Assembly (NCBI GenBank): GCA_964482725.1
Contig: CAYZYT010000007.1
Span: 19,875 to 83,874, forward strand
Reading direction: 5' to 3'
Origin: an uncultured bacterium
GTDB lineage: Bacteria; Omnitrophota; Omnitrophia; Omnitrophales; Aquincolibacteriaceae
Length of the DNA: 64,000 nt
Part shown: one piece after another, positions 1 to 64,000 of the stretch
Layout: each line of letters starts with the position of its first letter
Position numbering within the stretch: the first letter of the stretch is position 1
The notes under the pieces: model-generated
Database searches by the model: none
Told to the model about the DNA's origin: nothing
Seen by the model: the letters and a program-made list of their open reading frames with translations, nothing else
Position numbers and translations under genes: made by a program

Positions 1-1931
1 ACAACAGGCTCGATGATGTCATCACGGAAGTCAAAGCAGGCTCCGGGACCGAGGTCGTTCTTTATTCCTCCGGGAGTGGCCCCGGCGCAGATCTTACTGA
101 AACCTACCTTGATTCGACCTCGACCGGTGCGTCCAGTCATTATTATGCCGTGCTGGGTAAGGGCACGGTCGGAAGCGAGAATTATGTGATCGGCAGGAGC
201 GGTAATGGGAGTACGAGAATGCTCGCGGGATCCGGGAGTGTCTATCCTCTTAATATCTGGACGAACGAGGATAACACGTTTGTTCGTTACGTCGCGCCTG
301 TCGTCGGCCCGATCGTCGATGGAGGCACCCAGGGCGTGGATGCAACTTTGAAAGAAATTTTTACGATCCTTCCTAATGTCCCTGTGGAGAAACCCTTGCC
401 GCCTGTGATCATTGAAGATTGGACGGGGGATGGAACTGCGGATCAGGGCGCCACGGATTTCAAAAAACTCATTGGGGATATTCCGACGATTCCGGTGACA
501 GAACCGATCGTGCTCCCGCCCAATCCGGTTGTGGAAACCGAGGTTTCGGATACCGAAACCGATGCGGTCGAGATCCCCGACCTCAATGAGGATGTGGATG
601 ACGGTGATATTTCTTTTACCGAAGAATCCTCCACGGGGCGCGAGCCCGTTCCTGTGAAAACGGACGACGAAACTGCGGGTGCGAAGACCTCTGAGGGTGG
701 AGAGACTAAGAGCGCTACCTCCGAAGAGGAGAGTGCTGTTTCGAAGGATGACGGAAAAGGTCCCCAGTGGCGCGATGTTCCGGTCACGGAAGCTCCCAAT
801 ATTAATGATCCGAAGAAATTCCTGACCGATGTTCGGGTGCTTGAAGGGACCGTGTACGTGCTCGATGGTTCCAACATCATGTCTCTTTTGGGCCGCGGGG
901 AGTCGATGAGAGTTCATTATAAAAAATCGCAGACCCGAGATCTCAGGCCCAAAGCGAAAGATCAAAATCAAAACAGCCGCAAGGAGTTGAAGCTCTTCCT
1001 TAAGGCGGACACGCAAAGTTCGATCGAGACGCTCACGCAGGCGCTCGGAAAGATCGATTCCGGGAAAGGTCATTTCAATGTGCTTCGCGGCCTCGTGGGT
1101 GAAATCCATGAGAGCGACGTGAAGCTCGCCGCGCTCTCCAAAGCGAGCATTCTCGGTCTTCGCGTAACGGCCGATCCGAAAGCCGAGGCGCTGGCAGAGA
1201 CCGAAGGCGTGGTCCTCCGTCTTTACAGCAGCATTCCGGAGGCGGTTGAGGCGCTTGGAAAAGTCATGGAAGGGACCCCGGAGCTTGTGGAGTCGAGGGC
1301 CGAGGCTGGAAACAAAACCCTGCCGGAAGAAACACCCTCGGTGAAAGGCGCGAAGAAAGAATCCACCCCCGCATCGGTGCCGGTGGCGAAGGATTCGGCT
1401 CTGGATGCGGCTGTTTCCGCAGTGACAAAGGCGTTCATGGGATCGGACGCCGCAGAGTCCCTTTCTGAGGAACCCGAGGTTTCGGCGATGTCCGAGGCGG
1501 GCATGAAGCCGGCGACGCCTGTGGTGATGGGGCGCATGGAGAACGGAACGCGCTACGGAACGCTCCGTAAACCCGGCAAGGACGTGTTTGTAAAATGCCG
1601 GGGAGGGACCTGGATGCCGGCGAAGGACGGCATGGTGATCTTGCCGGGGGATGAAGTGAAAACTGCCGCCGTCGGGTCGGTCGAAGTGGTCTTGGATGGC
1701 GGAAGGGTCGGTCGTGTTGAGATCAAAGAAGGCAGCCGTTTTAGAATTGAAAAAGCTGAGACCGATCCTGTGACGGGCGATATGACCACATTGCTGGATC
1801 TTGCGATCGGGAAGATCCTCGTGAAGGTGGAATCTCTCAAAGGTAATTCCAGGTTCGAAGTCAAAAGTCCGACGGCCCTTACCGGGGTTCGTGGCACTAT
1901 CTTTGAGGTGACGGTGAAAGAGAAAGCATAA
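1..1931 (+). CDS. 5'-partial protein with C-terminal FecR-like domain (acidic, low-complexity central region)
   Basis: Frame open from window start through ORF 150..1931 with no stop; C-terminal ~110 aa (GDEVKTAAVGSVEVVLDGGRVGRVEIKEGSRFRI...GVRGTIFEV) resembles FecR/anti-sigma sensor domain; upstream part D/E/T/S-rich. Confidence 0.55.
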   Translation, partial: NRLDDVITEVKAGSGTEVVLYSSGSGPGADLTETYLDSTSTGASSHYYAVLGKGTVGSENYVIGRSGNGSTRMLAGSGSVYPLNIWTNEDNTFVRYVAPVVGPIVDGGTQGVDATLKEIFTILPNVPVEKPLPPVIIEDWTGDGTADQGATDFKKLIGDIPTIPVTEPIVLPPNPVVETEVSDTETDAVEIPDLNEDVDDGDISFTEESSTGREPVPVKTDDETAGAKTSEGGETKSATSEEESAVSKDDGKGPQWRDVPVTEAPNINDPKKFLTDVRVLEGTVYVLDGSNIMSLLGRGESMRVHYKKSQTRDLRPKAKDQNQNSRKELKLFLKADTQSSIETLTQALGKIDSGKGHFNVLRGLVGEIHESDVKLAALSKASILGLRVTADPKAEALAETEGVVLRLYSSIPEAVEALGKVMEGTPELVESRAEAGNKTLPEETPSVKGAKKESTPASVPVAKDSALDAAVSAVTKAFMGSDAAESLSEEPEVSAMSEAGMKPATPVVMGRMENGTRYGTLRKPGKDVFVKCRGGTWMPAKDGMVILPGDEVKTAAVGSVEVVLDGGRVGRVEIKEGSRFRIEKAETDPVTGDMTTLLDLAIGKILVKVESLKGNSRFEVKSPTALTGVRGTIFEVTVKEKA

Positions 1932-1934
1932 AAT

Positions 1935-2022
1935 CGGACTACAGACTACAGACCACAGACTGGAGACTACCGCACAAAGCCCTCGATTTAAGTTTCAGTC
2001 TCGGGTCTCTCGTCTCTCGTCA
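1935..2022. repeat. GAGAC/GTCTC heptad palindromic element (REP-like), copy directly after stop codon
   Basis: gactacagac-tacagac-cacagac-tggagac ... cagtctc-gggtctc-tcgtctc-tcgtc; left arm of NNgagac heptads, right arm gtctcNN heptads; same family at 36516-36568 and 3x inside giant ORF. Confidence 0.6.
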
Positions 2023-2093
2023 AGAAAACACCCCCGAGAACCGATAATGGTTGATGTAGGGCTTCTATCATTCTTCATACATGGAAAAGGATT

Positions 2094-3569
2094 ATGAAAA
2101 AACACCCGCAGCTTTTTGAAGTGAATGCCTTCTTCTTTATCTCCCGAATGTCCAAGAAATATGGGCGTCCTCTGACGCTCATGACCGTCCCGGCTTCGGA
2201 GTGGAAATCCTTCGCGGAACAGGGGTTCGATTATCTCTGGCTTATGGGGGTTTGGGCCCATAGTCCCGGGTCGGCCGAGCATGCCGCCAAGGAGCCCGGT
2301 CTTTGTCGTGCCTATGATCTGATCCTTCCGGGCTGGAAGCGCGAAGATGTGACGGGTTCTCCTTATGCCATTTTTGGTTATGAACTCGATCCTTATCTTG
2401 GCCGGCCGGAGGAATTGGCTCAGCTCAAAATGAGACTGAACGGCATGGGGCTTGGCCTCGTGCTGGATTTTGTGCCCAATCATCTTGCCTTCGATCATCC
2501 CTGGACCCTGGAGCGTCCCGAACTTTTCGTGTCCTGCCGCCCGGAGACCTTACACGCCCATCCGGAATGGTCTTTCATTACTGCTGACGGTAAAAAGATT
2601 GCGCACGGCCGGGATCCTTATTTTGCGCCGTGGATCGATACCGCGCAGATCAATTTCTGGTCTCCCCAAGCGCGCGAAGCCTGGCTCACCGAACTTCTCA
2701 AACTCGCAAAGGTCGCTGACGGAGTGCGTTGCGATATGGCCATGCTCGCGTTAAACGATGTTTTTCAAAGTGTGTGGGGCGACCATATTTCGGACACAAG
2801 GCCCTACACGGAATTCTGGGAGGAAGTGATCCCGGAAGTGAAAAAGATCGCGCCGAATTTTATTTTTATCGCGGAAGTCTACTGGGACATGGATTGGCCG
2901 CTCCAGCAACTGGGTTTTGATTTTACTTACGACAAGCGTCTTTACGACCGGATGTTCTTTGATTCCGCGACCTCGGTGGCCGATCACTTGAACGCGGAAC
3001 CGGTTTATCGCGATAAATGTCTTCGTTTTATCGAGAACCATGACGAAGAGCGGGCGACGGTGACCTTTGGAAAACAGAAATCCAGAGCCGCGGGGATCAT
3101 TGCGGCCACGGCTCCCGGACTCCGGTTTTTTTATGACGGACAATTGGAAGGACGAAGGATACGCACTCCCATTCATCTGCGGCGAGAGCCCCAGGAGCCC
3201 GTGGATCCCGTGGCGGTCGCGATCTACCGGCGACTTTTGCGTTTTATCAAAGGCCCCACGACTCACGAAGGGGAATGGACGCTCTTGCAGACCCAACCGG
3301 CCTGGAGGCAAAATGAGAGCTACAATGCGGTTCTCGCGTACCTTTGGGGCTATGGGATGGAGTGGAAACTCGTCGTGGTCAATTATTCCATGATCCGCGC
3401 GCAGGCGTCCATCCGGTTACCGGAATTTCTGAGCCGGCAATGTTTCATCCAGTTCCGGGACGTGCTGACCGACAAGGTCTACGACCGGACCGGAGAAGAA
3501 CTTCTCCAAAGAGGATTTTATGTGGACCTCCCGCCCTGGCAGGCCCACCTATTCGAGTTCAAGGTCTAG
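2094..3569 (+). CDS. glycoside hydrolase family 13 (alpha-amylase family) protein
   Basis: GH13 conserved regions visible: DFVPNH (I), GVRCDMAMLA (II, GxRxDxA), FIAEVY (III, catalytic Glu), FIENHD (IV). Confidence 0.8.
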   Translation: MKKHPQLFEVNAFFFISRMSKKYGRPLTLMTVPASEWKSFAEQGFDYLWLMGVWAHSPGSAEHAAKEPGLCRAYDLILPGWKREDVTGSPYAIFGYELDPYLGRPEELAQLKMRLNGMGLGLVLDFVPNHLAFDHPWTLERPELFVSCRPETLHAHPEWSFITADGKKIAHGRDPYFAPWIDTAQINFWSPQAREAWLTELLKLAKVADGVRCDMAMLALNDVFQSVWGDHISDTRPYTEFWEEVIPEVKKIAPNFIFIAEVYWDMDWPLQQLGFDFTYDKRLYDRMFFDSATSVADHLNAEPVYRDKCLRFIENHDEERATVTFGKQKSRAAGIIAATAPGLRFFYDGQLEGRRIRTPIHLRREPQEPVDPVAVAIYRRLLRFIKGPTTHEGEWTLLQTQPAWRQNESYNAVLAYLWGYGMEWKLVVVNYSMIRAQASIRLPEFLSRQCFIQFRDVLTDKVYDRTGEELLQRGFYVDLPPWQAHLFEFKV

Positions 3570-3616
3570 CCCTTCCCCCAATCGCATTTCACACCCGCCA
3601 GAAATTTTAAGAGCAA

Positions 3617-3985
3617 TTCCAATGCGGTGAGGCACGCTCGCGAGACGGAGCGGGCATGGTGGCTGACAGGAGTCGCCTCTCGACAACGGCTGTTCATCCG
3701 CTCCTGTCCCAATACCTATCAATTTTAACGAAGGTGAAATTGGGGCTGCCCTGATTACCTGTTGATTTATATTTGAGAATCAGGGCTGCAGCGGATGCCA
3801 GCCTGCGCTCTCGCTGATGGGACCTGCTCTTTTGAGCAGGACCAAGCTCCCATCAGCTCCGAGAGCTGTCTCGATGCGACTCCTGTCTGCCGAGTGAAGT
3901 CGAACGCGCGAGCGAAGATCGCCTCGCTGGGGCGATCTGAGCGATGACGAAACGCATTGGAATTGCCCATTGGCTGACCAGAGAT
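3617..3985. repeat. ~350-bp structured intergenic repeat, copy 1 (family A)
   Basis: Shares modules with 20328-20665: caatgcg..gag.acgctcgcgagacgga.cgggca.ggtgg; gctctc.ctgatgggacctgct...caggacc...tcccatcagctccgagagctgtctcga; tcccaatacctatcaattttaacgaag.tgaaaattggggc; gcgcgagcgaaga.cgcctcgctggggcgatctgagcgatgacga..cgcattgg; long imperfect hairpins. Confidence 0.7.
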
Positions 3986-4080
3986 GTATCCGCCACTAAA
4001 ACCGCGCTTGGAGTGTGGCGGGTTGTTTGCTAGACTGTCCCGTCTGCAATATTAACTTATCAATTTTCCCGGGAGATAAA

Positions 4081-6579
4081 ATGGCTACTGCGAAAAAGAA
4101 GGATGAGCGAAAAGAGAATCCGGAACTTTGGCACCTGGAAACTAAGGACATGACCAAAGACGGATTGAAGGAATCTTTCAGCGCCAGTCTCCACTACGGC
4201 CTTGCCAAGGACCGGTTTACCGCCACCTCTCACGATAATTTTATGGCGCTCGGGATGTCCCTGCGGGACCGGCTGGTGGAACGATGGATCCAAACCCAGC
4301 AGCGCTATCACGTGAAGAACCTCAAACGCGTCTATTATCTTTCTCTGGAATTCCTGATCGGCCGTCTTTTGGGAAATTATATTTTGAATCTCGGACTGTG
4401 GGACCAAAGCCAAAAAGCTCTCGAGGAATTCGGGCTCGATCTTGAAAAAGTCCGTGAGGAGGAGGTCGACGCGGGGCTCGGGAACGGTGGCTTGGGACGC
4501 CTGGCCGCGTGTTTTCTGGATTCGATGGCGACGCTCGGGATCCCCGCGCATGGGTACGGGATCCGCTATGACTACGGGATCTTCAATCAAAGGATCATCA
4601 ACGGCTATCAGGTGGAATCGCCGGATGAATGGCTCAAGCACGGGAATCCCTGGGAATTTGCCCGCCCGGAATACTCTCAGAAGATCAAGTTCTACGGCGC
4701 GACGAACATGTACCATGACAAAAAAGGCCGGCTTTGCGTTGAGTGGGTGAATGCGCAGAATGTTCTCGCGATGCCCTACGACACTCCGGTCCCGGGGTAC
4801 AAGAATAATGTCGTCAATACCCTTCGCCTCTGGTCCGCAAAAAGTTCCGAAGAGTTCGATCTCCAGTATTTTAATGACGGGGATTACGAGCGCGCGGTTT
4901 ACGACAAGATGTTTACGGAAAATATTTCCAAGGTTCTTTACCCCAATGACGCGACCTCGATGGGCAGGGAACTGCGTCTGAAACAGGAATATTTCTTTAC
5001 CGCAGCGTCGATCGCGGACATCATCCGCCGTTTCAAAGAAGATAATACCCTTTTTAAGGATTTCCCCGAGAAAGCGGCGATCCAGTTGAATGACACACAT
5101 CCGGCGCTTGCGATCGTGGAGTTCATGCGCATTCTTTTGGATGAAGAACAAATGGATTGGGATCTGGCTTGGGACCTCACGGTCCGGACTTTCGCCTACA
5201 CCAATCATACCGTGATGCCCGAGGCGCTTGAGTGTTGGCCTGTCGCGGTATTCGAAAAGCTTCTGCCCCGTCACATGCAGATCGTCTATGAGATCAACGA
5301 CCGGTTTCTGAAGGAGCTTTCTGCGGAATATCCGGGCGACTCGGACCGGCTGCGGCGGATGTCCCTGATCGACGAAGGCGGCGGGAAAAAGATCCGCATG
5401 GCGTACCTCGCGATCATCGGCTCTCATTCCGTGAACGGGGTTTCCGAACTGCACAGCACGCTTCTCAAAGAGCAGCTCTTCAAGGATTTTTATGAGCTGT
5501 CGCCGGAAAAGTTCAACAACAAGACCAACGGGATCACGCACCGCCGGTGGCTGATGAAGGCCAATCGGCCGCTTTCCGCGCTTATCACAGGAACGATCGG
5601 GGAAGGCTGGGAGAAGAACCTCTACGAACTGGAAAAGTTGGTGCCGCACAAGGGCGATCATCTTCTCAGGAAAAAATGGCAGCAGGTGAAGCGCGACAAC
5701 AAAAAGCTGCTCGCGGATCTGATCTTCAGGGAAACGGGTGTCCGGGTCAATGTCGATTCCATGTTCGACGTCCAGGTCAAGCGTATTCACGAATACAAAC
5801 GCCAGACCCTTTTCATCCTCTATGCGATCTCCCAATACCTGAAGCTCCGGGAGAATCCGGGCGCCTCCATCACCCCGAGGACGTTCATTTTTTCCGGGAA
5901 AGCGGCCCCGAGCTATTTTCTCGCGAAACTCATCATCAAATTCATCAATAACGTGGCGAATGTGATCAATCACGACAAGGTGAGCAAGGAGAAGCTTACG
6001 GTCGTCTTCCTTGAAAATTACCGCGTTTCCCTGGCCGAGAAGATCTTTCCGGCGAGCGATCTTTCCGAACAGATCTCGACGGCGGGGACGGAAGCCTCCG
6101 GGACGGGTTGCATGAAATTCATGATGAACGGGGCTTTGACCGTGGGGACCTATGACGGGGCCAATATCGAGATCGCCGAAGAGGTGGGGGAAGAAAATAT
6201 TTATATGTTCGGCCTCAAGGCGCAGGAAGCGCTGAAGCTGAAATGTGAGGGCTATGACCCTCAGCGTTTCATCCGGGAGTCCGCCGGCTTGCGCCAGATC
6301 TTTCAGATGATGCGGAGTAATTTCTTCTCACCGATGGAGCCGGGCATCTTTGACCCGCTCGTTCACAATCTGAGCGTGGACGATCCGTTCATGGTTTGTG
6401 CGGATTTTGAATCCTATTGCGCCATTCAGGACAGGATCTCGGAAGATTATCAGGATCAGGATCAGTGGACCGAGAAGGCTATCCTCAATATGGCGAAATC
6501 GGGGAAGTTCTCCAGCGACCGCACGATCGCCGAATATGCCAGGGATATTTGGAATGTCCCAACGAACCAGTCTAAGTGA
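4081..6579 (+). CDS. glgP: glycogen/maltodextrin phosphorylase
   Basis: Full-length alpha-glucan phosphorylase homology; PLP-site region EASGTGCMKFMMNGALTVGTYDGANIE; start chosen at ATG 4081 with gggagataaa RBS (track ORF begins at 4015). Confidence 0.9.
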   Translation: MATAKKKDERKENPELWHLETKDMTKDGLKESFSASLHYGLAKDRFTATSHDNFMALGMSLRDRLVERWIQTQQRYHVKNLKRVYYLSLEFLIGRLLGNYILNLGLWDQSQKALEEFGLDLEKVREEEVDAGLGNGGLGRLAACFLDSMATLGIPAHGYGIRYDYGIFNQRIINGYQVESPDEWLKHGNPWEFARPEYSQKIKFYGATNMYHDKKGRLCVEWVNAQNVLAMPYDTPVPGYKNNVVNTLRLWSAKSSEEFDLQYFNDGDYERAVYDKMFTENISKVLYPNDATSMGRELRLKQEYFFTAASIADIIRRFKEDNTLFKDFPEKAAIQLNDTHPALAIVEFMRILLDEEQMDWDLAWDLTVRTFAYTNHTVMPEALECWPVAVFEKLLPRHMQIVYEINDRFLKELSAEYPGDSDRLRRMSLIDEGGGKKIRMAYLAIIGSHSVNGVSELHSTLLKEQLFKDFYELSPEKFNNKTNGITHRRWLMKANRPLSALITGTIGEGWEKNLYELEKLVPHKGDHLLRKKWQQVKRDNKKLLADLIFRETGVRVNVDSMFDVQVKRIHEYKRQTLFILYAISQYLKLRENPGASITPRTFIFSGKAAPSYFLAKLIIKFINNVANVINHDKVSKEKLTVVFLENYRVSLAEKIFPASDLSEQISTAGTEASGTGCMKFMMNGALTVGTYDGANIEIAEEVGEENIYMFGLKAQEALKLKCEGYDPQRFIRESAGLRQIFQMMRSNFFSPMEPGIFDPLVHNLSVDDPFMVCADFESYCAIQDRISEDYQDQDQWTEKAILNMAKSGKFSSDRTIAEYARDIWNVPTNQSK

Positions 6580-6589
6580 AATTCTAACA

Positions 6590-6734
6590 GGCTGCTAAAA
6601 ACAGTACTCGCGTCATTCTGAGCCCCGGAGTTTCCGACCCATTCGGGTCGTAGACCCGGTGGGAGGGCGAAGAATCCCGATGAGAGATCCTTCACGATGC
6701 TGCGCATCGCTCAGGATGACGAAGTTTTTAGCAG
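6590..6734. repeat. ~113-bp palindromic element with 11-bp terminal inverted repeats (family B, copy 1, MITE-like)
   Basis: Core cgtcattctgagc...ccgacccattcgggtcg...gaagaatcccgatgagagatccttc...gctcaggatgacg (ends mutually complementary), flanked by ctgctaaaaac / gtttttagcag; near-perfect reverse complement of 8368-8480. Confidence 0.75.
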
Positions 6735-6939
6735 TTTCCTAAACAAACTCGAGACATAAAATTTTAAAATCCGAAACGCGGGTTTAGTCTTTGAGTTTTG
6801 AACATTTGAATTTGTTTAGGGTTTAGTGTTTCGTGTTTAGGATTTGACGCAATAACGGCCCCGCCACCTGTGAAGTGGCGGAGCTTAGTACATAGCCATC
6901 TGGTTTCTAAGTACTATGTGCCATGCACCATGTACTGCT

Positions 6940-8268
6940 TTACGACTTATTCCTTCCCCCCAGTTGCCGGATCCCCGTGACGCTGAAGAAAAGTTCCAGG
7001 CTCGATATTTGTTGCGCCACAAGCCGTACTTCCCGGAATTTTTCGGAAAGAATGAAGTGCGACAGGAATCGCAGTACTCCCGAGATCAAAAAGACGGTCA
7101 GGATCGCGGATCCCCGGAACGGTAACACGCGTTCGACAAGAAATCCTCCCGTCGCGGCACCCAGAAAGATCGCAATGCCCGTGATGACGGCGAAGTAGCT
7201 CAGGCAGCGGATCCTCTTACCGGAGCTAACGGCTTCGTAGATGAAATTCAGTGCGCAGAGATTGAAACCTCCCCACACGAATCCGGAAAAGATCTCCACG
7301 CAGATCAGATAGGCGGGGAGGGGCGAGACCATCCAGAGCAGCGGGATCGCTGGGATGAGCAGGCTTGTGAGTTTGAGGATCTTCGCGTTTCCGACCGAAT
7401 CCGCATGCCTTCCCCATATCGGAAAGGAGAGAAGGCCTGCGGCGACAGACGTGAAGCGGATGGCCATAAAGAGAAGATAATTAAAGTGAAGGTCGCTGAG
7501 CATGTAGACGCTGAAGAAGGGCGCGGCAAGGTTCGTCGCGAACATAATGCTTGCGACATAGAATACGAATTTCACGAAATTACTTTGCCGGAATCTCCGG
7601 AGGAACATGAAGAACGTGAAGTGGCTTTCCGGTGTTTTAACGACCGGAAGATCCTGCATCCGCGCCATGAGTCCCGCGGAAAGGAACCGGGCCAAGGTGG
7701 CGACCGCGACGAGGATCACAAAACCGGCTGCTTGAAGATGCCCCTGATAGCTGAAAAGAAGCGCGCCGCCCCAAATTGTGCCGAGCATGCCGGCGATACC
7801 GACGAGCCTTGAGCGCCATCCGAAATAGCGGCCCCGTTCCTCGGCCGGAAGATAATCGCTCGTCAGGCTGCCCCAGACCGTGCTGATGACGCTTCCGAAG
7901 GTCCGGAAAAAGGTCACACATACGATAAGGACCCCGATCCTCCAGGAGCCGGTTAGGCACGGAAGAAAAGCGATCGGAAGCAGGCAAAAGGCTTGCCCGG
8001 CCGCGCTGCTCACGAGAGAGCGGAGCCGGCTGCCTTTCATCAGGTCCACCCACTTCGAGGTCCAAAGCTGGAGGACGGAGCTGACGAGGGTTGGGACGGC
8101 CACGAGGAACGCGATCTCGGCCGGGGTGGCGCCGAGAAAAAGAGCCAGAGGAATGGAATAATCATCGGCGAGGGACTGCATGACGCTCGCGGGGAGGCCT
8201 TCCTTCCAGGAGATCTGAAGGCTCTTCAGGTAAGGATTTTCTCTGAGTTGTGCGAAGATTTTTTCCAT
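6940..8268 (-). CDS. MFS family transporter (12 predicted TM helices)
   Basis: Hydrophobic 12-TM profile, MFS loop motif WGRHADSVGNAKILK; start placed at internal ATG 8268 preceded by gaggggg RBS because the ORF-track start (8373) lies inside the inverted repeat element. Confidence 0.7.
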   Translation of the reverse strand: MEKIFAQLRENPYLKSLQISWKEGLPASVMQSLADDYSIPLALFLGATPAEIAFLVAVPTLVSSVLQLWTSKWVDLMKGSRLRSLVSSAAGQAFCLLPIAFLPCLTGSWRIGVLIVCVTFFRTFGSVISTVWGSLTSDYLPAEERGRYFGWRSRLVGIAGMLGTIWGGALLFSYQGHLQAAGFVILVAVATLARFLSAGLMARMQDLPVVKTPESHFTFFMFLRRFRQSNFVKFVFYVASIMFATNLAAPFFSVYMLSDLHFNYLLFMAIRFTSVAAGLLSFPIWGRHADSVGNAKILKLTSLLIPAIPLLWMVSPLPAYLICVEIFSGFVWGGFNLCALNFIYEAVSSGKRIRCLSYFAVITGIAIFLGAATGGFLVERVLPFRGSAILTVFLISGVLRFLSHFILSEKFREVRLVAQQISSLELFFSVTGIRQLGGRNKS

Positions 8269-8354
8269 GACGGTGGCCCCCTCTGTTATCGGCAAGAACA
8301 AAGCCTTTAATGAGCTTGCGAGCGCATCTCTTCGCATGGGGATTCCACGCAAAC

Positions 8355-8495
8355 TGTTGAAAAACTTCGTCATCCTGAGCGATGCGCAGCATCGTGAAGG
8401 ATCTCTCGTCGGGATCCTTCACCCTCCCACCGGGTCTACGACCCGAATGGATCGGGAACTCCGGAGTTCAAAATGACGCGAAGGGTGGTTTTTAA
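8355..8495. repeat. family B palindromic element, copy 2 (inverted relative to copy 1)
   Basis: cgtcatcctgagcgatgcgcagcatcgtgaaggatctctcgtcgggatccttcaccctcccaccgggtctacgacccgaatggatcgggaactccggagttcaaaatgacgcg = reverse complement of 6609-6721 with few mismatches; flanked by gttgaaaaac / ggtttttaac. Confidence 0.75.
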
Positions 8496-8597
8496 CGGTA
8501 TGTCTGATGCAAGGGCGCTATCGTTTTTGTGGGGCGTGGTGTATACTTTCCGTAGTCATTGCTTCTTCCTCGAAGTTTGTCAGCCAGTGGGGTGAAA

Positions 8598-11500
8598 ATG
8601 AAATTGGATGGCGGGAAGCACCTGGTGGATGGGAAATATTCCATCAAAGACTTGGTAGATCTGGAAGAGTTAAGAGCTCTGTTCCAGAGTTTTACCGATG
8701 CCATGGGCTTTACCATCGGCTTTTTGAGCACTCCCGAGCTTGAGATCCTCATTGCCACAGGATGGCGAAAGATCTGCACCCAATATCACCGGAACTGTCC
8801 CCTCGCCGCAGAAAGATGCCGAATCAGTAACGCCAGGCTTGTCCGTCACTGCAAACGCCCCGGCCAGATCATTATTGAAGCTTGCGAGAATGGACTCGTG
8901 GATTGCGCGACTCCGATCATCATCAAAGGTAAAAAGGTCGCCATTCTCGCGACCGGCCAAGTACTTCTCAAGCCCCCCAATATCGAACATTTCAGAAAAC
9001 AGGCGAAACTCTATGGCTGCAACAAGGCCGCCTATCTCAGAGCCCTGAAAGACGTCCCCGTTATTTCCCCCAAAAAACTAAAGCAAGCCACGCGATTTCT
9101 TGGCCAATTGGCGCATACGATCATCCAGATGGGATATGCCAGCCTTGAGGAAAAGGAACGTAGCGAATTGTTGTCGCGCGAGATCCATCAACGCAAAAAT
9201 TTGGAAGAGGCATTACGAGTCAAGAACCGTGCCTTTGACATATCTCTGGCGGCCACGAGTATTGCCGACACGAGGGGCGTTATCACCGAGGCTAACGATG
9301 CGTTCCTTCGGGCTTGGGGCTGCCGGAGCCGTGGGGAGGTCATCGGCAAGCCCCTAGCGCATTTTTTAAATGATCCGAGAGAGGCTACAGCCATTTTCCG
9401 GGCTCTTAACAAACAGGGGCGATGGGAGGGAGACTTTATAGCGAAGAAGAGAGACAGATCAACATTTATTGCGCACACTCAGGCGACGGCCGTATTGAAT
9501 GAGAGCGGTAAATTGATCGGATATCAATCGGCGGTAGCAGACATCACCGAGCGCCAGAGGGCGGAGGAATCCCTTCAGGAAAGCGTTAAGGATTGGAGGG
9601 ACACATTCGATGCGGTCAATGATGCTGTGTGGCTTCTCAGCCTGGATGGAAGGATCCTTCGGGCCAACAAATCAACCCGTTCGGTGCTTGGGAAAAAGCC
9701 GGAAGAGATCCTTGGGCGCCGTTGCTGTGAAGTGGTCCATGGTTCCCGAATACCTCCCATCGAATGCCCCTTGCATCGTATGCGGAAAAGTCGTCAGCGT
9801 GAATCCTGGGAATTTCAGGATTCGAACCGTTGGTTCCGGGTCACAGTCGATCCTATCTGGGATTCTAAAGGAGTCCTGATCGGGGCTGTTCATATCGTTA
9901 GCGATATTACAGCCCGCAAAGAAGCGGGAGAAGCGCTTCTGGCGAGCGAAGATCAATACCGGAATATTTTTGAGAGCTCCCAGGATGCCTTGATGACGCT
10001 GGAGTCTCCTAGCTGGAAGTTTACCTCGGCCAATACGGCCATGCTGCGGATGTTCGGGGCAAAAAATGCCGCGGAGCTTTTTTCTCATGCTCCTTGGGTT
10101 CTTTCTCCCAAGCTGCAGCCGGATGGGCGCTCTTCTGCCAAGAAGGCCAAGAAAATGATCCAAATAGCGATCCGCCAAGGTTCTCACGCCTTCGAGTGGA
10201 CGCACCGACGGATTGATGGAACGGCGTTCCCCGCCGAAGTTCTCTTGACGAGAGTGGTTAAGGACAAGGACAAGGACAAGGACATAGTATCCCTCCAGGC
10301 AACGGTCAGAGATATCACGGCGCGCAAAAAGTCGGAGGAGGCTTTGCGGGAGAGTGAAGAAAAATTTCGTCTTATGTTCAACACATCGGCTGCCGGGATG
10401 GCGATGTGCAACATGGACGGTTCTCTTGTCGAAGTGAACCAGGCTTATTTAGATATTATTGGCTATACGCGCAAAGAAGCCCTGAGACTTAGCTATTGGG
10501 ATCTGACGCCGAAGAAGTATGCCAAGGATGAGGCCCGACAACTTCGCTCCATGGAATTGACTGGAAAATACGGTCCTTATACGAAGGAGTATATTCGAAA
10601 AACAGGCGAGCGGGTTGACGTGATGCTCACCGGGGCCGTTGTGACGGGGGCGGATGGGGTGAAGCGTATCTGGTCGCTTGTGGAGAATATCACCGAGCGC
10701 AAGCGGTCGGAGGAGCTGTTGAAACAGCGTGAGGCCTACTTGACAGCCATTGTGGATAACCAGTCCGGGATGGTCTGGCTGAAGGACAAGGAAAGCCGGT
10801 TTCTGGCCGTGAACCAGGTATTCGCCAAAATGGCCGGCAAGAAAAAGCCCGAGGATGTGGTGGGGAAGACCGATCTTGATTTCTGGCCTCCCGAAATGGC
10901 TAAGGGATATCGGGCCGATGACCGGAAAGTGATGCGAAGCCGAAAATCTGTCTCGGTGGAGGAACTCATCTCCGAGAAAGGCGTCGCTCGGTGGCATGAG
11001 ACTTTCAAGACCCCTGTTTTTGACTCGGACGGAAAAGTGATCGGGACGACCGGCTATGCCCGGGATATCACGGAGCGCAGGCGTGCAGAAGAGGCTCTTC
11101 AGGAGAGCGAAAAACGCTTTCGCGTTGTGGTAAATAATTCGCTCGATCTTGTTTACCGGCGGAACATCCAGACCGGCCGGTATGATTTTTTTAGCCCGGC
11201 GGTCAAGAAGACGCTCGGTTTTTCATCAGAAGAATTGATCGGCAAAAAACTGAGCTTTGCCACAAGTCGGATTCATCCCGAGGATCTCAAGGTGATAATG
11301 CCTGTGCTGAAAAGAGCCCAGGCCGGCCTTCAGAGGAGCGGTATCGTCGATTATCGATGCAGACACAAAGATGGAACTTATCGATGGCTTTCTGATCGTT
11401 TTACGATCGTTGATGACGCGAACGGACGGCCCTTTTATTGGGTAGGGGTTTCTCGAGATGTTACCGCTGCCAAGGTGTCGGCCGAGGCGCTGAGGAAAAG

Positions 11501-13295
11501 TGAAACCGAGAAAAAACTAGTTTTAGACAATATCCCGGACCTGGTTGTTTATCAGGATACAAAAAACAAAATCATCTGGGCGAATTCCTGCACCGCGAAG
11601 GCCTTCGGTAAAACTGTTGGGGAACTGAAGGGAGCCACTTGTTATAAGGCGTTTTATAACCTGGATCGGCCATGCGCCGGATGTCCTGTCAACAAGTGTA
11701 AAAAAACGGGTCTTTTGGAGCAAATGGAAATGGTTTCTTCCGATGGCAGATGTTGGATGATCTCCGGCAGTCCTGTTAAAGATGCGTCCGGTACGGTGGT
11801 CGGTATTGTAGAAGTAGCCGTCAATATTACCGATCGCAAAAAAGCGGAAGAAAGATTGCTCTTCGTAAATAAAGCGATCGAATCTGTCAATGTTGCGATC
11901 GGGATCTCGGACGCTCAGGGGCATCATTTTTATCAAAACAAGGCTCTGTCCGATCTATTCGGATACGCAACAGCCCAAGAACTGGATGCGGCAGGGGGGG
12001 GATCGAAGGTTGTTAAGGATCCCAACGTGGCCAAAGAAATGTTCAGCACTGTTCATAAAGGAAGATCCTGGGCAGGTGAGTTGGAGATGGTAACGAAAAA
12101 TGGGCGTGTATTTCCTGCCTATGAACGTGCGGACGCCGTAAGAGACAGCAAGGGAAATATCATGGGACTCATTGGAGTCATAACCGATATTACCGAGCGA
12201 AAACGGGCTTTGGATTCTCTCCGGGAGCACAGGCACCAATTGCTGCAGGTCATTGATACTGTGCCGCACATGATCTTTGCGAAAGATCAAAAAGGCCGGT
12301 TCCTTCTTGCCAATCGCGCAGTTGCAGAAGCCTATGGAAAGGAACCGAAAGATCTTATCGGTGTTCGGCATCAGGATGTTCACAAAGATCGTCAGGAGAT
12401 GAAGGAATTCTTTAAAGGTGACCGGGAGGTTCTGTCGTCCCTTAAACCCCAACTCGTTGCGAATGAGCCCTTCACGGACAGCCGGGGCAATAGGCATATT
12501 CTTCAGACGATCAAGATCCCTTTTAAAATGATCGGAATCAAAGACCCTTGTATCCTGGGAGTGTCGGTCGATGTGACGGAACAAAAGAAGGTCGAAGAAT
12601 TCCGTAACGATATTGTAAGGACGGTGTCCCATGAGCTTCGCACACCTCTTTCGATCGAGAAGGAAGGGATCAGTCTTCTCGTGGATGAGATGGTGGGCCC
12701 AGTGAATGCGGAGCAAAAGGAGATTCTTGAAACGGTGATGCGGAGTATCGATCGCCTGGCGCGCATGATCACAAGTCTTTTGGATATCTCAAGTATCGAG
12801 ACCCGGAAGATCCATCTTTTGCAAAAGGTGACGAATCTGGTGGATCTCGTGAATGATGTGGCGTTCGAGTTTAAAAAGCGCGCGGAGGACAAAGGCATTG
12901 AACTCGGCGTAAAAGTGCCAAGGCGTTTGGTGCGGGTTTTTGTGGATGGGGACAAGCTCCTGCAGGTTTTGAGCAATTTGGTGGATAATGCCATCAAATT
13001 CACTCCGAAGGGCGGGACGGTGGGGATTGCCCTCAATGTAATGAAGAATTCCGTGGAATGCGAGGTTCGGGATACCGGGATCGGGATTGCTCCCGAGAAT
13101 ATGGGAAAACTGTTTGAAAAATTCCAGCAATTTTCAAGGAAAGCCGGGCCCGGGGAAAAAGGGTTCGGTCTTGGGCTTTCAATCGCCAAGGGGATCATTG
13201 AATTGCACGGAGGCCAGATCTGGATCAAAAGTGAACTCGGCAAGGGAACTCAGGCGACCTTCTCACTGCCGCTCCATCAGACGGAAGGGGATTGA
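8598..13295 (+). CDS. sensor histidine kinase with N-terminal PocR-like sensory domain and ~9 PAS/PAC domains
   Basis: N-terminal PocR-like region; repeated PAS signatures (ITERKRAEE.../DITERKR... boundaries); HisKA H-box VSHELRTPL; HATPase_c G-boxes RDTGIGIAPENMGKLFEKF and GFGLGLSIAKGIIELHGG; ATG 8598 with ggggtga RBS. Confidence 0.85.
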   Translation: MKLDGGKHLVDGKYSIKDLVDLEELRALFQSFTDAMGFTIGFLSTPELEILIATGWRKICTQYHRNCPLAAERCRISNARLVRHCKRPGQIIIEACENGLVDCATPIIIKGKKVAILATGQVLLKPPNIEHFRKQAKLYGCNKAAYLRALKDVPVISPKKLKQATRFLGQLAHTIIQMGYASLEEKERSELLSREIHQRKNLEEALRVKNRAFDISLAATSIADTRGVITEANDAFLRAWGCRSRGEVIGKPLAHFLNDPREATAIFRALNKQGRWEGDFIAKKRDRSTFIAHTQATAVLNESGKLIGYQSAVADITERQRAEESLQESVKDWRDTFDAVNDAVWLLSLDGRILRANKSTRSVLGKKPEEILGRRCCEVVHGSRIPPIECPLHRMRKSRQRESWEFQDSNRWFRVTVDPIWDSKGVLIGAVHIVSDITARKEAGEALLASEDQYRNIFESSQDALMTLESPSWKFTSANTAMLRMFGAKNAAELFSHAPWVLSPKLQPDGRSSAKKAKKMIQIAIRQGSHAFEWTHRRIDGTAFPAEVLLTRVVKDKDKDKDIVSLQATVRDITARKKSEEALRESEEKFRLMFNTSAAGMAMCNMDGSLVEVNQAYLDIIGYTRKEALRLSYWDLTPKKYAKDEARQLRSMELTGKYGPYTKEYIRKTGERVDVMLTGAVVTGADGVKRIWSLVENITERKRSEELLKQREAYLTAIVDNQSGMVWLKDKESRFLAVNQVFAKMAGKKKPEDVVGKTDLDFWPPEMAKGYRADDRKVMRSRKSVSVEELISEKGVARWHETFKTPVFDSDGKVIGTTGYARDITERRRAEEALQESEKRFRVVVNNSLDLVYRRNIQTGRYDFFSPAVKKTLGFSSEELIGKKLSFATSRIHPEDLKVIMPVLKRAQAGLQRSGIVDYRCRHKDGTYRWLSDRFTIVDDANGRPFYWVGVSRDVTAAKVSAEALRKSETEKKLVLDNIPDLVVYQDTKNKIIWANSCTAKAFGKTVGELKGATCYKAFYNLDRPCAGCPVNKCKKTGLLEQMEMVSSDGRCWMISGSPVKDASGTVVGIVEVAVNITDRKKAEERLLFVNKAIESVNVAIGISDAQGHHFYQNKALSDLFGYATAQELDAAGGGSKVVKDPNVAKEMFSTVHKGRSWAGELEMVTKNGRVFPAYERADAVRDSKGNIMGLIGVITDITERKRALDSLREHRHQLLQVIDTVPHMIFAKDQKGRFLLANRAVAEAYGKEPKDLIGVRHQDVHKDRQEMKEFFKGDREVLSSLKPQLVANEPFTDSRGNRHILQTIKIPFKMIGIKDPCILGVSVDVTEQKKVEEFRNDIVRTVSHELRTPLSIEKEGISLLVDEMVGPVNAEQKEILETVMRSIDRLARMITSLLDISSIETRKIHLLQKVTNLVDLVNDVAFEFKKRAEDKGIELGVKVPRRLVRVFVDGDKLLQVLSNLVDNAIKFTPKGGTVGIALNVMKNSVECEVRDTGIGIAPENMGKLFEKFQQFSRKAGPGEKGFGLGLSIAKGIIELHGGQIWIKSELGKGTQATFSLPLHQTEGD

Positions 13296-13299
13296 AATT

Positions 13300-13680
13300 A
13301 TGAGCGAGCCGAAGAAGAAAAAGATCCTTTTCATTGAAGATGAGCCGGATCAGATCGTAATGATCTCTCTCAGGCTTGAAAAGAACGGCTATGAAGTGAT
13401 CTCTTCCCTCGACGGCGAGGAAGGTGTGGAGATGGCCAAAAAGGAAATGCCAGATCTTATCCTGGCGGATGTGATCATGCCCGGGATCGACGGTTTTGAG
13501 GTCTGCCGCCGGCTTCGCAAGGATCCCGCGACAAAACATATTCCCATTATTTCCACGACTGCCGCGGGTGCGGACGATGTGGAGCATCAGTGCCTTACGG
13601 CCGGGGCCAATGACTGTGTTCGTAAGCCTTACGATTCTTCGGATCTTCTTATGAAGATCAAGCGCCTGATCAAAAAATAA
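13300..13680 (+). CDS. single-domain response regulator (CheY-like receiver)
   Basis: KILFIEDEPDQ...LILADVIMPGIDGFEVCRRLRKD...KPYD: receiver-domain Asp pocket, phospho-acceptor Asp and Lys; ATG 5 nt after kinase stop. Confidence 0.85.
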   Translation: MSEPKKKKILFIEDEPDQIVMISLRLEKNGYEVISSLDGEEGVEMAKKEMPDLILADVIMPGIDGFEVCRRLRKDPATKHIPIISTTAAGADDVEHQCLTAGANDCVRKPYDSSDLLMKIKRLIKK

Positions 13681-13838
13681 TCTGTGGATCCAGGGGGCCT
13701 GTCGCCCGATTTTCAAGAAGGGGGCTCGTAAGGCGCTGCAACTTCGATAGGCGCTGTCAAGTTGCGGGATAGTTCGCGGGCTAGGACGATGCGGTTTTGA
13801 AGTTACGGTGTCTCATTCTCGGAGGAAGATGTACCGGT

Positions 13839-14555
13839 ATGAAGTCCTTGAATAGCAAGCTACTCATTAATGCGCTGGCCAGGATCAGTGACGCCGTCAC
13901 GTCGGACCTTTATGTGGACGAGATCCTGAAGCTGATCGTCACTGTGACCGCGGAGGTCATGAGCTCCAAAATCTGCTCCCTGATGCTTCTGGATAAAAAA
14001 ACTCAGGAGCTTGCGGTCAAGGCCACCCAGTCTGTCAGTGAGTTCTACAACACCAAGCCCAATGCCAGGATCGGGGAGGGCATCGCCGGCCGGGTGGCTC
14101 AATCCGGAAAATCCATCACCGTGTTGGATGTGAGAAAAGATGCGCGCTATCTGAATCAGGCGATCGCGAAAAAAGAGCACCTTTGTTCGCTTCTGAGCGT
14201 GCCGCTTATTTTTAAAGGGAATGTGATCGGGGTTCTGAATTGCTACACCGTGAAGCCGCACCGGTTTGGCCAGGGGGAAATACGCATTATCCGGTCGATC
14301 GCGAGCCTGGCTGCGATCGTCATCGAAAATTTCCGGCTGGTGGTCGAGTCTCAGGCGATCCAGGAAGAACTGGAATCCCGAAAGGCGATCGAGCGCGCCA
14401 AGGGCATTCTGATGAAGCGGGAGGGCTTGAGCGAGCAGGGGGCTTACAAGCTCATCCGGAAGTACAGCATGGATAAGCGCAAGAGCATGAAGGAAGTGGC
14501 GGAGGCGATCCTCTTAAGCGAGGAAATGCAAAAGATCGCGTCCAGCAAGGAATAA
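13839..14555 (+). CDS. GAF domain + ANTAR domain RNA-binding antitermination regulator
   Basis: GAF-like N-terminus; C-terminal ANTAR signature ELESRKAIERAKGILMKREGLSEQGAYKLIRKYSMDKRKSMKEVAEAIL; ATG 13839 after ggaggaag RBS. Confidence 0.8.
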   Translation: MKSLNSKLLINALARISDAVTSDLYVDEILKLIVTVTAEVMSSKICSLMLLDKKTQELAVKATQSVSEFYNTKPNARIGEGIAGRVAQSGKSITVLDVRKDARYLNQAIAKKEHLCSLLSVPLIFKGNVIGVLNCYTVKPHRFGQGEIRIIRSIASLAAIVIENFRLVVESQAIQEELESRKAIERAKGILMKREGLSEQGAYKLIRKYSMDKRKSMKEVAEAILLSEEMQKIASSKE

Positions 14556-14683
14556 GAGCCTCAAAGAAGCTGGCCTTCTGATCCCGCCGAGGCGGGAGAA
14601 GAATCTAAAGTAAGATCCTTCCCCCGCCCTTTAAAGCAGGGCGTGCTCAGGATGACGGGGCTTTTAGGTTTCTAAGATCGGGA

Positions 14684-14711
14684 TTGGCAATCAGAGCTTC
14701 TGTGCTATAAT
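14684..14711 (+). promoter_or_regulatory. candidate sigma70-type promoter of the gdhA leader
   Basis: TTGGCA (14684-14689) - 16 nt - TATAAT (14706-14711). Confidence 0.4.
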
Positions 14712-14812
14712 TCCGTCGCCGAGTACCGAGTGCGTGCGCGGCGGAAAGAAAGAAAGCCGGCGTTCGAAGAAGAATCCGGTTTCCTTTTGATCCGGCAGTC
14801 CGGGATAATGAC

Positions 14813-14854
14813 GTCCTTTTTGGCAGGTGTTTCTGCTGAAAAGGACTTTTTTTT
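14813..14854 (+). terminator. intrinsic terminator inside gdhA 5' leader (candidate attenuator)
   Basis: gtccttttggcagg-tgtttc-tgctgaaaaggac followed by T8; 75 nt upstream of gdhA ATG and ~100 nt downstream of the candidate promoter. Confidence 0.55.
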
Positions 14855-14928
14855 GTCACAAGCGTTCTGTTGTCGCGCACGGGGCGGCGGCATCTTGATC
14901 GTTCAAACGTCAAAAAAGGGGTAAACCA

Positions 14929-16293
14929 ATGGCGAAAAAAGTTGAAAATCTGGCAGAGAAAGAGATCAACGCGTTCATGAAAAAAGTGAGTGCGAGAAAT
15001 TCCGGCGAGAAGGAATTCCTTCAAGCGGTCCGGGAAGTGGTGGAGTCCGTAACGCCTTTTATCGAAAAGAATCCCAAGTATAAGAACGCGAAGATCCTGG
15101 ACAGAATGGTCGAGCCGGAGCGTGTGATCATGTTCCGCGTTCCCTGGATCGATGACAAGGGAGAAGTCCAGGTCAATCGCGGGTTCCGTATCGAGATGAA
15201 TAGCGCCATTGGTCCTTATAAGGGCGGTCTTCGTCTTCACCCGAGCGTGAACCTCGGTATTTTGAAGTTCCTCGCATTCGAGCAAGTGTTCAAGAACAGC
15301 CTCACGACGCTTCCCATGGGCGGCGGCAAGGGCGGTTCGGATTTTGACCCCAAAGGGAAATCCGATAACGAAGTCATGAAGTTCTGTCAGAGTTTCATGC
15401 TGGAGCTTTCCCGTCATATCGGACCGGATACGGACGTTCCGGCCGGCGATATCGGCGTGGGCGGCCGCGAGATCGGTTTTATGTTCGGCCAGTACAAAAG
15501 GATCCGCAATGAGTTTACCGGTGTGCTGACGGGCAAGGCCCTGAACTGGGGCGGCAGTTTGATCCGTCCCGAAGCCACGGGGTATGGCTGCGTGTATTTC
15601 GTCCAGGAGATGCTGAAGACCCGGAAGATGACGTTTGCCGGGAAAGTCTGTACGGTGTCCGGTTCTGGGAACGTTGCACAATATACCGTCGAGAAGCTCA
15701 ATGAGCTCGGCGCGAAAGTCGTGACCCTCTCGGATTCCGAAGGGACCATCCACGATCCGAAGGGGATCGATGCGAAGAAATTGAAGTTCGTGATGGAGCT
15801 TAAGAACGTGAGACGCGGACGCATCAAGGAATACGCTGAGGAATTTGGCTGCGAATATCTCCCGGGCCAAAAACCCTGGAAGGTGAAATGTGACGCCGCG
15901 TTCCCGAGCGCCACGCAAAACGAGATCAACGAAGCGGACGCGAAGGCTCTTGTGAAGGGCGGTTGTATCGCGATCGGGGAAGGCGCGAACATGCCGAGCA
16001 CGCCGGAAGCCATCGCGGTGTTCCAGAAAGCCAAGATTCTCTACGCCCCCGGAAAAGCGGCGAATGCCGGCGGGGTGGCGACATCGGGCCTTGAAATGAG
16101 CCAGAACAGCATGCGGTTGCGCTGGTCCCGTAAAGAGGTCGATGAGAAACTTCACAACATCATGATCTCGATCCACGAGAGCTGCGTGAAATACGGCCAG
16201 GAAGACGGAGGGTATATCAACTACGTCAACGGCGCCAACATCGCAGGGTTCGTGAAGGTCGCCGATGCGATGATCGATCAGGGGGTTGTCTAG
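14929..16293 (+). CDS. gdhA: NADP-specific glutamate dehydrogenase
   Basis: GDH signatures KGGLRLHP, LPMGGGKGGSDFDPKGKS, full-length 454 aa. Confidence 0.9.
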   Translation: MAKKVENLAEKEINAFMKKVSARNSGEKEFLQAVREVVESVTPFIEKNPKYKNAKILDRMVEPERVIMFRVPWIDDKGEVQVNRGFRIEMNSAIGPYKGGLRLHPSVNLGILKFLAFEQVFKNSLTTLPMGGGKGGSDFDPKGKSDNEVMKFCQSFMLELSRHIGPDTDVPAGDIGVGGREIGFMFGQYKRIRNEFTGVLTGKALNWGGSLIRPEATGYGCVYFVQEMLKTRKMTFAGKVCTVSGSGNVAQYTVEKLNELGAKVVTLSDSEGTIHDPKGIDAKKLKFVMELKNVRRGRIKEYAEEFGCEYLPGQKPWKVKCDAAFPSATQNEINEADAKALVKGGCIAIGEGANMPSTPEAIAVFQKAKILYAPGKAANAGGVATSGLEMSQNSMRLRWSRKEVDEKLHNIMISIHESCVKYGQEDGGYINYVNGANIAGFVKVADAMIDQGVV

Positions 16294-16316
16294 GCCTGAG
16301 GCGAAGTTCAAAAAAA

Positions 16317-16348
16317 CGGGGCCCCTTCCGGGGGCCCTGTTTTTTTTG
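16317..16348 (+). terminator. rho-independent terminator after gdhA (A-run/T-run, possibly bidirectional)
   Basis: aaaaaaa-cggggcccc-ttcc-gggggccctg-tttttttt. Confidence 0.7.
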
Positions 16349-16487
16349 TTGGACAAATGATACGACAATGGTATCATTAAGGCATGAACCCCGTTAGATC
16401 TCTGAATCAAGCGGTAGGAGAGATCTTCCGGGAGAAGGTGGCCAGCGATGTTGTTTTGCTTTTTGAATCCATAGGAGATCTAACGGG

Positions 16488-16946
16488 GTGAAGCTCATCA
16501 CGCGAAACACAGATTATGGGATGCGGGCCCTTTGCTATATTGCGAAGCAGGGTCGTGAATCCGTCTCGGCCACTGAAATGGTGGCGGTGCTTAAGATCCC
16601 GAGGCCATTTTTGAGGAAGATCCTCCAGACCTTGAGCTCTGAAGGCCTGCTGCGGTCCGTCAAAGGGCAGGGGGGCGGTTTTTCCCTGGCTCTCCCCGCG
16701 GAAAAGGTCCTGCTTACGGACCTGATCAAAATCTTTCAGAATACGATCCAGCTGAACGAGTGCGTGTTCAAGAAAAAATTATGTCCGAACCGGAGCACGT
16801 GCGTGCTGAAAAAAGAGATCGACTCGATCGAGCAGGATGTGCTTAAACGTCTGCACGGGATCTCGATCGCTTCATTAATTGCCAGGAATACGGAACGTCC
16901 GGAGAAGAAAGGGGGATCTTATGGCCATGGTTCATCCGGCCGCTGA
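16488..16946 (+). CDS. Rrf2 family transcriptional regulator (3-Cys, Fe-S type; NsrR/IscR-like)
   Basis: N-terminal wHTH typical of Rrf2 (MKLITRNTDYGMRALCYIA); C-x5-C-x5-C cluster ECVFKKKLCPNRSTC; GTG start after aacgggg; 3' end overlaps next gene by 26 nt. Confidence 0.75.
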   Translation: MKLITRNTDYGMRALCYIAKQGRESVSATEMVAVLKIPRPFLRKILQTLSSEGLLRSVKGQGGGFSLALPAEKVLLTDLIKIFQNTIQLNECVFKKKLCPNRSTCVLKKEIDSIEQDVLKRLHGISIASLIARNTERPEKKGGSYGHGSSGR

Positions 16947-18621
16947 AACGCGGTTTAAGGGACTTCCGATCAGCCCGGGGGTCGCAGTAGCTCGCGTGTG
17001 TCTTTTTAATGAAAGCCGCCATGTAAGTCTTCCGGTCGCGGATGTGACGGACAAAGAGGTCCGGAGCGAGGGAGACCGGTTTCGGAAGGCGATCACAGTG
17101 GTGCGGGAAAAACTGTCGATCCTCATCAAAGAAGTGGATGCACGCGTCGGGAAGGCTGAAGCGGGGATCTTTACGGCCCAAAAAATGCTTCTCGAGGACC
17201 CGACCTTGATCGAAAGGATCACCGATCACATCCGGAGCAAAAATTTTAATGCCGAAAAAGCCGTGATCAGTTCGCTGGACTATTTCGAGGAACAGCTTGC
17301 GAAGGTGGACAACGAATATCTCAAGGAGCGCGCCTCGGACGTCGGAGAGGTCAAACGGCGGCTCCTGGATGCTTTGGCGAATCTGAACCCGTCTTTCCAG
17401 TGTCAAAATGATGCGTTCTGCGTCAGGGGAAAGAACCGGATCGTGATCGCCCAGGAGTTGACGCCCAGCCTTACGATGGAGCTCAACACGGACTCCATCC
17501 GGGGATTCGTGACCGACCGGGGAGGCGTGGCGTCGCACGCCGCTATTTTGGCCCGTTCGCTCAGGATCCCGGCCGTGAGCGGTATTCCGGGGATTCACGA
17601 CATGATCTTTTGCGGGACCGAAGTGCTTGTGAACGGGGACACCGGAGAGGTTGTGATCTGGCCGAGCAAGAAAACGCTTTCGCAGTATCCGGATCTTCGG
17701 CTAGCGGCGGCCGAAGAGATCCCGGCGGTTGCGCCTGTGGCGGGGCTCAAAGTGTTCGCCAATCTGAGCCTTGCCAAAGATGTGAAGGAGGCTGTGGTGC
17801 ATGAGGCGGAAGGGATCGGGCTTTACCGCACCGAGTTCGAATTCTTTTCGGCGGGGAAGATCCTCAGTGAAATGGAACAATACAGTCTTTATCTAGAAGT
17901 TCTGAAGGCTATGAAAGAAAAATCGGTCTATTTCAGGATGCTGGATTTGGGAGGCGACAAGACCGCTGATTTTCTCAAACTTGAAAAGGAGCAAAATCCC
18001 GCGCTGGGTTTGCGCGGGAGTCGCCTCCTTCTGGGGCACCCGGAGCTTTTTAGAAGCCAGGCCAGGGCGTTGGCCCGGGCTTCAGTGCACGATCGCGTTT
18101 ATGTGATGTATCCCATGGTGATCGATATTGTGCAATTTCGGAAACTGAAAAAAGCCTTCGAGGAAGCGACCGAGGATGTCCCGCAGGGCGAGATCAAACA
18201 TGGATTGATGTTTGAAGTTCCTTCGGCCTGCCTGGATGCGGAGGAGATCCTTCGGGAGGCGGATTTCGGGAGCATCGGGACGAACGATCTGATCCAGTAT
18301 CTTTTTGCCGTGGACCGGGACAACGAATTTGTCGCGTATGACCACCATCCGGACCGGAAGGCGTTTTGGCATCTGATCCATCACGTCGCGGCCGCGGCGA
18401 AGAAGCACCGGAAGCCCTTGTCGGTGTGCGGGGATCTGGCCAGCCACCCGGAATATGCCCGTCATCTGATGAAAGAGGGGATCCGCGCCGTGAGCGTGGC
18501 CCCGCGGGCCATCACGGGTCTCAGGATCGCGATCAAGAATAAACCAAAACTTTCAAAGAAAAATCAACGGGGAAGTCTTCTTAAAAATACTTTCCCGATT
18601 ACAAAAAAAACGAGGAGATGA
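16921..18621 (+). CDS. ptsI: phosphoenolpyruvate-protein phosphotransferase (PTS Enzyme I-like, PEP-utilising enzyme)
   Basis: Phospho-His region GGVASHAAILARSLRIPAVSG, PEP-binding motif FGSIGTNDLIQYLFAVDRDN; no HPr/EII genes nearby. Confidence 0.8.
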   Translation: MAMVHPAAETRFKGLPISPGVAVARVCLFNESRHVSLPVADVTDKEVRSEGDRFRKAITVVREKLSILIKEVDARVGKAEAGIFTAQKMLLEDPTLIERITDHIRSKNFNAEKAVISSLDYFEEQLAKVDNEYLKERASDVGEVKRRLLDALANLNPSFQCQNDAFCVRGKNRIVIAQELTPSLTMELNTDSIRGFVTDRGGVASHAAILARSLRIPAVSGIPGIHDMIFCGTEVLVNGDTGEVVIWPSKKTLSQYPDLRLAAAEEIPAVAPVAGLKVFANLSLAKDVKEAVVHEAEGIGLYRTEFEFFSAGKILSEMEQYSLYLEVLKAMKEKSVYFRMLDLGGDKTADFLKLEKEQNPALGLRGSRLLLGHPELFRSQARALARASVHDRVYVMYPMVIDIVQFRKLKKAFEEATEDVPQGEIKHGLMFEVPSACLDAEEILREADFGSIGTNDLIQYLFAVDRDNEFVAYDHHPDRKAFWHLIHHVAAAAKKHRKPLSVCGDLASHPEYARHLMKEGIRAVSVAPRAITGLRIAIKNKPKLSKKNQRGSLLKNTFPITKKTRR

Positions 18622-18624
18622 TCT

Positions 18625-20301
18625 ATGGGAATGTTCTGCTTTCAGTGCGAACAAACATCTAAAGGAAAAGGCTGCGACGTGAAGGGAGTTTGCGGGAAAA
18701 CGCCCGAGGTTGCGACGCTTCAGGATCTTTTGGTCCACGCGACAAAAGGGATCGCTATTTATGCGCATTTGGCTCGCGAGATCGGTGTGAAGGATTCGGC
18801 GGCGGATCATTTTGTGATCGAGGGTCTTTTTGCGACTGTGACGAATGTGGATTTTGATCCTAAAAGGCTTCAGGAGACGCTCCTGCGCGCTTATGCGATC
18901 AAGGAAAACATCAAAAAGCTTTTCCTGGACGCCTATAAAAAGAAGGTCGGGCATGATTTTGACGGGGAGCTTTCGGCCACGGCGTATTGGAAACCTGCAG
19001 ACAGTCTGGCGGGACTTGAAGAACAGGGAAGCAAGGTCGGCGTTCTCTCCGACAAAACATTGAATGAGGATATCCGGAGCCTTCGCGAGCTTCTTCTTTA
19101 CGGGCTCAAGGGGATGGCGGCCTATGCGGACCACGCGTATGTGCTGGGTCGGGAGGATGATGAGGTCACGGCGTTCTTCCATAAAGGGTTGCGCGCACTT
19201 ACCGACAACAGTTTGACCGTTGATGATCTTGTGGGGCTGAACATGCAGTTCGGGATGGTGAATCTCAAATGTCTCGAGCTTCTGGACAAGGCGCACACCG
19301 ATCATTTCGGGCATCCGGTGCCGACGGGCGTATCACTGGGTGTGAAAAAAGGGCCTGCGATCCTGGTGTCGGGGCATGATCTGCTCGATCTGGAACAGCT
19401 TCTTCAGCAGACGGAAGGCAAGGGTGTGAACATTTATACGCACGGCGAGATGCTGCCGGCGCACGGGTACCCGGGCCTTAAAAAATACAAGCATCTTGTC
19501 GCCAATTACGGCGGCGCGTGGCAGGACCAGGCCCAGGAATTCGACGCGTTTCCGGGTGCGATCCTCATGACCACGAATTGCATCCAGCAGCCGCGCGAAA
19601 GTTACAAGGGCCGGATCTTTACGACGGGTCTTGTGGCGTGGCCGGGGGTCGAGCACATCAATCCCGTGAACGGGAAAAAAGATTTTTCGGCGGTGATCAA
19701 GAAAGCGATCGCGGCCGGCGGTTTTTCTCAGGACATTCCCGCGAAGAACATCGTGGTCGGGTTTGGCCACAACGCGGTGCTGGGGGTTGCGGACAAGGTC
19801 ATTGGCGCAGTGAAAGCGGGACAGATCAAACATTTTTTCCTGGTGGGCGGATGCGACGGCGCGAAGCCCGGAAGAAATTACTACACGGAATTTGCTGAAC
19901 AGGCGCCTAAGGATACGGTGATCCTGACGCTTGCGTGTGGCAAATATCGTTTTAACAAGCTTGAGTTCGGGGATATCGGCGGCATCCCGAGACTTCTCGA
20001 TATGGGGCAGTGCAATGACGCTTATTCTGCGATCCAGGTAGCGGTCGCGTTGGCGAAAGCTTTCGGTTGCGGCGTGAACGATCTGCCGCTTTCGATGATC
20101 CTTTCCTGGTACGAGCAAAAGGCGGTCTGCATTCTGCTGACGCTTTTGGCGCTTGGGATCCAGAATATCCGGATCGGGCCTTCGCTTCCGGCGTTCGTCA
20201 GTGCGAACGTGCTCAGCGTGCTTGTCGAGAAGTTCAACATCAAGCCCGTGACCACGGCCAAAGAAGACCTCGCCGCGATCCTTGGGACTGTAAAAGCCTG
20301 A
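18625..20301 (+). CDS. hcp: hydroxylamine reductase / hybrid-cluster protein
   Basis: N-terminal Cys cluster MFCFQCEQTSKGKGCDVKGVCGKT, full-length 558 aa HCP architecture. Confidence 0.9.
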   Translation: MGMFCFQCEQTSKGKGCDVKGVCGKTPEVATLQDLLVHATKGIAIYAHLAREIGVKDSAADHFVIEGLFATVTNVDFDPKRLQETLLRAYAIKENIKKLFLDAYKKKVGHDFDGELSATAYWKPADSLAGLEEQGSKVGVLSDKTLNEDIRSLRELLLYGLKGMAAYADHAYVLGREDDEVTAFFHKGLRALTDNSLTVDDLVGLNMQFGMVNLKCLELLDKAHTDHFGHPVPTGVSLGVKKGPAILVSGHDLLDLEQLLQQTEGKGVNIYTHGEMLPAHGYPGLKKYKHLVANYGGAWQDQAQEFDAFPGAILMTTNCIQQPRESYKGRIFTTGLVAWPGVEHINPVNGKKDFSAVIKKAIAAGGFSQDIPAKNIVVGFGHNAVLGVADKVIGAVKAGQIKHFFLVGGCDGAKPGRNYYTEFAEQAPKDTVILTLACGKYRFNKLEFGDIGGIPRLLDMGQCNDAYSAIQVAVALAKAFGCGVNDLPLSMILSWYEQKAVCILLTLLALGIQNIRIGPSLPAFVSANVLSVLVEKFNIKPVTTAKEDLAAILGTVKA

Positions 20302-20327
20302 ATAGGCATCGCTGGGCTGCAATAAAA

Positions 20328-20665
20328 TCCCAATGCGAAGAGGTACGCTCGCGAGACGGAACGGGCACGGTGGCGGGCAGGAATCGTCCCTCGACACCGG
20401 CCGTTCACTCGCTCCAGCGGCGAGTGACAGCCTGAGCTCTCACTGATGGGACCTGCTAGCAGGACCCATCTCCCATCAGCTCCGAGAGCTGTCTCGAGAC
20501 GATTCCTGCCCGCCGAGTGAAGTCGGTCCCAATACCTATCAATTTTCACGAAGTGAAAATTGGGGCAGTCCTTGTTTACGATCAAGAGAAAAAATGACAA
20601 GGACGGCGCGCGAGCGAAGAGCGCCTCGCTGGGGCGATCTGAGCGATGACGAGGCGCATTGGGAT
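20328..20665. repeat. ~350-bp structured intergenic repeat, copy 2 (family A)
   Basis: Same modules as 3617-3985 but with the tcccaatacctatcaattttcacgaagtgaaaattggggc module relocated downstream of the long hairpin. Confidence 0.7.
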
Positions 20666-20795
20666 TGAAAGGTATGTTCTGTGGAAGGGAATCCGTTTGA
20701 TATGCGAAGGATTCCGTGATGTAATACAGCGCAATTTTTGGGACCCTCGCGGGGATACGACGTGGGGGTTTTTCTCTCTTAATAAAGGCGGAACT

Positions 20796-21593
20796 ATGGA
20801 ATCATCCCAATACAAATATATTTATGGGCCTGTTTCTTCCTGGAGATTGGGTCGTTCGCTTGGGATCGATCCGATCTCTTCCTTCCAGAAGATATGCACC
20901 TTTGATTGCGTGTATTGCCAGGCGGGGAGGACCGAGGTGCTCTCCAACAAACGTGAAGTTTTTGTCCCCACGGAAGTCCTGATGCATGAGCTGCGTTCCG
21001 TGCCTGATATTGCGCTCGACTATATCACCTTCGCGGGGAACGGCGAGCCGACGCTTGCGAAAAATCTCGGAGAAATGATCCGCGGGATCAAAATGTTCCG
21101 TACGGAGAAGATCGCGGTGATCACCAATGCCTCGCTGATCAACCGCACGGATGTGGCGGAAGACCTGTTGCTTGCGGATCTTGTGGAAGCCAAACTGGAC
21201 GCGTCCTCGGCCGGATCCTTTCAGTCGGTCAATCAACCCATGCCGGAGATCCTCTGGGAAGATATCGTGGAGGGGCTCAAGGCGTTCCGGAAGGTTTATC
21301 ACGGGCATTTGACCTTGCAGGTTATGTTCGTCGCGAGCAACAAGTCGTGCGCTGCGGCCCTTGCGAAGATCGCTCACCAGATCGGTCCTGAGGAAGTCGA
21401 GATCAACACACCTCTCCGGGCTTGTGCCGTGAAGCCGCTGTCGATCGGGGATATGGAAGAGATCACCGCGATCTTCCGCGGGATCTGCGGCGGCGCGATC
21501 AAAGTGCGAAGCGTCTATGAGGCGAAACGGGAGAAAAGCCTGCCGTTCTGCCAGCCCTCGACCGAGAGGCGGCGCGGGAAAGAGAATCCTTAA
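20796..21593 (+). CDS. radical SAM domain protein
   Basis: CxxxCxxC motif CTFDCVYCQ near N-terminus, glycine-rich SAM motif FAGNGEPTL; ATG 20796 (track ORF starts in repeat at 20646). Confidence 0.7.
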   Translation: MESSQYKYIYGPVSSWRLGRSLGIDPISSFQKICTFDCVYCQAGRTEVLSNKREVFVPTEVLMHELRSVPDIALDYITFAGNGEPTLAKNLGEMIRGIKMFRTEKIAVITNASLINRTDVAEDLLLADLVEAKLDASSAGSFQSVNQPMPEILWEDIVEGLKAFRKVYHGHLTLQVMFVASNKSCAAALAKIAHQIGPEEVEINTPLRACAVKPLSIGDMEEITAIFRGICGGAIKVRSVYEAKREKSLPFCQPSTERRRGKENP

Positions 21594-21653
21594 GCCGTAT
21601 TGCCATTGGCCGTAAAAAAAAGTAAACTGAGCACCTTTCGGAGCCATCATTAT

Positions 21654-22622
21654 ATGAAAGATCTTCCAAACGACGTGACAACGCAAGAGCTTCTCCGCCA
21701 GATCGCTCTTCTCAAGAAAGAGCGTGAGGCCGTGATCCTGGCGCACAATTATCAGCCGCCGGAGATCCAGGACCTTGCTGATTTTACCGGCGATTCGCTT
21801 GAGCTGAGCCGTATTGCGGCCAAAACTCCCGCCAAAGTGATCGTCTTCTGCGGCGTTCAGTTCATGGGGGAGACTGCCGCGATCCTTTCTCCCGATAAAA
21901 CCGTACTTCTGCCAGTCCTGGAAGCCGGCTGCACGCTGGCGGATTATGCAACGGCGGAGCGGCTCCGCGAGATGAAAGCGAAATATCCGGAGGCCGTGGT
22001 GGTGACCTACGTGAATAGCTCCGCCGAAGTGAAAGCGGAAACGGATATTTGCTGCACCTCCGCCAACGCGGTCCAGATCGTCGCTTCGATCGATTCTAAC
22101 CGGCCGATCCTTTTTGTGCCGGATTATAATTTAGGGCATTACGCGGCCAAGATGACAGGGCGCAGTGTGATCTTGTGGGATGGCTGCTGTCCGACGCACG
22201 CGCTTCTTTCAACCTTTGCCATCGCGAAGGCGAAGAAAAAATGGCCGGAAGCCCAAGTGATCATGCACCCGGAATGCAAGCCTGAGACTCTGGAACTGGC
22301 GGATTTTGTGGGAAGCACCTCGGGGATGCTCAGCTATGTCAAAACACAACCTGCGGGAACTTCTTTTATTGTCGGGACCGAGGTCGGGTTGCTTCACCGG
22401 CTTCAAAAGGAGAATCCGGACAAGGTGTTCCATGCGGCTTCGGACTATCTGATCTGCCCGATGATGAAGATGACGACCCTCAAAGATGTGAAGAACTCGC
22501 TTGAAAAGATGCAGTATGTCGTGAAAGTTGAAGCGTCTGTTCGTTTGCGTGCGAAAGCCGCGGTCGACGCCATGCTCGAATATACCGGCGCGGCTGCGAA
22601 AGTTGTGAAAAAAGAATCCTGA
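21654..22622 (+). CDS. nadA: quinolinate synthase
   Basis: NadA-typical N-terminus (AVILAHNYQ), conserved Cys residues, ~322 aa. Confidence 0.9.
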   Translation: MKDLPNDVTTQELLRQIALLKKEREAVILAHNYQPPEIQDLADFTGDSLELSRIAAKTPAKVIVFCGVQFMGETAAILSPDKTVLLPVLEAGCTLADYATAERLREMKAKYPEAVVVTYVNSSAEVKAETDICCTSANAVQIVASIDSNRPILFVPDYNLGHYAAKMTGRSVILWDGCCPTHALLSTFAIAKAKKKWPEAQVIMHPECKPETLELADFVGSTSGMLSYVKTQPAGTSFIVGTEVGLLHRLQKENPDKVFHAASDYLICPMMKMTTLKDVKNSLEKMQYVVKVEASVRLRAKAAVDAMLEYTGAAAKVVKKES

Positions 22623-22627
22623 AAAGC

Positions 22628-22690
22628 GCGTCATTCTGAGCGAAGCGAAGAATCTCGAAAGGAGATCCTTCACTCCGTTCAGGATGACGG
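22628..22690. repeat. short nested-hairpin element related to family B ends
   Basis: gcgtcattctgagcgaagcgaagaatctcgaaaggagatccttcactccgttcaggatgacgg: outer stem gtcattctgagcg/cgttcaggatgac, inner stem gaagaatctc/gagatccttc; sits between nadA stop and ilvD start. Confidence 0.5.
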
Positions 22691-22717
22691 GTATTATTCT
22701 AAGGGCCTGGGGGAACA

Positions 22718-24493
22718 ATGAGAAAAGCTGTAAATCCTGGAATCGAAGCTATTCAAAAACACGGAAGCCGCGTCGTTGGGGAAGGCATGCATATGCTGCC
22801 GGCGGCGGGGCTGATGGTGGCTGCCGGGGTGCTCGGGACCGTTGCCGACCGGAAGAAGAAATTTGTGACCGTGATCAATTCCTATACGACCCATATTCCG
22901 GGCCATGTTCATTTAAATGTTCTGGGCGAAAAGCTTGTCGCGGTGCTTAAGGCCAAAGGTTACAACGTTTGGTACGCGAATATCGGCGCGGCGATCTGCG
23001 ATGGGATTGCTATGGGCCACTTTGGGATGAAGTACTCGCTGCCTTCCCGCGAGCTGATCACGGATCAGATCGAAAGCATCATTGGCGCGCATCCTTGCGA
23101 CGGGTGGATCGGGATCGGCAATTGCGACAAGATCGTGCCGGGGATGATGAACGCCATGGTGCGCTTGAATATTCCCTCAGTCTATGTGAGCGGCGGGCCG
23201 ATGCTCGCGGGGCAAAAGAATACCGATCTCATTACGATCTTTGAGGGCGTGGGGAGCGAAGCGGCCGGCAAGATGTCCCCGGGCCAGCTTGAGGAGCTTG
23301 CCAATACCGCGTGCCGCACTTGTGGCAGCTGCGCGGGTATGTTCACGGCCAATTCCATGAACTGCCTTGCGGAAGCGATCGGCTTGGCGCAGCCGGGCAA
23401 TGGGACGATCCCTGCGGCCGCGTGGACCGATTCGAAAAAAACGGCTTGGGTCATCAATCCGGAACGTATCAAGCTGGTCGAACAGGCGGCGGATACTTTG
23501 GAGAACGCGCTTCTCAATAATATTCGTCCGCTGGATATTGTGACGAAAGCCTCGATTGATAATGCTTTTATCCTGGATCTTGCGATGGGAGGCTCCACGA
23601 ATACGATCCTCCATACTCTCGCGCTGGCTTGTGAGGCCGGGATCACTTATCCCATCAAACGTCTCAATCTCCTTGCGAAGCTTACGCCCACGGTCTGCAA
23701 AGTGTCGCCGTCGCGTCCGGAAATTCATTTGGAAGATGTGCATCGAGTGGGCGGTATCCCGGCCATTCTTAAGGCTGTTGAGATGAAAGGCGGGACGCTT
23801 TTGGATCTTGATATCAGGACGTGCCTGGGCAATCTTCGGGGTGTGGTGGAAAAGGCGCCTGATCCGGACGGCGATATCATTCGTTCCGGGGAGAAGGTCT
23901 TTTCGAAGGAAGGCGGACTCGCGGTTCTTTATGGCAATATTGCGCCGGAAGGTTCGGTGGTGAAGACTGCGGGGGTGGATAAAGATATGATGCAATTCAC
24001 CGGACGGGCGAAATGTTACGACTCTCAGGAAAGTGCGCTCGCGGCGATCTTGAAAGGCAAAGTGACGGACGGCGATGTGGTGGTGATCCGGTTCGAAGGT
24101 CCGAAAGGCGGGCCCGGGATGCAGGAGATGCTTTCACCGACCTCGGCTTTGAAAGGACGCGGTATCAAGGCAGCGCTGATCACGGACGGTCGTTTCTCCG
24201 GCGGAACGCGCGGGCTTTGTATCGGACATATTTCTCCGGAGGCGGCTGCCGGCGGGCCGATCGCGATCATCAAGAATGGTGACATCATCAAGATCGATGC
24301 TTGGAAAAGGACGATGGATGTGGAGCTCCCGGCCAAGGAGATCAAAAAAAGGCTTTCCAAGCTCAAGCCATTCACGCCCAAGGTCACGGGCGGATGGCTC
24401 GGACGATATGCCCGCCATGTCTTAAGCGCTCACACGGGCGCCGTGATGGATAACGTGGTTCTCAATTCAAACAAGAAAAAAGGGAGATCCTAA
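22718..24493 (+). CDS. ilvD: dihydroxy-acid dehydratase
   Basis: IlvD/EDD family signatures [31 protein letters not shown], 591 aa. Confidence 0.9.
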
Positions 24494-24494
24494 A

Positions 24495-24983
24495 ATGATC
24501 AGTAAGAAAATGACCGCACTTTTGAACGACCAGTTAAACTTCGAAATGCACTCGGCTTATGTTTATCTCGGGATGGTTGCCTATGCTTCTTCTCTCGGTC
24601 TGAATGGGATCGCCGGTTGGTTCAGGATCCAGGTGAAGGAAGAACTGGAGCATGCCGGGAAATTTTTCGGGTACATTCAGCAGCAGAGCGGCGAGGTTGA
24701 ACTCAAGGATATCGCAGCAAGCAAGCTGGAGTTTGCGACCGCGGCATCGCTTTTTGAGGAATCCCTGAAGCATGAGAGGAAAGTCACCAAAAGGATCCAG
24801 GACCTCACGGCTGCGGCCAAGAAAGAGAATGACTATTCGACAGATTCTTTTCTTCTTTGGTTCCTGAATGAGCAGGTTGAGGAAGAGGCTCAGCTCACAG
24901 ACATTCTTCAGAAGCTCGCGATCGGCGGCAAAACCGGAAATTCGCTCCTGATCCTTGACGGGATTCTGGGTCAAAGGAAATAA
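24495..24983 (+). CDS. ferritin-like iron storage protein
   Basis: Four-helix-bundle ferritin pattern (E...EEELEHAGKF...), 162 aa; ATG overlaps ilvD stop. Confidence 0.75.
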   Translation: MISKKMTALLNDQLNFEMHSAYVYLGMVAYASSLGLNGIAGWFRIQVKEELEHAGKFFGYIQQQSGEVELKDIAASKLEFATAASLFEESLKHERKVTKRIQDLTAAAKKENDYSTDSFLLWFLNEQVEEEAQLTDILQKLAIGGKTGNSLLILDGILGQRK

Positions 24984-24997
24984 AGGGAGGAGTTCCG

Positions 24998-26191
24998 ATG
25001 AAAGCGATCCCGATTGCGGAGAATATCTGGTGGGTCGGAGCGATCGACTGGCATGCCCATCATTTTCACGGGCAGACTTTTACCACGAAGCGCGGCACGA
25101 CTTATAATGCCTACCTGATCCTGGATGAGAAGATCACGCTGATCGATACGGTGTACGGTCCTTTTGCGGAGGAAATGCTCCAGAGGATCCGCTCCGTCAT
25201 TCCGGTCGAGAAGATCGATACGGTGATCGTCAATCACATTGAGCCGGATCACTCCGGTGCTTTGCCCTCCTTGGTCAAGCTTTGCCCGAGTGCCAAACTC
25301 TACGGAAGTGCGCGAGCGGGACAGGGGCTGGAACGCTATTACCAGCAAAAATTCAATTTCCATGCGGTGAAAACCGGCGACAAATTAAGCCTCGGAAAAA
25401 GGACGCTTAATTTTATCGAGATCCCGATGATCCATTGGCCGGATAGCATGATGAGCTATCTCTCGGAAGACCAGATTCTCTTTTCCAACGACGCCTTCGG
25501 CCAGCATTACGCGACGAGCGAACGTTTCGATGACGAAGTGCCGCAGGAGACTCTCATGGAAGAAGCGGGGAAGTATTATGCCGGCATTTTGTGGCCCTTC
25601 AGCCATTTGATCGGCCAGAGGCTCTCGGAGATCGAAAAGATGGCCATCCCCATCAAAATGATCGCGACCTCCCATGGCCTGAGCTGGCGGAAAGATCCAG
25701 GAAAGATCATTCAGGCTTATAAGCGCTGGGCCACGAATGCGACGACGCCGAAGATCGTGGTGGTCTATGAAACGATGTGGGGCTCCACCGCGAAGATGGC
25801 GCAAAAGATCGTGGAAGGGATAAACGACGCCGGGGTGAAATACGAACTTTATGACATGGCGCAAGCGGATCGCACCGAAGTGATCCACGATATGCTCGAT
25901 GCCAAGGCTTTTATCGTCGGTTCCTCGAACCACGATAGCGGCATTCTCCCGAACATGACCTCGTTTATGGAAATGCTCAAAGGCCTGCATCCCAAGAACC
26001 GCATCGGTTGTGCCTTTGGTTCTTACGGATGGTCCGGGATCGCGATCCAATCGTTGCAGAACACGCTCGCCGCAGCGGGGGTGGAGATCGTCCAGCCGTT
26101 GCTTTCGGTCGTTTATGCCCCCGATGAAGCGCAGCTTGCGGCTTGTTATGAACTCGGTCAAAAAATGGCGGAACTCGTTCTTAAAAAATAA
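24998..26191 (+). CDS. flavodiiron protein (metallo-beta-lactamase fold + flavodoxin; O2/NO reductase)
   Basis: Diiron site HxExDH (NHIEPDHSGA), flavodoxin-like C-terminal half, 397 aa. Confidence 0.85.
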   Translation: MKAIPIAENIWWVGAIDWHAHHFHGQTFTTKRGTTYNAYLILDEKITLIDTVYGPFAEEMLQRIRSVIPVEKIDTVIVNHIEPDHSGALPSLVKLCPSAKLYGSARAGQGLERYYQQKFNFHAVKTGDKLSLGKRTLNFIEIPMIHWPDSMMSYLSEDQILFSNDAFGQHYATSERFDDEVPQETLMEEAGKYYAGILWPFSHLIGQRLSEIEKMAIPIKMIATSHGLSWRKDPGKIIQAYKRWATNATTPKIVVVYETMWGSTAKMAQKIVEGINDAGVKYELYDMAQADRTEVIHDMLDAKAFIVGSSNHDSGILPNMTSFMEMLKGLHPKNRIGCAFGSYGWSGIAIQSLQNTLAAAGVEIVQPLLSVVYAPDEAQLAACYELGQKMAELVLKK

Positions 26192-26202
26192 TTGATCATA
26201 AG

Positions 26203-26232
26203 GGACGGTTCTCCCGCCGAGAACCGTCCCTG
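26203..26232. repeat. 30-bp perfect hairpin element gggacggttctc-ccgcc-gagaaccgtccc
   Basis: 12-bp perfect stem; near-identical copy at 36780-36809 inside the sufD reading frame; both followed by tgag; no T-run so not a classical terminator. Confidence 0.5.
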
Positions 26233-26250
26233 AGAAGCAGGATGTGAACT

Positions 26251-26745
26251 ATGGAAACCTTGGATGCTCTCGCGAAGCGCGCAAGTGCCCGCGACTACAT
26301 GAACCAGCCCGTTCCCAAAGACATGCTGGAAAAGCTCGTCGATGCGGGACGGCGTGCGCCGAGTGCCCGGGCGGTGGAGCCCTGGGAATTCGTGGTGATC
26401 ACGGAGCGAGCGACGCTCGACAAGCTCGCAGGGATCATCAGCACCGGAGTGTTCCTCAAACAAGCGACGGCCTGCGTGGTGGTTTTCTGCCAAGACACAA
26501 AATATTATCTCGAAGATGGTTCCGCGGCGACAGAGAATATCCTTCTCGCGGCCACAGACCTGGGGCTGGGCACCTGCTGGATCGCGGGGGATAAAAAAGA
26601 ATATTGCGAAGAAGTCTCCAAGCTCCTTGGTGCTCCCGCGCACCTCAAGCTCATCAGTCTGATTTCGGTCGGCTGGGCCGTCCGCGAACCCAAGCAGCGC
26701 AAACGCCGCACCCTCTCCGAAGTCCTCCACTGGGAAAAGATCTGA
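26251..26745 (+). CDS. nitroreductase family protein
   Basis: N-terminal RRSxRxY-type motif (KRASARDYMNQPV), 164 aa. Confidence 0.8.
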   Translation: METLDALAKRASARDYMNQPVPKDMLEKLVDAGRRAPSARAVEPWEFVVITERATLDKLAGIISTGVFLKQATACVVVFCQDTKYYLEDGSAATENILLAATDLGLGTCWIAGDKKEYCEEVSKLLGAPAHLKLISLISVGWAVREPKQRKRRTLSEVLHWEKI

Positions 26746-26904
26746 TCGCGTAGGGGGGAAGGCTTTTCGCGAGGTCTTTTACGCCCGACAGAAAAGAGAT
26801 GCAAAGGGGGGGGATTTAACGTATAGTACCGCATCAAAAATGATGTCCCCCTCTGGGGCGCTTCGTTCTGGGGGGCGTGCAGCATAACAGGGAGATTCAC
26901 CGTA

Positions 26905-27105
26905 ATGGCAAAAGGTAAAGTGAAGTGGTTCAATAATCAAAAAGGTTATGGATTCATCACGCCTGAGAATGGCGCCGATGTGTTTGTCCATCACACTGCG
27001 ATCCAGGGCGAAGGCTATAAGTCTTTAGAAGAAGGTCAGGCCGTGGAGTTCGAGATCACCCAAGGTCCTAAGGGCGATCAAGCGGTCAACGTCGTCAAGG
27101 CGTAA
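26905..27105 (+). CDS. cspA: cold-shock protein (CspA family)
   Basis: [34 protein letters not shown]; RNP1/RNP2 motifs; long 5' UTR typical of csp genes. Confidence 0.9.
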
Positions 27106-27118
27106 AAGTCCGTAAAGT

Positions 27119-27154
27119 CCAGGGCCCGGTTTTAAAGCCGGGCCCTGGTTTTTT
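27119..27154 (+). terminator. rho-independent terminator after cspA
   Basis: ccagggcccgg-ttttaaag-ccgggccctgg-tttttt. Confidence 0.75.
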
Positions 27155-27248
27155 ATCCCTTGGTTCAGAATCAAATTCCTCCAGTTTTCACTCAGAAATT
27201 TTCCTGAAAAGCCGGGGCTCTCGTTCTGGCTTTTTCAATTAAGGACCT

Positions 27249-29102
27249 ATGACGACCCAGAAAAGACGTAAAGATGTCCGGAATGTCGCTATTGTCGCTC
27301 ACGTTGACCACGGCAAGACCACGCTTGTCGATGCGCTTTTAAAACAGAGCGGTGCTTACAAGTTCGAGGAAGGCGAATCCACGATCATGGATTCGAACGA
27401 CCTGGAACGCGAGCGCGGCATCACGATCTTTTCCAAGAACGCCTCCTTCCGTTACAAGGATGTCCAGTTCAATATCGTTGATACCCCCGGCCATGCGGAT
27501 TTCGGAAGCGAAGTCGAGCGCATTCTTAAAATGGTCGATGGGGTGCTTCTGTTGGTCGACGCCTATGACGGGCCGATGCCTCAGACCAAGTTTGTTTTGA
27601 AAAAATCCCTCGCCCTGCATTTAAAACCTATTTTGGTGGTCAATAAGATCGATCGGGCGAATTGCCGTCCGCACGAAGTGGCGGACATGACCTTTGATCT
27701 TTTTTGCGAATTGAACGCGACCGAAGAACAGCTGGATTTTCCGATCGTTTACGCTTCGGGACGGGAAGGTTGGGCTGCGCTGGACCTTGAGGATGAACGC
27801 AAGGATATGACGCCGCTTCTCGAGACCATTTTGCACCGCGTGCTGCCGCCGATCGCCGATCCCGAACAGCCATTCCAGATGCTTGTGACCATGCTGGATT
27901 ATGATAATTATGTCGGGCGTATTGCGATCGGACGTATTGCTCATGGACAGATCCGTTATGGTGATTCCATGGTCGTGGTGAAACATGGAGGGGAAGTGAT
28001 CCGCGGTAAGGTGACCAAGATCCTGAAGTATCAAGGACTCAAACGCATTGAGGCTCAGGACGCGATGGCGGGGGATATTATCTCGATCGCCGGGATCGAT
28101 GATATCAAGGTGGGAGAAACGCTGGCCGATCCGAACAAGCCTGAGGCGTTGCCGACCATCAAGATCGATGAGCCGACGATCTCTATGAATTTTTCACACA
28201 ACACCAGCCCCTTGGCTGGAAAAGACGGCGGCCGGTTCCTGACCTCCCGCCACATCCGTGACCGGCTGGCGCATGAAGCCATGATGAATGTCGGCGTGAA
28301 GGTGGAAGAAGTGGAAGGCGGGGAGCGCTTTAAGGTTTCCGGACGAGGAGAGTTGCATCTTGCGATCCTGATCGAGACGATGCGCCGCGAAGGCTATGAG
28401 CTGGAGGTTTCGCCTCCCAAAGTCATTGTAAAAACGATCGAGGGAGAACTCTACGAACCTGTGGAAGAAGTCACCATCGAAGTGGATCCCGGCTATCAGG
28501 GTTCTGTGATCGAAGCTCTAGGGAAACGTCGCGCTGAGATGAAGCATATGGCCATGAGTGCGGTAGGGGGAACGGTGCGTATGGAATTTTTGGTCGCATC
28601 ACGCGCGCTCCTGGGTTTCCGCAACGAATTCATGGTGATGACGCGCGGCACCGGGATGATGTATCAGAATTTTTTTGAATACCAGCCGTTCAAGGGTGAA
28701 ATGCCTGAGCGTCAATCCGGGGTGCAGATCTCCCAATTTGACGGCAAGGCGGTCGCCTATTCGCTTTGGGGTCTCCAGGAACGCGGGGAGATCTTTGTTC
28801 AACCCGGTACGATCCTATACGAAGGGATGATCATCGGCGTGAACAATAAAGGCCATGACCTGGTCGTGAACGCGATCCGTGAGAAAAAGCAGACCAATAT
28901 GCGCTCCTCCGGCGCCGATGAAGCGATCCAGCTGATCACCCCCAGGGAAATAACCTTGGAATTTGCCCTCGAGTTCATCGAAGAGGACGAGCTTGTGGAG
29001 ATCACGCCGAAGAATGTCCGGCTGCGTAAAAGGTATCTGACCGAGAACGAGCGTAAGGCGATGGCGCGTGTGGCCGTGGGCAAACGCCTCGGTTCGTCTT
29101 AG
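27249..29102 (+). CDS. typA: translational GTPase TypA/BipA
   Basis: G1 [11 protein letters not shown]3 [13 protein letters not shown]4; 617 aa. Confidence 0.9.
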
Positions 29103-29134
29103 CTCGAACTATCCAAAAAGAGAAAGGAAAAGCT

Positions 29135-29743
29135 ATGAAAAAATGGTTCCTGCTTTCTTATTGTCTTCTTCTTGCGGGATGCGCGTCGCAAGCTCCCCAA
29201 GTTGTCCCGGTTGCGACACCGGTTCCAGTGACGAACGTCGCTTCGACACCAACCCCTGAAACAGCAAAGGATGACACTATCGTGAAGATCAAGATCGAAA
29301 CCACGCTGGGAGATATTTACGCGGATCTGTATGAAGCGGAAGCGCCGAAGACGGTGGAGAATTTTGTGACGCTCGCAAAAAAAGGTTTTTATGACGGGAT
29401 CATTTTTCATCGCGTCATTCCGAATTTTATGATCCAGACCGGTGATCCGACAGGCACGGGCATGGGCGGGCCGGGGTATCAGTTTAAAGATGAGTTTTCA
29501 AGCAAGCTGCGTCATGACAAACCGGGCGTGCTTTCCATGGCGAATTCCGGGCCCAATACCAATGGCAGTCAGTTCTTTATCACGGAGGTTCCGACTCCTC
29601 ACCTCGATAACCGTCATTCGGTCTTCGGTCAGGTGACCGGAGGGATGGACGTGGTGCTCGCGATTGCCAACGCGCCTCGAGACCGACAGGACAAGCCGGT
29701 TACGAAGATCGCGATGAATAAAGTCGTCGTCCTTTCAAAATAA
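29135..29743 (+). CDS. peptidyl-prolyl cis-trans isomerase (cyclophilin type), lipoprotein
   Basis: Lipoprotein signal [16 protein letters not shown]; cyclophilin core [25 protein letters not shown]...[14 protein letters not shown]. Confidence 0.85.
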
Positions 29744-29753
29744 TGTTTTAAAA

Positions 29754-29793
29754 GGGACAGTCCCCGTTTTTGCTGGGGGCCGTCCCTTTTTTT
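29754..29793 (+). terminator. rho-independent terminator after PPIase gene
   Basis: gggacagtcccc-gtttttgct-gggggccgtccc-ttttttt (10/12 bp stem). Confidence 0.6.
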
Positions 29794-29806
29794 GTTCGGG
29801 GGGATC

Positions 29807-31060
29807 ATGCTGGAAAGATCCTGGGATGTTGTGATCGTGGGAGCGGGACCGGCGGGTCTTATGGCGGCGATCCCTTGTGCCGGAGCCGGGCTCCGGACCT
29901 TGGTGCTCGATGGCCGCGAGACGATCGGGGCGAAGCTTCTTATCTCCGGCGGCGGCCGTTGCAATGTGACGAATCTTAAAGTCAGCGAAAAGGATTATCA
30001 GTCCGGCGAACCTCGGACTGTCCGCAATATTCTTCGAGCTTTTCCTTCGGAACGCACGTTGGCATTTTTTAGAGCCTTCGGTGTGGAAATGGTCCTCGAG
30101 GAAGGGACGAAATACTTTCCAGAGAAACAATCCGCGAAAATTGTCCTCCAGGCCTTGCTTCAGGCTTCCATCCGCTCCGGTGTCGTGATCGGAAAGGGAA
30201 AAAAGGTCCAAGCCGTTTCCAAGGAGCGCGGGATCTTTCGTGTCTCCGGAGAGGGCTTTGAATATTTCTCTAAAATACTCGTGATCGCGACCGGGGGTTT
30301 GTCGTACCCGGAGACCGGGAGCGACGGTTCCGGCTACTCTCTCGCGAAAGCATTGGGACATTCGATGGTTCCGACCACTCCGGCTCTTACGCCTCTCATC
30401 ACGGATGACCCTGCGTGGAAAAGCCTAGCGGGGATTACCCTGCCGGTCGAGCTTTCGATCCATGCGAAGGGAAAAAGGATCGCTCACAGTGGCGGTGCGT
30501 TGCTTTTTACCCATATCGGATTCAGCGGACCCGCGGTGCTTGATATCAGCGGACCCTGGCTCCGGTGTGAAGCGGAGCACAAAGATCTTTTCGCGAATTT
30601 TCTTCCTGCGTTCCGCGAAGCGGATCTTTTGACGGAATGGGCGAGTTTAGTCTCGAGGTGCCCAGATCGGAGCTGGAAGCGGGCCCTTATGCAATATTTC
30701 CCGGAACGGCTCGTGGAGGTCCTTCTTGGAAAATGCGGTATGGATTCCAGGAAGCGGCTCGATCAAATTTCTAAAAAGGAAAGGGAATCCTTTCTTCGTT
30801 CGCTTTTCCGCTATCCGGTCAAGGTGACGGGTTCTCAAGGGTATGAAAAGGCCGAGGTCACGGCCGGCGGGGTGGACCTCCGGGATGTCGACGCGAAGAC
30901 CCTGGAGTCCCATGTGTGCGCCAGGCTTTTTTTTGCAGGAGAGATCCTGGACGTGGATGGACGCATCGGTGGGTTCAATTTCCAATGGGCTTGGGCGAGC
31001 GGGACTGTCGTCGGTCGGGCGATCCTGCGAGGATTATCAAGCGTCCCGGTTCCCGCATAG
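29807..31060 (+). CDS. NAD(P)/FAD-dependent oxidoreductase, HI0933/BaiN-like flavoprotein
   Basis: Rossmann GxGxxG at N-term (VVIVGAGPAGLMAA), GGGRCNVTN motif typical of HI0933 family; ATG 29807. Confidence 0.75.
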   Translation: MLERSWDVVIVGAGPAGLMAAIPCAGAGLRTLVLDGRETIGAKLLISGGGRCNVTNLKVSEKDYQSGEPRTVRNILRAFPSERTLAFFRAFGVEMVLEEGTKYFPEKQSAKIVLQALLQASIRSGVVIGKGKKVQAVSKERGIFRVSGEGFEYFSKILVIATGGLSYPETGSDGSGYSLAKALGHSMVPTTPALTPLITDDPAWKSLAGITLPVELSIHAKGKRIAHSGGALLFTHIGFSGPAVLDISGPWLRCEAEHKDLFANFLPAFREADLLTEWASLVSRCPDRSWKRALMQYFPERLVEVLLGKCGMDSRKRLDQISKKERESFLRSLFRYPVKVTGSQGYEKAEVTAGGVDLRDVDAKTLESHVCARLFFAGEILDVDGRIGGFNFQWAWASGTVVGRAILRGLSSVPVPA

Positions 31061-31245
31061 AACGGGTTGAAAAGCAGGGCAGCCCTCCTGGGGGGAAAAT
31101 ATTGAAGACCCGTCGATCAAGCCGCCTTGCGTTCCGGCCGTTATATAGGAACACGAATGTCATGGCCAGCGCGTGTTTTTATGAGTAGATTATGGACGTA
31201 AGAACTACCGCCCTCATGGATCGAACAATTTAAACGAGGTCTTTC

Positions 31246-32733
31246 ATGAACCCCGTTAGAAACCAAAATTTTAAAATGTTTCATATCAACAAACTATCCG
31301 TGGAGGGTATCGTGACCTGGCGAAGACGTGTGAAGTTGGGGGCCGTTTCTAACGGGGTGAAGAAAAAAATTTTTTCCTTTCTGGCGTTCCTTTTCGTCCT
31401 TTCTTCGGTCGCTTATGCCGCCGAGGAGCTTCCTCCGCTCCCCAAGGGCCCGATGATCCTCACAAGCGCTACGCCGGCGATGCAATCCGCGGATTACTGG
31501 ATCAAACGTATCCCTGGTGCGGAAAAGCCCATCAAGACGATGGACCAAATGAAACATTTCAACGAAGAGATCAAGAATATGGTGCCCGAAAATATTGATG
31601 TGCTTAAGCTCGACAAGAGCCGTCCGGGTAAGGCCGTCAGCGATCAACTCCAGCTTGAGTACGACACGCTCAAGAACCGCAAGCTTTTTGATGAGAACGA
31701 TAAAGTCGTTCCCAAGAATTTCTTTGAGGACGAGATCAAGCCGCTTGTGCAGATCCCCCAGGTGCCGTCTAAAATCAAAGTAGTGTGGGGGGTGGCGACG
31801 CGAGCCACTTCGGTACGCGCGATCCCGACCATGGTGAAGATGATCGAAGGCAAGGGAGATGTCGAGTTTGACCAGTTGCAATATACGTTGATCAAGCTTT
31901 GGACGCCGGTGGCGATCTATCATCAATCCAGCGACGGGAAATGGTTCTATATTCAAGCCCCGTACGTTCGGGGGTGGGTCAAGTCGAAGGATATCGCGAT
32001 CTTTGAAGGTCGGGAAGAGCTTAAGACGCGTCTCAAGTCCGGAAGTTTTCTCGTGGTGACCGGGGAAAGCGTGCGTGTGTTCCGGGATGCGGGATTGAAA
32101 GATGTTTTTCAGCGGCTGAGCATGGGAACCGTGATCCCGATGGCTTCTTCCAAGTTTCCCGATGGACCCTATCCTGTGTGGATGCCGTACCGTAAAGAGG
32201 GCGGGGATGTTGGGCTTACAAAGTGTTATATCAGCCGGAAGAGCGATGTGACCAAAGGCTTCCCTGTCTACAGTCAGGCGAATGTGATCCGCCAGGCGTT
32301 TAAGCTTTTGGGCCAGCGCTATGGTTGGGGCGGGCAATACAACGGCCGCGATTGTTCGGGATTTACCCATGACGTTTTCTTGAGCTTGGGCGTTGACCTG
32401 CCGCGTGATTCGAAACAACAGGCCATGGTCGGAACGCAGCTGGGGTATTTTGAACCTTTCCAGAATGACGCGGAAAGAAAAGCAGCCCTGAGGTCCGCGC
32501 GACCCGGGATCACGCTTATGAAGATGCCGCATCATCAGATGATCTACCTCGGGACGGTGAACGATCAGTTCTACACCATCCACTCGACTTGGGCCGAGCG
32601 TACCGGCGACGACCGGCTGGCGGACGAAAAGAACCGGATCAATCAGGTGGTCGTCTCTGACCTGGAGCTGAACGGCCGTTCCTATGTGGGATCGCTCTTT
32701 GACCGAATTGTTTCTATCAATGAGGTTGACTAG
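31246..32733 (+). CDS. secreted SH3-domain + NlpC/P60 family peptidoglycan endopeptidase
   Basis: C-terminal NlpC/P60 catalytic region YGWGGQYNGRDCSGFTHDVF...H; signal peptide KKKIFSFLAFLFVLSSVAYA suggests true start at GTG ~31354. Confidence 0.7.
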   Translation: MNPVRNQNFKMFHINKLSVEGIVTWRRRVKLGAVSNGVKKKIFSFLAFLFVLSSVAYAAEELPPLPKGPMILTSATPAMQSADYWIKRIPGAEKPIKTMDQMKHFNEEIKNMVPENIDVLKLDKSRPGKAVSDQLQLEYDTLKNRKLFDENDKVVPKNFFEDEIKPLVQIPQVPSKIKVVWGVATRATSVRAIPTMVKMIEGKGDVEFDQLQYTLIKLWTPVAIYHQSSDGKWFYIQAPYVRGWVKSKDIAIFEGREELKTRLKSGSFLVVTGESVRVFRDAGLKDVFQRLSMGTVIPMASSKFPDGPYPVWMPYRKEGGDVGLTKCYISRKSDVTKGFPVYSQANVIRQAFKLLGQRYGWGGQYNGRDCSGFTHDVFLSLGVDLPRDSKQQAMVGTQLGYFEPFQNDAERKAALRSARPGITLMKMPHHQMIYLGTVNDQFYTIHSTWAERTGDDRLADEKNRINQVVVSDLELNGRSYVGSLFDRIVSINEVD

Positions 32734-33286
32734 GGTGTCTCGGAAATATTGGCTCCTGTTGTTTGTTTTAATTCTGATCCTGCCAGGTAGTTTTCTCGTT
32801 GCTGAAGAAGTTGCAATGCCTTCTAAAGGATTTTCGCTCCAGCCCTCCAGGGATTGGATCGAATTACCGCTCCCGTTCCAGGGCGTGGTGGTCTCCTATG
32901 GGAAAAAAGGGACTTTAGCCACATTCCATATCACGGAGAGAGATCTCGGGGGTGTTAGAACTGTTGAACAGTTGAAATGGGAAGATCTCTTTAGCCCGGA
33001 ATTCGGGTCGATCGATATCCGTACCCAGAGCACGACCCTCCTGGGGGGTGAAAAAGCAAGGTTTTGCATTTATACGCTGAAGCCGGGCGAGTTCAAGAAA
33101 ACCATGGAAGGTAAACTTCCGGCCAAGTACATCAATTATGTCCTGATCCACCAGGGAAAGCTTTTTTCTATCACGTTTAAAGATACGGAAGACGGGTTTT
33201 CTTTATCCTATCCTTCGTTTCTTGCCGCGATCCGAACGCTTCGGTTCGATGCGTCGAAACCACTACCTCAAAGGAAACTGACATGA
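32720..33286 (+). CDS. hypothetical exported protein
   Basis: ORF with N-terminal hydrophobic segment RKYWLLLFVLILILPGSFLVAEE; overlaps NlpC/P60 stop; no recognisable domain. Confidence 0.4.
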   Translation: MRLTRVSRKYWLLLFVLILILPGSFLVAEEVAMPSKGFSLQPSRDWIELPLPFQGVVVSYGKKGTLATFHITERDLGGVRTVEQLKWEDLFSPEFGSIDIRTQSTTLLGGEKARFCIYTLKPGEFKKTMEGKLPAKYINYVLIHQGKLFSITFKDTEDGFSLSYPSFLAAIRTLRFDASKPLPQRKLT

Positions 33287-33669
33287 CATTCCAAGAATTT
33301 CTCAATAGCATTCAAACGATAAGAATCGAAGAATCGCGCGCTCAAACGAATGAGTATTTTGAGGCCGTGATCGCCAAGGAAGGTCTCGACGCTTTGCATA
33401 AGATCTTGGCCCAATATTTCGGGCCGCCTATAAAGCCCGAAGGGAGTGCCCCTTCTTTGAAAGTGAAATATATCGCTGCCCCCTACGGAGGAATACGCAA
33501 GGAGCAGACGATGTATTTTCACAAAACCGGAGATCATGCTGAATGCGCTCTTCTCTGGCCATGGGGAAGTGGTGCTCGTATCACGATCAAGGTCAGTCAG
33601 TCCAAGGAGGCTGGTTCGGAGAGAAGCTTTAGTAGGTTTTTTAAAAAACTGTTCTCCTTTAAGTTTTAA
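33283..33669 (+). CDS. hypothetical protein
   Basis: 128-aa ORF, coding-like composition, start overlaps previous stop (ATGA); no recognisable domain. Confidence 0.4.
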   Translation: MTFQEFLNSIQTIRIEESRAQTNEYFEAVIAKEGLDALHKILAQYFGPPIKPEGSAPSLKVKYIAAPYGGIRKEQTMYFHKTGDHAECALLWPWGSGARITIKVSQSKEAGSERSFSRFFKKLFSFKF

Positions 33670-33785
33670 GAGCGTCTCAACCTGTTTATTCGCAATAGCT
33701 TACAAAAGGAGTTTTTTTGAGCTCTAACTGGACAAAAACAGTCTGGTTTGTTATACTTCACGCATTCCTAAAAGAATAGAGATCT

Positions 33786-34247
33786 ATGAGATATACCACG
33801 AAGACAGAATATGGAGTGATTTGCCTTGCGCATATGGCCAAGAAACCTTGGCCCGGGGCGAGTATTGCTAAAGAGATTGCCGAGCACGAAGGATTCTCTG
33901 TGAGCTTTACGGAGAAGATCCTGCAGGGTTTGAGGCGGGCCGGTATTGCCACCTCTCAACAGGGGAACAAAGGCGGGTGGACCTTGACCCGTCCCTCCAC
34001 CGAGATCACCCTCAAAGAGATCATCGAAGCTTTGGAGGGAAGCACGTTCGAGGCTTTTTGCGACATCAAACACCGGAAAAGCATTGTTTGTACTCATTTT
34101 TCATTATGTAAGCTGAAGCCGGTTTGGTACAAAACCCAAAAAACGCTGGATGAGCTTTACCAGACGATCACACTCCAAATGATCGCTGAAGATGCGATAA
34201 GCCTCCCAAAATTTGAACTGGGAGTTGTCGCGGAGAAGAAGTCATGA
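33786..34247 (+). CDS. Rrf2 family transcriptional regulator (IscR/SufR-like) heading the suf operon
   Basis: Rrf2 wHTH ([18 protein letters not shown]), Cys ligands C92/C101/C107 region [20 protein letters not shown]; stop overlaps sufB start. Confidence 0.75.
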
Positions 34248-35680
34248 CTGACGCAGAGTCTCTAATCCCCAAGGATTACGCTTACGGATTTGTGACCCCG
34301 GTCGAATCGGATGCCGCACCGCGCGGCCTGAACGAGGGTACGATCCGTTTCATTTCCAAAAAGAAAAATGAGCCTGCCTTTATGCTCGAGTGGCGGCTCG
34401 CCGCTTATCGCGAATGGCTCAAGATGAAAGAGCCGGACTGGGCAAGCGTCCTTTACCCCAAGATCGATTATCAGGACATCATCTATTATTCCGCGCCGAA
34501 ACAAAAAAAAGACGGTCCCCAGAGCTTGGCTGATGTCGATCAGGAAGTCCTCAAGACCTATGAGAAACTCGGGATCCCGCTCGAGGAGCAGAAGATCCTT
34601 GCGGGGGTCGCCGTCGATGCGGTTTTTGACAGTGTCTCGGTCGCGACGACCTACAAAGCGAAGCTCAAGGAATACGGGATCATTTTTTGCTCTTTTTCGG
34701 AGGCGGTACGGGAGCATCCGGAACTGATAAAAAAATATCTGGGTTCGGTGGTGCCGGTGAAGGATAACTTTTTTGCGGCGCTTAATTCTGCGGTCTTTAG
34801 CGACGGCTCTTTTTGCTATATCCCGAAGGGGGTGCGCTGTCCAATGGAGCTTTCCACTTACTTCCGGATCAATGCCATGGATACCGGACAATTCGAGCGG
34901 ACCCTGATCGTCGCCGATCAAGGGAGTTTTGTAAGCTATCTTGAAGGCTGCACCGCGCCGATCCGCGATAAGAACCAGCTTCACGCCGCGGTGGTGGAAC
35001 TCGTGGCCCATGAAAAGGCCTCGATCAAATATTCGACGGTGCAGAATTGGTACGCCGGAGACAAGGAAGGCAAGGGCGGTATTTATAATTTTGTGACGAA
35101 ACGAGGACTCTGTGAAGGCGCGCATTCCAAGATCTCCTGGACGCAGGTCGAAACCGGCTCCTCGATCACATGGAAATATCCGAGCTGCATCCTTCAAGGG
35201 GATCACTCGGTCGGAGAATTTTATTCCGTAGCCGTCGTGAATAACCACCAGCAGGCCGATACCGGCACCAAGATGATCCATCTCGGGAAAAACACCAAAA
35301 GCACGATCATTTCCAAAGGTATTTCGGCGCGCTTCGGCAAGAACACCTATCGAGGCCTTGTGAAGATGGTGCCGAAGGCCGTGGGCTCTCGCAATTACAC
35401 GCAATGCGATTCGCTTTTGATGGGGGACCGCTGCAGTGCGAACACATTCCCCACGCTGGAGGTGAGTAACCGGACTTCACGGGCCGAACATGAGGCTACG
35501 ACCTCAAGGATCAACGAGGACCAGCTCTTTTATTGCCGGCAGCGCGGCATGTCCCAAGAGAATGCGATCTCGATGATCGTGCACGGATTCTGCAAGGAAG
35601 TGTTCAAGAATCTGCCGATGGAATTTGCCGTTGAGGCGCAGAAATTGATGAATGTGACGCTGGAGGGAAGTGTTGGGTAA
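34244..35680 (+). CDS. sufB: Fe-S cluster assembly protein SufB
   Basis: Full-length SufB homology, 478 aa, conserved C-terminal beta-helix region. Confidence 0.9.
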
Positions 35681-35770
35681 AGGACGCATGGCGCAAGCCA
35701 CACGCCACACGAAGCTTTCCTCTCTGGGGCAGGTGGCTTTGTGGCTCGTGGCCATAATTAGGGAGACATT

Positions 35771-36514
35771 ATGTTAGAGATCAAAAATTTACATGTCAGC
35801 GTTGAAGGTGTCGAGATCCTGAAAGGGATCGATCTTTCGGTCAAGGCCGGAGAGGTGCATGCCATCATGGGGCCGAACGGCTCGGGAAAAAGCACGCTTA
35901 CGCGTGTCCTGGCCGGTCATCCGTCGTATGTCGTGACGCAGGGGAGCGCGACGTATGAAGGGAAAGACCTTTTTCAAATGGCGATCGAGGACCGGGCGCG
36001 CCAGGGAGTTTTTCTCGCGTTCCAGTATCCGATCGATATCCCGGGCGTGAATAACGCCTATTTTCTAAAAGCCGCCGTGAACGAAACCCGGAAAGCCAAA
36101 GGCCTTGAAGAACTGGACGCCATGGAGTTCCTGGAATTCCTCAAAGAGAAAATGAAACTCGTGGAAATGGATGAGAGCTTCCTCAATCGTCCCGTGAACG
36201 AGGGTTTTTCGGGCGGCGAGAAGAAACGCAACGAGATCCTCCAATTGGCGGCGCTCTCGCCCAAACTCGCTATTCTGGATGAAACCGATTCGGGATTGGA
36301 TATCGATGCCCTGAAGATCGTCTCGGAAGGTGTGAACCGTTTACGCAATCCCAGCCGCTCATTTATTCTTGTGACGCATTACCAGAGAATGCTCAACTAT
36401 ATTGCGCCGGACTATGTGCATGTCCTGATGGGCGGAAAGATCGTCCTGTCGGGCGGCAAGGACCTCGCTTTCAAACTTGAAGAAAAAGGGTATGAGTGGG
36501 TGAAAGGAGACTAG
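35771..36514 (+). CDS. sufC: Fe-S cluster assembly ATPase SufC
   Basis: Walker A GPNGSGKSTL, ABC signature FSGGEKKRNEILQ, Walker B AILDETDSGLD. Confidence 0.9.
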   Translation: MLEIKNLHVSVEGVEILKGIDLSVKAGEVHAIMGPNGSGKSTLTRVLAGHPSYVVTQGSATYEGKDLFQMAIEDRARQGVFLAFQYPIDIPGVNNAYFLKAAVNETRKAKGLEELDAMEFLEFLKEKMKLVEMDESFLNRPVNEGFSGGEKKRNEILQLAALSPKLAILDETDSGLDIDALKIVSEGVNRLRNPSRSFILVTHYQRMLNYIAPDYVHVLMGGKIVLSGGKDLAFKLEEKGYEWVKGD

Positions 36515-36515
36515 G

Positions 36516-36568
36516 GACTACAGACGAGAGACCGGAGACTCTAGTCTCTTGTCTCGGGTCTCAAGTCC
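36516..36568. repeat. GAGAC/GTCTC heptad palindromic element between sufC and sufD
   Basis: gactacagac-gagagac-cggagac tcta gtctc-ttgtctc-gggtctc-aagtc. Confidence 0.6.
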
Positions 36569-36577
36569 AGTGCAACT

Positions 36578-37861
36578 ATGACTCAAGCTATGGAACCATA
36601 CATGAAAGCATACGAGAGCCTGACGGCGGGCCGCAAAGCCGAGCCCGCGTGGCTTCTCCGTCTGCGCGATGAGGCGATGGCTTCGTTCACGGCCAAGGGA
36701 TTTCCCAATACGGCGGATGAAGCCTGGCGGTATACGGATGTGACGGCGATCCGGGAGGGATGTTTTAATAGGGACGGTTCTCTCGGAAGAGAACCGTCCC
36801 TGAGTGATATGTCGAGAAGGTTCCAAGAAGGAGTTGAGATCCTGGATATCGCTGAGGCCCTTGTGAAATTTCCGGAACTCCTGCAAAAATATCTGGGCCA
36901 GTATGCGGATCCGGAGAAAAATTCTTTTACAGCTTTGAATACGGCGTTTTTCCAACACGGAAGTTTTGTCAGGATCTCCGCCGGCGTCACTTTAGACGAA
37001 CCGATCGAGATCGTTCATTCCGTCGCGCCGGACCGGAAAGGTTTTGTCTTCCAACCGCGGACGCTTATTTGGGTGGAAAAGGGCGGCAAGGCATGGGTTC
37101 GCGAGATCTACGAATCGACGGGAACGCAGCCCTATTTCACCAATGCTGTGACGGAAATTGTCCTCGAGGAAGGCGCCCGTTTGGAACATAGCAAGGTCCA
37201 GCGGGAGTCTCCGGGAGCTTTTCACATCGCGATGACGCAAGTGGCCCAGCGCCGCGGGAGTTCATTCACTTCGTTCGCGCTGTCGACCGGCGCCCGTTTG
37301 ATGCGCAATGACTGCCGCGTGACGTTGGCGGAGGAAGGCGCCTCTTGTGAGCTGAACGGGCTTTATCTGGGGGACAAGGAGCAGGTGCTGGACCAACAGA
37401 CCTTTGTGGATCATCAAAAACCGGACGGCAAAAGCGATCAGTTCTTCAAGGGACTTTTGGCCGGGAATTCCCGGGGAGTTTTTCGCGGGCATGTCATGGT
37501 GCGTCAGGACGCCCAGCGGACCGACGCGCATCAGACCAACAAGAACCTGCTTCTCTCGGATACCGCGAAGGTCGATGCCCAGCCGCAGCTTGAGATCCTG
37601 GCTGATGACGTCAAATGCAGTCACGGCGCGGCCGTCGGCCAGCTTCAGGAAGACGCCCTTTTTTATCTGCGCTCACGGGGGATCGGTGAGACGGAAGCCG
37701 GGCGCATGTTGGCTCAGGGGTTTGCTCGGGAAGTGATCGAGCATTCGAGCCTGAGTTTTATGAAGGAAGAATTGACGAAACTAATGAATGAAAAGCTGGA
37801 AAAACAATTTTGTTCGTGCAACGGTCAACGATTGACGGTCAACGAAGAGCCTTTGCGTTGA
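36578..37861 (+). CDS. sufD: Fe-S cluster assembly protein SufD (carries in-frame 30-bp hairpin insertion)
   Basis: SufD family (EAWRYTDV..., C-terminal beta-helix); 36780-36809 gggacggttctctcggaagagaaccgtccc encodes RDGSLGREPSL in frame. Confidence 0.85.
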   Translation: MTQAMEPYMKAYESLTAGRKAEPAWLLRLRDEAMASFTAKGFPNTADEAWRYTDVTAIREGCFNRDGSLGREPSLSDMSRRFQEGVEILDIAEALVKFPELLQKYLGQYADPEKNSFTALNTAFFQHGSFVRISAGVTLDEPIEIVHSVAPDRKGFVFQPRTLIWVEKGGKAWVREIYESTGTQPYFTNAVTEIVLEEGARLEHSKVQRESPGAFHIAMTQVAQRRGSSFTSFALSTGARLMRNDCRVTLAEEGASCELNGLYLGDKEQVLDQQTFVDHQKPDGKSDQFFKGLLAGNSRGVFRGHVMVRQDAQRTDAHQTNKNLLLSDTAKVDAQPQLEILADDVKCSHGAAVGQLQEDALFYLRSRGIGETEAGRMLAQGFAREVIEHSSLSFMKEELTKLMNEKLEKQFCSCNGQRLTVNEEPLR

Positions 37862-37910
37862 TCTTTGCTCGTTGTTCGTTGACCCGATTTTAAAATGATG
37901 AGGCCATAAA

Positions 37911-39149
37911 ATGGATCCATTGCCGATAAAAGCACTCGATGTCGAACAAATAAGAAAAGACTTCCCGATCCTCGGGGAGCAGGTTTACAGCAAGCCGCTT
38001 ACGTATCTGGATAATGCCGCGACGACGCAGAAGCCCAGGGCCGTGATCGATACCCTGACGCAGTATTATTCCAAGGAGAACGCCAATATCCACCGGGGCA
38101 TTTTTTGCCTGAGCGAGCAGGCAACCAAACGTTACAAGAGCGCGCGCCACAAGGTCCAGGAATTCATCGGAGCGGCCTCGGACAAAGAGATCGTTTTTGT
38201 GCGCGGGACCACGGAGGCGCTCAATCTCGTGGCTCATTGTTATGGCCGGACTTTTCTTAAAGCGGGAGATGAGGTTCTCATCACCCACATGGAGCACCAT
38301 TCCAATATCGTTCCTTGGCAGATGCTTGCGGAACAGATCGGGATCAAACTCAAGGTGGCTCCCATCAACGATCAGGGAGAGCTCATGATGGATGAGTTCC
38401 AGAAACTTCTGACGGACCGGGTGAAATTCGTGTCCGTGGTCCACGTCTCGAACGCGCTGGGGACGGTGAATCCGGTGAAAGAGATCATCCGGTTGGCGCA
38501 CGCGAAGGGCATTCCCGTGATGGTCGATGGCGCGCAGGCGGTGGCGCATACTCCCGTGAATGTCCGGGACCTCGACTGCGATTTTTATGCTTTTTCCGGG
38601 CATAAGCTTCTCGGGCCGACGGGGATTGGCGTTCTTTACGGGAAAAAAGAATTTCTGGAAAAGATGCCGCCGTATCAGGGGGGCGGGGACATGATCCGTT
38701 CCGTGAGCTTTGAAAAAACGACCTACAACGACCTGCCCTATAAATTTGAGGCTGGGACGCCGCATATTGCCGGGGTGATTGGGTTGGGCGTGGCGATCGA
38801 TTACATCTCAGACGTTGGGCTTAGCCAGATCGAGACGTATGAACAGGAGCTTTTGAAGTATGGGACTGAAAAGCTTTTGCAAGTCCCGGGACTCCGTCTG
38901 ATCGGGACCGCGAATCATAAATCCGCCATTCTTTCTTTTGTGTTGGGTGATGCGCATGCGCATGATATCGGGACGATCCTGGATCGCCAGGGGATCGCGA
39001 TCCGCGCGGGCCATCATTGCGCCATGCCCGTGATGGAGCGTTTTAATGTGCCGGCCACCACGCGCGCTTCGCTTGCTTTCTATAATACGCGGGAGGAGAT
39101 CGATCGCTTGGTCGCGGCGCTTCATGAGGTGACGGAGGTGTTCCGGTGA
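37911..39149 (+). CDS. sufS: cysteine desulfurase SufS
   Basis: PLP-Lys region FSGHKLLGPTGIGVLYGK, active-site Cys loop RAGHHCA; 412 aa. Confidence 0.9.
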   Translation: MDPLPIKALDVEQIRKDFPILGEQVYSKPLTYLDNAATTQKPRAVIDTLTQYYSKENANIHRGIFCLSEQATKRYKSARHKVQEFIGAASDKEIVFVRGTTEALNLVAHCYGRTFLKAGDEVLITHMEHHSNIVPWQMLAEQIGIKLKVAPINDQGELMMDEFQKLLTDRVKFVSVVHVSNALGTVNPVKEIIRLAHAKGIPVMVDGAQAVAHTPVNVRDLDCDFYAFSGHKLLGPTGIGVLYGKKEFLEKMPPYQGGGDMIRSVSFEKTTYNDLPYKFEAGTPHIAGVIGLGVAIDYISDVGLSQIETYEQELLKYGTEKLLQVPGLRLIGTANHKSAILSFVLGDAHAHDIGTILDRQGIAIRAGHHCAMPVMERFNVPATTRASLAFYNTREEIDRLVAALHEVTEVFR

Positions 39150-39183
39150 ATGTTGTTACGCCGTTTCTCCGATGGAACCGATC

Positions 39184-39222
39184 CAACCTGCCAGGTCAAC
39201 CTGCCAGGTCAACCTGCCAGGT
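39184..39222. repeat. 13-bp direct repeat x3 (caacctgccaggt)
   Basis: Three perfect tandem copies between sufS stop and sufU start; followed by tggatgg partially complementary to the unit. Confidence 0.5.
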
Positions 39223-39243
39223 TGGATGGGCCGAGGGGGTCCG

Positions 39244-39699
39244 ATGAGCGGGGATATCCGGGAGCTCTATCAGCAGATGATCATGGACCACAACAAGAAC
39301 CCGAGAAATTTCCGCGGGATGACGGACGCCGACCGGGGCGTGGAGGGCTACAATCCTTTGTGTGGTGACCACTTCAAGGTTTACTTGAAAATGGAAGGGG
39401 ACCGGATCAAAGATATCAGCTTTGACGGGTCAGGCTGTGCGATATCGAAGTCCTCGGCTTCGATGATGACTGCGGCCCTCAAAGGTAAAACGCGCGAGGA
39501 AGCCAAGGCTCTTTTTGAAGAAGTTCACAAGATGCTCTCTCGTGGGATCGGCGAGCCGTTCGATGCGGCGAAGGTCGGAAAGCTTGCGACGCTCGGGGGT
39601 GTGTGTGAATTCCCATCGCGCGTCAAATGCGCTTCGCTGGCGTGGCATGCTATGCTCGAAGCCCTGGAGCCGACGGGGAAGCAAATAACCACAGAATAG
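39244..39699 (+). CDS. sufU: SufU/IscU-like Fe-S scaffold / sulfur acceptor
   Basis: Conserved Cys in NPLCGDHFKV, GSGCAISKSSASMM, KCASLAWHA; ATG 39244 after gagggggt RBS. Confidence 0.8.
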   Translation: MSGDIRELYQQMIMDHNKNPRNFRGMTDADRGVEGYNPLCGDHFKVYLKMEGDRIKDISFDGSGCAISKSSASMMTAALKGKTREEAKALFEEVHKMLSRGIGEPFDAAKVGKLATLGGVCEFPSRVKCASLAWHAMLEALEPTGKQITTE

Positions 39700-39777
39700 A
39701 TAAAATAGGATGGCGGAAGGCGGATGGCGAAAAAACGGTTTTACTCCCTCCTCCATCCGTCATCCTGAAGAGAGCCT

Positions 39778-40101
39778 ATGCCAGAAAAAACTTTAGACGA
39801 CCAGATCTGGGACCAGCTTCGCCTTTGCTACGATTATGAGATCCCAGTCAATATCGTGGAGTTAGGGCTCATCTATGGCTTCAAGGTGGAAGATCTTCCG
39901 GAATGCGGGAAGTCGGTCGAAGTCCGCATGACATTTACAAGCCCCATGTGTCCGATGGGGGACCTTATCAAGAAAGACGTTGAACGCCGCGTTGAGACTG
40001 TGCCCGGCGTCAAAAAAGTCTCCGTCGAGATCGCTTTTGACCCTCCCTGGGATCAATCCCGCATGACCGAAGCTGCGAAGCTTCAGCTCGGTTTTTTGTA
40101 A
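39778..40101 (+). CDS. sufT: DUF59 / SufT-like Fe-S assembly protein (MIP18 family)
   Basis: IVELGLIYG...TSPMCPMGD pattern typical of DUF59; 107 aa; last gene of suf cluster. Confidence 0.75.
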   Translation: MPEKTLDDQIWDQLRLCYDYEIPVNIVELGLIYGFKVEDLPECGKSVEVRMTFTSPMCPMGDLIKKDVERRVETVPGVKKVSVEIAFDPPWDQSRMTEAAKLQLGFL

Positions 40102-40275
40102 TCTCTTCCCCCAACCCAGGCCCGGGTCTCCCTAGGGCTTTAACGCCAAGGCAATTTTTCGACACATGTCATTGATTAAAGATGCTATATCCTGCCATGA
40201 ATAGGGGATGGATTTCCCAAGACGTTTCAAATAGACATTTTTGATAAAAAACTCGAAATTTTTAGGCTCTCGCCC

Positions 40276-40304
40276 TTGCTTTCCAAGGGTTCATCAGTTA
40301 TATT
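40276..40304 (+). promoter_or_regulatory. candidate promoter of giant gene in AT-rich leader
   Basis: TTGCTT - 17 nt - TATATT in the only strongly AT-rich stretch of the window (40200-40397); aggatga RBS 8 nt before ATG 40398. Confidence 0.3.
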
Positions 40305-40397
40305 TTTTACAACTTTCTAAACATTAAAAAAAATAAGATAAAATCCGTTTCGAAATCAAAGAAATAAAATCTGTTTTCCTAAAGGATGAGCCGCTGA

Positions 40398-43300
40398 ATG
40401 AATTCAAGTAAGCCTATCAAGTCGTTCATTGCTGCGTTTACAGCCTTCACCTTTTTCTTCACCGGCCTGGGCATTTCACCCAACGCTTTTGCTTCGGGGG
40501 GTGCTTCTCTTGCCCCCGAAGTGTCTCTACCTTATCAGGTTAAGCTGGATCAAAATCTTCGTGTCACCATTCCTCAAGAATTAGGCAAACTCGAAAATTT
40601 TAAAATGGGCCAAGGGCCCGCCATCTTCCATATCCAGGACGCGCACGGTCATTACGAAGGCCAGCAGAAGATCCGCCAACTCCTTGGATTTCTGAGCAAG
40701 ACCTACGGGGTCAATACCGTGCTCGTGGAAGGAAGCGCTTTCCGGCTCAATTCCGAAAAGATCAACTTTTTCCCCAAAGATGTGAAGAAAACGCTTGCCG
40801 TGAATGAAGAGTTTACCCGTCGCGCGTGGGTTTCGGGGGCGGAGCTTTTTCTTTTAGACAGACTACAGACAAGAGACCAGAGACAAGAGACTAAAAATAA
40901 AAATTTAAAACCAGCTTTAGGTCTCCAGTCTCCAGTCTCCAGTCTCTGGTCTGGCGGCGAAGCCGCCGAGGCGCTCGGAATTGAGAATGCGGAGGCGTAT
41001 CGCTCAAACGGCCGGTCGTTCGTGAATGTCCTCACGGAAAAACAAAAGACGGAACAATTCCTCGCGGACATGAATATGCAGATCGAGCGTCTTGCGAGCC
41101 ACTCCCTTAATAAGGAGCTCCGCGACTTTCTCCGTCGGGTCGAAGGTTTCGAAAAGAATCAAGTCCCGCTTGATACCTGGCTTGCCAATCTGAAAACGGA
41201 AGCGGCGAAGAGCCTTGAGATCGATCTCGCGTCACCCGCTCACCAGCTTGATTGGCCGATGCTTGTGCGTATCTACAAGATCCAGGAGCTTTCTTCTAAG
41301 CTGGATCGAAAATCTTTCCCCAACGAGAGGGACGCATTCCTTAAAGCGATTCGGAGATTCCTACCTTCGAGGACTACAGACCCGAGACCCGAGACCCGAG
41401 ACCAAAACCAAGATAAAGTCTCCAGTCTCCAGTCTCCAGTCTCCAGTCAAATCGAAGCGTTGCTTCGTAACGATTCGATGAGTCAGCAGTTGCCGGATCC
41501 GGAGACAGGGTTGCTTTTTGAAGATATGGTCAAGCGCCTTCCGGAAAATTTCAATTATGAGGCGTTCCCGAACGTCCGAAATTTTATCGGAACACTCCTT
41601 CTTCGGAGCGAACTTAAAGCAGATCGCTTGATGAGGGAAGTCCAGAAGCTTTCGGAGACCCTCACCGCCAAATTGATCCGTAATAAGGAAGAACAAAAAC
41701 TCGTCGCGTTGCTCGCCGACCACCGACTGCTGCAGAAGCTCTTTGCGCTGGAGCTTACGCCGGCGGATTATGAAATAATCCGCGGGGAACGGCAAACGGG
41801 CAACGGTGAACGTGAAAACATAGAGCCGTCAGAAATCATTCGCCGATTTAGCGAATTCGTTCCCCGTTCCACGTTCCCCGTTTCCCGGGTGAAGTCCGTC
41901 CAATTCTCCCATGTTGCTGAATTGGATCATCTATTCGATGCAGCCATGAAGTTCTACTCCGGCGTCAAAGCCCGCGACGGAATGATGGAAACGAGAATCG
42001 AGGAACGCCTGAAAGAGACCGGCGCGACCAAGGTCGCCGTGATCACCGGCGGTTTCCACAGCCAGCCGATGCAGGATCACTTCATTAATAAAGGATATTC
42101 CTACGCGCTTATCACTCCCAAGCTCTCCGGGGCTGACGAAACGGGCCGCGACGGTTATCTCCAAGCCGCGCTTGCGAGCATTCTCCCGGCGCAAAACACG
42201 TACAAAAATCCCTTCATTTTTACGACGGCCAATCCTGCGGGTGACGGCGCGTCGCTCGCCGGCGTCAAAACGGCCGTGACGGATGTCCTGCAGAAACTAG
42301 TGGCTGGCGGTGCTCTTTCGAGTGCGGACGCCAGGGGCGTGACGCGTAAATTGGCGGGAAAAGCAGACCAGACCACAGACCAGAGACCACATACTGCAGC
42401 CAATGCTTTAAGTCTCCAGTCTCCAGTCTCCAGTCTCAAGTCCGACGTGGGCCGCTCCGAAGCGCGGATGGATCTTCGCGGCGATGCTGAAGAGATGCTG
42501 AAAAGTCTTAAGGTCAAGCCCGGCACGGACGGAGCTTCGGTGACATTTACTTTTGAAGGTGAGTTTCCGGACAAACCGAGCCCGATGTCCGTGACGTCGG
42601 CTGCGGAACTTTTTGATCTCTTTCAAAAGTTACAGGAATTCGGGATCCTGCCTTCTGATCCTGATGTGTTGATGCTCATCGGTCCCGGGGAAGTGGTGGA
42701 GGCGGAGGAGGGGCACACTATTACGATCAAGCCCGACCAGTGCATGGTGGTTTTTAAAGGAGGGACTGAGGCCACGGTCATCCAATGGCAGGATGCCTAT
42801 GGCATCAAGCAGGTCCTGCAAAAGATCATTTTGTGGTTGGGGGCTTCTTCTGGTCCCAAGGTCACTGTAAAACTTAGATCCGCCGCTGCCGCGCCGGCCA
42901 TTCCCGTCGCAGCACCCACCGTCGGAGCCAACAAACTTCAGCTCAAAAAAGAGGTTCCTTCGCTCAAGAACCTTTCGCCATTCAAAAATCTATTCGGAGG
43001 TCTGAAATCGCTCGGAGAAGCGCAGATCATTTCAGAAGCCCCCGTTGCAATTCGAGATGCCGCGAGGATTCTTGGGACTTTATCCCAGAAGTTTTCGTTC
43101 ACGGCTCTTGGGTTCGTCGAAGCTTCAGGGAATCTCGCCGATCCTTCCAAGGTTGCGTGGCTGCCGACCCTGGGGAATCCATCGGCAGGAGAATTGATGC
43201 AGAATCTGAGCGTTACTGCCTCCGGCGGGAACGCGGATGCTCTTTGTGACGTTGTCATCGCACCTTATAACGGAGAACGATTTGGTTCGCAATCCGGCAA

Positions 43301-46300
43301 CATGCTTTTTCTTCTCCCGCAGCGCTCCGAGGTCCGTCTGGAAAATGCCGGGCCGGTGAAGGATCTGGAGGCGATCAAAAAAGAGATCCGGTCAGCTTTG
43401 GAGGCAAATGATGCCGCCCACACGTTCAAACTTTTCGGGATCACGCTTCTCGCCGGGACTCACGTCGCGGATTTCGACGCGCGAGTGGCTCAAATGGATT
43501 CTTCGCATCTGGCCGCGTGGCTTGACGCTATTTTGCCGGTTCTTGAAAAGGTGGCGTCAAAGGTTGTGGTGCACGTTGGGTACGATGACCATGGCTCAGG
43601 GAACGCGGATGTAAAGCTTTGGATAGCTCTAATGAGTCTGAAAACCCAACTTAATAAAGCGAGGGCGGCCGAAGCGCCTCTGGCGCAAGGGACAAAAACC
43701 GCTCCAGCAGCTACCGCCGTACGCTCGGAAGCGCGGGCAAAGAAGGTTGGGGTTGTTGTTTCCGTGCGGATCGCGGTTGATCTTACGAAATATGACCGCA
43801 GAACCTTGGTCCGGGATGTTGCACTCCGGGAAATTGAAGAAAAAGTTGGCGCCAGGGCCGCGGATGATTATTTGTGGCGTGTGAGATTTTATTTCAACAA
43901 TGATGGCAGTAATGACGTTCGAGAGTTGAGGACTTTCGTTTCGTTGAACGCTTTGAAAGAATGGCTGAGACCATCAAGACGTACGAGATCAAATCTTACG
44001 ACGCTTGATATCGAAGGACTACCAAGCATCTATGCGCCTGCCGTCCGCTCTGAAGGGCGTGGGCCGCAGGAATGGATGCAAGAGGTCGACGCACTGACAG
44101 AACAGTTTTCTCAAAAATTTCAAGAGTCTCAGGCTTCCGGATCCGCGGAATTAGCGTCGCTGGAAGACCGGCTTGAGGATATCGAAAAAATTCAAGGGAG
44201 AATGAGAGTTCTTTCCCTGGTGATCCCGAGAGAGGTTGTGGCGATCGAGAGAAGAATGAAAGGCGAGCCTTCCAAAGAAGATTTCTCTGCGGGACTTGCG
44301 GCGCAGCGCCCATCGCTTCGCGATATGACTCGCGAAATGGAAGCGCTTTACGAAAAAGCGATTGCTCTCAACAGTGTCGAGACAGATTCCGTGAACCGGT
44401 TTCCGATCGCCCCTGTTTCCGTGGCCGGGCATTTCGTCTTCTTGGGTGGGCCCCTGGGGAGCTTGTATACGGCACTCAATAACGCCCGTGCGGAAGTGCG
44501 GACACAGGAAACCCATTACCGGAACACGACCGCGGAAGGGAAGATGCTCGAGATCGTTCAGAAAGCGGCGGGAAGTGAAATTCTTTTGGATGGAGCCAAT
44601 GTTGGGGATTGGAAACGGAATCCCGGCCTCAACGATGGCAACGACAGGATCGTTTTCGGGGACTTGCAGGTTGAAGATCATAATGTCACTGTTTTATTCG
44701 ATCCCTCAGCTATGGCGGAAGGCAAACAGCCTTGGCTTGTGTCTGTAGATGGGGATGACCACGCGGAAATGACGGCGCCGGTGGTGAATGCCGTTCAGGC
44801 TTTTATCAAACAGTCGATCGTGTCCGTGGAAACCTCTCAAGTCGCGGCTCCGGCCATCGAAAAAGAACAGCCGGTGGCGCCTGCCGTCGTGACCCCTGCG
44901 GTAGAAAAAATTGCAGCGGCTGTTTCTGCTGTGCCGGTGGCGCCGCGGGTTTCTGGGCGTATCAGTTTGCCGAAAGAAGTGAGACCTGTGGGCAGCCCGG
45001 TGGCGAGTATCAAGCTGGGCGCTGCGTTAAAACAATTTGAGGCCGAAAGCGCTGCTGCCGCAAATGATCCTAAAGCCGTAGAAACGCGGCGTCTTGCAGC
45101 GGAAGTTGCGGCAAAGGCAAAGAACGCGCAGATGCTAATCGGCAAAAGCGGCGGTGCTCAAAAACCGGCGCAAATACGCCGGGGCGGATTGATCGACAGA
45201 CTTCCCGGGTTGCCGGAGCGCGAACAGGCCCGGAATGTATGGCCGGCATTTGAAAATTTTTATACGAGACTTCTCGCCGAAGGTCAGGCGGAGGCATTAC
45301 TCAAGCTCCTGAAGGAAACGGAACAATATACGAAGACACGGACCCGCGCGACTTTTATCGCTGCGGGGATCGCGGCGGTTGTGATCTCGCTTTCGTGGCT
45401 TATCACGGGCGTCGGAGTGGTGACCATGATGGCGTCGTTTGTGTGCGGCGCCGGAGTTCTCGGAACGGTCTGGTTCTTCAATAATAATGTTCCCGATCTT
45501 TTGCGTTTGACCGGTAGTGGTGTGGTGGCGTTGGTGCCACTCTTCCAGAAGGCGGTTGACGACGTCAAAGCGAGGGAAGCCAAGCTCGCGGGCCGTGGGC
45601 CCCAGCCGGCAGCCAAGGGCACGGAAAAAGATGAAGAATCGGGTTCGTTCGGCAAACAGCTTTCAGATCTGGCCGCCCAGGCAACCGATGCGAAAGTTTG
45701 GGACAAAGGTGTGATCATCCCGAAACTTGCGGAAGTCATTGCCGGTGTTCCGGAGTTGACCGGTACGCAAATGCCGGTCCAAACGACGCTTGGGAAAACC
45801 CAGCCCGAAAAAACTCCGAATGGCATGATATCCAAGGGAACTCAAGGCCGTTCGGAGGTTAGGGCGAATACGGTTCCAGCCGCATCGGAAGAAGCCCTGC
45901 GGAATGAATTACAACAGATAGAAAGACAATTAGAACAGATCCAGGACCGGCAGGTTCAAGGGGAGGACGTCGGCTTGGCACGCGAAGATGTTCTCGCCCT
46001 TCAAGGACAGCGCGCAGCGATCCTGGAAAGTTTGGGGCTTACCACTCGTTCCGAAGTTCGGCTGTCGCCCGTTCAAGAACGGAAATTCCAGCAGGCGTTG
46101 CGGGATCTTCAGGCGAAGTGGTGGGACGGGAGCTTCAATGATCATGGCGCGGGACGCAAAATTGCTGCCGCCATCCTTCTTGGCGAGCTCAAAGATCCCC
46201 GGGCCGTTCCGGCATTGACGGAAGTTTTAACGGATGAATACGAAAAAGTACGTCGCGCCGCGGCCTCAGCGATCGAGTTGATCAATAATAATACTGAAGT

Positions 46301-49300
46301 GCTGAACAATGAACTCCGGAGGATCGAGCAGGCGCTGGGTCAGATCCAGGACCGGCAGGTTTTGGGTGAGGATATCGGCTGGGCACGAGAGGATGTTCTG
46401 GCGCTCGAAGGTCAGCGTGCCGTGATCCTAGAACAATTGGAACAGGCAAATCGTTCGGAAACGCGGAGAGGGCAAGAAGTTTTGCCCAAGATCGATCCTA
46501 CAAAAACGATCGCCTGGAGAGAACTCAAGGAACTCTCATCTCTGATGCAGAGGGAAGCAATATCCATGAGAGGTATGTTCGAGGCGGATCCGAATCGTTT
46601 CGATAAGTATTCCGTCCGGTTGGGCGATGATTTTCTTCTGGATTATTCGAAGAATCGGATCGACGGGCATGTTATGGCGGCGCTCATGAATCTTGCGGGG
46701 CAGACACGTTTGCAGGACGCGATCGAGTTGATGTTCACGGGCGCGAAGATCAACGAAACTGAAAACCGAGCGGTGCTCCATACCGCGCTCCGGGCTCCGG
46801 CAGATGCGGTGATCGAAGTGGACGGGATGAACGTTGTGCCGGACGTGCATCAAGTGCTTCAGCGGATGAAGAAATTCACGGACGATGTCCGTTCGGGCGA
46901 ATGGAAGAGTTACACCGGCAAGCGTATCAAGAATATCGTCAATATCGGAATCGGCGGTTCGGACCTCGGCCCGGTGATGGCCTACGAAGCGCTCAAGAGT
47001 TACAGCGACCGGGATCTGACGGTCCGTTTCATTTCAAACGTCGATGCCACGGACTTTGCGGAAAAGACCCGCGATCTCAAACCGGAAGAAACACTTTTCA
47101 TTATTGCCTCCAAGACGTTTACGACACAAGAGACCATGACGAATGCCGGAACGGCTAAGGCCTGGTTTCTGAAGAGCGGCGCGAAAGAGGAAGATGTCGC
47201 GAAGCATTTTGTGGCGGTTTCCACGGCAAAGGAGCTCGTCAAAAAATTCGGGATCGATACGGCGAATATGTTCGAGTTCTGGGACTGGGTCGGCGGTCGC
47301 TATTCCGTGTGGTCTGCGGTCGGTCTCCCGCTTATGTGCGCGATCGGTTATGAAAATTTCCGTGAGTTTCTGGACGGTGCTCATGAAATGGACCGTCATT
47401 TCCGGACCGCGCCTTTCAATCAAAATATTCCCGTGATCCTCGCGCTCCTCGGGATCTGGTACAACAATTTCTTTGGCGCCCAGTCGCAGGCGATCCTGCC
47501 TTACGATCAATACCTTAACCGTTTTGCGGCTTATTTCCAGCAGGGCGATATGGAGTCGAACGGAAAGAGTGCCGGCCGCGACGGCAAGCCCGTCACGCAT
47601 CAAACCGGTCCGATCCTTTGGGGCGAACCCGGGACGAACGGCCAGCACGCCTTCTATCAATTGATCCACCAGGGGACGAAATTGATCCCGGCCGACTTCA
47701 TCGGTTTCGCGAATTCCCTGAACCCGATCGGAGATCACCCCGAAAAACTCGCAGCCAATCTTTTTGCCCAGACCCAGGCGCTGGCGTTCGGTAAAACAGC
47801 TGACGAGGCGCGCGCGGATCTTGTTGCGGAAAATGTGAAAAAGAAAGCGAAGGGTGAAAAAGAATTAACTGCCGAAGAGATCGAAAGTCTCATTCCTTTC
47901 AAAGTATTCGAAGGCAATAAACCGACCAATACGATCCTTGTCAACCAACTGACGCCGCGGACGCTCGGGGTGCTTGTCGCGATGTATGAGCACAAGATCT
48001 TCGTGCAGGGCGTGATCTGGAATATCTACAGTTTTGATCAATGGGGGGTCGAACTTGGTAAAGCGCTGGCGAGCGGGATCCTGCCGCAGCTTGCTCCGAG
48101 CGCCGAAGTGAAAGGGCAAGATAGTTCAACCTCCGGGCTGATCGGTGTTTGGAAGAAAATGAGCGGTCGTTCTGAACTCCGTGGGATCATCGCTTTGCGT
48201 CATCGGCTGAAGAGCCTCGTGATGGTTTCTGCGGCGGCGGGGATGATGGGTTTTTCCGGATGCGCGACTCATAATGTCGGGACGCAGGCGCCCAGGTCCT
48301 ATCCGCCCGCCCCTAGTTATGATTATCGGCCCTTATATAAAAAGCCGATTTTGCCAAAGACCCAAGTTCCTAAATTTAATTTCAAACAGAATGCCAATCC
48401 GCCCGCTTTTCGGCCCCTAAGGCCCGTCGCCCCCATGCCGAAGATGCCCGCGGCGCGTTATCGTTCGGAGACGAGAGATTTAGAGCTGGAGAGACTTCTT
48501 GCAGCAAGAAAGGAAGTGCAGGATGTTGCGCGTGAGCAGCTTTCCAATCCCAAATTGATCGAAGCGCTGAAAAAACGAGCCGCACGGGAAGGAAAGGTTT
48601 TTCAGGTACCCTCCATGTCGCGCCGTTCTGAACTGCGAGGCAATGTTGAAACCCGGGATCCGGATCTTGAGAGATTGATCGCGGCAAGGAAGGCCGTGCA
48701 GGATACTGCGCGTGAGCAGCTTTCAAATCCAAAATTGATCGAAGCCTTGAAACAAAGAGCCCTTCGAAAAGGAATTGTTTTTTCGGAGCCTGTCTTTTCT
48801 GCAGTTCTGATCATCGGACTAGGGTTGGGCGCAGTCTCAGCGGCGCTCGCTCAGGCGAGTGTTACAAATGAAAACGCCGCCCTGACCCACCGGCCGAATT
48901 GGGCCGAATTCATGGCCACCTCGGATAGAAGTGATGTTGCGACGACGTTGGTGAAGTTTACCCGTGCCGGCGAAGAATGGGCTCGAAAACGCGGCAAGAC
49001 AGTGGACTATACGCCGGCATTTTTGGAAACGATGAAAGAAAAGATCAGAAAAGGGGAGATTCGCGACTCCCAGGAACTCTACAACCTGGTCATTCGCTGG
49101 GTCGAGCACAACGCCGTTCCCTCGGGCAAAGCCACTCGATCGACACGTACAGGTGCCGCAAGCAGCACGGAAGAGCGCAGCGAACTTCTCACTGCCCCTG
49201 AAAAAGGAACTGCAGAAAGTGCTGAGAGTGGCGGCGAAGCCAACACCGTGCGTGCCGAGATCCGGAATGTGGATGAATTTACGGGTAAGTTGCTCGAAGA

Positions 49301-52300
49301 GACCCAGCTTGGAGCAGAAATGCTTGCTTCCGAACTCAATGACGCGGTGTTGTTCGAGAACCTGGACACCGCTATTCAGCGCGCGATCGAACAAGTGCTC
49401 GGCGAAATGGATCAGAGCCCGGATCATGCCGCGGATTTTTACATAAGAGATCGCGATAATATTATTTCCAATCTCGAATCCCGCTCCGAGAATCGTCTGA
49501 TCGCAGGAGTGGCCGAGAAGGGAATGTCCTTTGAAGAGGTTCGCGAGGTTTCGCGCGCCCGCCGGAAAAAAGCGGCGTGGCAAGGAGGCATCCAATGGTG
49601 GCCGAAGGTCAGTGCCTTTCTGGGAGGCAATATTGCTTCCGCAGGGAATCTCGTTGCGCCATTGGCTGAAGAATCCGTCTATCAAGGTTCTTTGGACGTA
49701 CGTTCCGAGGCCCGTCTGTACAAAAAAGCCTGGGCCCATGTGACCGCGGTGACGTCTTCGGCCAAAGGGTTGAATCCGCTCTATGCGGTGATGACGGCGG
49801 CGGTGATCGGGGTTTCCGGATGTGCCAATTATCAAGGGGGGCTGTTGCACTCACTCCGGCATAATCCGCCGGCCAATATTCCCGATTATCGTAACCACTA
49901 TAGTCCTCCTCCCTATTATCGCGCTCCCTATGTTCCTAAGTCTCATTTTAAGCCGCCCGTTATTCCCATAAGACCGGTGCCCTCCGGGCCGAACCGTTCA
50001 GAGGTTCGAAAGTCTGTTGTTGGGAATAGCTCCAATCCGGTGGTTTCTCTCTGGGGCCTTGACACTTTTGACAGCCAACAGGGGTCGGTTCTGACCGCCA
50101 TTAATTCTGAATTTGTATTCCCGGGAGATTTCCAATTGCAAGCATCTCTTTTGGCGGATTATTCGGTGATTGAGGAGCTTCACCAGGGTTCCTTCAAGGC
50201 AGGGGATAAACAATATCATTTGGTGGTCGATGTCGGAGAGTCGATCGCAACTTTAAGACTTTCATTGGATGGAGAAATGAGGCTGACCGGCTGGAAATGG
50301 CTCAAAGATATCAGGTCCGAAGTTCAGGATTTGGCGCGTCACCCTTATGGGCTTTTAGCGGAAGTCAATGAAAGTCTGAGACGGCAGAATATCCCGGAGG
50401 TCAAACAGGAAACGACGCAAATTTACGGGCAGCAGCTCATCCATGGCGTCGAAAGCATCTTGGAAAAATTCCGTGGAAAACCCTTTACCGGCATTACCTA
50501 TCAACAAGTCGCCGGACGGTCGGAAGTGCGAACCGTAGGCTCCTCCGCGGAGGAATTGGACCGGGCGATCGATGCGGCCTACGTGAAAAAAAGACAGCTT
50601 GAATCGAAAGTCGGGGAAGCCAGGAGAAACTATGAGTCCTCGTACTGGCGGGAAACGGATGCCCGGCGCAGGGAAAATCTTCGCGATGGGGATCGGGATC
50701 TCGAGCAATTGAAAGATGAAACGGACAGCCTCCGTGTGACCCGCGACTCTCTGCAAAAAGAGCTGGAAACCGTCACGATCCAGATCCGGCGGTTGCTGGA
50801 CGAGAAGCATCCCGTGAAACGCTCGGAAGTGCGGGAAACGACGAAGCAGGCGCTGATCAGGGTCAATGCTGAAATGGAAGGGCTCGATCGATTGATCTCG
50901 GAGCTCACAAGAGCCCCGGAGTCGGCGGACAAGGACGAAAGGCTTGAAGCGCTGAACGCAAGTTATGACGAGCTTGAAGAAAAACGGCAGCACCTCGCGC
51001 GGCTAGGAGTGATCAAAAAAGCCTGGGCCCATGTGTCAGCCGTGACTTCTGCAGCCAAGGGACTCAATCCTCTCTACACGGTCGGGCTGGCAATTTTTGA
51101 ACAATGGTTATGGCATCCCCGAAGCCTCACGCTCGCTCAGGCAGCTCATGTCGAGCAAGCCGCATCGATGGAAGCGCGTTTGGATACCCTCCGGGCATTG
51201 GGCGCGAACCCGGGCCTGGGCTATCAGCGATTTGTTTATCATTTGATGCGCGCCGAGTTATCGCCTTCCGAGTGGCGCCGTTTTGACCGCGCTTTGATGT
51301 GGGAAGTTGATGCTGAGAAAAAGGTAGCGTCTGTACGTTCGGAACTGAGGGGTGGGAAAAACATTGCGGGAATGTTGAAACAAAAAGGCCTGGATGACAA
51401 CGAGATCCGTCTTTTGGCGGCGGCCGTTCTAGTCAGTGGGGGGAGAGGGAACCTCAGTCAGGCTGGGGTCATATTAAAGAATACGAATACTCTTCCGGAG
51501 GTGACTCCGGAGATGCTGGTGGCTTTCCAGACGCTCATGTCCCGTCCGGAAGATATGCGGGCGGTATGGCTGAAGCTTGATGACCAGCTCCGATTTTCAC
51601 ATGACATCGAGGCTCTTTATTTTCAAGACGAAAATCTCGGCGCTGCACACCGTTTAATGCATAAGGCACAGGTTCTTATCGATGTTTTTCGGGCCCTCCG
51701 CGGAGAGATTTCGTCCATGGGCAATCGTTCTGAAATCAGAGCCGAAGTTGATCCCGAGACGGCGGCGAAGATCGCGGATCGCTGGAAAAAGATCCGCTAC
51801 ATGGAAACGGACCCCGAGGGCGTGAAGCTCAAGGCCGAAGCCGAAGAAAAGGGCGAAGGTTTCCTGAATAACGCCCAGGCGACGATCCGTAAAGTGGCGG
51901 CTCAGATCAAGCTCGATCCGAAGATCCTTGAAAAGCTTTTGCAGTTCACCAAAGTCATTCGTGTCAAGATCCCGCTCACCCTCGATGAGGGCGGGGAGAC
52001 GCAATATATTGACGGATTTCGGATCGGCCACGCGCCCTATCGCGGGCCCTACAAAGGCGGCATCCGTTTTGCGATCGGCGTTGTGGAAAATATGATCAAG
52101 GCCCTCGCGACAGAAATGAGCGTCAAGAACGCTATTGCCGGGCTTCCTTACGGTGGCGGCAAAGGCGGCGTTGCGATCGATCCGAAGTATTTGTCGATCA
52201 AAGAACTTGCGCGTCTGACCCGCGGCTATGTGGAGCAATGCCTGAAGCAGGATCCGAACGCGTTCGGGGCGCTCCTGGATGTTCCGGCCGGAGATATCGG

Positions 52301-55300
52301 AACGACTTCCCGTGAGATGGGCTGGTTCGCAGATGAATTCCTGCGGATCAAGGGTTCGGATCTTTTTGATACGGATGGATACCGGGACTTCCTCGCAAAA
52401 GGGGATGAAAAGGGAAAGCCTTACGACGAAACCGGAATGCCGCGCCTTCAATTCTATATGAAGGAATACTACGGCAAACGGCATATCGACATGAGCGAAG
52501 GATCTCTCATCGCGACCGTGACGGCCAAACCCGAAGGAAAGGGCGGTGCTGTGGGGCGTACGCCGGCGACCGGCCTTGGTCTTTATTATGTGACGCGGGA
52601 TGCGCTGAAGATCTACGGGGATCGCCTCGGGATCGGTGCGAGTGTCGCGCAGCAAAGAATCGCCGTCGAAGCGTACGGGAATGTCGGAAGTTACGCCGCG
52701 CGGAGCTTTTTTGATAACGGCGCCAAGGTCATGGCGATCAAAGAATTTATCGGGAGGCCGGTTGCAGTTGTCGCCACAACGGATCGCGGTATGGATCTGA
52801 ACAAACTCGACAAGCATCTGGCCGAAAAGAACGCGGACGGCACATCGAAGAAGAACACGGTCCTGACTTATGTGGAAGCGCATCCTGAGGACGCGCGCCT
52901 GGCTACGATCGAGGGGTTCTGGTCAAGCGACGTTACGGTCCTCGCCCTTTGCGCCAAAGAGAAAACGGTCAATAAAGAGATCGCCGCGCTTATCAAGGCA
53001 AAGATCATTTCGGAAGGGGCCAACGGGCCGCTTGAGAACGACGGATCCGAACAGATCCTTCTGGATAAAGGCGCGATCATTCTTCCGGACGTTGCCACCA
53101 ACGACGGCGGCGTGGCATTCTCCTCCCTCGAGTGGCGGGCGAATAATATCGGCGAATCATGGCCGGAGGTCGCGGGGAACGGTCTGATGGAAGACAAAGT
53201 CGTAAGTGCCTTCTATGATATTTCCAGGGTCTCCGAATCCCAGAAGATCACGCTCCGTGAAGCGGCCTACCAGATCGCGATCAGCAAGATCGTGGACGCG
53301 ATGCTCGCGGCGGATCCCGAACTGGGGAATCTTTTTGATGAAACACATCCCGCTTATGTGATGGATGCCGGGGCGAAGCGCTGGCGGCCGGAGACCTGGC
53401 AGGAGCTTCGTCAGATCGATTCGCGGAAGGCGAAGGCCGCTCTGATCGATCGGGCCGACGAGGTCATGAATAAAAAGATCGATGAGATCGTTTCGGAAGC
53501 GCTCCGTGACCTTCCCTCAAAACGGGGCAGTGTGATCCTGATCGGCGGCCCGAGGGCTGCCGGGAAACCCATGCTGGGTGCGAACATGTTGGCGAAACTT
53601 CGTGCCCGGGGGCTCAAGGCCAGCATTCTTGATATGGATAATCAAAGGATGGATGATCTGACCAACGTTCTCCGGGGAAAGAAAGTTCCTGTTCTTCTCG
53701 AGGACGGGTCGCGGGACGGGGATCTCCAACTCGGCACAGATGAAATATTGATCGTGAATGGCTATTACGCTTTGGGCGACGAGATCCTCCGGAGGATCCA
53801 TGCCATCCAAGGAAAAGCATTCCCCCTCATTGCTTACAGCTCCCCGGACATTCTTCTTTCTAATAACTGGGCGCTGACGGCTTACGATGTCCGGCTGATG
53901 CGCGATACTCTGAGCGGCCTTGTGGTGGGGGAAGAAATGAGTGTCCAGGAAGTGATCCGCCGGTGGCAGCTCCAGCGCGTTTCGGAAACGGAAGCTGTCT
54001 TTGCGACCTGGAAGAACGCCAAGCGTGCGATCAACACCTATTTACCTTACGAATTACCTTTCCTGAAATCCCTGGTGGGGCCGCTCATCAAGATCGCGAT
54101 CGCCCAGGAATCCCGGGAACCCGGGGATGACGGGTATACGCTGAATGTCCTGCGTCATCTCGACAGCCTCTTGCGCAATGTCGAAGGCTGGGACGTTTCC
54201 CTGTTGGAAGGTCATCATGATTCCGTATTGTGGGAATACGTCCAGCGCTATGTACCGAATGGCACGACCGGGGTTCGTTCCGAATTGCGCGGCGGGGCCG
54301 ACCTGACCCGCGAAGCGAAGCTCGAGCAGTATTCCTGGAAGTTCCTCGGCCATGTTTGGGGCGTGACATTGTCGGGATTGGCTTTCGCGGCCGGAATATT
54401 TTACGCGGCCGAAGCTTTGGGATACCTCTCGGTGGCGGGACAAATTTTCTCCGAATTGTGGGCCGCTGGATGGGTTTTGGGTTATTCCATGATCATGGCC
54501 CTCGTCGGTGGGTTCGGCGTTTCTTATTTTATCCGGTTGTATCAAGAAACAAAATCCGGGGCGCTCGCGGAACTGGCACAGGAAAGACTTGCGGCGGATC
54601 TGGAAAGTGTGAAGGACCGGATTACGAAGGAACTTTCCCGCTATCCTTCGATCCCGCAGCGTTTCACAGCAGGATTTCAGGCTGTCCGTAATGACTTATC
54701 TCAAGCGGATCAGGTCATCAGCTATCTCGAAGCCTTGGTGGGGGATCTTACGACCTACGGAGAAAAACATCCTTCGGACGCAAAGGACGCCTGGGCCACC
54801 TGTGATGTCCTCGACAGGATCGCCGAAGAACTTTCTTTTTATCCGGATTCTTCGCGCTCGGAAATCCGGTCGAAGGAAGACTTTGCAGCCTTCGTAGATA
54901 AGTTTTTGAAACGTTCGGAAATCGTCAAAGAACTTGATGGTGTGGAACTTACGCTTCGTGCCATCAAAGAAATGGCGCAGGAAGCCATTCCGGACGACAA
55001 GATGACTCGTGTTGTGAGCGATGTGATGCTCCGGGCGGCAAAACAGGATGGATTGAAGCAGCCGCTTATTCATAAGGGTTTGAAAAATGCCTATCCCAGG
55101 AACTCCCAGCGCGGAAAACGGGTCATGGCAGAGACCCTTGCCGAAGCCTTTTCGGTCGCTCTTTCAGGCAATGATCCGTACGATGTCCGGGAAGCTCTGA
55201 CGGTTTTCCGGCGGGCGCTCACGGCCTATTCGAAGGAAACGGGCAGTTTTTCAAGTGGACAACAAGAAGCGGCAAAGACCTTGGCTGCGCAGCTGGGGAT

Positions 55301-58300
55301 CAAGTGGGACCGGATCCGAAGCCATGGGCTTTTGGCTTTTGATATGCAGAAAACACTTGTCGAGCGCAAAGAGATCCTGACCGATGGGTTGAGGGATGGT
55401 CTTATATGGTTGCTCTCGGAAGGGGTTCCTGTCGTAGTCATTTCGGCCAATTCGCGCGAAGAGATCTGGCAACAACTTATGGAGCCGATTCTCAAAGAAC
55501 TCCGCGCCCGGAATAAACTCTCTGTCATCGAAAATATGCTTGTCTATGCCAATAGCGGGACGTCGAAGTACTGGGTCGACAGTATGGGCGAGCGGCACTT
55601 GGATGTTGGGTTCAGTAAACAGTTCATGATCGGGCAAGAGGTCGAGCGGGCGATTCAGGAGGGGCTTAAAGATCTAGCCGTGAGGGGATTTTTTATCCCC
55701 CCAGCGGAGTGGCCTGCTTTCCGGGATCTTTATGAGAGGGATAAAGTTAAAGATGGCCTGGAAACGGAATTTCAGTTCCCCTGGATGGGAAAAAATATTT
55801 CACGAAGTGCTTATGAACCTTCCATCGTCCAGCGTTTAAAAAATGAAAAGATCGTCCAGGCCCCTTATATCATCCGCCGTGGACTTTTGGAAGGGGACGG
55901 GGATCAGCGCGGGACCGCGCTTGCGATCCGGCAGTTCTTGCCCGGCCAGCGGGAAAAAGCATGGCATTCCTTGGAGGAATTGTTACCGGCACGTTTGGGC
56001 GCTTTGGCGTCACAGTTCGCACTGCGCGGGGGAGGGGTATCGACGATCGATCTCTCCAATAAAAACGCGAATAAGGCCATGGCTTTTCGCGATGCCGTTG
56101 GATTTTTTCAGAAAAAGGGTCGCCGGGTGGACTTCCATGATGTTGTCTACCACGGGGATGAGGTTTGGAGGGGTTCCGAGGGAACCGCGGCGAAGAACCG
56201 CGGGAACGACATGATCATGCTCGAAAATGATTTTGACGGAGATCCGGGATACAAAAAATTTCAAGTGGTAGCTTTTAATCCGAATCCTCCCGAGGGGCTT
56301 TCTGCCGAGTACCAGACCCGCACCTCCTACATCGGGGGGGAGCAGCGCGGTGTGGAACTTTATCTTGGGTTGCTGAAGCAATCGGTTGAAAACCTCCGCG
56401 AGAGGAGCGGCGAAGCGGTTCCCGTACGCTCCGAGGTAAGGGGATTTGTGGCGCTCGCGGAAAATGCGCTCAAGAAGCGTTGGATCAGTGAAGCGGCTCT
56501 TGCCAATATCCGTTCATGGTCCGGGCCGGAATATGCCCGTGTGCATGGCCAGTTGGATGAAGAATTAAAAGCGGCGGGACAGGATCCGAAGGCTTGGTCG
56601 AAGATAAACGACGCGTGGTACACGAAGGTTGCGGTTGGTACGGCCGGAATGCGCGGAACCCTGGGGCTTGGGACGAACCGGATCAGTGAATACACCCTCG
56701 GTTCGCTTATGATGGCCCATGCGCTTTCCGTGAACGATCCCGCTTATACGCAGATCATTGAAGAAAATTATCCGGAGTTTCGTGCGAAGGATCTCCATCG
56801 CGCGGTCGTGATCGGCGGGGATTCTCGCTATGGTTCCTATGATGCTCAAACGAAAAAACCGGGCCGCCACATCAAACTCGAAGCGCTTATCAATGTGGCG
56901 TTGGGTATCAAAGCCTATGTGTTCAAGAGTCCCGCCTCTACGCCCCAGTTGGCATGGGCCGTTCATGAACTCGACGTTGAGCCCACGGACCTGCTTGTTT
57001 CGGGCTCCATGAATACTGCCAGCCATAATCCGCTTACCGATAACGGGAATAAACCCTACAAGATCGACGGGTCGCAGTCTACCGGGGTATTTTCGGAGCT
57101 TATGGCGAAAAACCTTTCGAATGCCGGCGTTACCGCTCTGAATGCCCTCACCTATGATGGCTTGAGCGTTCTGGAGAATGTGGACGAGGCTTTTGCGCGC
57201 GCCGTGGCCAAGGGCGATATCCGCTGGGTCGGCGGGACGGACGATGATTCCTATGCGAAGGATGCGTACCATGCGGATGAGCTCTTCGTTCAGCGCGAGC
57301 TTCAGGAAGCTATCCATACGATCAACGGGATTTTTGATAACGCAAAGATCGATCTTGGAAATTCCAGGATCGTGATTTCGCCGCTTTTTGGCGTGTCACG
57401 GCACATCCTGAAAAAGATCATTAAAGCTCGCGGCCTGAGCGAAGACCAGATTGTTTGGGTCGAGGATGAACCCAATCCCGATTTCCCAGGAGTGAAAGGC
57501 GGCAAGCCGAATCCCGAGGAACCGAAGGCGCGCCTGGCCGCTCTCCGCAAAGCCGTAGAAGTGAATGCCGACCTTGTGCTTTGGACCGATCCGGACGCCG
57601 ATCGTCCCGCGGTCGCTGCCAAGAAAGATCTGACAAAGAAAGCTGTTTCGACTGACGATTACGTTTCATTTAACGGCAACCAGCAGCTGGCGATCCTGAT
57701 CGATTATCTTGTCCGCGAGCTGAAGTCGCTTGCGGCGGGGCACTCCCTGGCCGATGACGAAACGCGGACTCATCTGGCGCGCCAGGCCGCCGTGATCATG
57801 TCCAATATAGGGAAAACGTTCGCAGCATTCAGTCTTGTTTCGGCCGACCTTCCGAAGATGATCGCGCGAAATGCCGGGATGGAAGTCGTGGGAACACTGG
57901 TCGGCTTCAAATATATCGGCGACCAGATCGAGCTTCGTTCCAAAATGATCCAGAAGCTTGCCGGGATCACCGAGACCGAGTGGCAGGGTCTGAGCAATTC
58001 ACGGAAGCTCGAATTGGGACTTCAGTATTCCCAGGCCTTTATCTTCGGCGGTGAGGAGTCGCTTGGCGCTCTTTCAAGCGACGGGCCGCATGACAAGGAT
58101 GCGCTCGCGGGAGTGATGTGGTTTGTTGAGATCATGGGCCGTCTCCGGAAGGACGGACTTACGTTGAATGATCGCCTGACGGAAATTTATAAGACGTACA
58201 GCTATTTCTCCGAGCGCTTTCCGATGCTCGAAAAAGGCAAGACTTATGCCGGGGTTGATCTTAGCGAAGACGAGGCCACTCAGGTCATTAAGGCCGAGAA

Positions 58301-61300
58301 GGGCCCGAGTATCATGAATTTCTTTCGTGCGACGCCGCCCCGTGCCATCGCGGGCAAGAAAGTCATTGCGATCCTCGATATGCTGGCTCAGACCGCAAAG
58401 GATGTAGACGGGAATCTTCTCTTTGATGCGGATCATCCAGGCGGTTTAGTGACGCCTCAAACAGCCGGGATACCGGAATCATTTCGGAGTGCATTGTCCC
58501 AGATCCAAGTACCGGCGACGATTCATCCGGCAAACAAACATCTTTTGCGGGGGATCTATTCTTTCCGGCACAAGCCGGTTCCGGGTTCGTCGGGTGCAGG
58601 GGAAGCGCTTCCCAGGGAAGCTTTCATCCGCCTACTGCTTGAGGACGGCTCGATCGTGACGCCGCGGCCTTCCGGGACGGAGCCGAAGCTGAAATTTTAT
58701 ATTCTGGGGCGCGGTCTTTATGAAAATAAAGCTGCGGTGGATGCCTGGGTCGAAGCCGCGTCAAAAGAGCTCGATGCGATCGGCGACGGGGTCGCCAAGC
58801 AGCGTTTTCCTGAAAGATTTACGGCGCGGGCAGAAACGAGCTCAACCCTGAGCCTGAAACGCTCAGGACTTCGCGGGAAATTCGACGCACTCATGGAGAT
58901 GAATATTTCGTCGCTTGACGATACGCGGGATCCCACCATGAAGCAACTTTGGAATGCCGTGCGGAAAGCCATGAATCGGGATGAAAGTGTCCGGCGGAAT
59001 ATTGCGGATGCGAACACGGCTAACGATAGCGTCAGTGCCGCCAAGGCAACGGAGCAGATCTCTCGGGCCATGGACATGGCCTTGGACGCGCAGAAGGCGG
59101 CAGCGGTTCAGGAAGGAAAACGCGTTTTCGGGGATAGGAGCACTGTTGCGAGTATGGCCGCAGTGGTAGCGATCGCACCTTTTGTGATGTCGCCGGTTCT
59201 TGCCGTGATGGTCGAGATCTTGGGAATTTACTCTTTGGTGGACTTGCTCTCGACCGGTTCCCTCAGGTGGAAGCGGAAAGGGTTAAGCTTGAACGATGTC
59301 GAATACTATAAACCTTTGATCCGGCTCGCGTTCGAACGGACGGAGAGCCAGATCATCGCTGAAGCTACGGAGAAGGCTGCGCGTAGCGAGATTCGGGACG
59401 GCGCTGCGGAACCGGCGAAAACCACCGTTTCTTCTGAACCGGCCGTCCAACCTGCTGAAAAAGTGGTAGCGCCGGTGGTCGAAAAAACTCCGGAAGAGAA
59501 GAAGCCCGCGGTTGTTGCGGCGCCTGTTGCGGCGAGCGAACAAAATGCTGTTTCAGGCAATTTACCCTACCTCGTAGCCGCAATCACCGGATTGACTATC
59601 CTTGGGGCGCTTGCCGCCGTCGCCTTGTATGCACTTGAAGGCGAATCGACCCATGACAAGTTCGTGAAGATTTCTGTGGCGGTAGTTTGTGCGTTGGTCG
59701 GTGCAGGTGGGATTTTTGCGGTGCTATTCGGGGTTGCTTCCTTGGATTTTATGAGGAGCTCTCGTGGAAATTCTTCTAGGAGTCCGCTCGAGCTTGCAGA
59801 GAGTGAATCCCTACGATTGATCAAGAAAGTGGAATCCAAGATCCGGCCTGAACAAAATCGGCTTGAGGCTATCACAAAGCATGCGATGACAGAAGCGGCC
59901 GCCGCAGGAGATAAAAAGAAGCAGCCGGTCGTGGAATCGAGCGAAACGCTGCAGTTGCGTGCCAAGGTTGAGGCCCAGGAAGAAGTAGCAAGACAGATGA
60001 GGTCAATCGCAGAGGAATACAAACAGTTTGAAATTTTGAGCTCGCGGGCCGTCAAAAAGCAGCAGCCTCAGATCGATGCTGTGACTCAGAAGATCCGGGC
60101 GCTCTATGAGCCGTGGGCTGCCGAAGAGGCCAAGAAGGTGAGTGCCGCTGCTGCCAAGCGATCCGAAATCCGTCAAACCTCTTCATCGGATCCGGAAGCG
60201 ATCCAGGCCTTGGTTGAAAGGATCGGGGATCTTGAAAGCCGTTATGAAAAACTGAAAAGCCAGAGCGGGCATGCGGCCCAGCGCGAAGTCCGTCGAGTTA
60301 AAAGAGAGCTGGATCAGGCGAGGGCAAGTCTTGAACGGACGGAATCATCCGTTGGTCGCTCCGAGGTTCGCCAGGATGATGAAAAAGAGCTTCGGGAACT
60401 GCGTTCCCGATGGGATGAGCTTATGCAGAGCAAGGTGCATACCTGGAGAGTTGCGGCAGAGCTTAGTCAGGTCCAGGCAAAGATCTCCGCGATCCTGGAT
60501 TCTCAAAAGGCCAAAGTCAAGCAGGTCATCGATCTTGAGATCGTTCCGGAGTTGATGAAAAGAATCTCGGACATGGAAATGGCGGTTCGAAAACAAAGGC
60601 TGGATGAATCGACGACGCTTGAAGTGATAAGTCTCTTGGGGACACGGGTCGAAAGGGTCTATGCGGCGATAGCTCCCGTGGCCGTTTCCCGTGGTTTGGA
60701 TCCCTTGGGCATGTTGCGGTTCTTTTATGGGATGGCCCCGACCCACGAAGATCCGAATAAGAAATTCATGGATATTTACAAGGCGTTTTTTATGGGAGAT
60801 CGAGAAAAGATCAATGCTCTGAGCTTTCAAATCGTCGGCTTACCCATCAGGGATATGGATACAGCCCGTGAGATTTTTGGAGAGAAATTCTCGCCGTGGA
60901 TCGCTGCCTTGCTCGAGTTGCCCAAGGACATTTTTGAGCGCAAGTTCGTTCAACAGACGAGTGAAGGATCTAAGGAGCTCGACGGCCGGATCGTCGCCCT
61001 GGCAAATTTTCTGCAGCACATGACCGCCTTTTATCAGGGGAGCCACCGGGAGGCGCTTCTTGCGGAAGCTGGGATGCTTTTGACCGCATGGGACGGCTGG
61101 GCCAATCCCTCCAGGGTCATTCCCGTGGCGCCTCAGACACTTCAGGTTGGGGGGCTTCAGGTCATCCAACATTCCTATTACAGATCGCCGGGCGTTACCA
61201 TAGACAACAAGCCGGTCTCTCAGGCAAATAAGCGGGCGGAGATTCGCGCAGAAGTGCTCGCCGCAACCACTTCTCTTCCGTTGAGCCGTGAAGTTGTGGT

Positions 61301-63173
61301 GGGCGTCGACATGGAAGAAAGGTCGTATGCGGTTCTTCCGGTGAAGTTCGATCTTCCCTCCGATCAGGTGATGGCGAATCTGTCTCAGACATTGCCTCTT
61401 GAGGCAAGGCCGCTTGCCTTTACCAAGAACCCGCAAGTGCTCTTTAAATCTTCCGGGATGCGGGGGGTGTGGAGTTCGGTGGCGGGTCTTCTTTTTGAAA
61501 ATACTCGAGCTGATCAGAAAACAAAACTGCTGGTTCTTTTTCCCGAGGAGACTGAAGAAAAGATTCGCGTATCCCTGCCGCCGGAATTCTTGAGGGGTGT
61601 AACCCTCGTGGCGCATTCGGCTTTCGCTAAACTGGCCGGGATCGAAGACCGCGGGGCAAGAGGAAAGTTCGCGCGGATCACGATCGCGCTGCGGTCCGAA
61701 AACAGGGCGCTGCCTGCGCCCGAGATCAAATGGTCCGCTGATGAGCTTGAGGGATTCTCACCCAACGTCACTGAACAGCACAAGGCTGCTGAAGCGATCA
61801 AATATTGGACGCCAAAGTTTTACATCTCCGGTGCCCCCGATGTGGAAACAGCCCGGATGGCCCTGGAAAGATTGGACAACGCTCGCTACGAGCGCCAGCT
61901 CTTGCTTGCCGCACATCTTTTGAAGGCCATGGCTTTGGAGAAGATCGGGCCCAGTATCAATCAACTTAATGACGGAGATCTGTCCAAAGTGATGATCGTT
62001 CTCGAGGACGCTCTGAAAGAGGGGACCCGTCGGCAGCTTCTTCAGAGAAAGGGCGAGGGATGGGGTTCCTATGATCAATTGGAACTATTGGCCAAGAGTC
62101 CGGCTTATCTTAAATCGGTTTTAAGAAAACTCAGTGAAGTCTACGCCCGTGATACGCAAGGGAAGGGCTTTGCGTCGAGAGCTGAAGCCCGCTTTGTTCC
62201 GGAGGCTGTTTTAAAATCGCAAACCATGGTGTCGGTGCCGGTCACCGTGACGGATGCTGACCGCGGCATGGCGACTTTCAATGAAGTGCGACAGATCTAC
62301 ACGGACGTGACATACGATGAGACGGCGGTTGAAAAGGTCACGCGCTGGTTCCGGGCCGGGATATTGCCTCTCAGAGTGGCTTTATCGGTTTCCTACACCA
62401 AAGCGCTTGCGCTTCTGGAACGCCTTGGCATTCGGCGGGAAGAAGTCTTGAAACTCGCGGATCGTCTGACGCCGGAAGATATGAATCTGCTTGAAACGAT
62501 CAGTGCTCGGAGTTTGGCGACCTTCCAGGATCAGATCGGAAAGACCCTTGCCGGTGGGGCCGTGTTTATGGACGCTGAAGGACTTATCAGTTTTGCCCGA
62601 AATGACAGTGTCGGTTTTTATAATATGCTGAATGAACTTGCCACTGAGAAAAAATCGGATGCTTCGGCTCAAAAACCTCTTTTGACCGCAGGCGATGCCG
62701 GGACGGCCGGGCGAATCGTTCAGTGGCTGCTCAATAAGAATTCAGGCCTTACGCTGGAGAAAGCGCAGATCCTAAATCTGTTGGATCAGGTCCTTGAGAT
62801 TGCGCCTGTAAAAGAGAATCAAACTGTCACGATTAACGAACTCGCTGCCGCAAGGTTGGGCGGCATGGTTTCGGTTCTTTCTTCGCAGGATATGCTCGCG
62901 GGTCTTAACGGGGGCGCTAATTTTGCTTTTAAAGATCGTTTGGCCAAGGAAAACGTGAAACTTGTGTTGCGGTCGCTTCTCGGGAGGATGAGGGCGCTGG
63001 CGGCTCAACTCGAGGGTGCTTCCGCGATCGACCGAGTGAAGCTCCTTGAGGAGTTCAACACGCGTCGTGTGGGCGGTCTCAAGAACGCCCAGGGAGGATT
63101 TGTTTTTGATAATATCCTCTTGCTTGCCCAAAGTTTTCTTGCCCAGGAGAAAGCTATCGCGAAGTCCGCGTAA
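40398..63173 (+). CDS. giant 7,591-aa multi-module protein: signal peptide, internal TM segments, HEAT repeats, and intact PGI, GDH, P-loop kinase-like, HAD-IIB-like and phosphoglucomutase modules separated by recurrent RSE[VILAT]R motifs
   Basis: Single uninterrupted frame of 22,776 nt with uniform codon usage; canonical catalytic motifs of three enzyme families in the same frame (see module features); N-terminal signal peptide [16 protein letters not shown]. Confidence 0.8.
45880..46465 (+). other. HEAT/PBS-lyase-like repeat region with a tandem internal duplication (giant ORF module)
   Basis: [32 protein letters not shown]; duplicated segment shares identical 21-mer cagatccaggaccggcaggtt at 45939 and 46341. 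Confidence 0.55.
46466..48166 (+). other. glucose-6-phosphate isomerase module (giant ORF)
   Basis: [56 protein letters not shown] - catalytic His/Lys/Glu context conserved; bounded by RSETR (46451) and RSELR (48167). Confidence 0.8.
51739..53330 (+). other. Glu/Leu/Phe/Val dehydrogenase (GDH-like) module (giant ORF)
   Basis: YKGGIRF (catalytic Lys), [14 protein letters not shown], Rossmann [10 protein letters not shown]; begins right after RSEIR (51724). Confidence 0.8.
53500..54000 (+). other. P-loop NTPase, uridine-kinase/PRK-like module with atypical Walker A (giant ORF)
   Basis: [27 protein letters not shown]...ILDMD; Walker A ends GKP rather than GK[ST]. Confidence 0.45.
55320..56240 (+). 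other. HAD-IIB (Cof/SPP/MPGP-like) phosphatase-fold module with non-canonical motif I (giant ORF)
   Basis: motif [11 protein letters not shown] (DxQxT instead of DxDxT), motif [13 protein letters not shown]; lies between RSEIR (54852) and RSEVR (56426). Confidence 0.5.
56600..58800 (+). other. alpha-D-phosphohexomutase (phosphoglucomutase/phosphomannomutase) module (giant ORF)
   Basis: GTAGMRG, catalytic Ser loop TASHNP, metal loop DPDADR, sugar loop GGEESLG, phosphate loop [10 protein letters not shown]; follows RSEVR (56426). Confidence 0.8.
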
Positions 63174-63331
63174 AGCCGTATACCGTGCAGCGTATGTCGA
63201 ATGTCTTCCTTTTGTGACATACGATCTTCGATATACGACATGCGGTCGCGCACTAAGTCCTTTCCATTCCACAGCTTCATTGCTAAAATACTTCCTCGAT
63301 TCGTAACCTATTGGGTAAAAGGAAGATAGCA

Positions 63332-64000
63332 ATGTTTCCATCCGTCAGAGAACAACTCGAGGTTTTTAAAGAGAATCTTGTCGAGCTTATTTCCGAGCGT
63401 GAGCTGACGGCGAAACTGGAAGTCTCCTTCAAGAATAAATGTCCTCTTCGCATCAAATACGGAGCCGACCCGTCGGCGCCAGATCTTCATCTCGGCCATA
63501 CCGTTCCTCTCCGCAAGCTGCGTAGCCTTCAGGACTTAGGGCATACCGTTGTTTTTATCATTGGCGATTTTACGGCACGCATTGGGGATCCTTCCGGGAA
63601 ATCCGAGACTCGGCCGATGCTTTCCGAAGAACAGGTCCAGGCGAATGCCAAGACCTATCAGGAGCAGGTGTTTCGCATTCTCGATAAAAAGAAGACCGAG
63701 GTCCGCTACAATTCCGAATGGCTGGGGACGATGAGTTCCGCAGATTTTCTAAAACTTACGGCCCAATACACGGTGGCGCGGATCCTCGAGCGTGACGATT
63801 TTTCAAAGCGCTACAAGGCGGGGGAGCCCATCGCGATCGTGGAACTCCTTTATCCGTTGATGCAGGGGCATGATTCGGTGGAGATCGAGTCGGATGTCGA
63901 GATCGGTGGCACCGACCAGAAGTTCAATCTGCTGGTGGGGCGCGAACTGCAAAGGATTGACGGACAGGAGCCGCAGATCGTGATGACATTGCCTCTGATT
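63332..64000 (+). CDS. tyrS: tyrosine--tRNA ligase (3'-truncated by window end)
   Basis: HIGH motif PDLHLGH, class I TyrRS N-terminal domain; ORF runs off the window. Confidence 0.85.

Follow-up and report, generated by a model that had tools for sequence, protein, structure and literature searches.

A structured intergenic repeat with a covarying fold and nested insertions of a second element in Omnitrophota-type genomes

The window analysed here, a 64,000-nt stretch of one contig from an uncultured Omnitrophota bacterium, contains two intergenic copies of a composite repeat (Table 1). Copy 1 begins 44 nt past the stop codon (3567-3569) of an alpha-amylase-family gene and is followed by glgP, and copy 2 begins 23 nt past the stop codon (20299-20301) of a hydroxylamine-reductase (Prismane) gene and is followed by a radical-SAM/nadA operon. 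An earlier note on this DNA had reported two related stretches of ~350 bp at these places, and a repeat search bore this out: five blocks, colinear or shifted, are common to 3615-3965 and 20326-20667 at 83-93% identity, marking the two stretches as copies of one repeat. Their refined ends lie 115 nt before the ATG of glgP (4081) and 128 nt before that of the radical-SAM gene (20796), where the coordinates of the earlier note give ~95 and ~130 nt. Searches of the 64-kb window with nhmmer and cmsearch returned copies 1 and 2 at E = 1e-60 to 1e-98 and no third or further copy. Reading frames differ between the copies, none being conserved; the 67-aa minus-strand ORF of copy 1 indeed has no counterpart in copy 2, as had been pointed out before. 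The repeat is without coding potential. Both copies fold far more stably than dinucleotide shuffles of the same sequence (z = -8.8 for copy 1 and -7.8 for copy 2).

Table 1. Positions of the repeat copies, their structural parts and adjoining features.
Sequence	Feature	Positions	Strand	Remarks
Window	Copy 1, composite repeat (a core with one small element nested in it)	3614..3965	+	cmsearch 320 bits
Window	P1 5' arm, copy 1 (CAATTCCAATGCG)	3614..3626	+	pairs with 3953-3965
Window	P1 3' arm, copy 1 (CGCATTGGAATTG)	3953..3965	+	pairs with 3614-3626
Window	P3 5' arm, copy 1	3661..3685	+	pairs with 3867-3891; 25 nt, 84% complementary
Window	Nested small element, copy 1, 79 nt, in P4 loop	3707..3785	+	target-site duplication CTG, 3704-3706 and 3786-3788
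Window	Large hairpin P5 (ctgatggga...tcccatcag), copy 1	3814..3856	+	tip varies most within the core
Window	Terminator-like hairpin, CCGCCAC...GTGGCGG then GTTGTTTG	3990..4029	+	downstream of copy 1; kept in relatives without the element
Window	Copy 2, composite repeat	20325..20667	+	cmsearch 225 bits
Window	P1 arms, copy 2 (AATCCCAATGCG / CGCATTGGGATT)	20326-20337 and 20655-20666	+	closing stem
Window	P3 5' arm, copy 2	20372..20396	+	pairs with 20490-20514; 25 nt, 88% complementary
Window	Nested small element, copy 2, 77 nt, at junction of P3/P2 3' strands	20527..20603	+	target-site duplication CGG, 20524-20526 and 20604-20606
Window	Host-locus hairpin GGAATCC...GGATTCC with TTGATA-N17-TGTAAT promoter-like spacing	20688..20729	+	kept in relatives without the element
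L014 (NCBI MAG)	Core copy			small element at third core site
L015 (Logan)	Core copy			without nested element
L016 (JGI)	Core copy			two nested elements
L017 (JGI)	Core copy, upstream of efp	~727-969	-	P4-3', P5 and P3-3' absent

One shared block, GTCCCAATACC...ATTGGGGC, has an offset between the copies that differs from that of the other blocks. In copy 1 it occupies 3706-3752, on the 5' side of the large hairpin; in copy 2 it is found at 20526-20572, on the 3' side. Both the shifted module and the large hairpin of the earlier note are therefore real. When a piece of ~80 nt is taken out of each copy, the remainders are colinear over ~270 nt and 84% identical. This ~270-nt core has a branched fold, closed by a stem of 13-15 bp (P1, CAATCCCAATGCG / CGCATTGGGATTG; 12-13 bp in the two window copies) and made up further of P2, a long helix P3 with P4 and P5 as its hairpins, and P6 as 3' hairpin. 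The sequences CAATCCCAATGCG / CGCATTGGGATTG form terminal inverted repeats that are found in all core copies, with compensated variants.

The piece taken out is a small element of ~80 nt (77-81 nt) with two hairpins, TCCCAATAC...ATTGGGGC followed by a second, variable one. In copy 1, removal of the small element together with one copy of its flanking triplet gives GCTCCTGCAGCGG, in agreement with GCTCCTGCGGCGA, which stands uninterrupted in other copies; with the element excised in this way, the core reads as in uninterrupted copies. A perfect 3-nt target-site duplication was present at seven of seven independent insertions seen: CTG, CGG three times, CAG and TAG, plus a CGG around an unrelated two-hairpin insert at one core site. 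The duplicated triplets of the small element read CNG or TAG. The apparent module shuffling therefore represents independent insertions that duplicate their target; the recombination or modular assembly proposed earlier for the shifted module gives way to insertion of one ~80-nt element at three core sites. The three sites are in the loop of P4, at the junction of P3 and P2, and in the 5' strand of P3, the last being used in L014 and L016, and the reconstituted helix is spared each time.

Further copies of the core were sought in public collections. An exact-pattern scan of GTDB genomes gave a single true locus, L004, on a contig of a Candidatus Omnitrophota MAG; the five other matches in that scan (L002, L003 and L005-L007) were chance or coding matches. 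In JGI metagenomes, the exact-pattern scan returned the same contig again (L013) and four loci without an element match (L009-L012), and the scan of viral sequences gave no core match. A viral match to the small element (L008) proved to lie in a phage contig, on a duplicated stretch of 243 nt that lacks the element's hairpin. Scans for the 3'-end motif in GTDB genomes, JGI metagenomes and viral contigs, which needed exact matches, recovered only short copies. Loci L014-L017 were reached by way of a spurious ORF on the minus strand of copy 2, which served as a protein query before HMMER was used for an exhaustive search. Altogether seven copies are known as DNA (two in the window and one each in L004, L014, L015, L016 and L017), and two more (P0001 and P0005) are known only as spurious ORFs, from protein and context. 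The sources are Omnitrophota-type MAGs and metagenomes, where alone the family has been seen so far, and the cores are 82-89% identical in all pairs.

The small element occurs in ten copies at five loci, four of them outside cores. Standalone copies are found in L004 at 5436-5516 (CAG/CAG) and, on the minus strand, at 610-689 (TAG/TAG), and in L016 at 243-322 (CGG/CGG). Both of its hairpins covary, with 10 of 21 pairs compensated among the ten copies. Its ends, TCCCAAT... and ...CAAGGA/CAGGG, share only ~3-4 complementary bases. At exactly the core site that the small element occupies in L014 and L016, L004 carries an unrelated two-hairpin insert of ~79 nt (182-260) flanked by CGG/CGG, which points to a hot spot of structure or sequence (GGTGG|CGG|ACAGG) common to two types of element. 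The motif TCCCAAT is present near the 5' end of both the core and the small element (20328-20334 and 20527-20533 in copy 2), paired with ATTGGGA/ATTGGGG; judged by this motif, recognition of both elements by one protein is a possibility.

Nested elements also travel with the core. A passenger at the P4-loop site (site a) with a distinctive CCTGATT second hairpin is common to copy 1 and the L016 copy, and a passenger at the P3/P2 junction (site b) is common to copy 2 and the L017 copy, in each case at different loci, indicating that the composite spreads as a unit. The L017 copy is a broken one: its left flank is of the site-a type and its right flank of the site-b type, consistent with a deletion by homologous recombination between two nested elements. 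In L014, a diverged, partial 5' fragment of another core (4709-4761, minus strand; model positions ~23-80) is situated directly upstream of the full copy and suggests nesting or tandem remnants of cores.

The genes next to the copies are mutually unrelated (glgP, the radical-SAM/nadA operon, a TrpB-like PALP gene, porA, pckG, efp, ygiQ-like and rluA-like genes); the TrpB-like neighbour occurs twice, and these two are probably orthologous. Six of the seven DNA copies start 17-80 nt past the stop codon of a co-directional gene, and the orientation is sense in all five tandem gene contexts. The gene upstream is divergent in L004 and in the contigs of P0001 and P0005, and in L015 the next gene is convergent, leaving no downstream sense gene.

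To compare orthologous sites, relatives' loci were reached through cluster members of the flanking proteins. In L018 and L019 (79-82% nucleotide identity) the amylase-glgP spacer is 124 nt long and lacks the element. In the much closer sister strain L024 (96.5% identity), ~46-57 nt stand where the window has the 352-nt element. At the hcp-radical-SAM locus, the place of the element is taken by a 32-nt hairpin in L023 (4288-4319; about 92% identity) and by a 52-nt perfect palindrome in L020-L022 (76-79% identity; L020 11690-11741); homology with the window picks up exactly at the 3' end of the element. Neither core nor small element was found in 43 kb of the relatives' syntenic DNA. The spot just past the hcp stop codon has hairpin-forming sequences that turned over in every lineage examined.

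These comparisons bear directly on the proposal that the repeat is a cis-regulatory leader, of riboswitch or attenuator type, for glgP and radical-SAM/nadA. At most loci the element does lie upstream of plus-strand genes in the sense direction, and it is a large conserved structure. However, the relatives' orthologous glgP and radical-SAM/nadA genes are without it, the genes downstream are functionally unrelated, L015 has no downstream sense gene at all, and the copies are too alike in sequence for ancient paralogous leaders. Moreover, conserved host sequences resembling terminators and promoters stand between the element and the downstream genes. The terminator-like hairpin downstream of copy 1 belongs to the host locus rather than to the repeat, since it is kept where the element is absent. 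Behind copy 2, the GGAATCC...GGATTCC hairpin followed by TGTAATAC recurs in L023 (4344-4385) and L020 (~11743-11784) within a surrounding spacer that is not conserved. The TTGATA-N17-TGTAAT stretch there appears promoter-like by inspection and was not called by a consensus scan; hairpin and TGTAATAC could be a promoter, an operator or a small leader of the radical-SAM/nadA operon, and the Rfam nadA-motif gave no match to them. The empty orthologous sites largely refute a leader function of the repeat itself, and we regard it as scarcely credible.

The L024 site holds a further peculiarity. The first 29-30 nt of the stretch that stands in for the element (2429-2458) match the reverse complement of the 3' end of the core, an exact 13-mer included, at the same left junction as in the window. 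This opposite-orientation remnant is not explained by a simple insertion or deletion or by an empty site. It could fit a reading of the repeat as an inverton, that is, a segment between 13-15-bp inverted repeats that is flipped by a site-specific recombinase and thereby controls its neighbours, and such a model would also accommodate the perfect terminal inverted repeats around an intergenic segment of ~270-350 bp beside genes and the lack of a target-site duplication. Against it, the seven assembled copies are oriented alike with respect to co-directional neighbours, the element as a whole forms a nested palindrome instead of a unique stretch framed by two repeats, no internal promoter was seen consistently in the element, and no recombinase gene was seen among the window ORFs outside 8559-13295 and 40398-63173. 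The relatives' empty sites show insertion or loss, not flipping. We therefore consider an inverton very improbable. In the 5' flank of copy 1, the sequence CCCCCAATCGCATTTC (3583-3596) resembles the closing-stem halves CCAATGCG / CGCATTGG joined without an interior, and a similar stretch is also present in L024.

Alignment of the six full cores gave a consensus structure of 95 pairs in 12 helices, with 95.6% of the cells paired. Thirteen pairs were changed on both sides, compared with 4.0±1.5 in 500 column shuffles, none of which attained 13, and with 0-3 in controls in which the structure was shifted by 1-3 columns. In P1, where a T>C in one arm is matched by an A>G in the other between copies 1 and 2, four pairs are changed on both sides across the six copies, and P3 (helix 5) likewise has four compensated pairs. 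Conservation is highest in the subterminal regions of the core and lowest at the hairpin tips (8% of columns 138-162, the tip of P5, are invariant). The core fold is under constraint.

Covariation of this kind is a hallmark that a functional structured RNA gene or module would share, be it a novel ribozyme, an RNA that binds a protein or one of the guide type; it would exist in several copies and keep its fold for its function as RNA, the turnover as DNA being secondary. Such an RNA would fit the branched fold, the long invariant junction stretches (e.g. GAGACGGA, GAGTGAAGTCG and CTGGGGCGATCTGAGCG), the sparing of helices by all three small-element sites and by the second insert in L004, and the uniform sense orientation in tandem contexts; in addition, cores from different genomes are at least as similar to each other as is the coding DNA of genus-level relatives (76-84%). 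Several observations speak against it. Orthologous sites are empty even at 96.5% identity and a broken copy persists, the unrelated flanks exclude a conserved promoter, and Rfam holds no match. Of the paired columns 70% are invariant, a higher share than the 53% of the unpaired ones. A strand signature is also lacking: newly arisen G.U and A.C states balance out (12 versus 12) and the plus and minus strands fold about equally well. Because of this symmetry, strand counts do not distinguish a fold acting as RNA from one acting as single-stranded DNA. An inspection by eye for guide-like complementarity between the variable P5 loop and the flanks gave nothing consistent. Taken together, we judge a functional RNA to be unlikely as the primary identity of the core, and keep it as a minority view.

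No known family accounts for the repeat. The whole window gave no Rfam 15 match at the gathering threshold, and relaxing the cutoff to E<=10 for copies 1 and 2 and the insert-free L015 copy, at 381-662 on the minus strand, gave chance-level matches only, such as C/D-box snoRNAs and CRISPR-DR58 (21.6 bits, against a threshold of 38). The earlier note had allowed for an explanation by a known element family, and this check turned out negative; with no Rfam match, we take the family to be undescribed. BLAST against plasmids and phages gave no match, and nothing was found in the literature on Omnitrophota repeats or ncRNAs. Likewise, no Pfam match to a transposase, reverse transcriptase or integrase was obtained among the scanned window ORFs (those outside 8559-13295 and 40398-63173), and no Y1 transposase was present among the ORFs checked in the 64-kb window. 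For the core itself, no recurrent direct repeat was detected when all boundary offsets and lengths of 2-9 nt were compared across the seven copies, and no conserved flanking target emerged, the 5' flanks sharing only a loose (G/A)AG.

The closest parallels are found among small mobile and interspersed repeats of other bacteria. With MITEs (Correia/CREE, RUP and Nezha) the elements have in common a small size, the lack of coding sequence, multiple copies, presence/absence polymorphism, a hairpin fold and nesting. The fixed-length duplication at every insertion of the small element, which is multi-copy and both standalone and nested, is MITE-like, as are the 13-15-bp terminal inverted repeats of the core and its presence or absence at orthologous sites (L018/L019, L024 and L020-L023). 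However, the terminal inverted repeat of the small element measures only ~3-4 nt, compared with the at least ~10 bp matching a parent insertion sequence that would be typical; the core lacks a target-site duplication; and for neither was a parent insertion sequence found whose ends match.

REP/BIME sequences and RAYT-mobilised REPINs resemble the core in being extragenic, often just 3' of genes, palindromic, transcribed with their neighbours (as the core probably is), free of target duplications, clustered or nested, and subject to compensatory changes that keep the hairpin. They differ in that the core is ~3-10 times longer and branched rather than a simple hairpin or doublet, and has no conserved GTAG-type tetranucleotide; instead of a 20-40-nt unit in very high copy number, it is a 270-nt fold with two copies in 64 kb. 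BOX elements of Streptococcus pneumoniae and ERIC/IRU elements of enterobacteria are, similarly, modular-looking structured intergenic repeats of 100-350 nt, co-transcribed with genes and of unknown or indirect mobility. There is no sequence relationship to these, and the modularity seen here arises from a nested, duplication-flanked insertion, not from variable numbers of box subunits. Lastly, palindrome-associated elements of the IS200/IS605 group and omega/HEARO-type RNAs are also structured, non-autonomous and without target duplication, and single-strand transposition could produce an orientation bias like the one observed. The core stands apart from them in having terminal inverted repeats and no conserved 5' tetra- or pentanucleotide; no HEARO or other Rfam match was obtained, and no TnpA, TnpB or IscB was seen nearby among the window ORFs scanned.

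In summary, we have described a repeat family with a covarying fold, nested insertions with duplications, and presence/absence polymorphism. Its gain or loss between near relatives, its decay and its spread with a passenger directly show dynamics at the level of DNA. We consider it probable that the core represents a new lineage-specific family of non-coding, structured interspersed repeats, comparable to MITE, REPIN, BOX and ERIC elements, that carries a second, nested element. Of the three candidates put forward in the earlier note (a cis-regulatory leader, a small ncRNA family and a non-autonomous mobile element), the mobile element is thus the supported one, because of the presence or absence at orthologous sites, the decayed copy and the occurrence of the same passenger at different loci.

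As DNA, the core behaves as a sequence that comes and goes while strains and species diverge, and its nested passenger goes with it when it spreads. On this interpretation, the core would be non-autonomous and mobilised in trans, with its fold, as single-stranded DNA or as RNA, being the feature recognised; recognition of the fold would explain both the compensatory changes and the better-conserved ends. The small element transposes and duplicates 3 nt of its target, and has inserted independently at three helix-sparing positions of the core. Since the core follows stop codons or precedes genes and is always in sense in tandem contexts, it is probably co-transcribed with its neighbours, and untranslated regions would then contain a very stable structured RNA, as is the case with REP/BIME, ERIC, BOX and Correia elements. 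Such a structure could affect termination or mRNA stability.

Some of the evidence pulls the other way. Compensatory evolution and insertions restricted to helix-sparing positions are equally expected of a functional RNA, and the orientation bias (five of five) hints at a strand-specific constraint linked to transcription. No target-site duplication or conserved flanking target of the core was detected, no autonomous partner or mobilising enzyme was seen in the window ORFs scanned or in the exact-match scans of genomes and metagenomes with 3'-end motifs, which gave a single additional contig, and only a handful of copies are known. One could also envisage the core as a new class of self-propagating structured element whose branched fold, and not an end sequence bound by a transposase, would be the substrate of an undescribed palindrome- or hairpin-directed route without target duplication, perhaps RNA-guided or ribozyme-like, and would serve in addition as a specific landing pad for the second element. 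Two of the three insertion sites offer the same CGG as target within a defined structural setting, and the unrelated two-hairpin insert uses one of the two as well; we rate this scenario as rather improbable.

Looking forward, a structured-RNA candidate that seemed to consist of shuffled modules can be read as one mobile repeat nested in another, which calls for caution in the discovery of ncRNAs in uncultivated phyla. Two undescribed repeat families would thereby be added to Omnitrophota-type genomes, one of which duplicates 3 nt cleanly and prefers defined sites in the other. The presence or absence of the element provides strain-level markers. A constrained core fold lacking a recognisable transposition signature makes the mobilisation mechanism worth testing.

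The window contains other repeats. An inverted repeat of 133 nt (6597-6729 and 8360-8492, 90% complementary) brackets an ORF (within 6597-8492) that encodes an MFS transporter, not a transposase. The repeat contains a CGTCATCCTGAGCGATG...GTGAAGGATC motif, and a 29-nt piece of it recurs at 22645-22673. Since the extra spacer length is missing at the orthologous L018 locus, it appears to be a third family of intergenic repeats. Arrays of 7-nt units (GACTACA/GAGACNN and the complementary AGTCTCC) form inverted-repeat hairpins at 1934-2021, 36513-36567, 40858-40974, 41369-41471 and 42361-42465; the first two sites are intergenic, and the other three, spaced ~497 and 994 nt apart, lie in the open 5' part of a giant ORF. 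Giant ORFs of this sort are typical of Omnitrophota. The frame in question (40398-63173) is a single open one of 7,591 aa with internal repeats, and its first ~2 kb, which hold the 7-nt-unit hairpins, are putatively coding.

Follow-up and report, generated by a model that had tools for sequence, protein, structure and literature searches.

The two inverted repeats that bracket the MFS transporter gene of this window (the whole 64-kb stretch of DNA analysed), here termed elements L and R, are probably non-coding, non-autonomous dimers of CGTC-tagged REPs of the NTS/SRM class, which arrived late beside an ancestral MFS gene and on which we infer an Ssn-type nuclease to act. An inverted-repeat search of the window returned arms at 6597-6729 and 8360-8492, 133 nt each and 90% complementary, and blastn aligned L with R at 92-93% identity (E=1e-48). 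Within the 113-nt cores (6609-6721 and 8368-8480), 105 of 113 bases are identical, and all eight mismatches are transitions. The near-perfect reverse-complement pair of the original prediction was thus borne out; its element ends, cgtcat(t/c)ctgagc and gctcaggatgacg, and its outer AAAAAC/GTTTTT inverted repeats at both elements are likewise present, and the copies do lie, inverted and 1.6 kb apart, at the two ends of the only reverse-strand gene in the window. Their occurrence exceeds chance: CTCAGGATGACG occurs seven times with at most one mismatch, against 0.28 expected, and a structural scan found four units compared with 0.14 in shuffled sequences. Both elements resolve into two hairpin units with tags pointing outward and tails facing each other, arranged around the gene as follows.

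6592-6602: left outer inverted repeat of L, CTGCTAAAAAC, pairing with 6724-6734; only AAAAAC is common to R.
6611-6678, plus strand: unit A of L, with CGTC tag at 6611-6614 and tail CCC at 6676-6678.
6615-6619 and 6671-6675, plus strand: stem of this unit, ATTCT / AGAAT.
6620-6670, plus strand: its interior, with tandem GA (6620-6621 and 6669-6670), closing pair G6622-C6668 and a 45-nt loop (6623-6667).
6627-6657, plus strand: hairpin nested in that loop, with degenerate tag GGAG, 10-bp stem TTTCCGACCC/GGGTCGTAGA and loop ATTC.
6679-6683: 5-nt spacer GATGA between units A and B of L.
6684-6721, minus strand: unit B of L, CGTC ATCCT GAG, loop CGATGCGCAGCATCG with hairpin GATGC-GCA-GCATC, then TGA AGGAT CTC.
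6724-6734: right outer inverted repeat of L, GTTTTTAGCAG, pairing with 6592-6602.
6940-8268, minus strand: gene for the MFS transporter (PF07690, 442 aa from the corrected start).
8356-8365: outer inverted repeat of R, GTTGAAAAAC, pairing with 8488-8496.
8368-8405, plus strand: unit B of R, CGTC ATCCT GAG ... TGA AGGAT CTC, holding a spurious start codon (8371-8373, minus strand).
8411-8478, minus strand: unit A of R, CGTC ATTTT GAA, a 45-nt loop with nested hairpin, then TGA AGGAT CCC.
8488-8496: outer inverted repeat of R, GTTTTTAAC, pairing with 8356-8365.

Each unit opens with an unpaired (C/T)GTC tag, followed by a stem of 5 bp that starts with A, tandem sheared G·A pairs and a closing pair; its apex is either a GNA triloop or an enlarged hairpin, and its tail has C in first position. 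The B units of L and R are 100% identical, while the closing pair of unit A is A-T in R and G-C in L, a compensatory change, and the stem of R unit A contains two G·T pairs. Both elements carry loop inserts of 45 nt in unit A and 15 nt in unit B, and the nested hairpin at 6627-6657 is homologous to a GTAG-tagged hairpin repeat of four JGI contigs (L156-L159). The homology between L and R begins 3 nt upstream of the unit A tag on the left and extends 8 nt beyond the tag on the right. Given the shared expanded loops, one with a nested GTAG-type hairpin, and the shared short flanks, L and R appear to descend from one progenitor. Folded as single-stranded DNA, isolated units and whole dimers both gave the predicted structures, with z-scores of -3 to -7.

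The original prediction also listed related versions at other sites of the window, and L and R do belong to a dispersed family of small palindromic repeats, with relatives both there and across many genomes. The further copies in the window are these.

22629-22689, plus strand: canonical short dimer of the same family, with unit A at 22629-22656 (plus) and unit B at 22662-22689 (minus).
About 14574-14657, plus strand: third dimer type, with a degenerate tag in unit A and both loops expanded to small hairpins.
39758-39769, plus strand: isolated CGTCATCCTGAA, a tag and half stem with the partner half missing.

The first of these had been taken for a truncated copy (22628-22690); it is complete, both of its units are tagged CGTC with loop CGAAG or GNA, and it lies 7 nt past the stop of ORF 21600-22622 and 29 nt ahead of ORF 22718. 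Similarly, the supposed truncated version at 14641-14656 turned out to be part of the dimer with the degenerate first-unit tag, which begins about 20 nt beyond the stop of ORF 13797-14555. At 39757-39770, the proposed truncated relative does retain a tag and half stem; it may be a relic or a chance match. All four dimers of the window are intergenic, and three of them sit 7-32 nt past a stop codon.

In sequence and layout, the units of L and R can be assigned to the CGTC-tagged REPs (Di Nocera 2013), a class that also takes in the NTS/SRM repeats. That paper (PMC3733652) describes a CGTC-1 to CGTC-4 superfamily that takes in Neisseria dRS3 and Rickettsia RPE-4/6, with Watson-Crick stems of 8-9 bp, loops of 4-5 nt and a CCA tail. 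These REPs share with the window units an unpaired CGTC or TGTC tag, an AT opening the stem, a 3-nt tail, dimers (among them heterodimers of unlike stems), a position just downstream of ORFs and occasional embedding in a longer palindrome, as in H. neapolitanus (PMC3733652). The unpaired CGTC tag is present in every unit of L and R, four in total, as well as in both units of 22629-22689, the tail is likewise unpaired and 3 nt long, and the 64-kb window contains multiple extragenic copies as inverted dimers near ORF 3′ ends. In contrast to the families described there (PMC3733652), the window units are interrupted by a tandem G·A, end in a CTC tail and have loops of up to 45 nt. Their stem opens AT...AT and is 9 positions long, but positions 6-7 hold a tandem G·A in place of Watson-Crick pairs, and the 45- and 15-nt inserts of L and R exceed the 4-5 nt loop length. 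These descriptions set the window units apart from CGTC-1 to CGTC-4, although they may equal one of them. The species listed in that paper include no Omnitrophota, Acidobacteriota or Patescibacteria (PMC3733652).

The family itself is widespread. For its core, AGATCCTTC N3-33 TCAGGATGACG, IMG/VR gave 30 matching stretches and the GTDB genomes at least 119; the matches listed from both span more than 15 phyla and include four Omnitrophota contigs. Among units outside the constraint of the search pattern, 56 of 69 had a perfect stem of their own, in 11 different complementary versions, and the interior pairs covaried as GAG..CGA, GAA..TGA and GAC..GGA. The tag was CGTC in 250 of 331 units, TGTC in 59 and another sequence in 22; because the unit finder demanded GTC, the constancy of these three bases is no independent test, and the preceding base was C or T in 309/331. 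The first tail base was C in 310 of the 331 units, with tails reading CTC, CCC or CTN, and loop lengths peaked at 5-6, 12-14 and 22-23 nt. In a strand test, G·T mispairs were in weak excess over A·C (13 vs 5). A 37-mer specific to L and R had no match in GTDB representatives or JGI metagenomes, a plasmid search with the canonical dimer gave few, short matches in cyanobacteria and Granulicella, and a literal sequence search of the literature returned primers only.

NTS/SRM repeats are bound and cut as single-stranded DNA by GIY-YIG Ssn nucleases (Chenal et al. 2025, Nat Commun 16:2388, PMC11893778). The link between a GIY-YIG gene and CGTC REPs was already reported in that study (PMC11893778) and was re-derived independently here. 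Ssn homologue genes lie beside or between units of the tandem-G·A type at nine loci (L123, L039, L066, L090, L063, L059, L160, L179 and L180), and the protein of L123, a PF01541 member of 116 aa, shares 49% identity with the 94-aa SsnA orthologue of Neisseria. Genes flanked in this way also encode the 114-aa protein of L160 and P0215 of OW818698.1. Moreover, when 19 Ssn-homologue loci were picked by protein alone, 17 had CGTC hairpins on both sides of the gene, at a density of 5.94/kb near the gene compared with 0.51/kb far from it and 0.23/kb in shuffled sequences. CGTC hairpins likewise flank ssn in N. gonorrhoeae, Azospirillum lipoferum 4B, S. meliloti and N. aromaticivorans. SsnA requires an upstream GTC for cutting and a C after the palindrome for binding (PMC11893778), and both are present in the window unit type, the GTC being preset by the unit finder. 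Units of the window type resemble NTS/SRM in the (C/T)GTC tag, the A-T stem start, the hairpin, the C directly after the palindrome and the orientation dependence of the unit; in hundreds of intergenic copies, frequently at both sides of genes; and in that the window's own unit type flanks ssn homologues. They differ in having a 5-bp stem, a tandem G·A and a 2-bp/GNA mini-hairpin or expanded apical hairpin, where NTS/SRM have a contiguous 8-9 bp stem. By this analogy, the tandem-G·A unit is a putative Ssn substrate as single-stranded DNA.

The published SRM pattern, HGTCWYN(0-2)YYVSBRHN(0-5)WNVSBRGN(0-2)RNCYNB, matches the NTS and Azospirillum types. It matched none of the 331 units, no window unit and not the S. 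meliloti type either; because it misses the tandem-G·A stem type, existing counts of Ssn-associated repeats are too low. Searches for the enzyme returned no ssn gene (GIY-YIG cd10448-like) within the 64-kb window, no Ssn homologue labelled Omnitrophota in protein searches and no matches to an Ssn homologue in NCBIfam or PDB sequences. Since the window holds no ssn gene, mobilisation by Ssn is something that we infer, and the published demonstrations for Ssn comprise binding, cutting and an effect on transformation, not transposition (PMC11893778).

Under the proposed mechanism, every unit would fold in single-stranded DNA into a hairpin on the strand bearing its 5′ CGTC, and a GIY-YIG nuclease of the Ssn family, with its gene at another site in the genome, would bind the unit and cut a few nucleotides upstream of the tag. 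With the tags facing outward, both strands would be cut immediately beyond the ends of the dimer, so that excision, copying or recombination would naturally involve the dimer as a whole. A more speculative extension, possible in our view yet doubtful, is that the tandem-G·A unit CGTC-ATCCT-GA-GCGNAGC-GA-AGGAT-CTC, which is conserved nearly base for base over more than 15 phyla, forms a distinct Ssn-related subclass, whose dimer is mobile, is cut about 3 nt outside the tags and is set into hairpin loops, and that a pair of such dimers marks the enclosed gene. Preferential deposition in the loops of small pre-existing hairpins would explain why the outer inverted repeats are copy-specific. If this were true, the dimers flanking the MFS gene would mark it for altered recombination or single-stranded-DNA uptake, like the NTS-gene-NTS arrangement of Neisseria. 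Cognate Ssn enzymes for this unit, if characterised, would widen the range of specificities available among site-specific single-strand nucleases.

We considered whether the elements could instead be transcribed cis-acting RNA hairpins, serving as terminators, 3′ stabilisers or insulators and selected through glgP, MFS or the kinase gene. T5 follows L, which begins 30 nt past the stop codon of glgP; the dimers at 14.6 and 22.6 kb begin 7-20 nt after stops in the orientation of the upstream gene, and the RNA folds are strong (z = -6.5 for L). REPs in general lie downstream of ORFs and can stabilise mRNA (PMC3733652), and a crude analysis of family contexts gave a slight excess of convergent over divergent neighbours (32:21 against a background of 129:136). 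In contrast, R lies in a divergent promoter region with no gene upstream of it, family flanks are generally not T-rich, a promoter and terminator scan of 6400-8750 returned nothing at either element, and relatives do without the elements altogether. Rfam 15 gave nothing over the window at gathering thresholds and chance-level matches only for 6400-8700 at E up to 10, so that the suggested structured RNA found no counterpart among curated families. Furthermore, conservation extends beyond pairing to the sequence of the unpaired tag and tail, which suits recognition of single-stranded DNA by Ssn; SsnA acts on single-stranded DNA rather than RNA, and the N. meningitidis enzyme, the sole one tried on RNA, did not bind it (PMC11893778). 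Selection as RNA is therefore unlikely, and transcriptional effects, such as those of the long hairpin and T5 beyond glgP, would be possible by-products rather than what conserves the family. Inspection by eye also led us to reject hammerhead-like cores, CRISPR repeats and integron attC sites: the motifs conserved here do not match, and a cassette structure is lacking.

Mobilisation as REPINs by a RAYT (HUH Y1 transposase), as for the classical GTAG REPs of enterobacteria and pseudomonads, is very improbable. The architecture is comparable: REPINs and E. coli BIMEs also occur as single hairpin units, inverted doublets or arrays, in which the doublet is likely the replicative unit, RAYTs are single-copy enzyme genes amid their own repeats, and unit A holds a nested hairpin of GTAG type. 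However, the main units carry CGTC instead of GTAG, the gene seen flanked by them encodes a GIY-YIG nuclease instead of an HUH Y1 transposase, and CGTC REPs are described as lacking association with RAYT genes (PMC3733652). In a weak test, tblastn with approximate IS200 TnpA and RAYT queries had no match in about 1.1 Mb of loci.

Comparison with relatives established the order of events at the locus. The order amylase, glgP, MFS (on the opposite strand) and PocR/PAS kinase is retained in L002, L003, L004 and L005/L006, where both elements are absent and the gap between glgP and MFS is just 69-89 bp. The MFS proteins of Omnitrophota relatives with this order are 83-86% identical, and MFS homologues have spread vertically within Omnitrophota, at 80-86% and about 60% identity. 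Because the relatives share gene order and orientation without the elements, the MFS gene is ancestral and the elements are later arrivals, which appear to have been inserted, or locally copied, in both of its spacers after the split from the sequenced relatives.

These comparisons also bear on two further readings. That the MFS segment flips as a recombination switch between its 133-nt inverted repeats, whose 92-93% identity around a single gene would permit it, is highly improbable: its orientation equals that of the repeat-free relatives, and no recombinase lies nearby. L001, a 1690-bp Logan contig and the sole independent assembly, has this MFS gene in the same orientation, but both of its ends lie within the elements, which leaves it uninformative on flipping. 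The composite transposon or MITE-flanked cassette of the original prediction, with the near-identical inverted elements as ends mobilising the one reverse-strand gene, is almost certainly wrong, refuted by the synteny described above, an outcome that the prediction itself had named as contradicting it. The vertical spread of MFS homologues also speaks against it, and no transposase lies in or near the segment. In size, non-coding nature, terminal inverted symmetry and presence/absence polymorphism the elements do resemble MITEs and composite transposons; they differ in lacking target-site duplications and kinship to known insertion-sequence ends and in enclosing an ancestral gene. A classical MITE is not supported, as neither copy has a target-site duplication, the flanks AACAGG / TTTCCT of L and ATACC / AGTTT of R containing no direct repeats. 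Moreover, the dimers at 14.6 and 22.6 kb flank nothing special, and single genes bracketed by such dimers are routine in repeat-rich genomes, for example Omnitrophica L054. As copies of a widespread hairpin family that landed beside a long-resident gene, the CGTC-REP dimers make for an ordinary layout, and the cassette is illusory.

For this window, the consequences chiefly concern annotation hygiene; more broadly, the CGTC-REP/Ssn-related class probably takes in a hairpin repeat that is very common and almost invariant among uncultured phyla (Omnitrophota, Acidobacteriota, Patescibacteria and others). Both elements should be labelled REP/SRM-type repeats. The MFS N-terminus had been noted to run into the right-hand element, and the ATG does fall within the repeat's GGATGACG; it is the repeat that creates the artefactual start at 8373. 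Start 8268 is conserved in all relatives, and we propose moving the annotation there, the stretch up to 8373 being a repeat-induced extension. Such repeats break short-read assemblies and cause spurious N-terminal extensions.

The original prediction of an inverted, near-identical pair of elements around the MFS gene was confirmed. A repeat search of window positions 6400-8700 recovered arms at 6597-6729 and 8360-8492 (133 nt, 90% complementary), which blastn aligned at 92-93% identity (E=1e-48), and the 113-nt cores of the left (L, 6609-6721) and right (R, 8368-8480) elements shared 105 of 113 bases. All eight core differences are transitions, at positions confined to one element half or the spacer. 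With at most one mismatch, CTCAGGATGACG occurs seven times in the window versus 0.28 expected. Moreover, an independent 1690-bp Logan contig (L001, from SRR12261223) codes for the identical 442-aa transporter, and its termini fall within L and R, indicating that the sequence is real and that the repeats break assemblies.

L and R are both dimers, in which a 5-nt spacer separates two hairpin units. A unit comprises, in order, an unpaired CGTC tag, a stem strand of A plus four nucleotides, GA, a closing base, a loop, the partner base, GA, the complementary strand ending in T, and a tail whose first base is C. The units of L are as follows:

6611-6678, plus strand, unit A: CGTC ATTCT GAG, 45 nt, CGA AGAAT CCC
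6684-6721, minus strand, unit B: CGTC ATCCT GAG, CGATGCGCAGCATCG with the hairpin GATGC-GCA-GCATC, TGA AGGAT CTC

The units are joined tail to tail, with their tags on the outside; R is the dimer of L on the other strand. The long palindrome looks asymmetric, with ATTCT at one end and ATCCT at the other, but this reflects a heterodimer in which every unit retains a perfect stem of its own. The closing pair is G-C in L and A-T in R, a compensatory change. As single-stranded DNA, isolated units fold as (((((..(((((((...)))))))..))))) and whole dimers fold on either strand (z-scores -3 to -7); RNA folds are equally strong. Related copies elsewhere in the window, described in the original prediction as truncated, are present:

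22629-22689, canonical short dimer
about 14574-14657, dimer with both loops expanded
39758, doubtful half-unit

The first is the canonical short form rather than a remnant, and the match at 39758 is doubtful.

The proposal that L, R and the MFS gene form a MITE-flanked composite cassette failed on synteny, an outcome that the original prediction had itself set out as grounds for rejecting it. The ORF at 6940-8373 encodes an MFS_1 protein with homologues widespread in Candidatus Omnitrophota (80-86% and ~60% identity). Relatives with an 83-86% identical transporter (L002 (GCA_041674705.1), L003, L004 and L005/L006) keep the order alpha-amylase-like, glycogen phosphorylase, MFS on the opposite strand and PocR/PAS histidine kinase, with a glgP-MFS gap of just 69-89 bp. 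Alignments of both spacers around the MFS gene showed that both elements are absent from these relatives, which retain its position and orientation. On this gene order, the MFS gene is ancestral at its site, and the alignments show that L and R were gained after the split from the relatives. No target-site duplications were found at L or R, and the alternative that the pair acts as RNA insulators was not supported. L and R are nevertheless much closer to each other than to the two other dimers of the window; one probably arose from its partner by local copying, so that their adjacency around a single gene would not be pure chance. Such local copying does not render the MFS gene mobile.

The start codon common to all aligned relatives corresponds to window position 8268, the true MFS start, preceded by GAGGGGG, whereas the annotated start at 8373 is an ATG within GGATGACG of the repeat, giving this extension:

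8269-8373, annotated MFS N-terminal extension: 35 aa (MTKFFNS...), beginning at the ATG inside the repeat

On the left, the insertion in the window spans ~290 bp, comprising the element followed by:

6730-6887, unique AT-rich stretch (~130 bp, with tandem GTTTAGG x4.6 at 6813-6845) and a small GC hairpin (6862-6887)

Neither the stretch nor the GC hairpin was found in the relatives or in any other comparison locus. Directly 3' of the MFS stop lies a GTAC-rich imperfect palindrome (6888-6935), which, unlike the remaining spacer, is kept in L002, L003 and L005; a shared terminator acting in both directions and a site for protein binding are possible roles.

L and R are dimers of CGTC-tagged hairpin units. 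The CGTC-tagged REPs of Di Nocera et al. (2013, PMC3733652) carry an unpaired CGTC or TGTC tag, an 8-9 bp stem starting with AT, a 4-5 nt loop and a 3-nt tail; they form dimers, including heterodimers, lie just downstream of ORFs, are at times embedded in longer palindromes and are described as having no dedicated transposase. Units of the L/R family share the tag, AT start, tail, dimer arrangement and location, but differ from this definition in their tandem G·A and loop sizes; they may still correspond to one of the paper's four families. L and R are ordinary members of a known hairpin-repeat class, and some family-level details are worth recording.

A 37-mer specific to L/R had no match in JGI metagenomes or GTDB representative genomes. 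By contrast, IMG/VR contributed 30 stretches with the core AGATCCTTC N3-33 TCAGGATGACG and GTDB genomes at least 119, against ~34 chance matches estimated for the whole collection; some matches inside coding regions are probably chance, and gene-context statistics were built on a crude ORF caller. The core is represented in Acidobacteriota, Omnitrophota, Bdellovibrionota, Bacteroidota, Chloroflexota, Patescibacteria, Planctomycetota, Verrucomicrobiota, Gemmatimonadota, Pseudomonadota, Bacillota and Actinomycetota, among other phyla and groups. A unit may stand alone, pair into a dimer of either arrangement or form part of an array. A perfect 5-bp stem, in 11 complementary versions, is present in 56 of the 69 partner units that the search pattern left free, and the closing pair covaries. 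Of 331 units, 250 carry a CGTC tag and 59 a TGTC tag, 310 have C as the first base of the tail, and the commonest loop lengths are 5-6, 12-14 and 22-23 nt. The same ATTCT/ATCCT heterodimers appear in four Omnitrophota contigs (L042, L054, L055 and L072), and in L054 dimers fill successive spacers and bracket genes. No unit was found in ~43 kb of the close relatives L002 and L005, indicating a lineage-specific expansion.

A search for unit-bracketed genes identified small GIY-YIG proteins (PF01541) flanked by tandem-G·A units at six GTDB loci in four phyla. In an unbiased set of 19 loci picked on protein similarity alone (several near-duplicates, ~10 independent cases), CGTC-tagged hairpins lay within 250 nt of the gene, both upstream and downstream, in 17; their density was 5.94/kb near the gene, 0.51/kb farther off and 0.23/kb in shuffled sequence, and the stem version differed locus by locus. 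The ssn genes of two large genomes are likewise flanked by tandem-G·A arrays; an example of such arrays is:

L179:900-2650 (OW818698.1, 8.2-Mb genome), tandem-G·A arrays of ~133-nt period on both sides of the ssn gene

At locus L123, the protein encoded between tandem-G·A units shares 49% identity with the 94-aa orthologue of Neisseria. CGTC hairpins also flank ssn homologues in N. gonorrhoeae (inside a dRS3 cluster), S. meliloti and N. aromaticivorans; in Azospirillum lipoferum 4B, the stretch between sufB and sufC holds the gene and, to either side of it, CGTC-REP dimers, an apparent insertion into the suf operon. L and R share a family with repeats that flank ssn genes. Locus L066 holds an ssn pseudogene amid several units, and upstream of the intact gene on S. 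meliloti pSymB (L184:1240-1330) are the 3' end of a decayed second ssn copy and, after it, the same CGTC unit. Most Ssn homologues among the protein matches P0121-P0360 are on contigs <2 kb, consistent with flanking repeats breaking short-read assemblies, as at L001.

An association of ssn with CGTC repeats had been reported before, by Chenal et al. (2025, PMC11893778), who describe the Ssn family. In N. meningitidis, SsnA binds single-stranded DNA of the NTS repeat CGTCATTCCCGCGMAVGCGGGAATCYRG, but not the repeat as double-stranded DNA or RNA, and cuts a few nucleotides upstream; cutting depends on the three bases ahead of the palindrome and binding on the C that follows it; ssnA is flanked by its own repeats (NTS-ssnA-NTS), and SsnA lowers transformation by DNA of NTS-gene-NTS layout (PMC11893778). 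The published degenerate SRM pattern matched none of 331 tandem-G·A units and no window unit, indicating that this stem type is an unrecorded variant of the known class; the S. meliloti unit type at L184 is likewise missed.

No ssn gene was found within the 64-kb window, and protein searches gave no Omnitrophota homologue. We propose that an Ssn nuclease encoded elsewhere in the genome would recognise each unit once the DNA is single-stranded, on the strand carrying the unit's 5' CGTC, and would cut just outside the tag; with tags outward, two cuts would bracket the dimer. Ssn is not known to carry out transposition. The left edge of L/R homology, 3 nt before the unit A tag, fits the proposed cut, whereas the right edge, 8 nt past the tag, fits more poorly. 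Each copy has its own complementary outer inverted repeats (CTGCT...AGCAG in L, GTT...(C)AAC in R), and removal of the dimer with 3 nt per side leaves a small AAAAA-loop-TTTTT hairpin. Among 73 tags-outward dimers from L037-L155 and the window, 17.8% had complementarity that continued, in locus-specific sequence, for 6 nt or more past the tags, versus 5.0% of re-paired controls. This excess, together with the residual hairpin, suggests that dimers may have inserted into pre-existing hairpins, as PMC3733652 describes for some REP families. L lies 30 nt after the glgP stop and is followed by T5, where a terminator or stabiliser effect is possible.

Within the 45-nt loop of unit A lies a further hairpin, TTTCCGACCC-ATTC-GGGTCGTAGA, whose core recurs with unrelated flanks in four contigs from two JGI metagenomes. 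There it is preceded by GTAG, inside a ~68-nt dispersed repeat, TCCCTCCGGGCCTAnGGCCC-GTAG-TCTCCGACCC-ATTC-GGGTCGTAGA-CCCGGTGGGGGCCGGAGGCT:

L156:2440-2560, ~68-nt repeat
L157:415-535, ~68-nt repeat
L158:2470-2590, ~68-nt repeat
L159:1130-1260, ~68-nt repeat

The corresponding tag in the window is GGAG, and the nested hairpin looks like a GTAG-tagged REP set in the loop of a CGTC unit. Separately, the window contains a single plus-strand ORF of 7591 aa (40398-63173), and giant genes of ~6000 aa adjoin the same neighbourhood in relatives.

Follow-up and report, generated by a model that had tools for sequence, protein, structure and literature searches.

The gdhA gene of an uncultured Omnitrophota bacterium is preceded by a leader containing a hairpin and a T-tract, and the gene directly upstream encodes a protein with GAF and ANTAR domains, raising the question of whether this leader terminator is overridden by the adjacent protein and, if so, which signal it obeys. 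The original prediction for the window (the whole 64-kb stretch of DNA that was analysed) answered the former positively and linked the signal to a kinase and a receiver-only protein encoded further upstream. Our analyses indicate that the gdhA leader likely attenuates transcription under the control of the GAF-ANTAR protein encoded next to it, which most likely turns on gdhA by preventing termination, and that the kinase and the receiver are probably not part of the core system. The mechanism is a known one; new here are the host, the uncharacterised type of sensor and the target gene, gdhA. The features discussed are listed in Table 1.

Table 1. Position of the genes and leader elements at the gdhA locus, numbered from the first nucleotide of the window
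Feature	Position	Strand	Details
Kinase with PocR, multi-PAS, HisKA and HATPase domains	8559-13295	+	Domain matches; membership in the system doubtful
Receiver-only protein, 126 aa	13300-13680	+	Domain matches; membership in the system doubtful
GAF-ANTAR regulator gene, 238 aa, predicted antiterminator protein	13839-14555	+	Pfam GAF_2 and ANTAR
Sigma-70-type promoter of the gdhA leader	14684-14711	+	TTGGCA 14684-14689, 16-nt spacer, TATAAT 14706-14711
Hairpin H1	14718-14742	+	9-pair stem with one mismatch; 7-nt loop CGAGUGC 14727-14733, G4 at 14730
Hairpin H2	14743-14793	+	Long stem GGAAAGAAAG/CUUUUGAUCC, cap GUUC-GAAGAA-GAAU, -20.6 kcal/mol
P2, ANTAR-type hexaloop hairpin, predicted antiterminator	14803-14816	+	GGAU-AAUGAC-GUCC; loop 14807-14812, A1 14807, G4 14810
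Intrinsic terminator	14813-14854	+	15-bp stem GUCCUUUUUGGCAGG-UGUU-UCUGCUGAAAAGGAC 14813-14846, then T8 14847-14854
gdhA with ribosome-binding site	14916-16293	+	RBS AAGGGG 14916-14921; CDS 14929-16293, ATG 14929

The gdhA product matched the profile of NADP-specific glutamate dehydrogenase (NF006929) over positions 4-445 of 445 with 778.2 bits against a cut-off of 536, and ELFV_dehydrog and its N-terminal domain were matched as well. In the upstream protein, GAF_2 (PF13185) was found at 2.7e-22 and ANTAR (PF03861) at 3.1e-22, the latter scoring 78.5 bits (gathering score 27.3) over profile positions 2-54 of 54, in agreement with the predicted gene content; domain matches likewise bore out that kinase and receiver-only genes precede the GAF-ANTAR gene. 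No match to Response_reg was found in the 238-aa protein, its N-terminus being the GAF domain, and the label 'PdtaR' used in some source annotations is not supported by this domain content. The ANTAR segment aligned to EutV, Rv1626 and NasR (E = 6.5e-9 for NasR), with the EutV residues R142, K143, K147, K149, E160, Y164 and M172, whose RNA-contact roles have been described (PMC8934654), corresponding to R181, K182, R186, K188, E199, Y203 and M211 of the window protein, a single K-to-R substitution. These seven positions were invariant in 23 homologues except for R186, which was K in three of the 23 rows. An AF2 monomer model (pLDDT 87.6) showed the GAF domain, a long continuous helix (residues 145-195, pLDDT 86-95) and then a helical bundle. 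The top Foldseek matches of the GAF domain were 3trc, the GAF domain of PtsP/EI-Ntr, and 3ci6 (target TM 0.83-0.85), which by sequence ranked second and fourth, after 3e0y (E = 1.2e-12 for 3trc). The N-terminal region of NF008283 matched residues 12-194 at 9.2e-16; identification of the protein as PtsP was rejected, the whole-protein score of 57 being far under the cut-off of 583.

One promoter-like or terminator-like site alone carries no significance here, as scans of 4 kb yielded two promoters where 1.7 were expected and 10 terminators where 5.1 were expected. We take the promoter and terminator of the gdhA leader as real because both are conserved in orthologues while the flanks diverge: across 14 orthologous intergenic regions the -35 TTG, the TG, TAnAnT, the terminator and the T-tract were invariant or nearly so, with no exception in the TTG, TG and TAnAnT columns. 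The promoter, which had been predicted as near-consensus and lies where it was placed, agrees with the consensus at 11 of 12 positions, with a TG extending the -10 element (TGcTATAAT), giving a predicted transcription start at about 14718 and a predicted leader of about 211 nt. In 12 of the 14 aligned regions it starts about 10 nt past the stop codon of the ANTAR gene and precedes the terminator. An additional insert of about 125 nt lies between stop codon and promoter in the window (14556-14683) and in one other locus, L002, and is common to these two only; it was not repeated in the window, had an unremarkable structure (z = -0.46) and gave no plasmid match, and we treated it as an insertion without evident function.

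The strong hairpin and T8 tract proposed within the leader are supported by a fold energy of -20.3 kcal/mol; the hairpin begins 95 nt past the predicted start, 74 nt separate the end of the T-tract from the gdhA ATG, and the terminator is conserved in the 14 orthologues, with covariation in helices 6 and 7. The leader also contains a 14-nt hairpin, P2, that overlaps the 5' arm of the terminator. The terminator stem starts with the same 4 nt that make up the 3' arm of P2, GUCC (14813-14816), and the two structures are thus mutually exclusive. On its own P2 is weak (-2.0 to -3.6 kcal/mol), yet the minimum-free-energy structure predicted for nascent RNA that ends at 14830 contains it, before the 3' arm of the terminator is made. 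When P2 was forced, an 11-pair remnant of the terminator still folded (leader energy -53.1 vs -56.2 kcal/mol), so that two features, the 4-nt spacer and the weakness of the A-U foot, would have to account for any loss of termination. Across the 14 orthologues P2 was invariant or nearly so.

Canonical dual hexaloops had been looked for by eye, without confident identification, in making the original prediction; our search recovered one A1/G4 hexaloop, that of P2, but a second one upstream with a 5-12 nt linker (P1) was absent from the window, as was any conserved hairpin within 20 nt upstream of P2. The nearest upstream partner is H1, which has a 7-nt loop (G4, C1) and ends 60 nt before P2. CCG-GCAGUC-CGG (14793-14803), considered as a nearer P1, is present in the window but not conserved in orthologues and was rejected, as was pairing of the purine-rich stretch 14743-14756 with the terminator 5' arm, for which the strand polarity is wrong by inspection. 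Two extra matches to a relaxed pattern, at 17049 and 19155, were attributed to chance, both being coding, with one mismatch each and no terminator context. In the 64-kb window, the structural scan and a covariance model each found the gdhA leader only. Of the parts by which Ramesh et al. 2012 define an ANTAR-target leader, this one has a terminator between promoter and ORF, a P2 hexaloop with A1/G4 whose stem reaches the required 3 bp, and an overlap between the two, but lacks the closely spaced P1; under the revised single-hexaloop minimal motif (PMC8934654) it qualifies. A search of Rfam 15 gave no match to the leader at E up to 10, and only sub-threshold terminator-like matches in six related loci.

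The fold of the entire leader (14718-14860) has an energy of -58.2 kcal/mol, with z = -4.0 relative to shuffles, and two further hairpins lie upstream of P2. H1 is homologous to RGCAC-AARGUNN-GUGCY hairpins located directly 3' of the -10 box in about 70 leaders, and eight of its nine pairs covary over 44 leaders, the window copy having C, not A, at loop position 1; it is a candidate for the first ANTAR contact, or loading hairpin. H2 has an apical GAAGAA hexaloop (14766-14771) with G1 and G4 (14769), followed by the U-rich UUUCCUUUU, and corresponds, through homology to three-module leaders, to 'module 1', which in distant leaders is a full hexaloop-type hairpin with a terminator. Covariation was seen in helices 2-5 of the H2 region. 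H2 is missing from L012 and reduced in L004, both of which retain P2 and the terminator, so that H2 is dispensable.

Among the comparison loci, all of which were gathered through the ANTAR protein, the order GAF-ANTAR, leader, gdhA was found in all 15 loci that were informative at an identity of at least 80%, and at 58-72% identity gdhA lies downstream of, divergent from or upstream of the ANTAR gene. All seven readable gdhA upstream regions at 58-72% carry an A1/G4 hexaloop overlapping a terminator, and in four of them a second hexaloop of canonical type (GCAC-AAYGGC-GUGC) precedes it by 6-13 nt, the P1 feature being present in the distant gdhA leaders L062, L063, L065 and L068. Modules of hexaloop plus terminator numbered 96 in 101 GAF-ANTAR loci (543 kb) compared with 1-11 (mean 5.6) in dinucleotide shuffles; 86 of the 96 were on the ANTAR strand, and when the stem requirement was dropped, 87 of 256 sites had at least three pairs against about 13 expected. 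Genes preceded by modules were gdhA (in three gene arrangements), GAF-ANTAR genes themselves, and those for Gln-synt_N (GlnA-like), P-II, an ammonium transporter and a PyrK-like oxidoreductase, and two or three such modules may follow one another as tandem terminators in related loci. In two Geobacteraceae loci (L021 and L023), the scan picked up GGC-AAAGGC-GCC modules before nifH and glnB.

A covariance model built solely from the close leaders of the window clade found full-length homologues in 44 loci (E = 1e-36 to 1e-5). Of the cells in the resulting alignment, 91.9% were paired, a proportion that fell to 82% in shuffles and to 37-58% in slid alignments, and both sides changed in 32 of the 41 stem pairs, although these pairing counts are somewhat inflated because the alignment is fitted to the model. 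The sequence GGAU-[A/G]A-N-G-[A/G]-N-GUCCU was almost invariant, with GGA, loop A2, G4 and UCCU in 44 of 44 leaders, two flanking stem columns in 43 and loop position 1 of P2 being A in 40 and G in four. The P2 stem is invariant in the window clade, and its covariation derives only from distant modules chosen for at least three pairs: over 71 distinct sites, pair 3 was GC in 33, AU in 18, GU in 17 and CG in three, and pair 4 was GC in 44, AU in nine and GU in five.

Hexaloop overlap, synteny, recurrence of the modules, covariation and the RNA-contact residues support the idea that the terminator is overridden by the adjacent GAF-ANTAR protein, and from them we infer binding of the protein to the RNA and antitermination as follows. 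Transcription would start at about 14718 from the conserved sigma-70 promoter and, by default, the nascent leader would fold the 15-bp terminator, halting polymerase at the T8 tract near 14854. An active GAF-ANTAR dimer would bind P2 as it emerges, via the flipped-out loop G4 as in EutV, and bound P2 would keep GUCC, so that the foot of the terminator would lose four base pairs beside the U-tract and polymerase would read through into gdhA. H1 would probably be the first contact site, with self-closed H2 bringing it to about 9 nt from P2. The activity of the protein may be set by the GAF domain, which resembles the glutamine-sensing GAF of EI-Ntr and the GAF of NifA. That the signal is a metabolite reporting nitrogen status, glutamine or 2-oxoglutarate, with read-through at low glutamine, is a conjecture of which we are doubtful.

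The leader might instead be a riboswitch or another protein-independent attenuator, with H1 and H2 forming a metabolite aptamer that chooses between P2 and the terminator and the ANTAR gene a mere neighbour. Both hairpins are conserved and covary over the 44 leaders, the leader folds far better than its shuffles, and the lack of an Rfam match would leave room for an undescribed class. However, the most conserved element is the 14-nt hairpin that fits the ANTAR rule (hexaloop, A1, G4); the P2 module is reused alone, lacking H1 and H2, in the gdhA leaders of L072 and L110 and is also reused in tandem; P2 and the terminator outlast the loss or reduction of H2; and each module found adjoins a GAF-ANTAR gene with intact contact residues, in loci that were gathered via the ANTAR protein. 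We consider a riboswitch very unlikely. A free-standing small RNA of about 137 nt (14718-14854), perhaps an ANTAR decoy like EutX/Rli55 with gdhA transcribed apart, seems highly improbable. A strong conserved promoter and a strong terminator do bracket a structured RNA, and hexaloop decoys of the EutX type are known (PMC8934654), but gdhA would then need a promoter of its own, and the promoter scan found no promoter-like site between the terminator and the gdhA ATG in the window. This stretch is poorly conserved except for the ribosome-binding site, and the distance from T-tract to ATG, about 40 nt in L004, 14 nt in L046 and 14-30 nt in many ANTAR-gene leaders, is so short in these that no room is left for a second promoter. 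The roles of leader and decoy are not exclusive, and the terminated product of an attenuated gdhA leader could serve as a decoy as well.

It is scarcely credible that the hairpin and T8 are simply the terminator of a kinase-receiver-ANTAR operon, or a constitutive partial terminator, with GGAUAAUGAC conserved for a CsrA-like GGA binder. Lying downstream of the ANTAR gene, the terminator would also halt read-through from that gene, and AGGAU presumably resembles GGA motifs of the CsrA type. A conserved promoter nevertheless stands between the ANTAR gene and the terminator in the 12 orthologous regions noted above, and the module also precedes opposite-strand genes (divergent gdhA in L062, L063, L065 and L068), in which the GGA sits in the stem and not in the loop; in other modules GGA becomes GAC or GAAC while loop A1 and G4 are constant. 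A three-component cascade, in which the PocR/PAS kinase and the receiver deliver the signal, for example if the receiver bound the GAF-ANTAR protein in a phosphorylation-dependent manner, is unlikely. Control of ANTAR proteins by a partner is known from AmiC-AmiR, and NasS controls NasT as a partner protein; nasT and nasS are reported to be co-transcribed. The adjacency of the original prediction held in the clade at 80% identity or more, where the order kinase, receiver, ANTAR is kept and the gaps are mostly about 40-60 nt, although L004, L006 and L012 have a further 1.6 kb between receiver and ANTAR gene. As a signal link it did not hold, since loci at 56-75% identity with the same protein family and RNA modules have no kinase or receiver within 3 kb of the ANTAR gene, except for a weak receiver match in L062. 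The ANTAR protein itself has no receiver domain, which together with the absence of the pair from distant loci leaves kinase input unproven, and its GAF domain is already a sensor.

The window may represent one copy of an undescribed family of leader RNAs in Omnitrophota and neighbouring candidate phyla, running a kinase-free, metabolite-responsive nitrogen regulon through GAF-ANTAR proteins, a reading that we put forward tentatively and somewhat short of even chances. In such a family, the layout would be a 5' heptaloop hairpin (RGCAC-AARGUNN-GUGCY), a long closing hairpin and one to three tandem modules of a single hexaloop plus terminator, and the regulon would comprise gdhA, glnA-like, P-II, amt and GAF-ANTAR genes responding directly to, for example, glutamine or 2-oxoglutarate. 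If so, this would be the first GAF-ANTAR protein with an assignable function and a natural case in which ANTAR acts on single hexaloops while the loading hairpin lies far away, which the EutV structure paper only proposed (PMC8934654). The related tandem single-hexaloop terminators with their distant heptaloop are natural test cases for the model of successive binding or single hexaloops. The locus offers a concrete pairing of a protein, a 14-nt RNA site and an output gene in a phylum that has no cultured representatives. It also suggests that gdhA, which is central to ammonium assimilation and is controlled at the promoter in enterobacteria and Geobacter, may be controlled after initiation, and if the GAF ligand were glutamine or 2-oxoglutarate, a single protein would both sense nitrogen and act directly on RNA.

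A 2025 review lists GAF-ANTAR as one of the most abundant ANTAR architectures. Searches of the literature on GAF-ANTAR, on ANTAR control of gdhA and on ANTAR proteins in Omnitrophota, in which 'Antarctic' matches added noise, returned no relevant paper and no characterised GAF-ANTAR protein. At the time of Ramesh et al. 2012 (PMC3369931), likewise, no GAF-ANTAR had been characterised, and Omnitrophota were not covered; in the supplementary files of that study, glutamate dehydrogenase and GAF are absent. ANTAR leaders predominantly control nitrogen genes, and, in a parallel to the present loci, the predicted regulons in Desulfotomaculum, Pelobacter and others have several leaders per genome, preceding genes for P-II, ammonium transporters, glutamine synthetase and glutamate synthase (PMC3369931).

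Several characterised systems resemble the predicted one in part. The EutV/EutW eut leaders of Enterococcus faecalis (PMC3369931, PMC8934654) share the ANTAR RNA-contact residues and a short A1/G4 hexaloop hairpin that has its 3' side within an intrinsic terminator, and antitermination there proceeds by hairpin stabilisation, the mode that we propose for the window. Unlike EutV, the window protein has a GAF sensor rather than a phosphorylated receiver, and its target would be gdhA instead of ethanolamine genes. The leaders differ too, the window having no second hexaloop 5-12 nt upstream but a 7-nt-loop hairpin 60 nt upstream with a long hairpin between. This absence of a canonical P1 is a counterpoint to the antitermination reading, given that lengthening of the linker abolished antitermination by EutV (PMC3369931, PMC8934654). 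In Klebsiella oxytoca, NasR relieves the terminator of the nasF leader as a one-protein sensor-ANTAR regulator of a nitrogen operon, as predicted for the window; NasR binds its small ligand directly, and A1 and G4 of the nasF hexaloop are required (PMC3369931). The NasR sensor, however, is NIT (nitrate/nitrite), not GAF, and the nasF promoter is sigma-54/NtrC-dependent whereas that of the window is sigma-70-like. GnfK/GnfR of Geobacter sulfurreducens (PMC2995071) brings about ANTAR antitermination of nitrogen genes with leader terminators, as we propose here, but GnfR is a phosphorylated response regulator whereas the window protein has no receiver, and Geobacter gdhA is controlled by GnfM at a sigma-54 promoter and not by antitermination. 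For the sensor, the best fold match is the GAF of EI-Ntr (PtsP; 3trc, TM 0.85), which binds glutamine (PMC4848567) and shares only 21-24% identity with that of the window; there the output is a PEP-phosphotransferase, whereas in the window protein it is ANTAR.

The leader between the GAF-ANTAR gene and gdhA carries both a near-consensus promoter and a hairpin followed by T8, as had been predicted. Since lone consensus matches are not significant, we took conservation as the deciding test. The loci compared encode relatives of the ANTAR protein and come from metagenomes and from a set with one genome per species, some being present in both. At protein identities of at least 80%, the ANTAR gene was followed by gdhA in 15 of 15 informative loci (duplicates removed), with 210-400 nt between the genes. 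Across 14 aligned intergenic regions, the TTG of the -35 box, the TG and TAnAnT of the -10 region, a GGAU-A-G-GUCCUU block and the T-tract were invariant or nearly so; the segment from the terminator to the ribosome-binding site was weakly conserved and variable in length, with just ~40 nt from T-tract to ATG in L004. The 143-nt leader (14718-14860) folds at -58.2 kcal/mol (z = -4.0), a value matched by none of 200 shuffles, and the window contains no promoter-like site from the terminator up to the gdhA start.

Features of the gdhA locus and its surroundings, with positions in the window
Feature	Position	Strand	Remark
Kinase, PocR + multi-PAS + HisKA/HATPase	8559-13295	+	
Receiver-only protein	13300-13680	+	126 aa
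GAF + ANTAR protein	13839-14555	+	238 aa
Intergenic region with leader	14556-14928	+	373 nt
Insert before the gdhA promoter	14556-14683		~125 nt
gdhA leader promoter	14684-14711		TTGGCA-16-TATAAT; TG one base 5' of -10 box
H1, leader hairpin	14718-14742		seven-base loop
H2, long leader hairpin	14743-14793		apical hexaloop GAAGAA, G4
P2, ANTAR-type hairpin	14803-14816		GGAU-AAUGAC-GUCC
Leader terminator	14813-14846		15-pair hairpin, then T8; -20.3 kcal/mol
gdhA, NADP-type	14929-16293	+	NF006929, 778 bits vs cut-off 536
GC-rich bidirectional terminator at gdhA end	16319-16337		
Second promoter-like site	16350-16377		TGGACA-16-TATCAT, 5' of Rrf2-family regulator
Rrf2-family regulator, PtsI-type enzyme I without GAF domain, hydroxylamine reductase/hybrid-cluster protein	16488-20301	+	
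Single ORF, 7591 aa	40398-63173	+	complete phosphoglucose isomerase domain (758 bits), HEAT repeats, phosphoglucomutase domains I-III
Glu/Leu/Phe/Val dehydrogenase domain pair in the same ORF	~51950-53310		

The insert separating the promoter from the ANTAR stop codon is common to the window and L002 only, the promoter beginning ~10 nt past the stop codon in the other orthologues; it showed no repeat in the window, no unusual structure and no plasmid match. Further downstream, the Rrf2, PtsI and hydroxylamine reductase genes may form a nitrosative-stress cluster, and the 7591-aa ORF is an unusual giant fusion of central-metabolism enzymes.

An ANTAR hexaloop hairpin, which the original prediction had missed by eye, was located directly 5' of the terminator. 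This hairpin, P2, consists of four stem pairs and a loop of six bases with A1 and G4, the recognition rule set for NasR and EutV (PMC3369931); in the EutV-RNA crystal structure, the flipped-out G4 base stacks on Tyr164 (PMC8934654). GUCC serves both as the 3' arm of P2 and as the opening four bases of the terminator stem, and the two folds are therefore mutually exclusive. P2 by itself is weak (-2.0 to -3.6 kcal/mol), yet nascent RNA reaching to 14830 already contains it in its minimum-free-energy fold, ahead of synthesis of the terminator 3' arm, a modelled behavior that would be expected of a protein-dependent structure.

The canonical dual hexaloop was not found in the window leader, neither H1 nor H2 fitting as the upstream hexaloop P1. 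These two hairpins were defined from the consensus fold of ten orthologous leaders, in which the fourth base of the H1 loop is an invariant G; in the window, the loop begins with C. H2 is absent in L012 and shortened in L004. The 3' end of H1 lies 60 nt 5' of P2, compared with a linker of 5-12 nt in eut leaders, where a longer one abolishes function (PMC3369931, PMC8934654). With H2 closed, however, the modelled ends of H1 and P2 are just ~9 nt apart, and proximity might thus be restored. Homologues of H1 (RGCAC-AARGUNN-GUGCY) occur directly 3' of the -10 box in ~70 leaders, and the counterpart of H2 in distant leaders is a full first module that includes a terminator, a module being an A1/G4 hexaloop hairpin whose 3' arm sits inside an intrinsic terminator.

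No Rfam 15 family matched the leader in the window or in six related loci. A covariance model, built from ten window-clade leaders only and giving rough E-values, had a single match in the window (14712-14860) and full-length matches in 44 loci (E = 1e-36 to 1e-5), followed by weaker ones. In the 44-locus alignment, whose fitting to the model favours pairing, 91.9% of cells pair, compared with 82% in column shuffles and 37-58% with partners slid, and both sides change in 32 of 41 pairs. Near-invariant in the 44 sequences is GGAU-[A 40/G 4]-A-[A/U/C]-G-[A 38/G 6]-[C 37]-GUCCU; judged from the alignment, such a P2 inside freely covarying helices is the pattern that a protein-binding site would leave.

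Modules were also sought in distant relatives, as a loop A[AG][ACU]G[AG][CU] on a stem of at least 3 bp with its 3' arm lying within a hairpin that runs into five or more T. In 101 loci (543 kb), all collected via the ANTAR protein, 96 modules were found, whereas ten dinucleotide shuffles yielded 1-11 each (mean 5.6). With the stem condition removed, stem lengths were bimodal, at least three pairs forming at 87 of 256 sites (~13 expected). Among 71 distinct modules, preselected for at least three pairs, pair 3 was GC in 33, AU in 18, GU in 17 and CG in 3, and pair 4, on which there was no selection, was GC in 44, AU in 9 and GU in 5. The position of gdhA varies among loci with 58-72% identity in the ANTAR protein: downstream (L052), divergent (L062, L063, L065/66, L068) or, on the same strand, upstream (L064, L067, L072, L110, L090, L101). 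All seven readable gdhA upstream regions have a promoter and, 3' of it, a hairpin (GAC-AAAGGC-GUC or GAAC-AAAGAC-GUUC) that overlaps a terminator; four of them (L062, L063, L065 and L068) have a canonical dual hexaloop, completed by another hairpin, GCAC-AAYGGC-GUGC, 6-13 nt 5' of the first.

Genes behind modules include gdhA, GAF-ANTAR genes (often with 2-3 tandem modules), and genes for a Gln-synt_N protein, P-II, an ammonium transporter, a PyrK-like oxidoreductase and small LuxR/sigma-like proteins. Going by these annotations, the apparent targets share a nitrogen-assimilation theme, which is reported for ANTAR leaders in general (PMC3369931). Many related loci have tandem GAF-ANTAR paralogues, or an ANTAR gene behind its own promoter and 2-3 successive modules (L046-L049, L051, L055, e.g. 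L046:3001-4655; L095:2700-3005; L110:2712-3005), an arrangement whose sequence implies probable autoregulation and multi-step attenuation. The ~180-aa LuxR/GerE-like or sigma-70 region-4-like proteins recur as leader targets (L074:1127-1663, L092:802-1356, L057:4064-4627), suggesting that a regulatory cascade runs downstream of the ANTAR protein. In addition, an ORF behind two modules (L045:1345-2265) joins glutamine synthetase N-terminal and diphthamide-synthase-like (PF01902) domains, and is either a true fusion or the product of a chimeric or frameshifted contig.

Homologues of the regulator are labelled Candidatus Omnitrophota, which assigns the window to a genome of that phylum. The ANTAR domain (78.5 bits) aligns to Rv1626, EutV, NasR and AmiR. 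The EutV RNA contacts R142, K143, K147, K149, E160, Y164 and M172 correspond to R181, K182, R186, K188, E199, Y203 and M211, all invariant in 23 homologues except R186 (K in 3 of 23 rows). Three parts can be made out in the AF2 model (pLDDT 87.6): a GAF domain, a helix of 50 residues and a helical bundle. 'PdtaR' labels from some sources are unsupported, the protein having no receiver domain. Structurally, the GAF domain best matches those of PtsP/EI-Ntr (target TM 0.83-0.85); sequence searches placed the same PtsP matches in the top four, with Aquifex Nlh GAFs, and NifA was much weaker. The EI-Ntr GAF binds glutamine (PMC4848567), which by analogy may serve as a lead for the signal.

Taken with the P2/terminator overlap, the module enrichment and the conserved contact residues, antitermination by the adjacent ANTAR protein, as originally predicted, is the best explanation for control of gdhA and a probable one; the GAF domain would be the sensor input of the switch. 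A riboswitch acting independently of protein fails on the reuse of the 14-nt module without H1 or H2, and a free-standing small RNA on L004 and L046, where the space ahead of the regulated gene is too short for a second promoter. Nor does a plain operon terminator fit: 86 of the 96 modules are on the ANTAR strand, but 8 of the other 10 are leaders of divergent gdhA genes.

Input from the kinase and receiver is possible for the window clade only. Their adjacency holds in the window and in the clade of at least 80% identity, the only one in which they accompany the ANTAR gene (with a further 1.6 kb in between in L004, L006 and L012). At 56-75% identity, where protein family and RNA modules are the same, the loci have neither within 3 kb, barring a weak receiver match in L062, and we therefore do not count the pair in the core mechanism.

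The mechanism proposed is the same as for EutV, NasR, AmiR and GnfR. For GnfR, GGC-AAAGGC-GCC modules 5' of nifH and a P-II gene in Geobacteraceae-type loci (L021:3814-3849, L023:7521-7559) agree with published antitermination targets (PMC2995071). The gdhA gene of Geobacter is controlled at its promoter and not by ANTAR, whereas here it is the proposed ANTAR target; gdh is absent from the accessible part of the Ramesh supplementary files. We found no characterised GAF-sensor ANTAR protein in the literature searched. The window thus differs from known ANTAR systems in its GAF sensor, gdhA target, phylum and non-canonical upstream hairpin arrangement, and the wider leader family that we infer, marked by a heptaloop hairpin and by single-hexaloop terminators in tandem, might merit being called a variant.

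Follow-up and report, generated by a model that had tools for sequence, protein, structure and literature searches.

What would make one short peptide recur along a bacterial protein of thousands of residues? The window analysed here, the whole stretch of 64,000 nucleotides, holds an ORF for such a giant protein (Table 1), with an AT-rich 300-nt stretch and a ribosome binding site upstream of its ATG. The original prediction was that an R-S-E-x-R pentapeptide delimits cassettes of the protein and acts as a recognition or processing signal. Comparative evidence bears out the delimiting role, whereas proteolytic cleavage is what we infer from it: the ORF probably encodes a bacterial polyprotein in which RSExR marks the processing sites, possibly cut by the protein's own N-terminal domain.

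All 23 motif positions first listed are real, displaced by 1–10 nt (48452, for example, becomes 48462), and consist of 21 RSE[VILAT]R, RSEGR at 44046 and RAEIR at 61233. A regular expression scan of the translation finds 24 in-frame RSE.R and four RAE.R, which adds five copies to that list (RSENR at 49482 and 61692, RAEVR at 44487, RAEIR at 49251 and RAEAR at 62178). Such recurrence is not chance, as had been claimed: residue composition predicts 0.17 copies of RSE.R, the maximum among 2,000 residue shuffles is 3, and no other 4-5-mer pattern is as enriched in the protein.

Table 1. Features of the giant ORF, with nucleotide positions in the window
Feature	Position	Strand	Evidence or remark
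Giant ORF, 7,591 aa	40398..63173	+	signal peptide, conserved N-module, ~26 variable modules, conserved C-module
Sec-type signal peptide or signal anchor, N-terminal	40398..40496	+	read from sequence; hydropathy peak aa 7-27
Conserved N-terminal module, aa 1-685	40398..42452	+	predicted Tiki/TraB/EreA/ChaN-like core
RSEAR, delimiter 1, aa 686, directly after N-module	42453..42467	+	translation scan
RSEVR, aa 976	43323..43337	+	translation scan
RSEAR, aa 1109	43722..43736	+	translation scan
RSEGR, aa 1217	44046..44060	+	translation scan
RAEVR variant, aa 1364	44487..44501	+	translation scan
RSEVR, aa 1818	45849..45863	+	translation scan
RSEVR, aa 1884, opens HEAT-repeat module	46047..46061	+	P0125 and P0127 alignments begin 1-2 residues off, in both partners
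RSETR, aa 2019, 5 residues ahead of natural PGI N-terminus	46452..46466	+	aligned with L001 SSSPV and P0001 RSEVR
Glucose-6-phosphate isomerase (PGI) domain, full-length, aa 2082-2582	46641..48143	+	PF00342, 758 bits, profile 1-486/486
RSELR, aa 2591, 2 residues past natural PGI C-terminus	48168..48182	+	
Internal lipoprotein signal peptide, immediately downstream of delimiter aa 2591	48183..48263	+	ends at lipobox C
RSETR, aa 2689	48462..48476	+	translation scan
RSELR, aa 2743; next ~45 residues repeat preceding module	48624..48638	+	
RAEIR, aa 2952, functional-looking variant	49251..49265	+	P0126 alignment begins exactly here in both proteins
RSENR, aa 3029	49482..49496	+	translation scan
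RSEAR, aa 3102	49701..49715	+	translation scan
Second internal lipoprotein signal peptide, after delimiter aa 3102	49716..49823	+	ends at C
RSEVR, aa 3200	49995..50009	+	translation scan
RSEVR, aa 3374	50517..50531	+	translation scan
RSEVR, aa 3475	50820..50834	+	P0126 alignment begins 1 residue off
RSELR, aa 3647	51336..51350	+	translation scan
RSEIR, aa 3777, opens GDH module	51726..51740	+	P0126 alignment
Glutamate/Leu/Phe/Val dehydrogenase (GDH) domains, aa 3852-4304	51951..53309	+	PF02812, PF00208
RSELR, aa 4627, opens hydrophobic-segment module (aa 4649-4715)	54276..54290	+	scan, hydropathy
RSEIR, aa 4820; module with weak HAD-like match alone	54855..54869	+	
RSEVR, aa 5344, opens PGM module	56427..56441	+	81%-identical P0125 alignment begins exactly there in both proteins
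Phosphoglucomutase/phosphomannomutase (PGM) domains I-IV, aa 5463-6105	56784..58712	+	PF02878, PF02879, PF02880, PF00408
RSEIR, aa 6329	59382..59396	+	translation scan
RSEIR, aa 6588	60159..60173	+	translation scan
RSEVR, aa 6654	60357..60371	+	P0126 alignment begins 1 residue off
RAEIR, aa 6946	61233..61247	+	translation scan
RSENR, aa 7099	61692..61706	+	translation scan
RAEAR, aa 7261, last delimiter, ahead of conserved C-module	62178..62192	+	translation scan
Conserved C-terminal module, aa 7261-7591, ends …AIAKSA	62178..63170	+	alpha/beta core

Between the two caps, an N-module of ~600 aa and a C-module of ~300 aa, runs a variable train of cargo made up of complete PGI, GDH and PGM, small lipoprotein precursors, membrane proteins and coiled coils, with many hydrophobic segments along the chain by hydropathy. 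A flexible linker at each junction carries the linear motif R-[S/A]-E-[L/V/A/M/I/T]-R. The PGI that had been placed between two motif copies is indeed enclosed by them (5 aa before, 2 aa after); its module spans aa 2019-2590, and the domain is 62–67% identical to PGIs among the matches listed, which are mostly free-standing proteins. Both the GDH module, 75% identical to P0126 across aa 3777-4625, and the PGM module, which Pfam domains place where the prediction had it, after 56426, extend from delimiter to delimiter in alignments to relatives. The kinase proposed beside GDH is weakly supported: what follows GDH in that module, up to aa 4626, gives a P-loop kinase-like match of low significance (APS_kinase, E = 0.04), and the proposed HAD module comes down to a similarly weak one (E = 0.05). 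A short duplication said to follow the copies at 48462 and 48624 can be made out by eye in the sequence, although blastp does not report it at E < 1e-3. Among 151 giants of the family, five of the six internal lipobox-type signal peptides begin 16–35 aa past a delimiter, two of them in the 7,591-aa protein.

The original prediction overlooked that the protein belongs to a large family whose N- and C-terminal modules are both conserved. The first ~600 residues form a module that also begins 4,385 representative proteins, most of them giants with an Omnitrophota label, and homologues also share the N-terminal signal feature. In most of the long members among those listed, no pentapeptide is more enriched than R[S/A]ExR; enrichment of R[SATQP]E.R reaches p < 1e-6 in 65 of the 114 long members, and most of the others show it more weakly. 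R686 and R690 of delimiter 1 are aligned in 34–36 of 39 members, and 26 of the 28 members of the C-module cluster have a delimiter 272–421 aa from the C-terminus. Homology blocks between giants keep to the same boundaries, with 83 of 653 non-N-terminal HSPs beginning exactly at R1 and 131 beginning within ±3 residues of the motif, against 12 for random positions. In P0001 the PGI is flanked by RSEVR and RSEMR, and P0125, P0126 and P0127 share modules with the giant protein in alignments that begin at the motif in both partners, so homologues do retain it at equivalent boundaries. The units that the motif bounds are complete proteins and evolutionarily mobile, and the motif itself is conserved throughout the family. 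Sites can be few: P0195 (7,384 aa) has two, the first following the N-module and the second 324 aa short of the C-terminus. In P0191 and P0255 there are zero RxExR, and each has four copies of A-x-S-L-G, the first just past the N-module and the last ahead of the C-module. In L001, a separate PGI-containing giant, a tag SSSP[V/I] aligns with the RSETR ahead of PGI, and a Sec-type signal peptide lies directly downstream of its delimiter. In one lineage, then, a different short tag holds the same architectural positions.

If these junctions are processing sites, a site-specific endopeptidase would recognise RSExR and split the precursor into modules, and the freed pieces would act as ordinary proteins: the enzymes would oligomerise, and lipoprotein and signal sequences would end up N-terminal. 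In keeping with this, the delimiters sit in predicted disorder, with pLDDT < 50 for residues 657-685 ahead of delimiter 1 in the structure model and predicted disorder for residues 1-52 of the C-module model. The likeliest candidate for the protease is the family's own N-terminal domain, an assignment that we make tentatively and with considerable doubt. The N-module is predicted to have a Tiki/TraB/EreA/ChaN-like fold; site-specific endopeptidases belong to that superfamily, as do esterases and haem binders. Its conserved residues are H78, Q80, H83, E111, E149, E196, R291, E405, E414, R526 and T550-GGFH554, among which AH(83)G, VLVE(111)G and TGGFH(554) resemble the GxxH / E / GxxH signature of the superfamily. 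The PF04187 match is weak, below Pfam thresholds, and compared with Tiki/TraB/PrgY/GumN/EreA/ChaN/RRSP the module is far larger, ~600 aa, with long helical insertions. Members with few or zero RxExR sites keep the module's candidate catalytic residues just as fully, so that there is no correlated loss of residues and sites. The domain would be made first and held at the membrane by the signal anchor; alternatively, an unlinked cellular protease may do the cutting. A Pfam search of the giant protein reported no protease domain of any kind, RTX repeat family, subtilisin or gingipain, and no conserved protease gene adjoining the giants was found in their neighbourhoods. Located behind a signal peptide, the N-module is probably extracytoplasmic, while PGI, GDH and PGM normally work in the cytoplasm, so a single protease confined to one side of the membrane might miss some of the sites.

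Other explanations for a conserved junction peptide have to be weighed against cleavage. The motif might stay uncut and be bound by a partner (the protein's own HEAT-repeat modules, a chaperone or a secretion factor) that organises or exports the intact giant. This is unlikely, although the motif is short, lies in flexible linkers and has the alternating R/E/R side chains typical of docking peptides, HEAT repeats occur in the giant protein and its relatives, and the conserved caps could work on an intact chain. Lipoprotein and Sec signal peptides right after the motif make full sense only as N-termini; GDH and PGI normally function as oligomers, which is hard to square with being tethered for good in a chain of 7,591 aa; and AxSLG, chemically unlike the motif yet at the same positions in one lineage, fits an altered protease specificity no less well than a change of docking partner. 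A role for the serine itself, as a site of phosphorylation by a basophilic kinase or of O-glycosylation that regulates each module, is highly improbable. Position 2 is Ser in 773 of the 1,149 R.E.R sites, and an Arg ahead of a Ser is reminiscent of basophilic kinase motifs; the 771 RSE.R sites have small residues at -1, -2 and +1. It is R1, E3 and R5, however, that are invariant. Ala takes position 2 in 184 sites and is its main form in P0128, P0151 and P0188, which is evidence against Ser modification, and Pro, Thr and Gln forms prevail in other members; the Ser hydroxyl is thus dispensable.

The signal could also lie in the nucleic acid, with the 15 nt being the footprint or substrate of cassette shuffling (by microhomology or site-specific recombination) or an RNA signal, and the peptide a by-product. 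The exact breaks of homology blocks at the motif would fit, as would a codon bias: R1, the only position with such bias of those compared against the gene background, is CGY in 23 of 28 sites in the giant ORF and 43 of 46 in relatives (66/74 in total), and Ser is TCN in 23 of 24 and 38 of 38 (61 of 62 Ser-containing sites). Five of the seven SSSP[VI] tags in L001 share GC-rich codons (TCC AGC TCG/T CCG), leaving that tag nearly fixed in DNA. We nevertheless consider this explanation quite improbable. The motif's codons vary synonymously, those at positions 3, 4 and 5 are synonymous or differ outright and follow background usage (p = 0.92 for E3 and 0.82 for R5), and the ~9 of 15 nt that are fixed are all dictated by the amino acids. 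The motif is also restricted to the reading frame of the ORF (24 RSE.R, against 1–5 in every other frame across the window, with 0 found in frame with any other long ORF of the window), the peptide persists in relatives whose N-modules are just 30–40% identical, and the A, P and T variants of position 2 each lie a single step from TCN, which selection on the peptide would predict. Selection on the motif acts chiefly at the protein level, and the CGY/TCN bias together with the nearly fixed L001 tag leaves room for some nucleotide-level constraint or a copy-paste origin.

The polyprotein reading can be set beside several known systems. Viral polyproteins (picorna-, flavi- and potyviruses) likewise carry several complete proteins per ORF and 4–7-residue junction motifs that are followed by small residues and vary by lineage, and in flaviviruses signal sequences within the chain contribute to delimiting the products on either side of the membrane. 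Here, by contrast, the ORF is on a cellular chromosome and encodes housekeeping enzymes, and the protease role and cleavage are our proposal. In MARTX toxins an internal cysteine protease domain frees variable effector modules between conserved terminal regions; the giant protein shares conserved caps around highly variable, shuffled cargo and a candidate in-built protease, but lacks an RTX repeat family or protease domain by Pfam, has RxExR rather than Leu sites, carries metabolic enzymes and lipoproteins rather than known toxins, and starts with a Sec signal instead of using type I secretion. Kexin/furin substrates and Porphyromonas RgpA/Kgp/HagA also have Arg at the putative P1 of repeated sites between functional units. 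The dibasic-site analogy drawn in the prediction fails all the same, as R-x-E-x-R lacks a basic P2 and, in the furin register, a P4 Arg, and an invariant Glu at P3 is not a feature of kexin/furin sites; nor was a subtilisin or gingipain domain found in the giant protein by Pfam.

The closest likeness is to the Omnitrophota 'multi-enzyme' giants (Archaeovorin-type, West-Roberts et al. 2023, bioRxiv 10.1101/2023.11.21.568195; 'multi-enzyme metabolic clusters', Nielsen & Lui 2026, bioRxiv 10.64898/2026.06.07.730766), and homologues of our protein are named Candidatus Omnitrophica/Omnitrophota. Common to both are a single huge ORF, an N-terminal signal peptide, an N-terminal region without a recognised Pfam domain, HEAT repeats, embedded PGI and PGM/PMM, and many transmembrane segments, though with 7,591 aa ours is far smaller than the proteins of at least 30,000 aa on which those studies focus. 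Neither study describes a recurring motif at junctions, a conserved N-module of Tiki-like type or a conserved C-module; a text search of the 2026 preprint for motifs, cleavage and polyproteins found none. West-Roberts et al. suspected that Omnitrophota giants are cleaved and stated that the cleavage points are unknown. Because related Omnitrophota giants widely carry the R-S-E-x-R tag, it is the first concrete candidate for their cutting points.

The recurrent pentapeptide R[S/A]ExR lies within a single open reading frame on the forward strand (hereafter the giant). Upstream of it is the suf operon, separated from it by an AT-rich spacer of 300 nt that has a ribosome binding site. A scan of the translation gives 24 copies of RSE.R and 4 of RAE.R. 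The positions listed in the original prediction are all real to within a few bases; the list itself was short by five copies (RSENR twice, RAEVR, RAEIR and RAEAR). Its argument that more than 20 copies cannot be due to chance holds as well, as composition leads one to expect 0.17 copies of RSE.R and the maximum in 2,000 shuffles was 3. No other short pattern in the entire giant protein is as enriched as RSE.R. Over the 64-kb window the giant's frame has 24 copies, against 1–5 in every other frame, and none is in frame with any other long ORF of the window. At the first arginine (R1) the codon is CGY in 23 of the 28 copies, a bias relative to the gene background (p = 7e-4). For the serine at position 2 (TCC, TCG, TCT, TCA and AGC) the same comparison gives p = 0.08, for the glutamate at position 3 (GAA and GAG) p = 0.92, and for the last arginine (R5), where all six arginine codons occur, p = 0.82. 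From this codon usage it follows that the signal is essentially a peptide and not a DNA word. Avoidance of GATC as a source of the bias at R1 was ruled out, since GATC is over-represented (784 occurrences in positions 1–64000 versus about 245 expected from base composition). Elsewhere in the window, an arginine preceding a TCN serine is encoded by CGY in just 56% of cases. Internal translation starts after the motif were likewise discarded: methionine follows 1 of the 28 copies, and there is no consistent Shine-Dalgarno-like sequence.

When the giant is cut at every copy of the motif, the pieces resemble whole proteins. The glucose-6-phosphate isomerase (PGI) is complete, with RSETR 5 residues ahead of its start and RSELR 2 residues past the point where free-standing PGIs end. 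PGI, the Glu/Leu/Phe/Val dehydrogenase (GDH) and the phosphoglucomutase (PGM, with PGM/PMM domains I–IV) are well-supported Pfam domains, and a HEAT repeat (HEAT_2) is also present. The 'kinase' and 'HAD' modules that had been proposed beside them correspond to weak Pfam matches (E = 0.04–0.05). Two proline-rich pieces of ~98 aa have textbook lipoprotein signal peptides, ending at a cysteine, directly after the motif; the giant contains 10 cysteines in 7,591 residues (window 40398–63170), and two of these are the lipobox cysteines. A single ORF can in this way be seen to hold several complete proteins, including a full-length PGI with native-like termini, GDH, PGM and lipoprotein precursors. 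Internal duplications had also been reported, and short ones are visible by eye, but blastp finds no internal repeats at E < 1e-3. For the spacer at aa 2580–3800 a word-indexed search gave no homologue, a result that does not imply absence, as the search was probably swamped by candidates.

Coordinates of features in the window (nt), in the giant (aa) and in related loci
Feature	Coordinates	Remarks
ORF with IF-2 domain match (PF11987, aa 259-368) and FecR domain (aa 501-590)	150-1931 (+)	593 aa; unusual pairing
Alpha-amylase-family protein	2094-3569	ordinary window gene
Glycogen phosphorylase	4015-6579	ordinary window gene
Period-7 tandem repeats, intergenic	1937-2021, 6814-6845, 36507-36567, 37856-37882, 39708-39729	3-5 copies
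Perfect 13-nt tandem repeat CAACCTGCCAGGT x3	39184-39222	start of ORF 39172-39699, downstream of sufS
Giant ORF	40398-63173 (+)	7,591 aa; contains the whole motif region
Period-7 tandem repeats in first 2 kb of giant	40867-40946, 41378-41448, 41858-41887, 42369-42442	in pairs
Conserved N-terminal module (N-module)	aa 1-685	
PGI module	46452-48167	
PGI domain (Pfam)	aa 2082-2582	758 bits; profile positions 1-486 of 486
GDH module	aa 3777-4625	aligned to P0126, delimiter to delimiter
PGM module	56427-59381	
Conserved C-terminal module (C-module)	aa 7261-7591	
Second PGI-containing giant (SBBM01000005.1)	L001:1-13572	MAG labelled Planctomycetales; locus without the 5' end of the ORF
PGI fusion (GCA_026387535.1, Candidatus Omnitrophica)	L085:1-2192	junction …PNSPIAPV…
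Shorter family member in two ORFs	L086:10001-17241, L087:8871-16111	1,178 and 1,248 aa; 43-nt overlap, different frames

Within the window PGM and PGI were found as modules of the giant alone. These enzymes would catalyse the next two steps linking glycogen phosphorylase to glycolysis. Rfam and tRNA scans of the window gave no RNA genes (no rRNA and no tRNA). Intergenic regions of the window often contain period-7 tandem repeats. Those flanked by sufC and sufD form a self-complementary pair, (GAGACTA)n/(CTCTAGT)n, and (GTCTCCA)n in the giant encodes 'LQSPVSS' three times. This peptide was considered as a second delimiter and rejected, as it reflects a DNA heptamer tandem repeat and not a peptide motif. 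A change by one unit in such a repeat would shift the frame of the giant, so phase variation of the gene is possible, judging from the repeats inside the ORF.

The motif is not restricted to this giant. An exhaustive phmmer search with aa 1–1108 of the giant, a stretch that includes the N-module, gave 4,385 representative proteins at E <= 1e-3, of which 473 reach E <= 1e-30. Most of the best 150 of the 4,385 have lengths of 2,000–7,800 aa and align through their own N-terminal ends; the family members listed range from about 300 to 7,800 aa, and all homologues with a source name in NCBI are named Candidatus Omnitrophica/Omnitrophota. In most of the long members, counting patterns de novo in each protein puts R[S/A/T/Q/P]E.R at the top. 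Of 114 long members, 65 show an enrichment with p < 1e-6, and in most others it is weaker. The dominant tag is RSE.R in P0122 (25 copies) and P0123 (26 copies), RTELR in P0148 (14 copies), RSELR in P0163 (12 copies), RSESR in P0135 (9 copies), and RAE.R in P0128, P0151 and P0188 (14–17 copies). Over 771 RSE.R sites, position 4 is L, V, A or M, and small residues are favoured at -1, -2 and +1; nothing beyond these is conserved in the flanks.

Outside the N-module the giants of the family differ greatly, and the blocks they share are modules bounded by delimiters. The PGM module is 81% identical to that of the relative P0125 and starts at the motif in both proteins, at different absolute positions. 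P0001, a metagenomic fragment with a PGI 67% identical to that of the giant, has RSEVR 5 aa before the PGI and RSEMR 2 aa after it, set between unrelated flanking modules. Together with the delimiter-bounded alignments to P0125 and P0126, this agrees with the expectation that homologous giants keep the motif at equivalent boundaries. When 151 family proteins are compared all against all, 653 alignments fall outside the N-terminal region; 83 of them begin exactly at R1, and 131 start within 3 residues of the motif versus 12 for random positions. About half of these 151 proteins share a C-terminal module of ~300 aa ending in …[S/A/M]A, nearly always preceded by a delimiter 272–421 aa from the protein end; P0001 ends in the same manner. 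The 151 giants have 6 internal signal peptides of the lipobox type, 5 of which start 16–35 aa past a delimiter. It is worth noting that one shorter family member is split identically in two independent metagenomes (L086 and L087), with the N-module in the first ORF and a second ORF ending in …AAILHAA, which resembles family C-terminal modules; the split may therefore be a real or a programmed frameshift.

Some relatives use a different tag. A genome scan with the PGI module gave 80 loci, and solely in L001 does the PGI lie in a stop-free frame across the whole 13.5-kb locus. The PGIs nearest to that of the giant are PVC/Omnitrophota-like (62–68% identity). L001 lacks RSExR and instead has seven copies of SSSP[V/I], compared to 0.025 expected, which separate a GGDEF protein, the PGI, membrane proteins, and a module opening with a Sec signal peptide. 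In a pairwise alignment, SSSPV of L001 falls on RSETR of the giant just ahead of the PGI. The L001 tag is conserved at the DNA level also, as 5 of the 7 copies have identical GC-rich codons, TCC AGC TC(G/T) CCG, in an AT-rich gene. In a further locus, L085, an unannotated segment runs in frame into a PGI; this fusion is hidden in the database because the gene call begins at an internal methionine. P0195 (7,384 aa) is down to two sites, of which the first follows the N-module and the second lies 324 aa from the C-terminus. RxExR is absent altogether from P0191 and P0255, which instead carry four copies of A-x-S-L-G each; the series opens directly behind the N-module and closes ahead of the C-module, so that the delimiter seems to have been exchanged throughout a lineage. 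Taken with SSSP[V/I] of L001, these proteins suggest that all sites of a lineage are replaced in concert, which is the pattern expected if one trans-acting factor with changed specificity reads the sites.

The N-module of the giant has no significant Pfam match and no match to PDB sequences. Conserved residues include H78, Q80, H83, E111, E149, E196, R291, E405, E414, R526 and TGGFH554. Across 114 members H78, H83, E111 and H554 are conserved, and going by the surrounding motifs they may correspond to Tiki/TraB catalytic residues. An AF2 model built with 15 homologues (pLDDT 74, pTM 0.67) is predicted to have the Tiki/TraB/EreA/ChaN superfamily fold, with its low-confidence loops formed by the inserts encoded by the period-7 repeats and by the 30 residues before the first delimiter. 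The proteins listed for this fold are HopBA1, two EreA-like 'succinoglycan biosynthesis' proteins, a TraB family protein, the MARTX Ras/Rap1 endopeptidase RRSP, ChaN and EreC, which we take to be all members of this superfamily. No family profile matches significantly; the one matched by the largest number of N-module members, though weakly, is PF04187 ('Tiki superfamily, ChaN'), in 2 of 16 members (best E = 0.0023) and not in the giant's own copy. The Tiki superfamily includes site-specific endopeptidases (Tiki, RRSP) as well as esterases and haem binders. Given this span, the N-module can be considered an unproven candidate protease. Members poor in the motif retain the conserved N-module residues no less than the others do, so there is no co-variation with site density. 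Next to the giants no dedicated protease gene is conserved; the neighbours there are housekeeping genes, which differ between lineages. The model of the C-module (pLDDT 65) gave generic Rossmann-like matches alone.

The motif had originally been read as a candidate polyprotein cleavage site or a docking/recognition motif that delimits cassettes. Its role as a delimiter is strongly supported by the comparisons between giants; cleavage at it is an inference. Selection acts mainly on the peptide, the motif sits at junctions and is conserved throughout the family, modules are shuffled at it, signal peptides follow it, and in one lineage the tag has been switched. The best-supported reading is that of a polyprotein with RxExR processing sites, for which we infer both the cut and a candidate enzyme. 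In such a precursor the Tiki-like N-module, anchored by its signal sequence, would be followed by a string of complete cargo proteins and lastly by the C-terminal module, and RxExR in flexible linkers would serve as the processing site, with the cut either behind R5 or ahead of R1. What this reading has most trouble with is topology, since PGI, GDH and PGM are normally enzymes of the cytoplasm and the N-module is probably exported. In its most far-reaching form, which we regard as possible but rather doubtful, giant ORFs of Omnitrophota would be operon-equivalents expressed as one chain, from which a built-in Tiki-like or co-evolving endopeptidase reading the lineage-specific delimiters RSExR, RAExR, AxSLG or SSSP[V/I] would release housekeeping enzymes, lipoproteins and membrane proteins; the giants would then count as genuine polyproteins of bacterial central metabolism.

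The same junctions could be occupied by a docking motif that stays uncleaved, which we hold to be unlikely. A junction signal at the level of nucleic acid is less likely still. It draws some weight from codon usage, as R1 is CGY in 43 of 46 sites in relatives (L088–L094), and so in 66 of 74 over eight loci, and a TCN codon stands for the serine at 23 of 24 sites of the window and at 38 of 38 in relatives (61 of 62 serine-containing sites overall); the identical codons of the L001 tags point the same way. However, positions 3–5 vary freely, and the peptide motif survives in relatives with N-modules just 30–40% identical. Modification of the serine is very improbable as the conserved function, because alanine is fully acceptable at position 2.

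Features that the giant shares with site-processed polyproteins are several complete proteins in one ORF and a recurrent junction motif that is conserved in relatives. The likeness to viral polyproteins is in function, not in membership. The same is true for MARTX toxins; Pfam scans of the whole giant gave no MARTX-type glycine-rich RTX repeat family, no CPD cysteine protease domain, and no protease domain of any kind. The proposed resemblance to dibasic protease sites does not hold up, as kexin/furin sites (R-x-(K/R)-R) need a basic P2 (and P4), whereas R-S-E-[LVAM]-R has a hydrophobic P2 and an invariant glutamate at P3. PGI, PGM/PMM and HEAT repeats embedded in giant ORFs are already known from Omnitrophota (West-Roberts et al. 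2023; Nielsen & Lui 2026; Seymour et al. 2023). The giant shares PGI, PGM_PMM I–IV and HEAT_2 in one ORF with the Archaeovorin/multi-enzyme metabolic class, but with 7,591 aa it is below the size cut-offs of at least 30,000 aa (West-Roberts set) and at least 10,000 aa (Nielsen & Lui catalogue). The roles of these giants are called 'poorly understood' (Seymour et al. 2023), and whether they act as one chain or are cut, and where, is left open (West-Roberts 2023; Nielsen & Lui 2026; Seymour 2023); in one of these papers the lack of cleavage points is said to have stood in the way of structural analysis. The words cleavage, motif and polyprotein are absent from the preprint by Nielsen & Lui 2026 (10.64898/2026.06.07.730766). 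In the searchable literature, which does not extend to subscription papers such as Kizina et al. 2022, the junction motif was not found to be described, and neither was the conserved Tiki-like N-module nor the C-module; RSEVR, RSELR and RSEIR turn up as unrelated alginate-lyase motifs alone, and there is nothing relevant on polyproteins of Planctomycetes or Omnitrophota.

Giant ORFs are the hallmark peculiarity of Omnitrophota, an uncultured but widespread phylum whose bacteria are ultra-small and depend on hosts. A junction motif found throughout the family provides a testable map of such proteins, which predicts the mature products, allows folding and annotation module by module, names a candidate protease domain, and yields precise predictions for N-terminomics. 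If the operon-equivalent reading is true, the motif would be a ready cleavage map for every giant of the phylum. Should cleavage be confirmed, housekeeping enzymes would here be made through a polyprotein strategy in a cell and not in a virus, with a lineage-specific, evolving vocabulary of sites.
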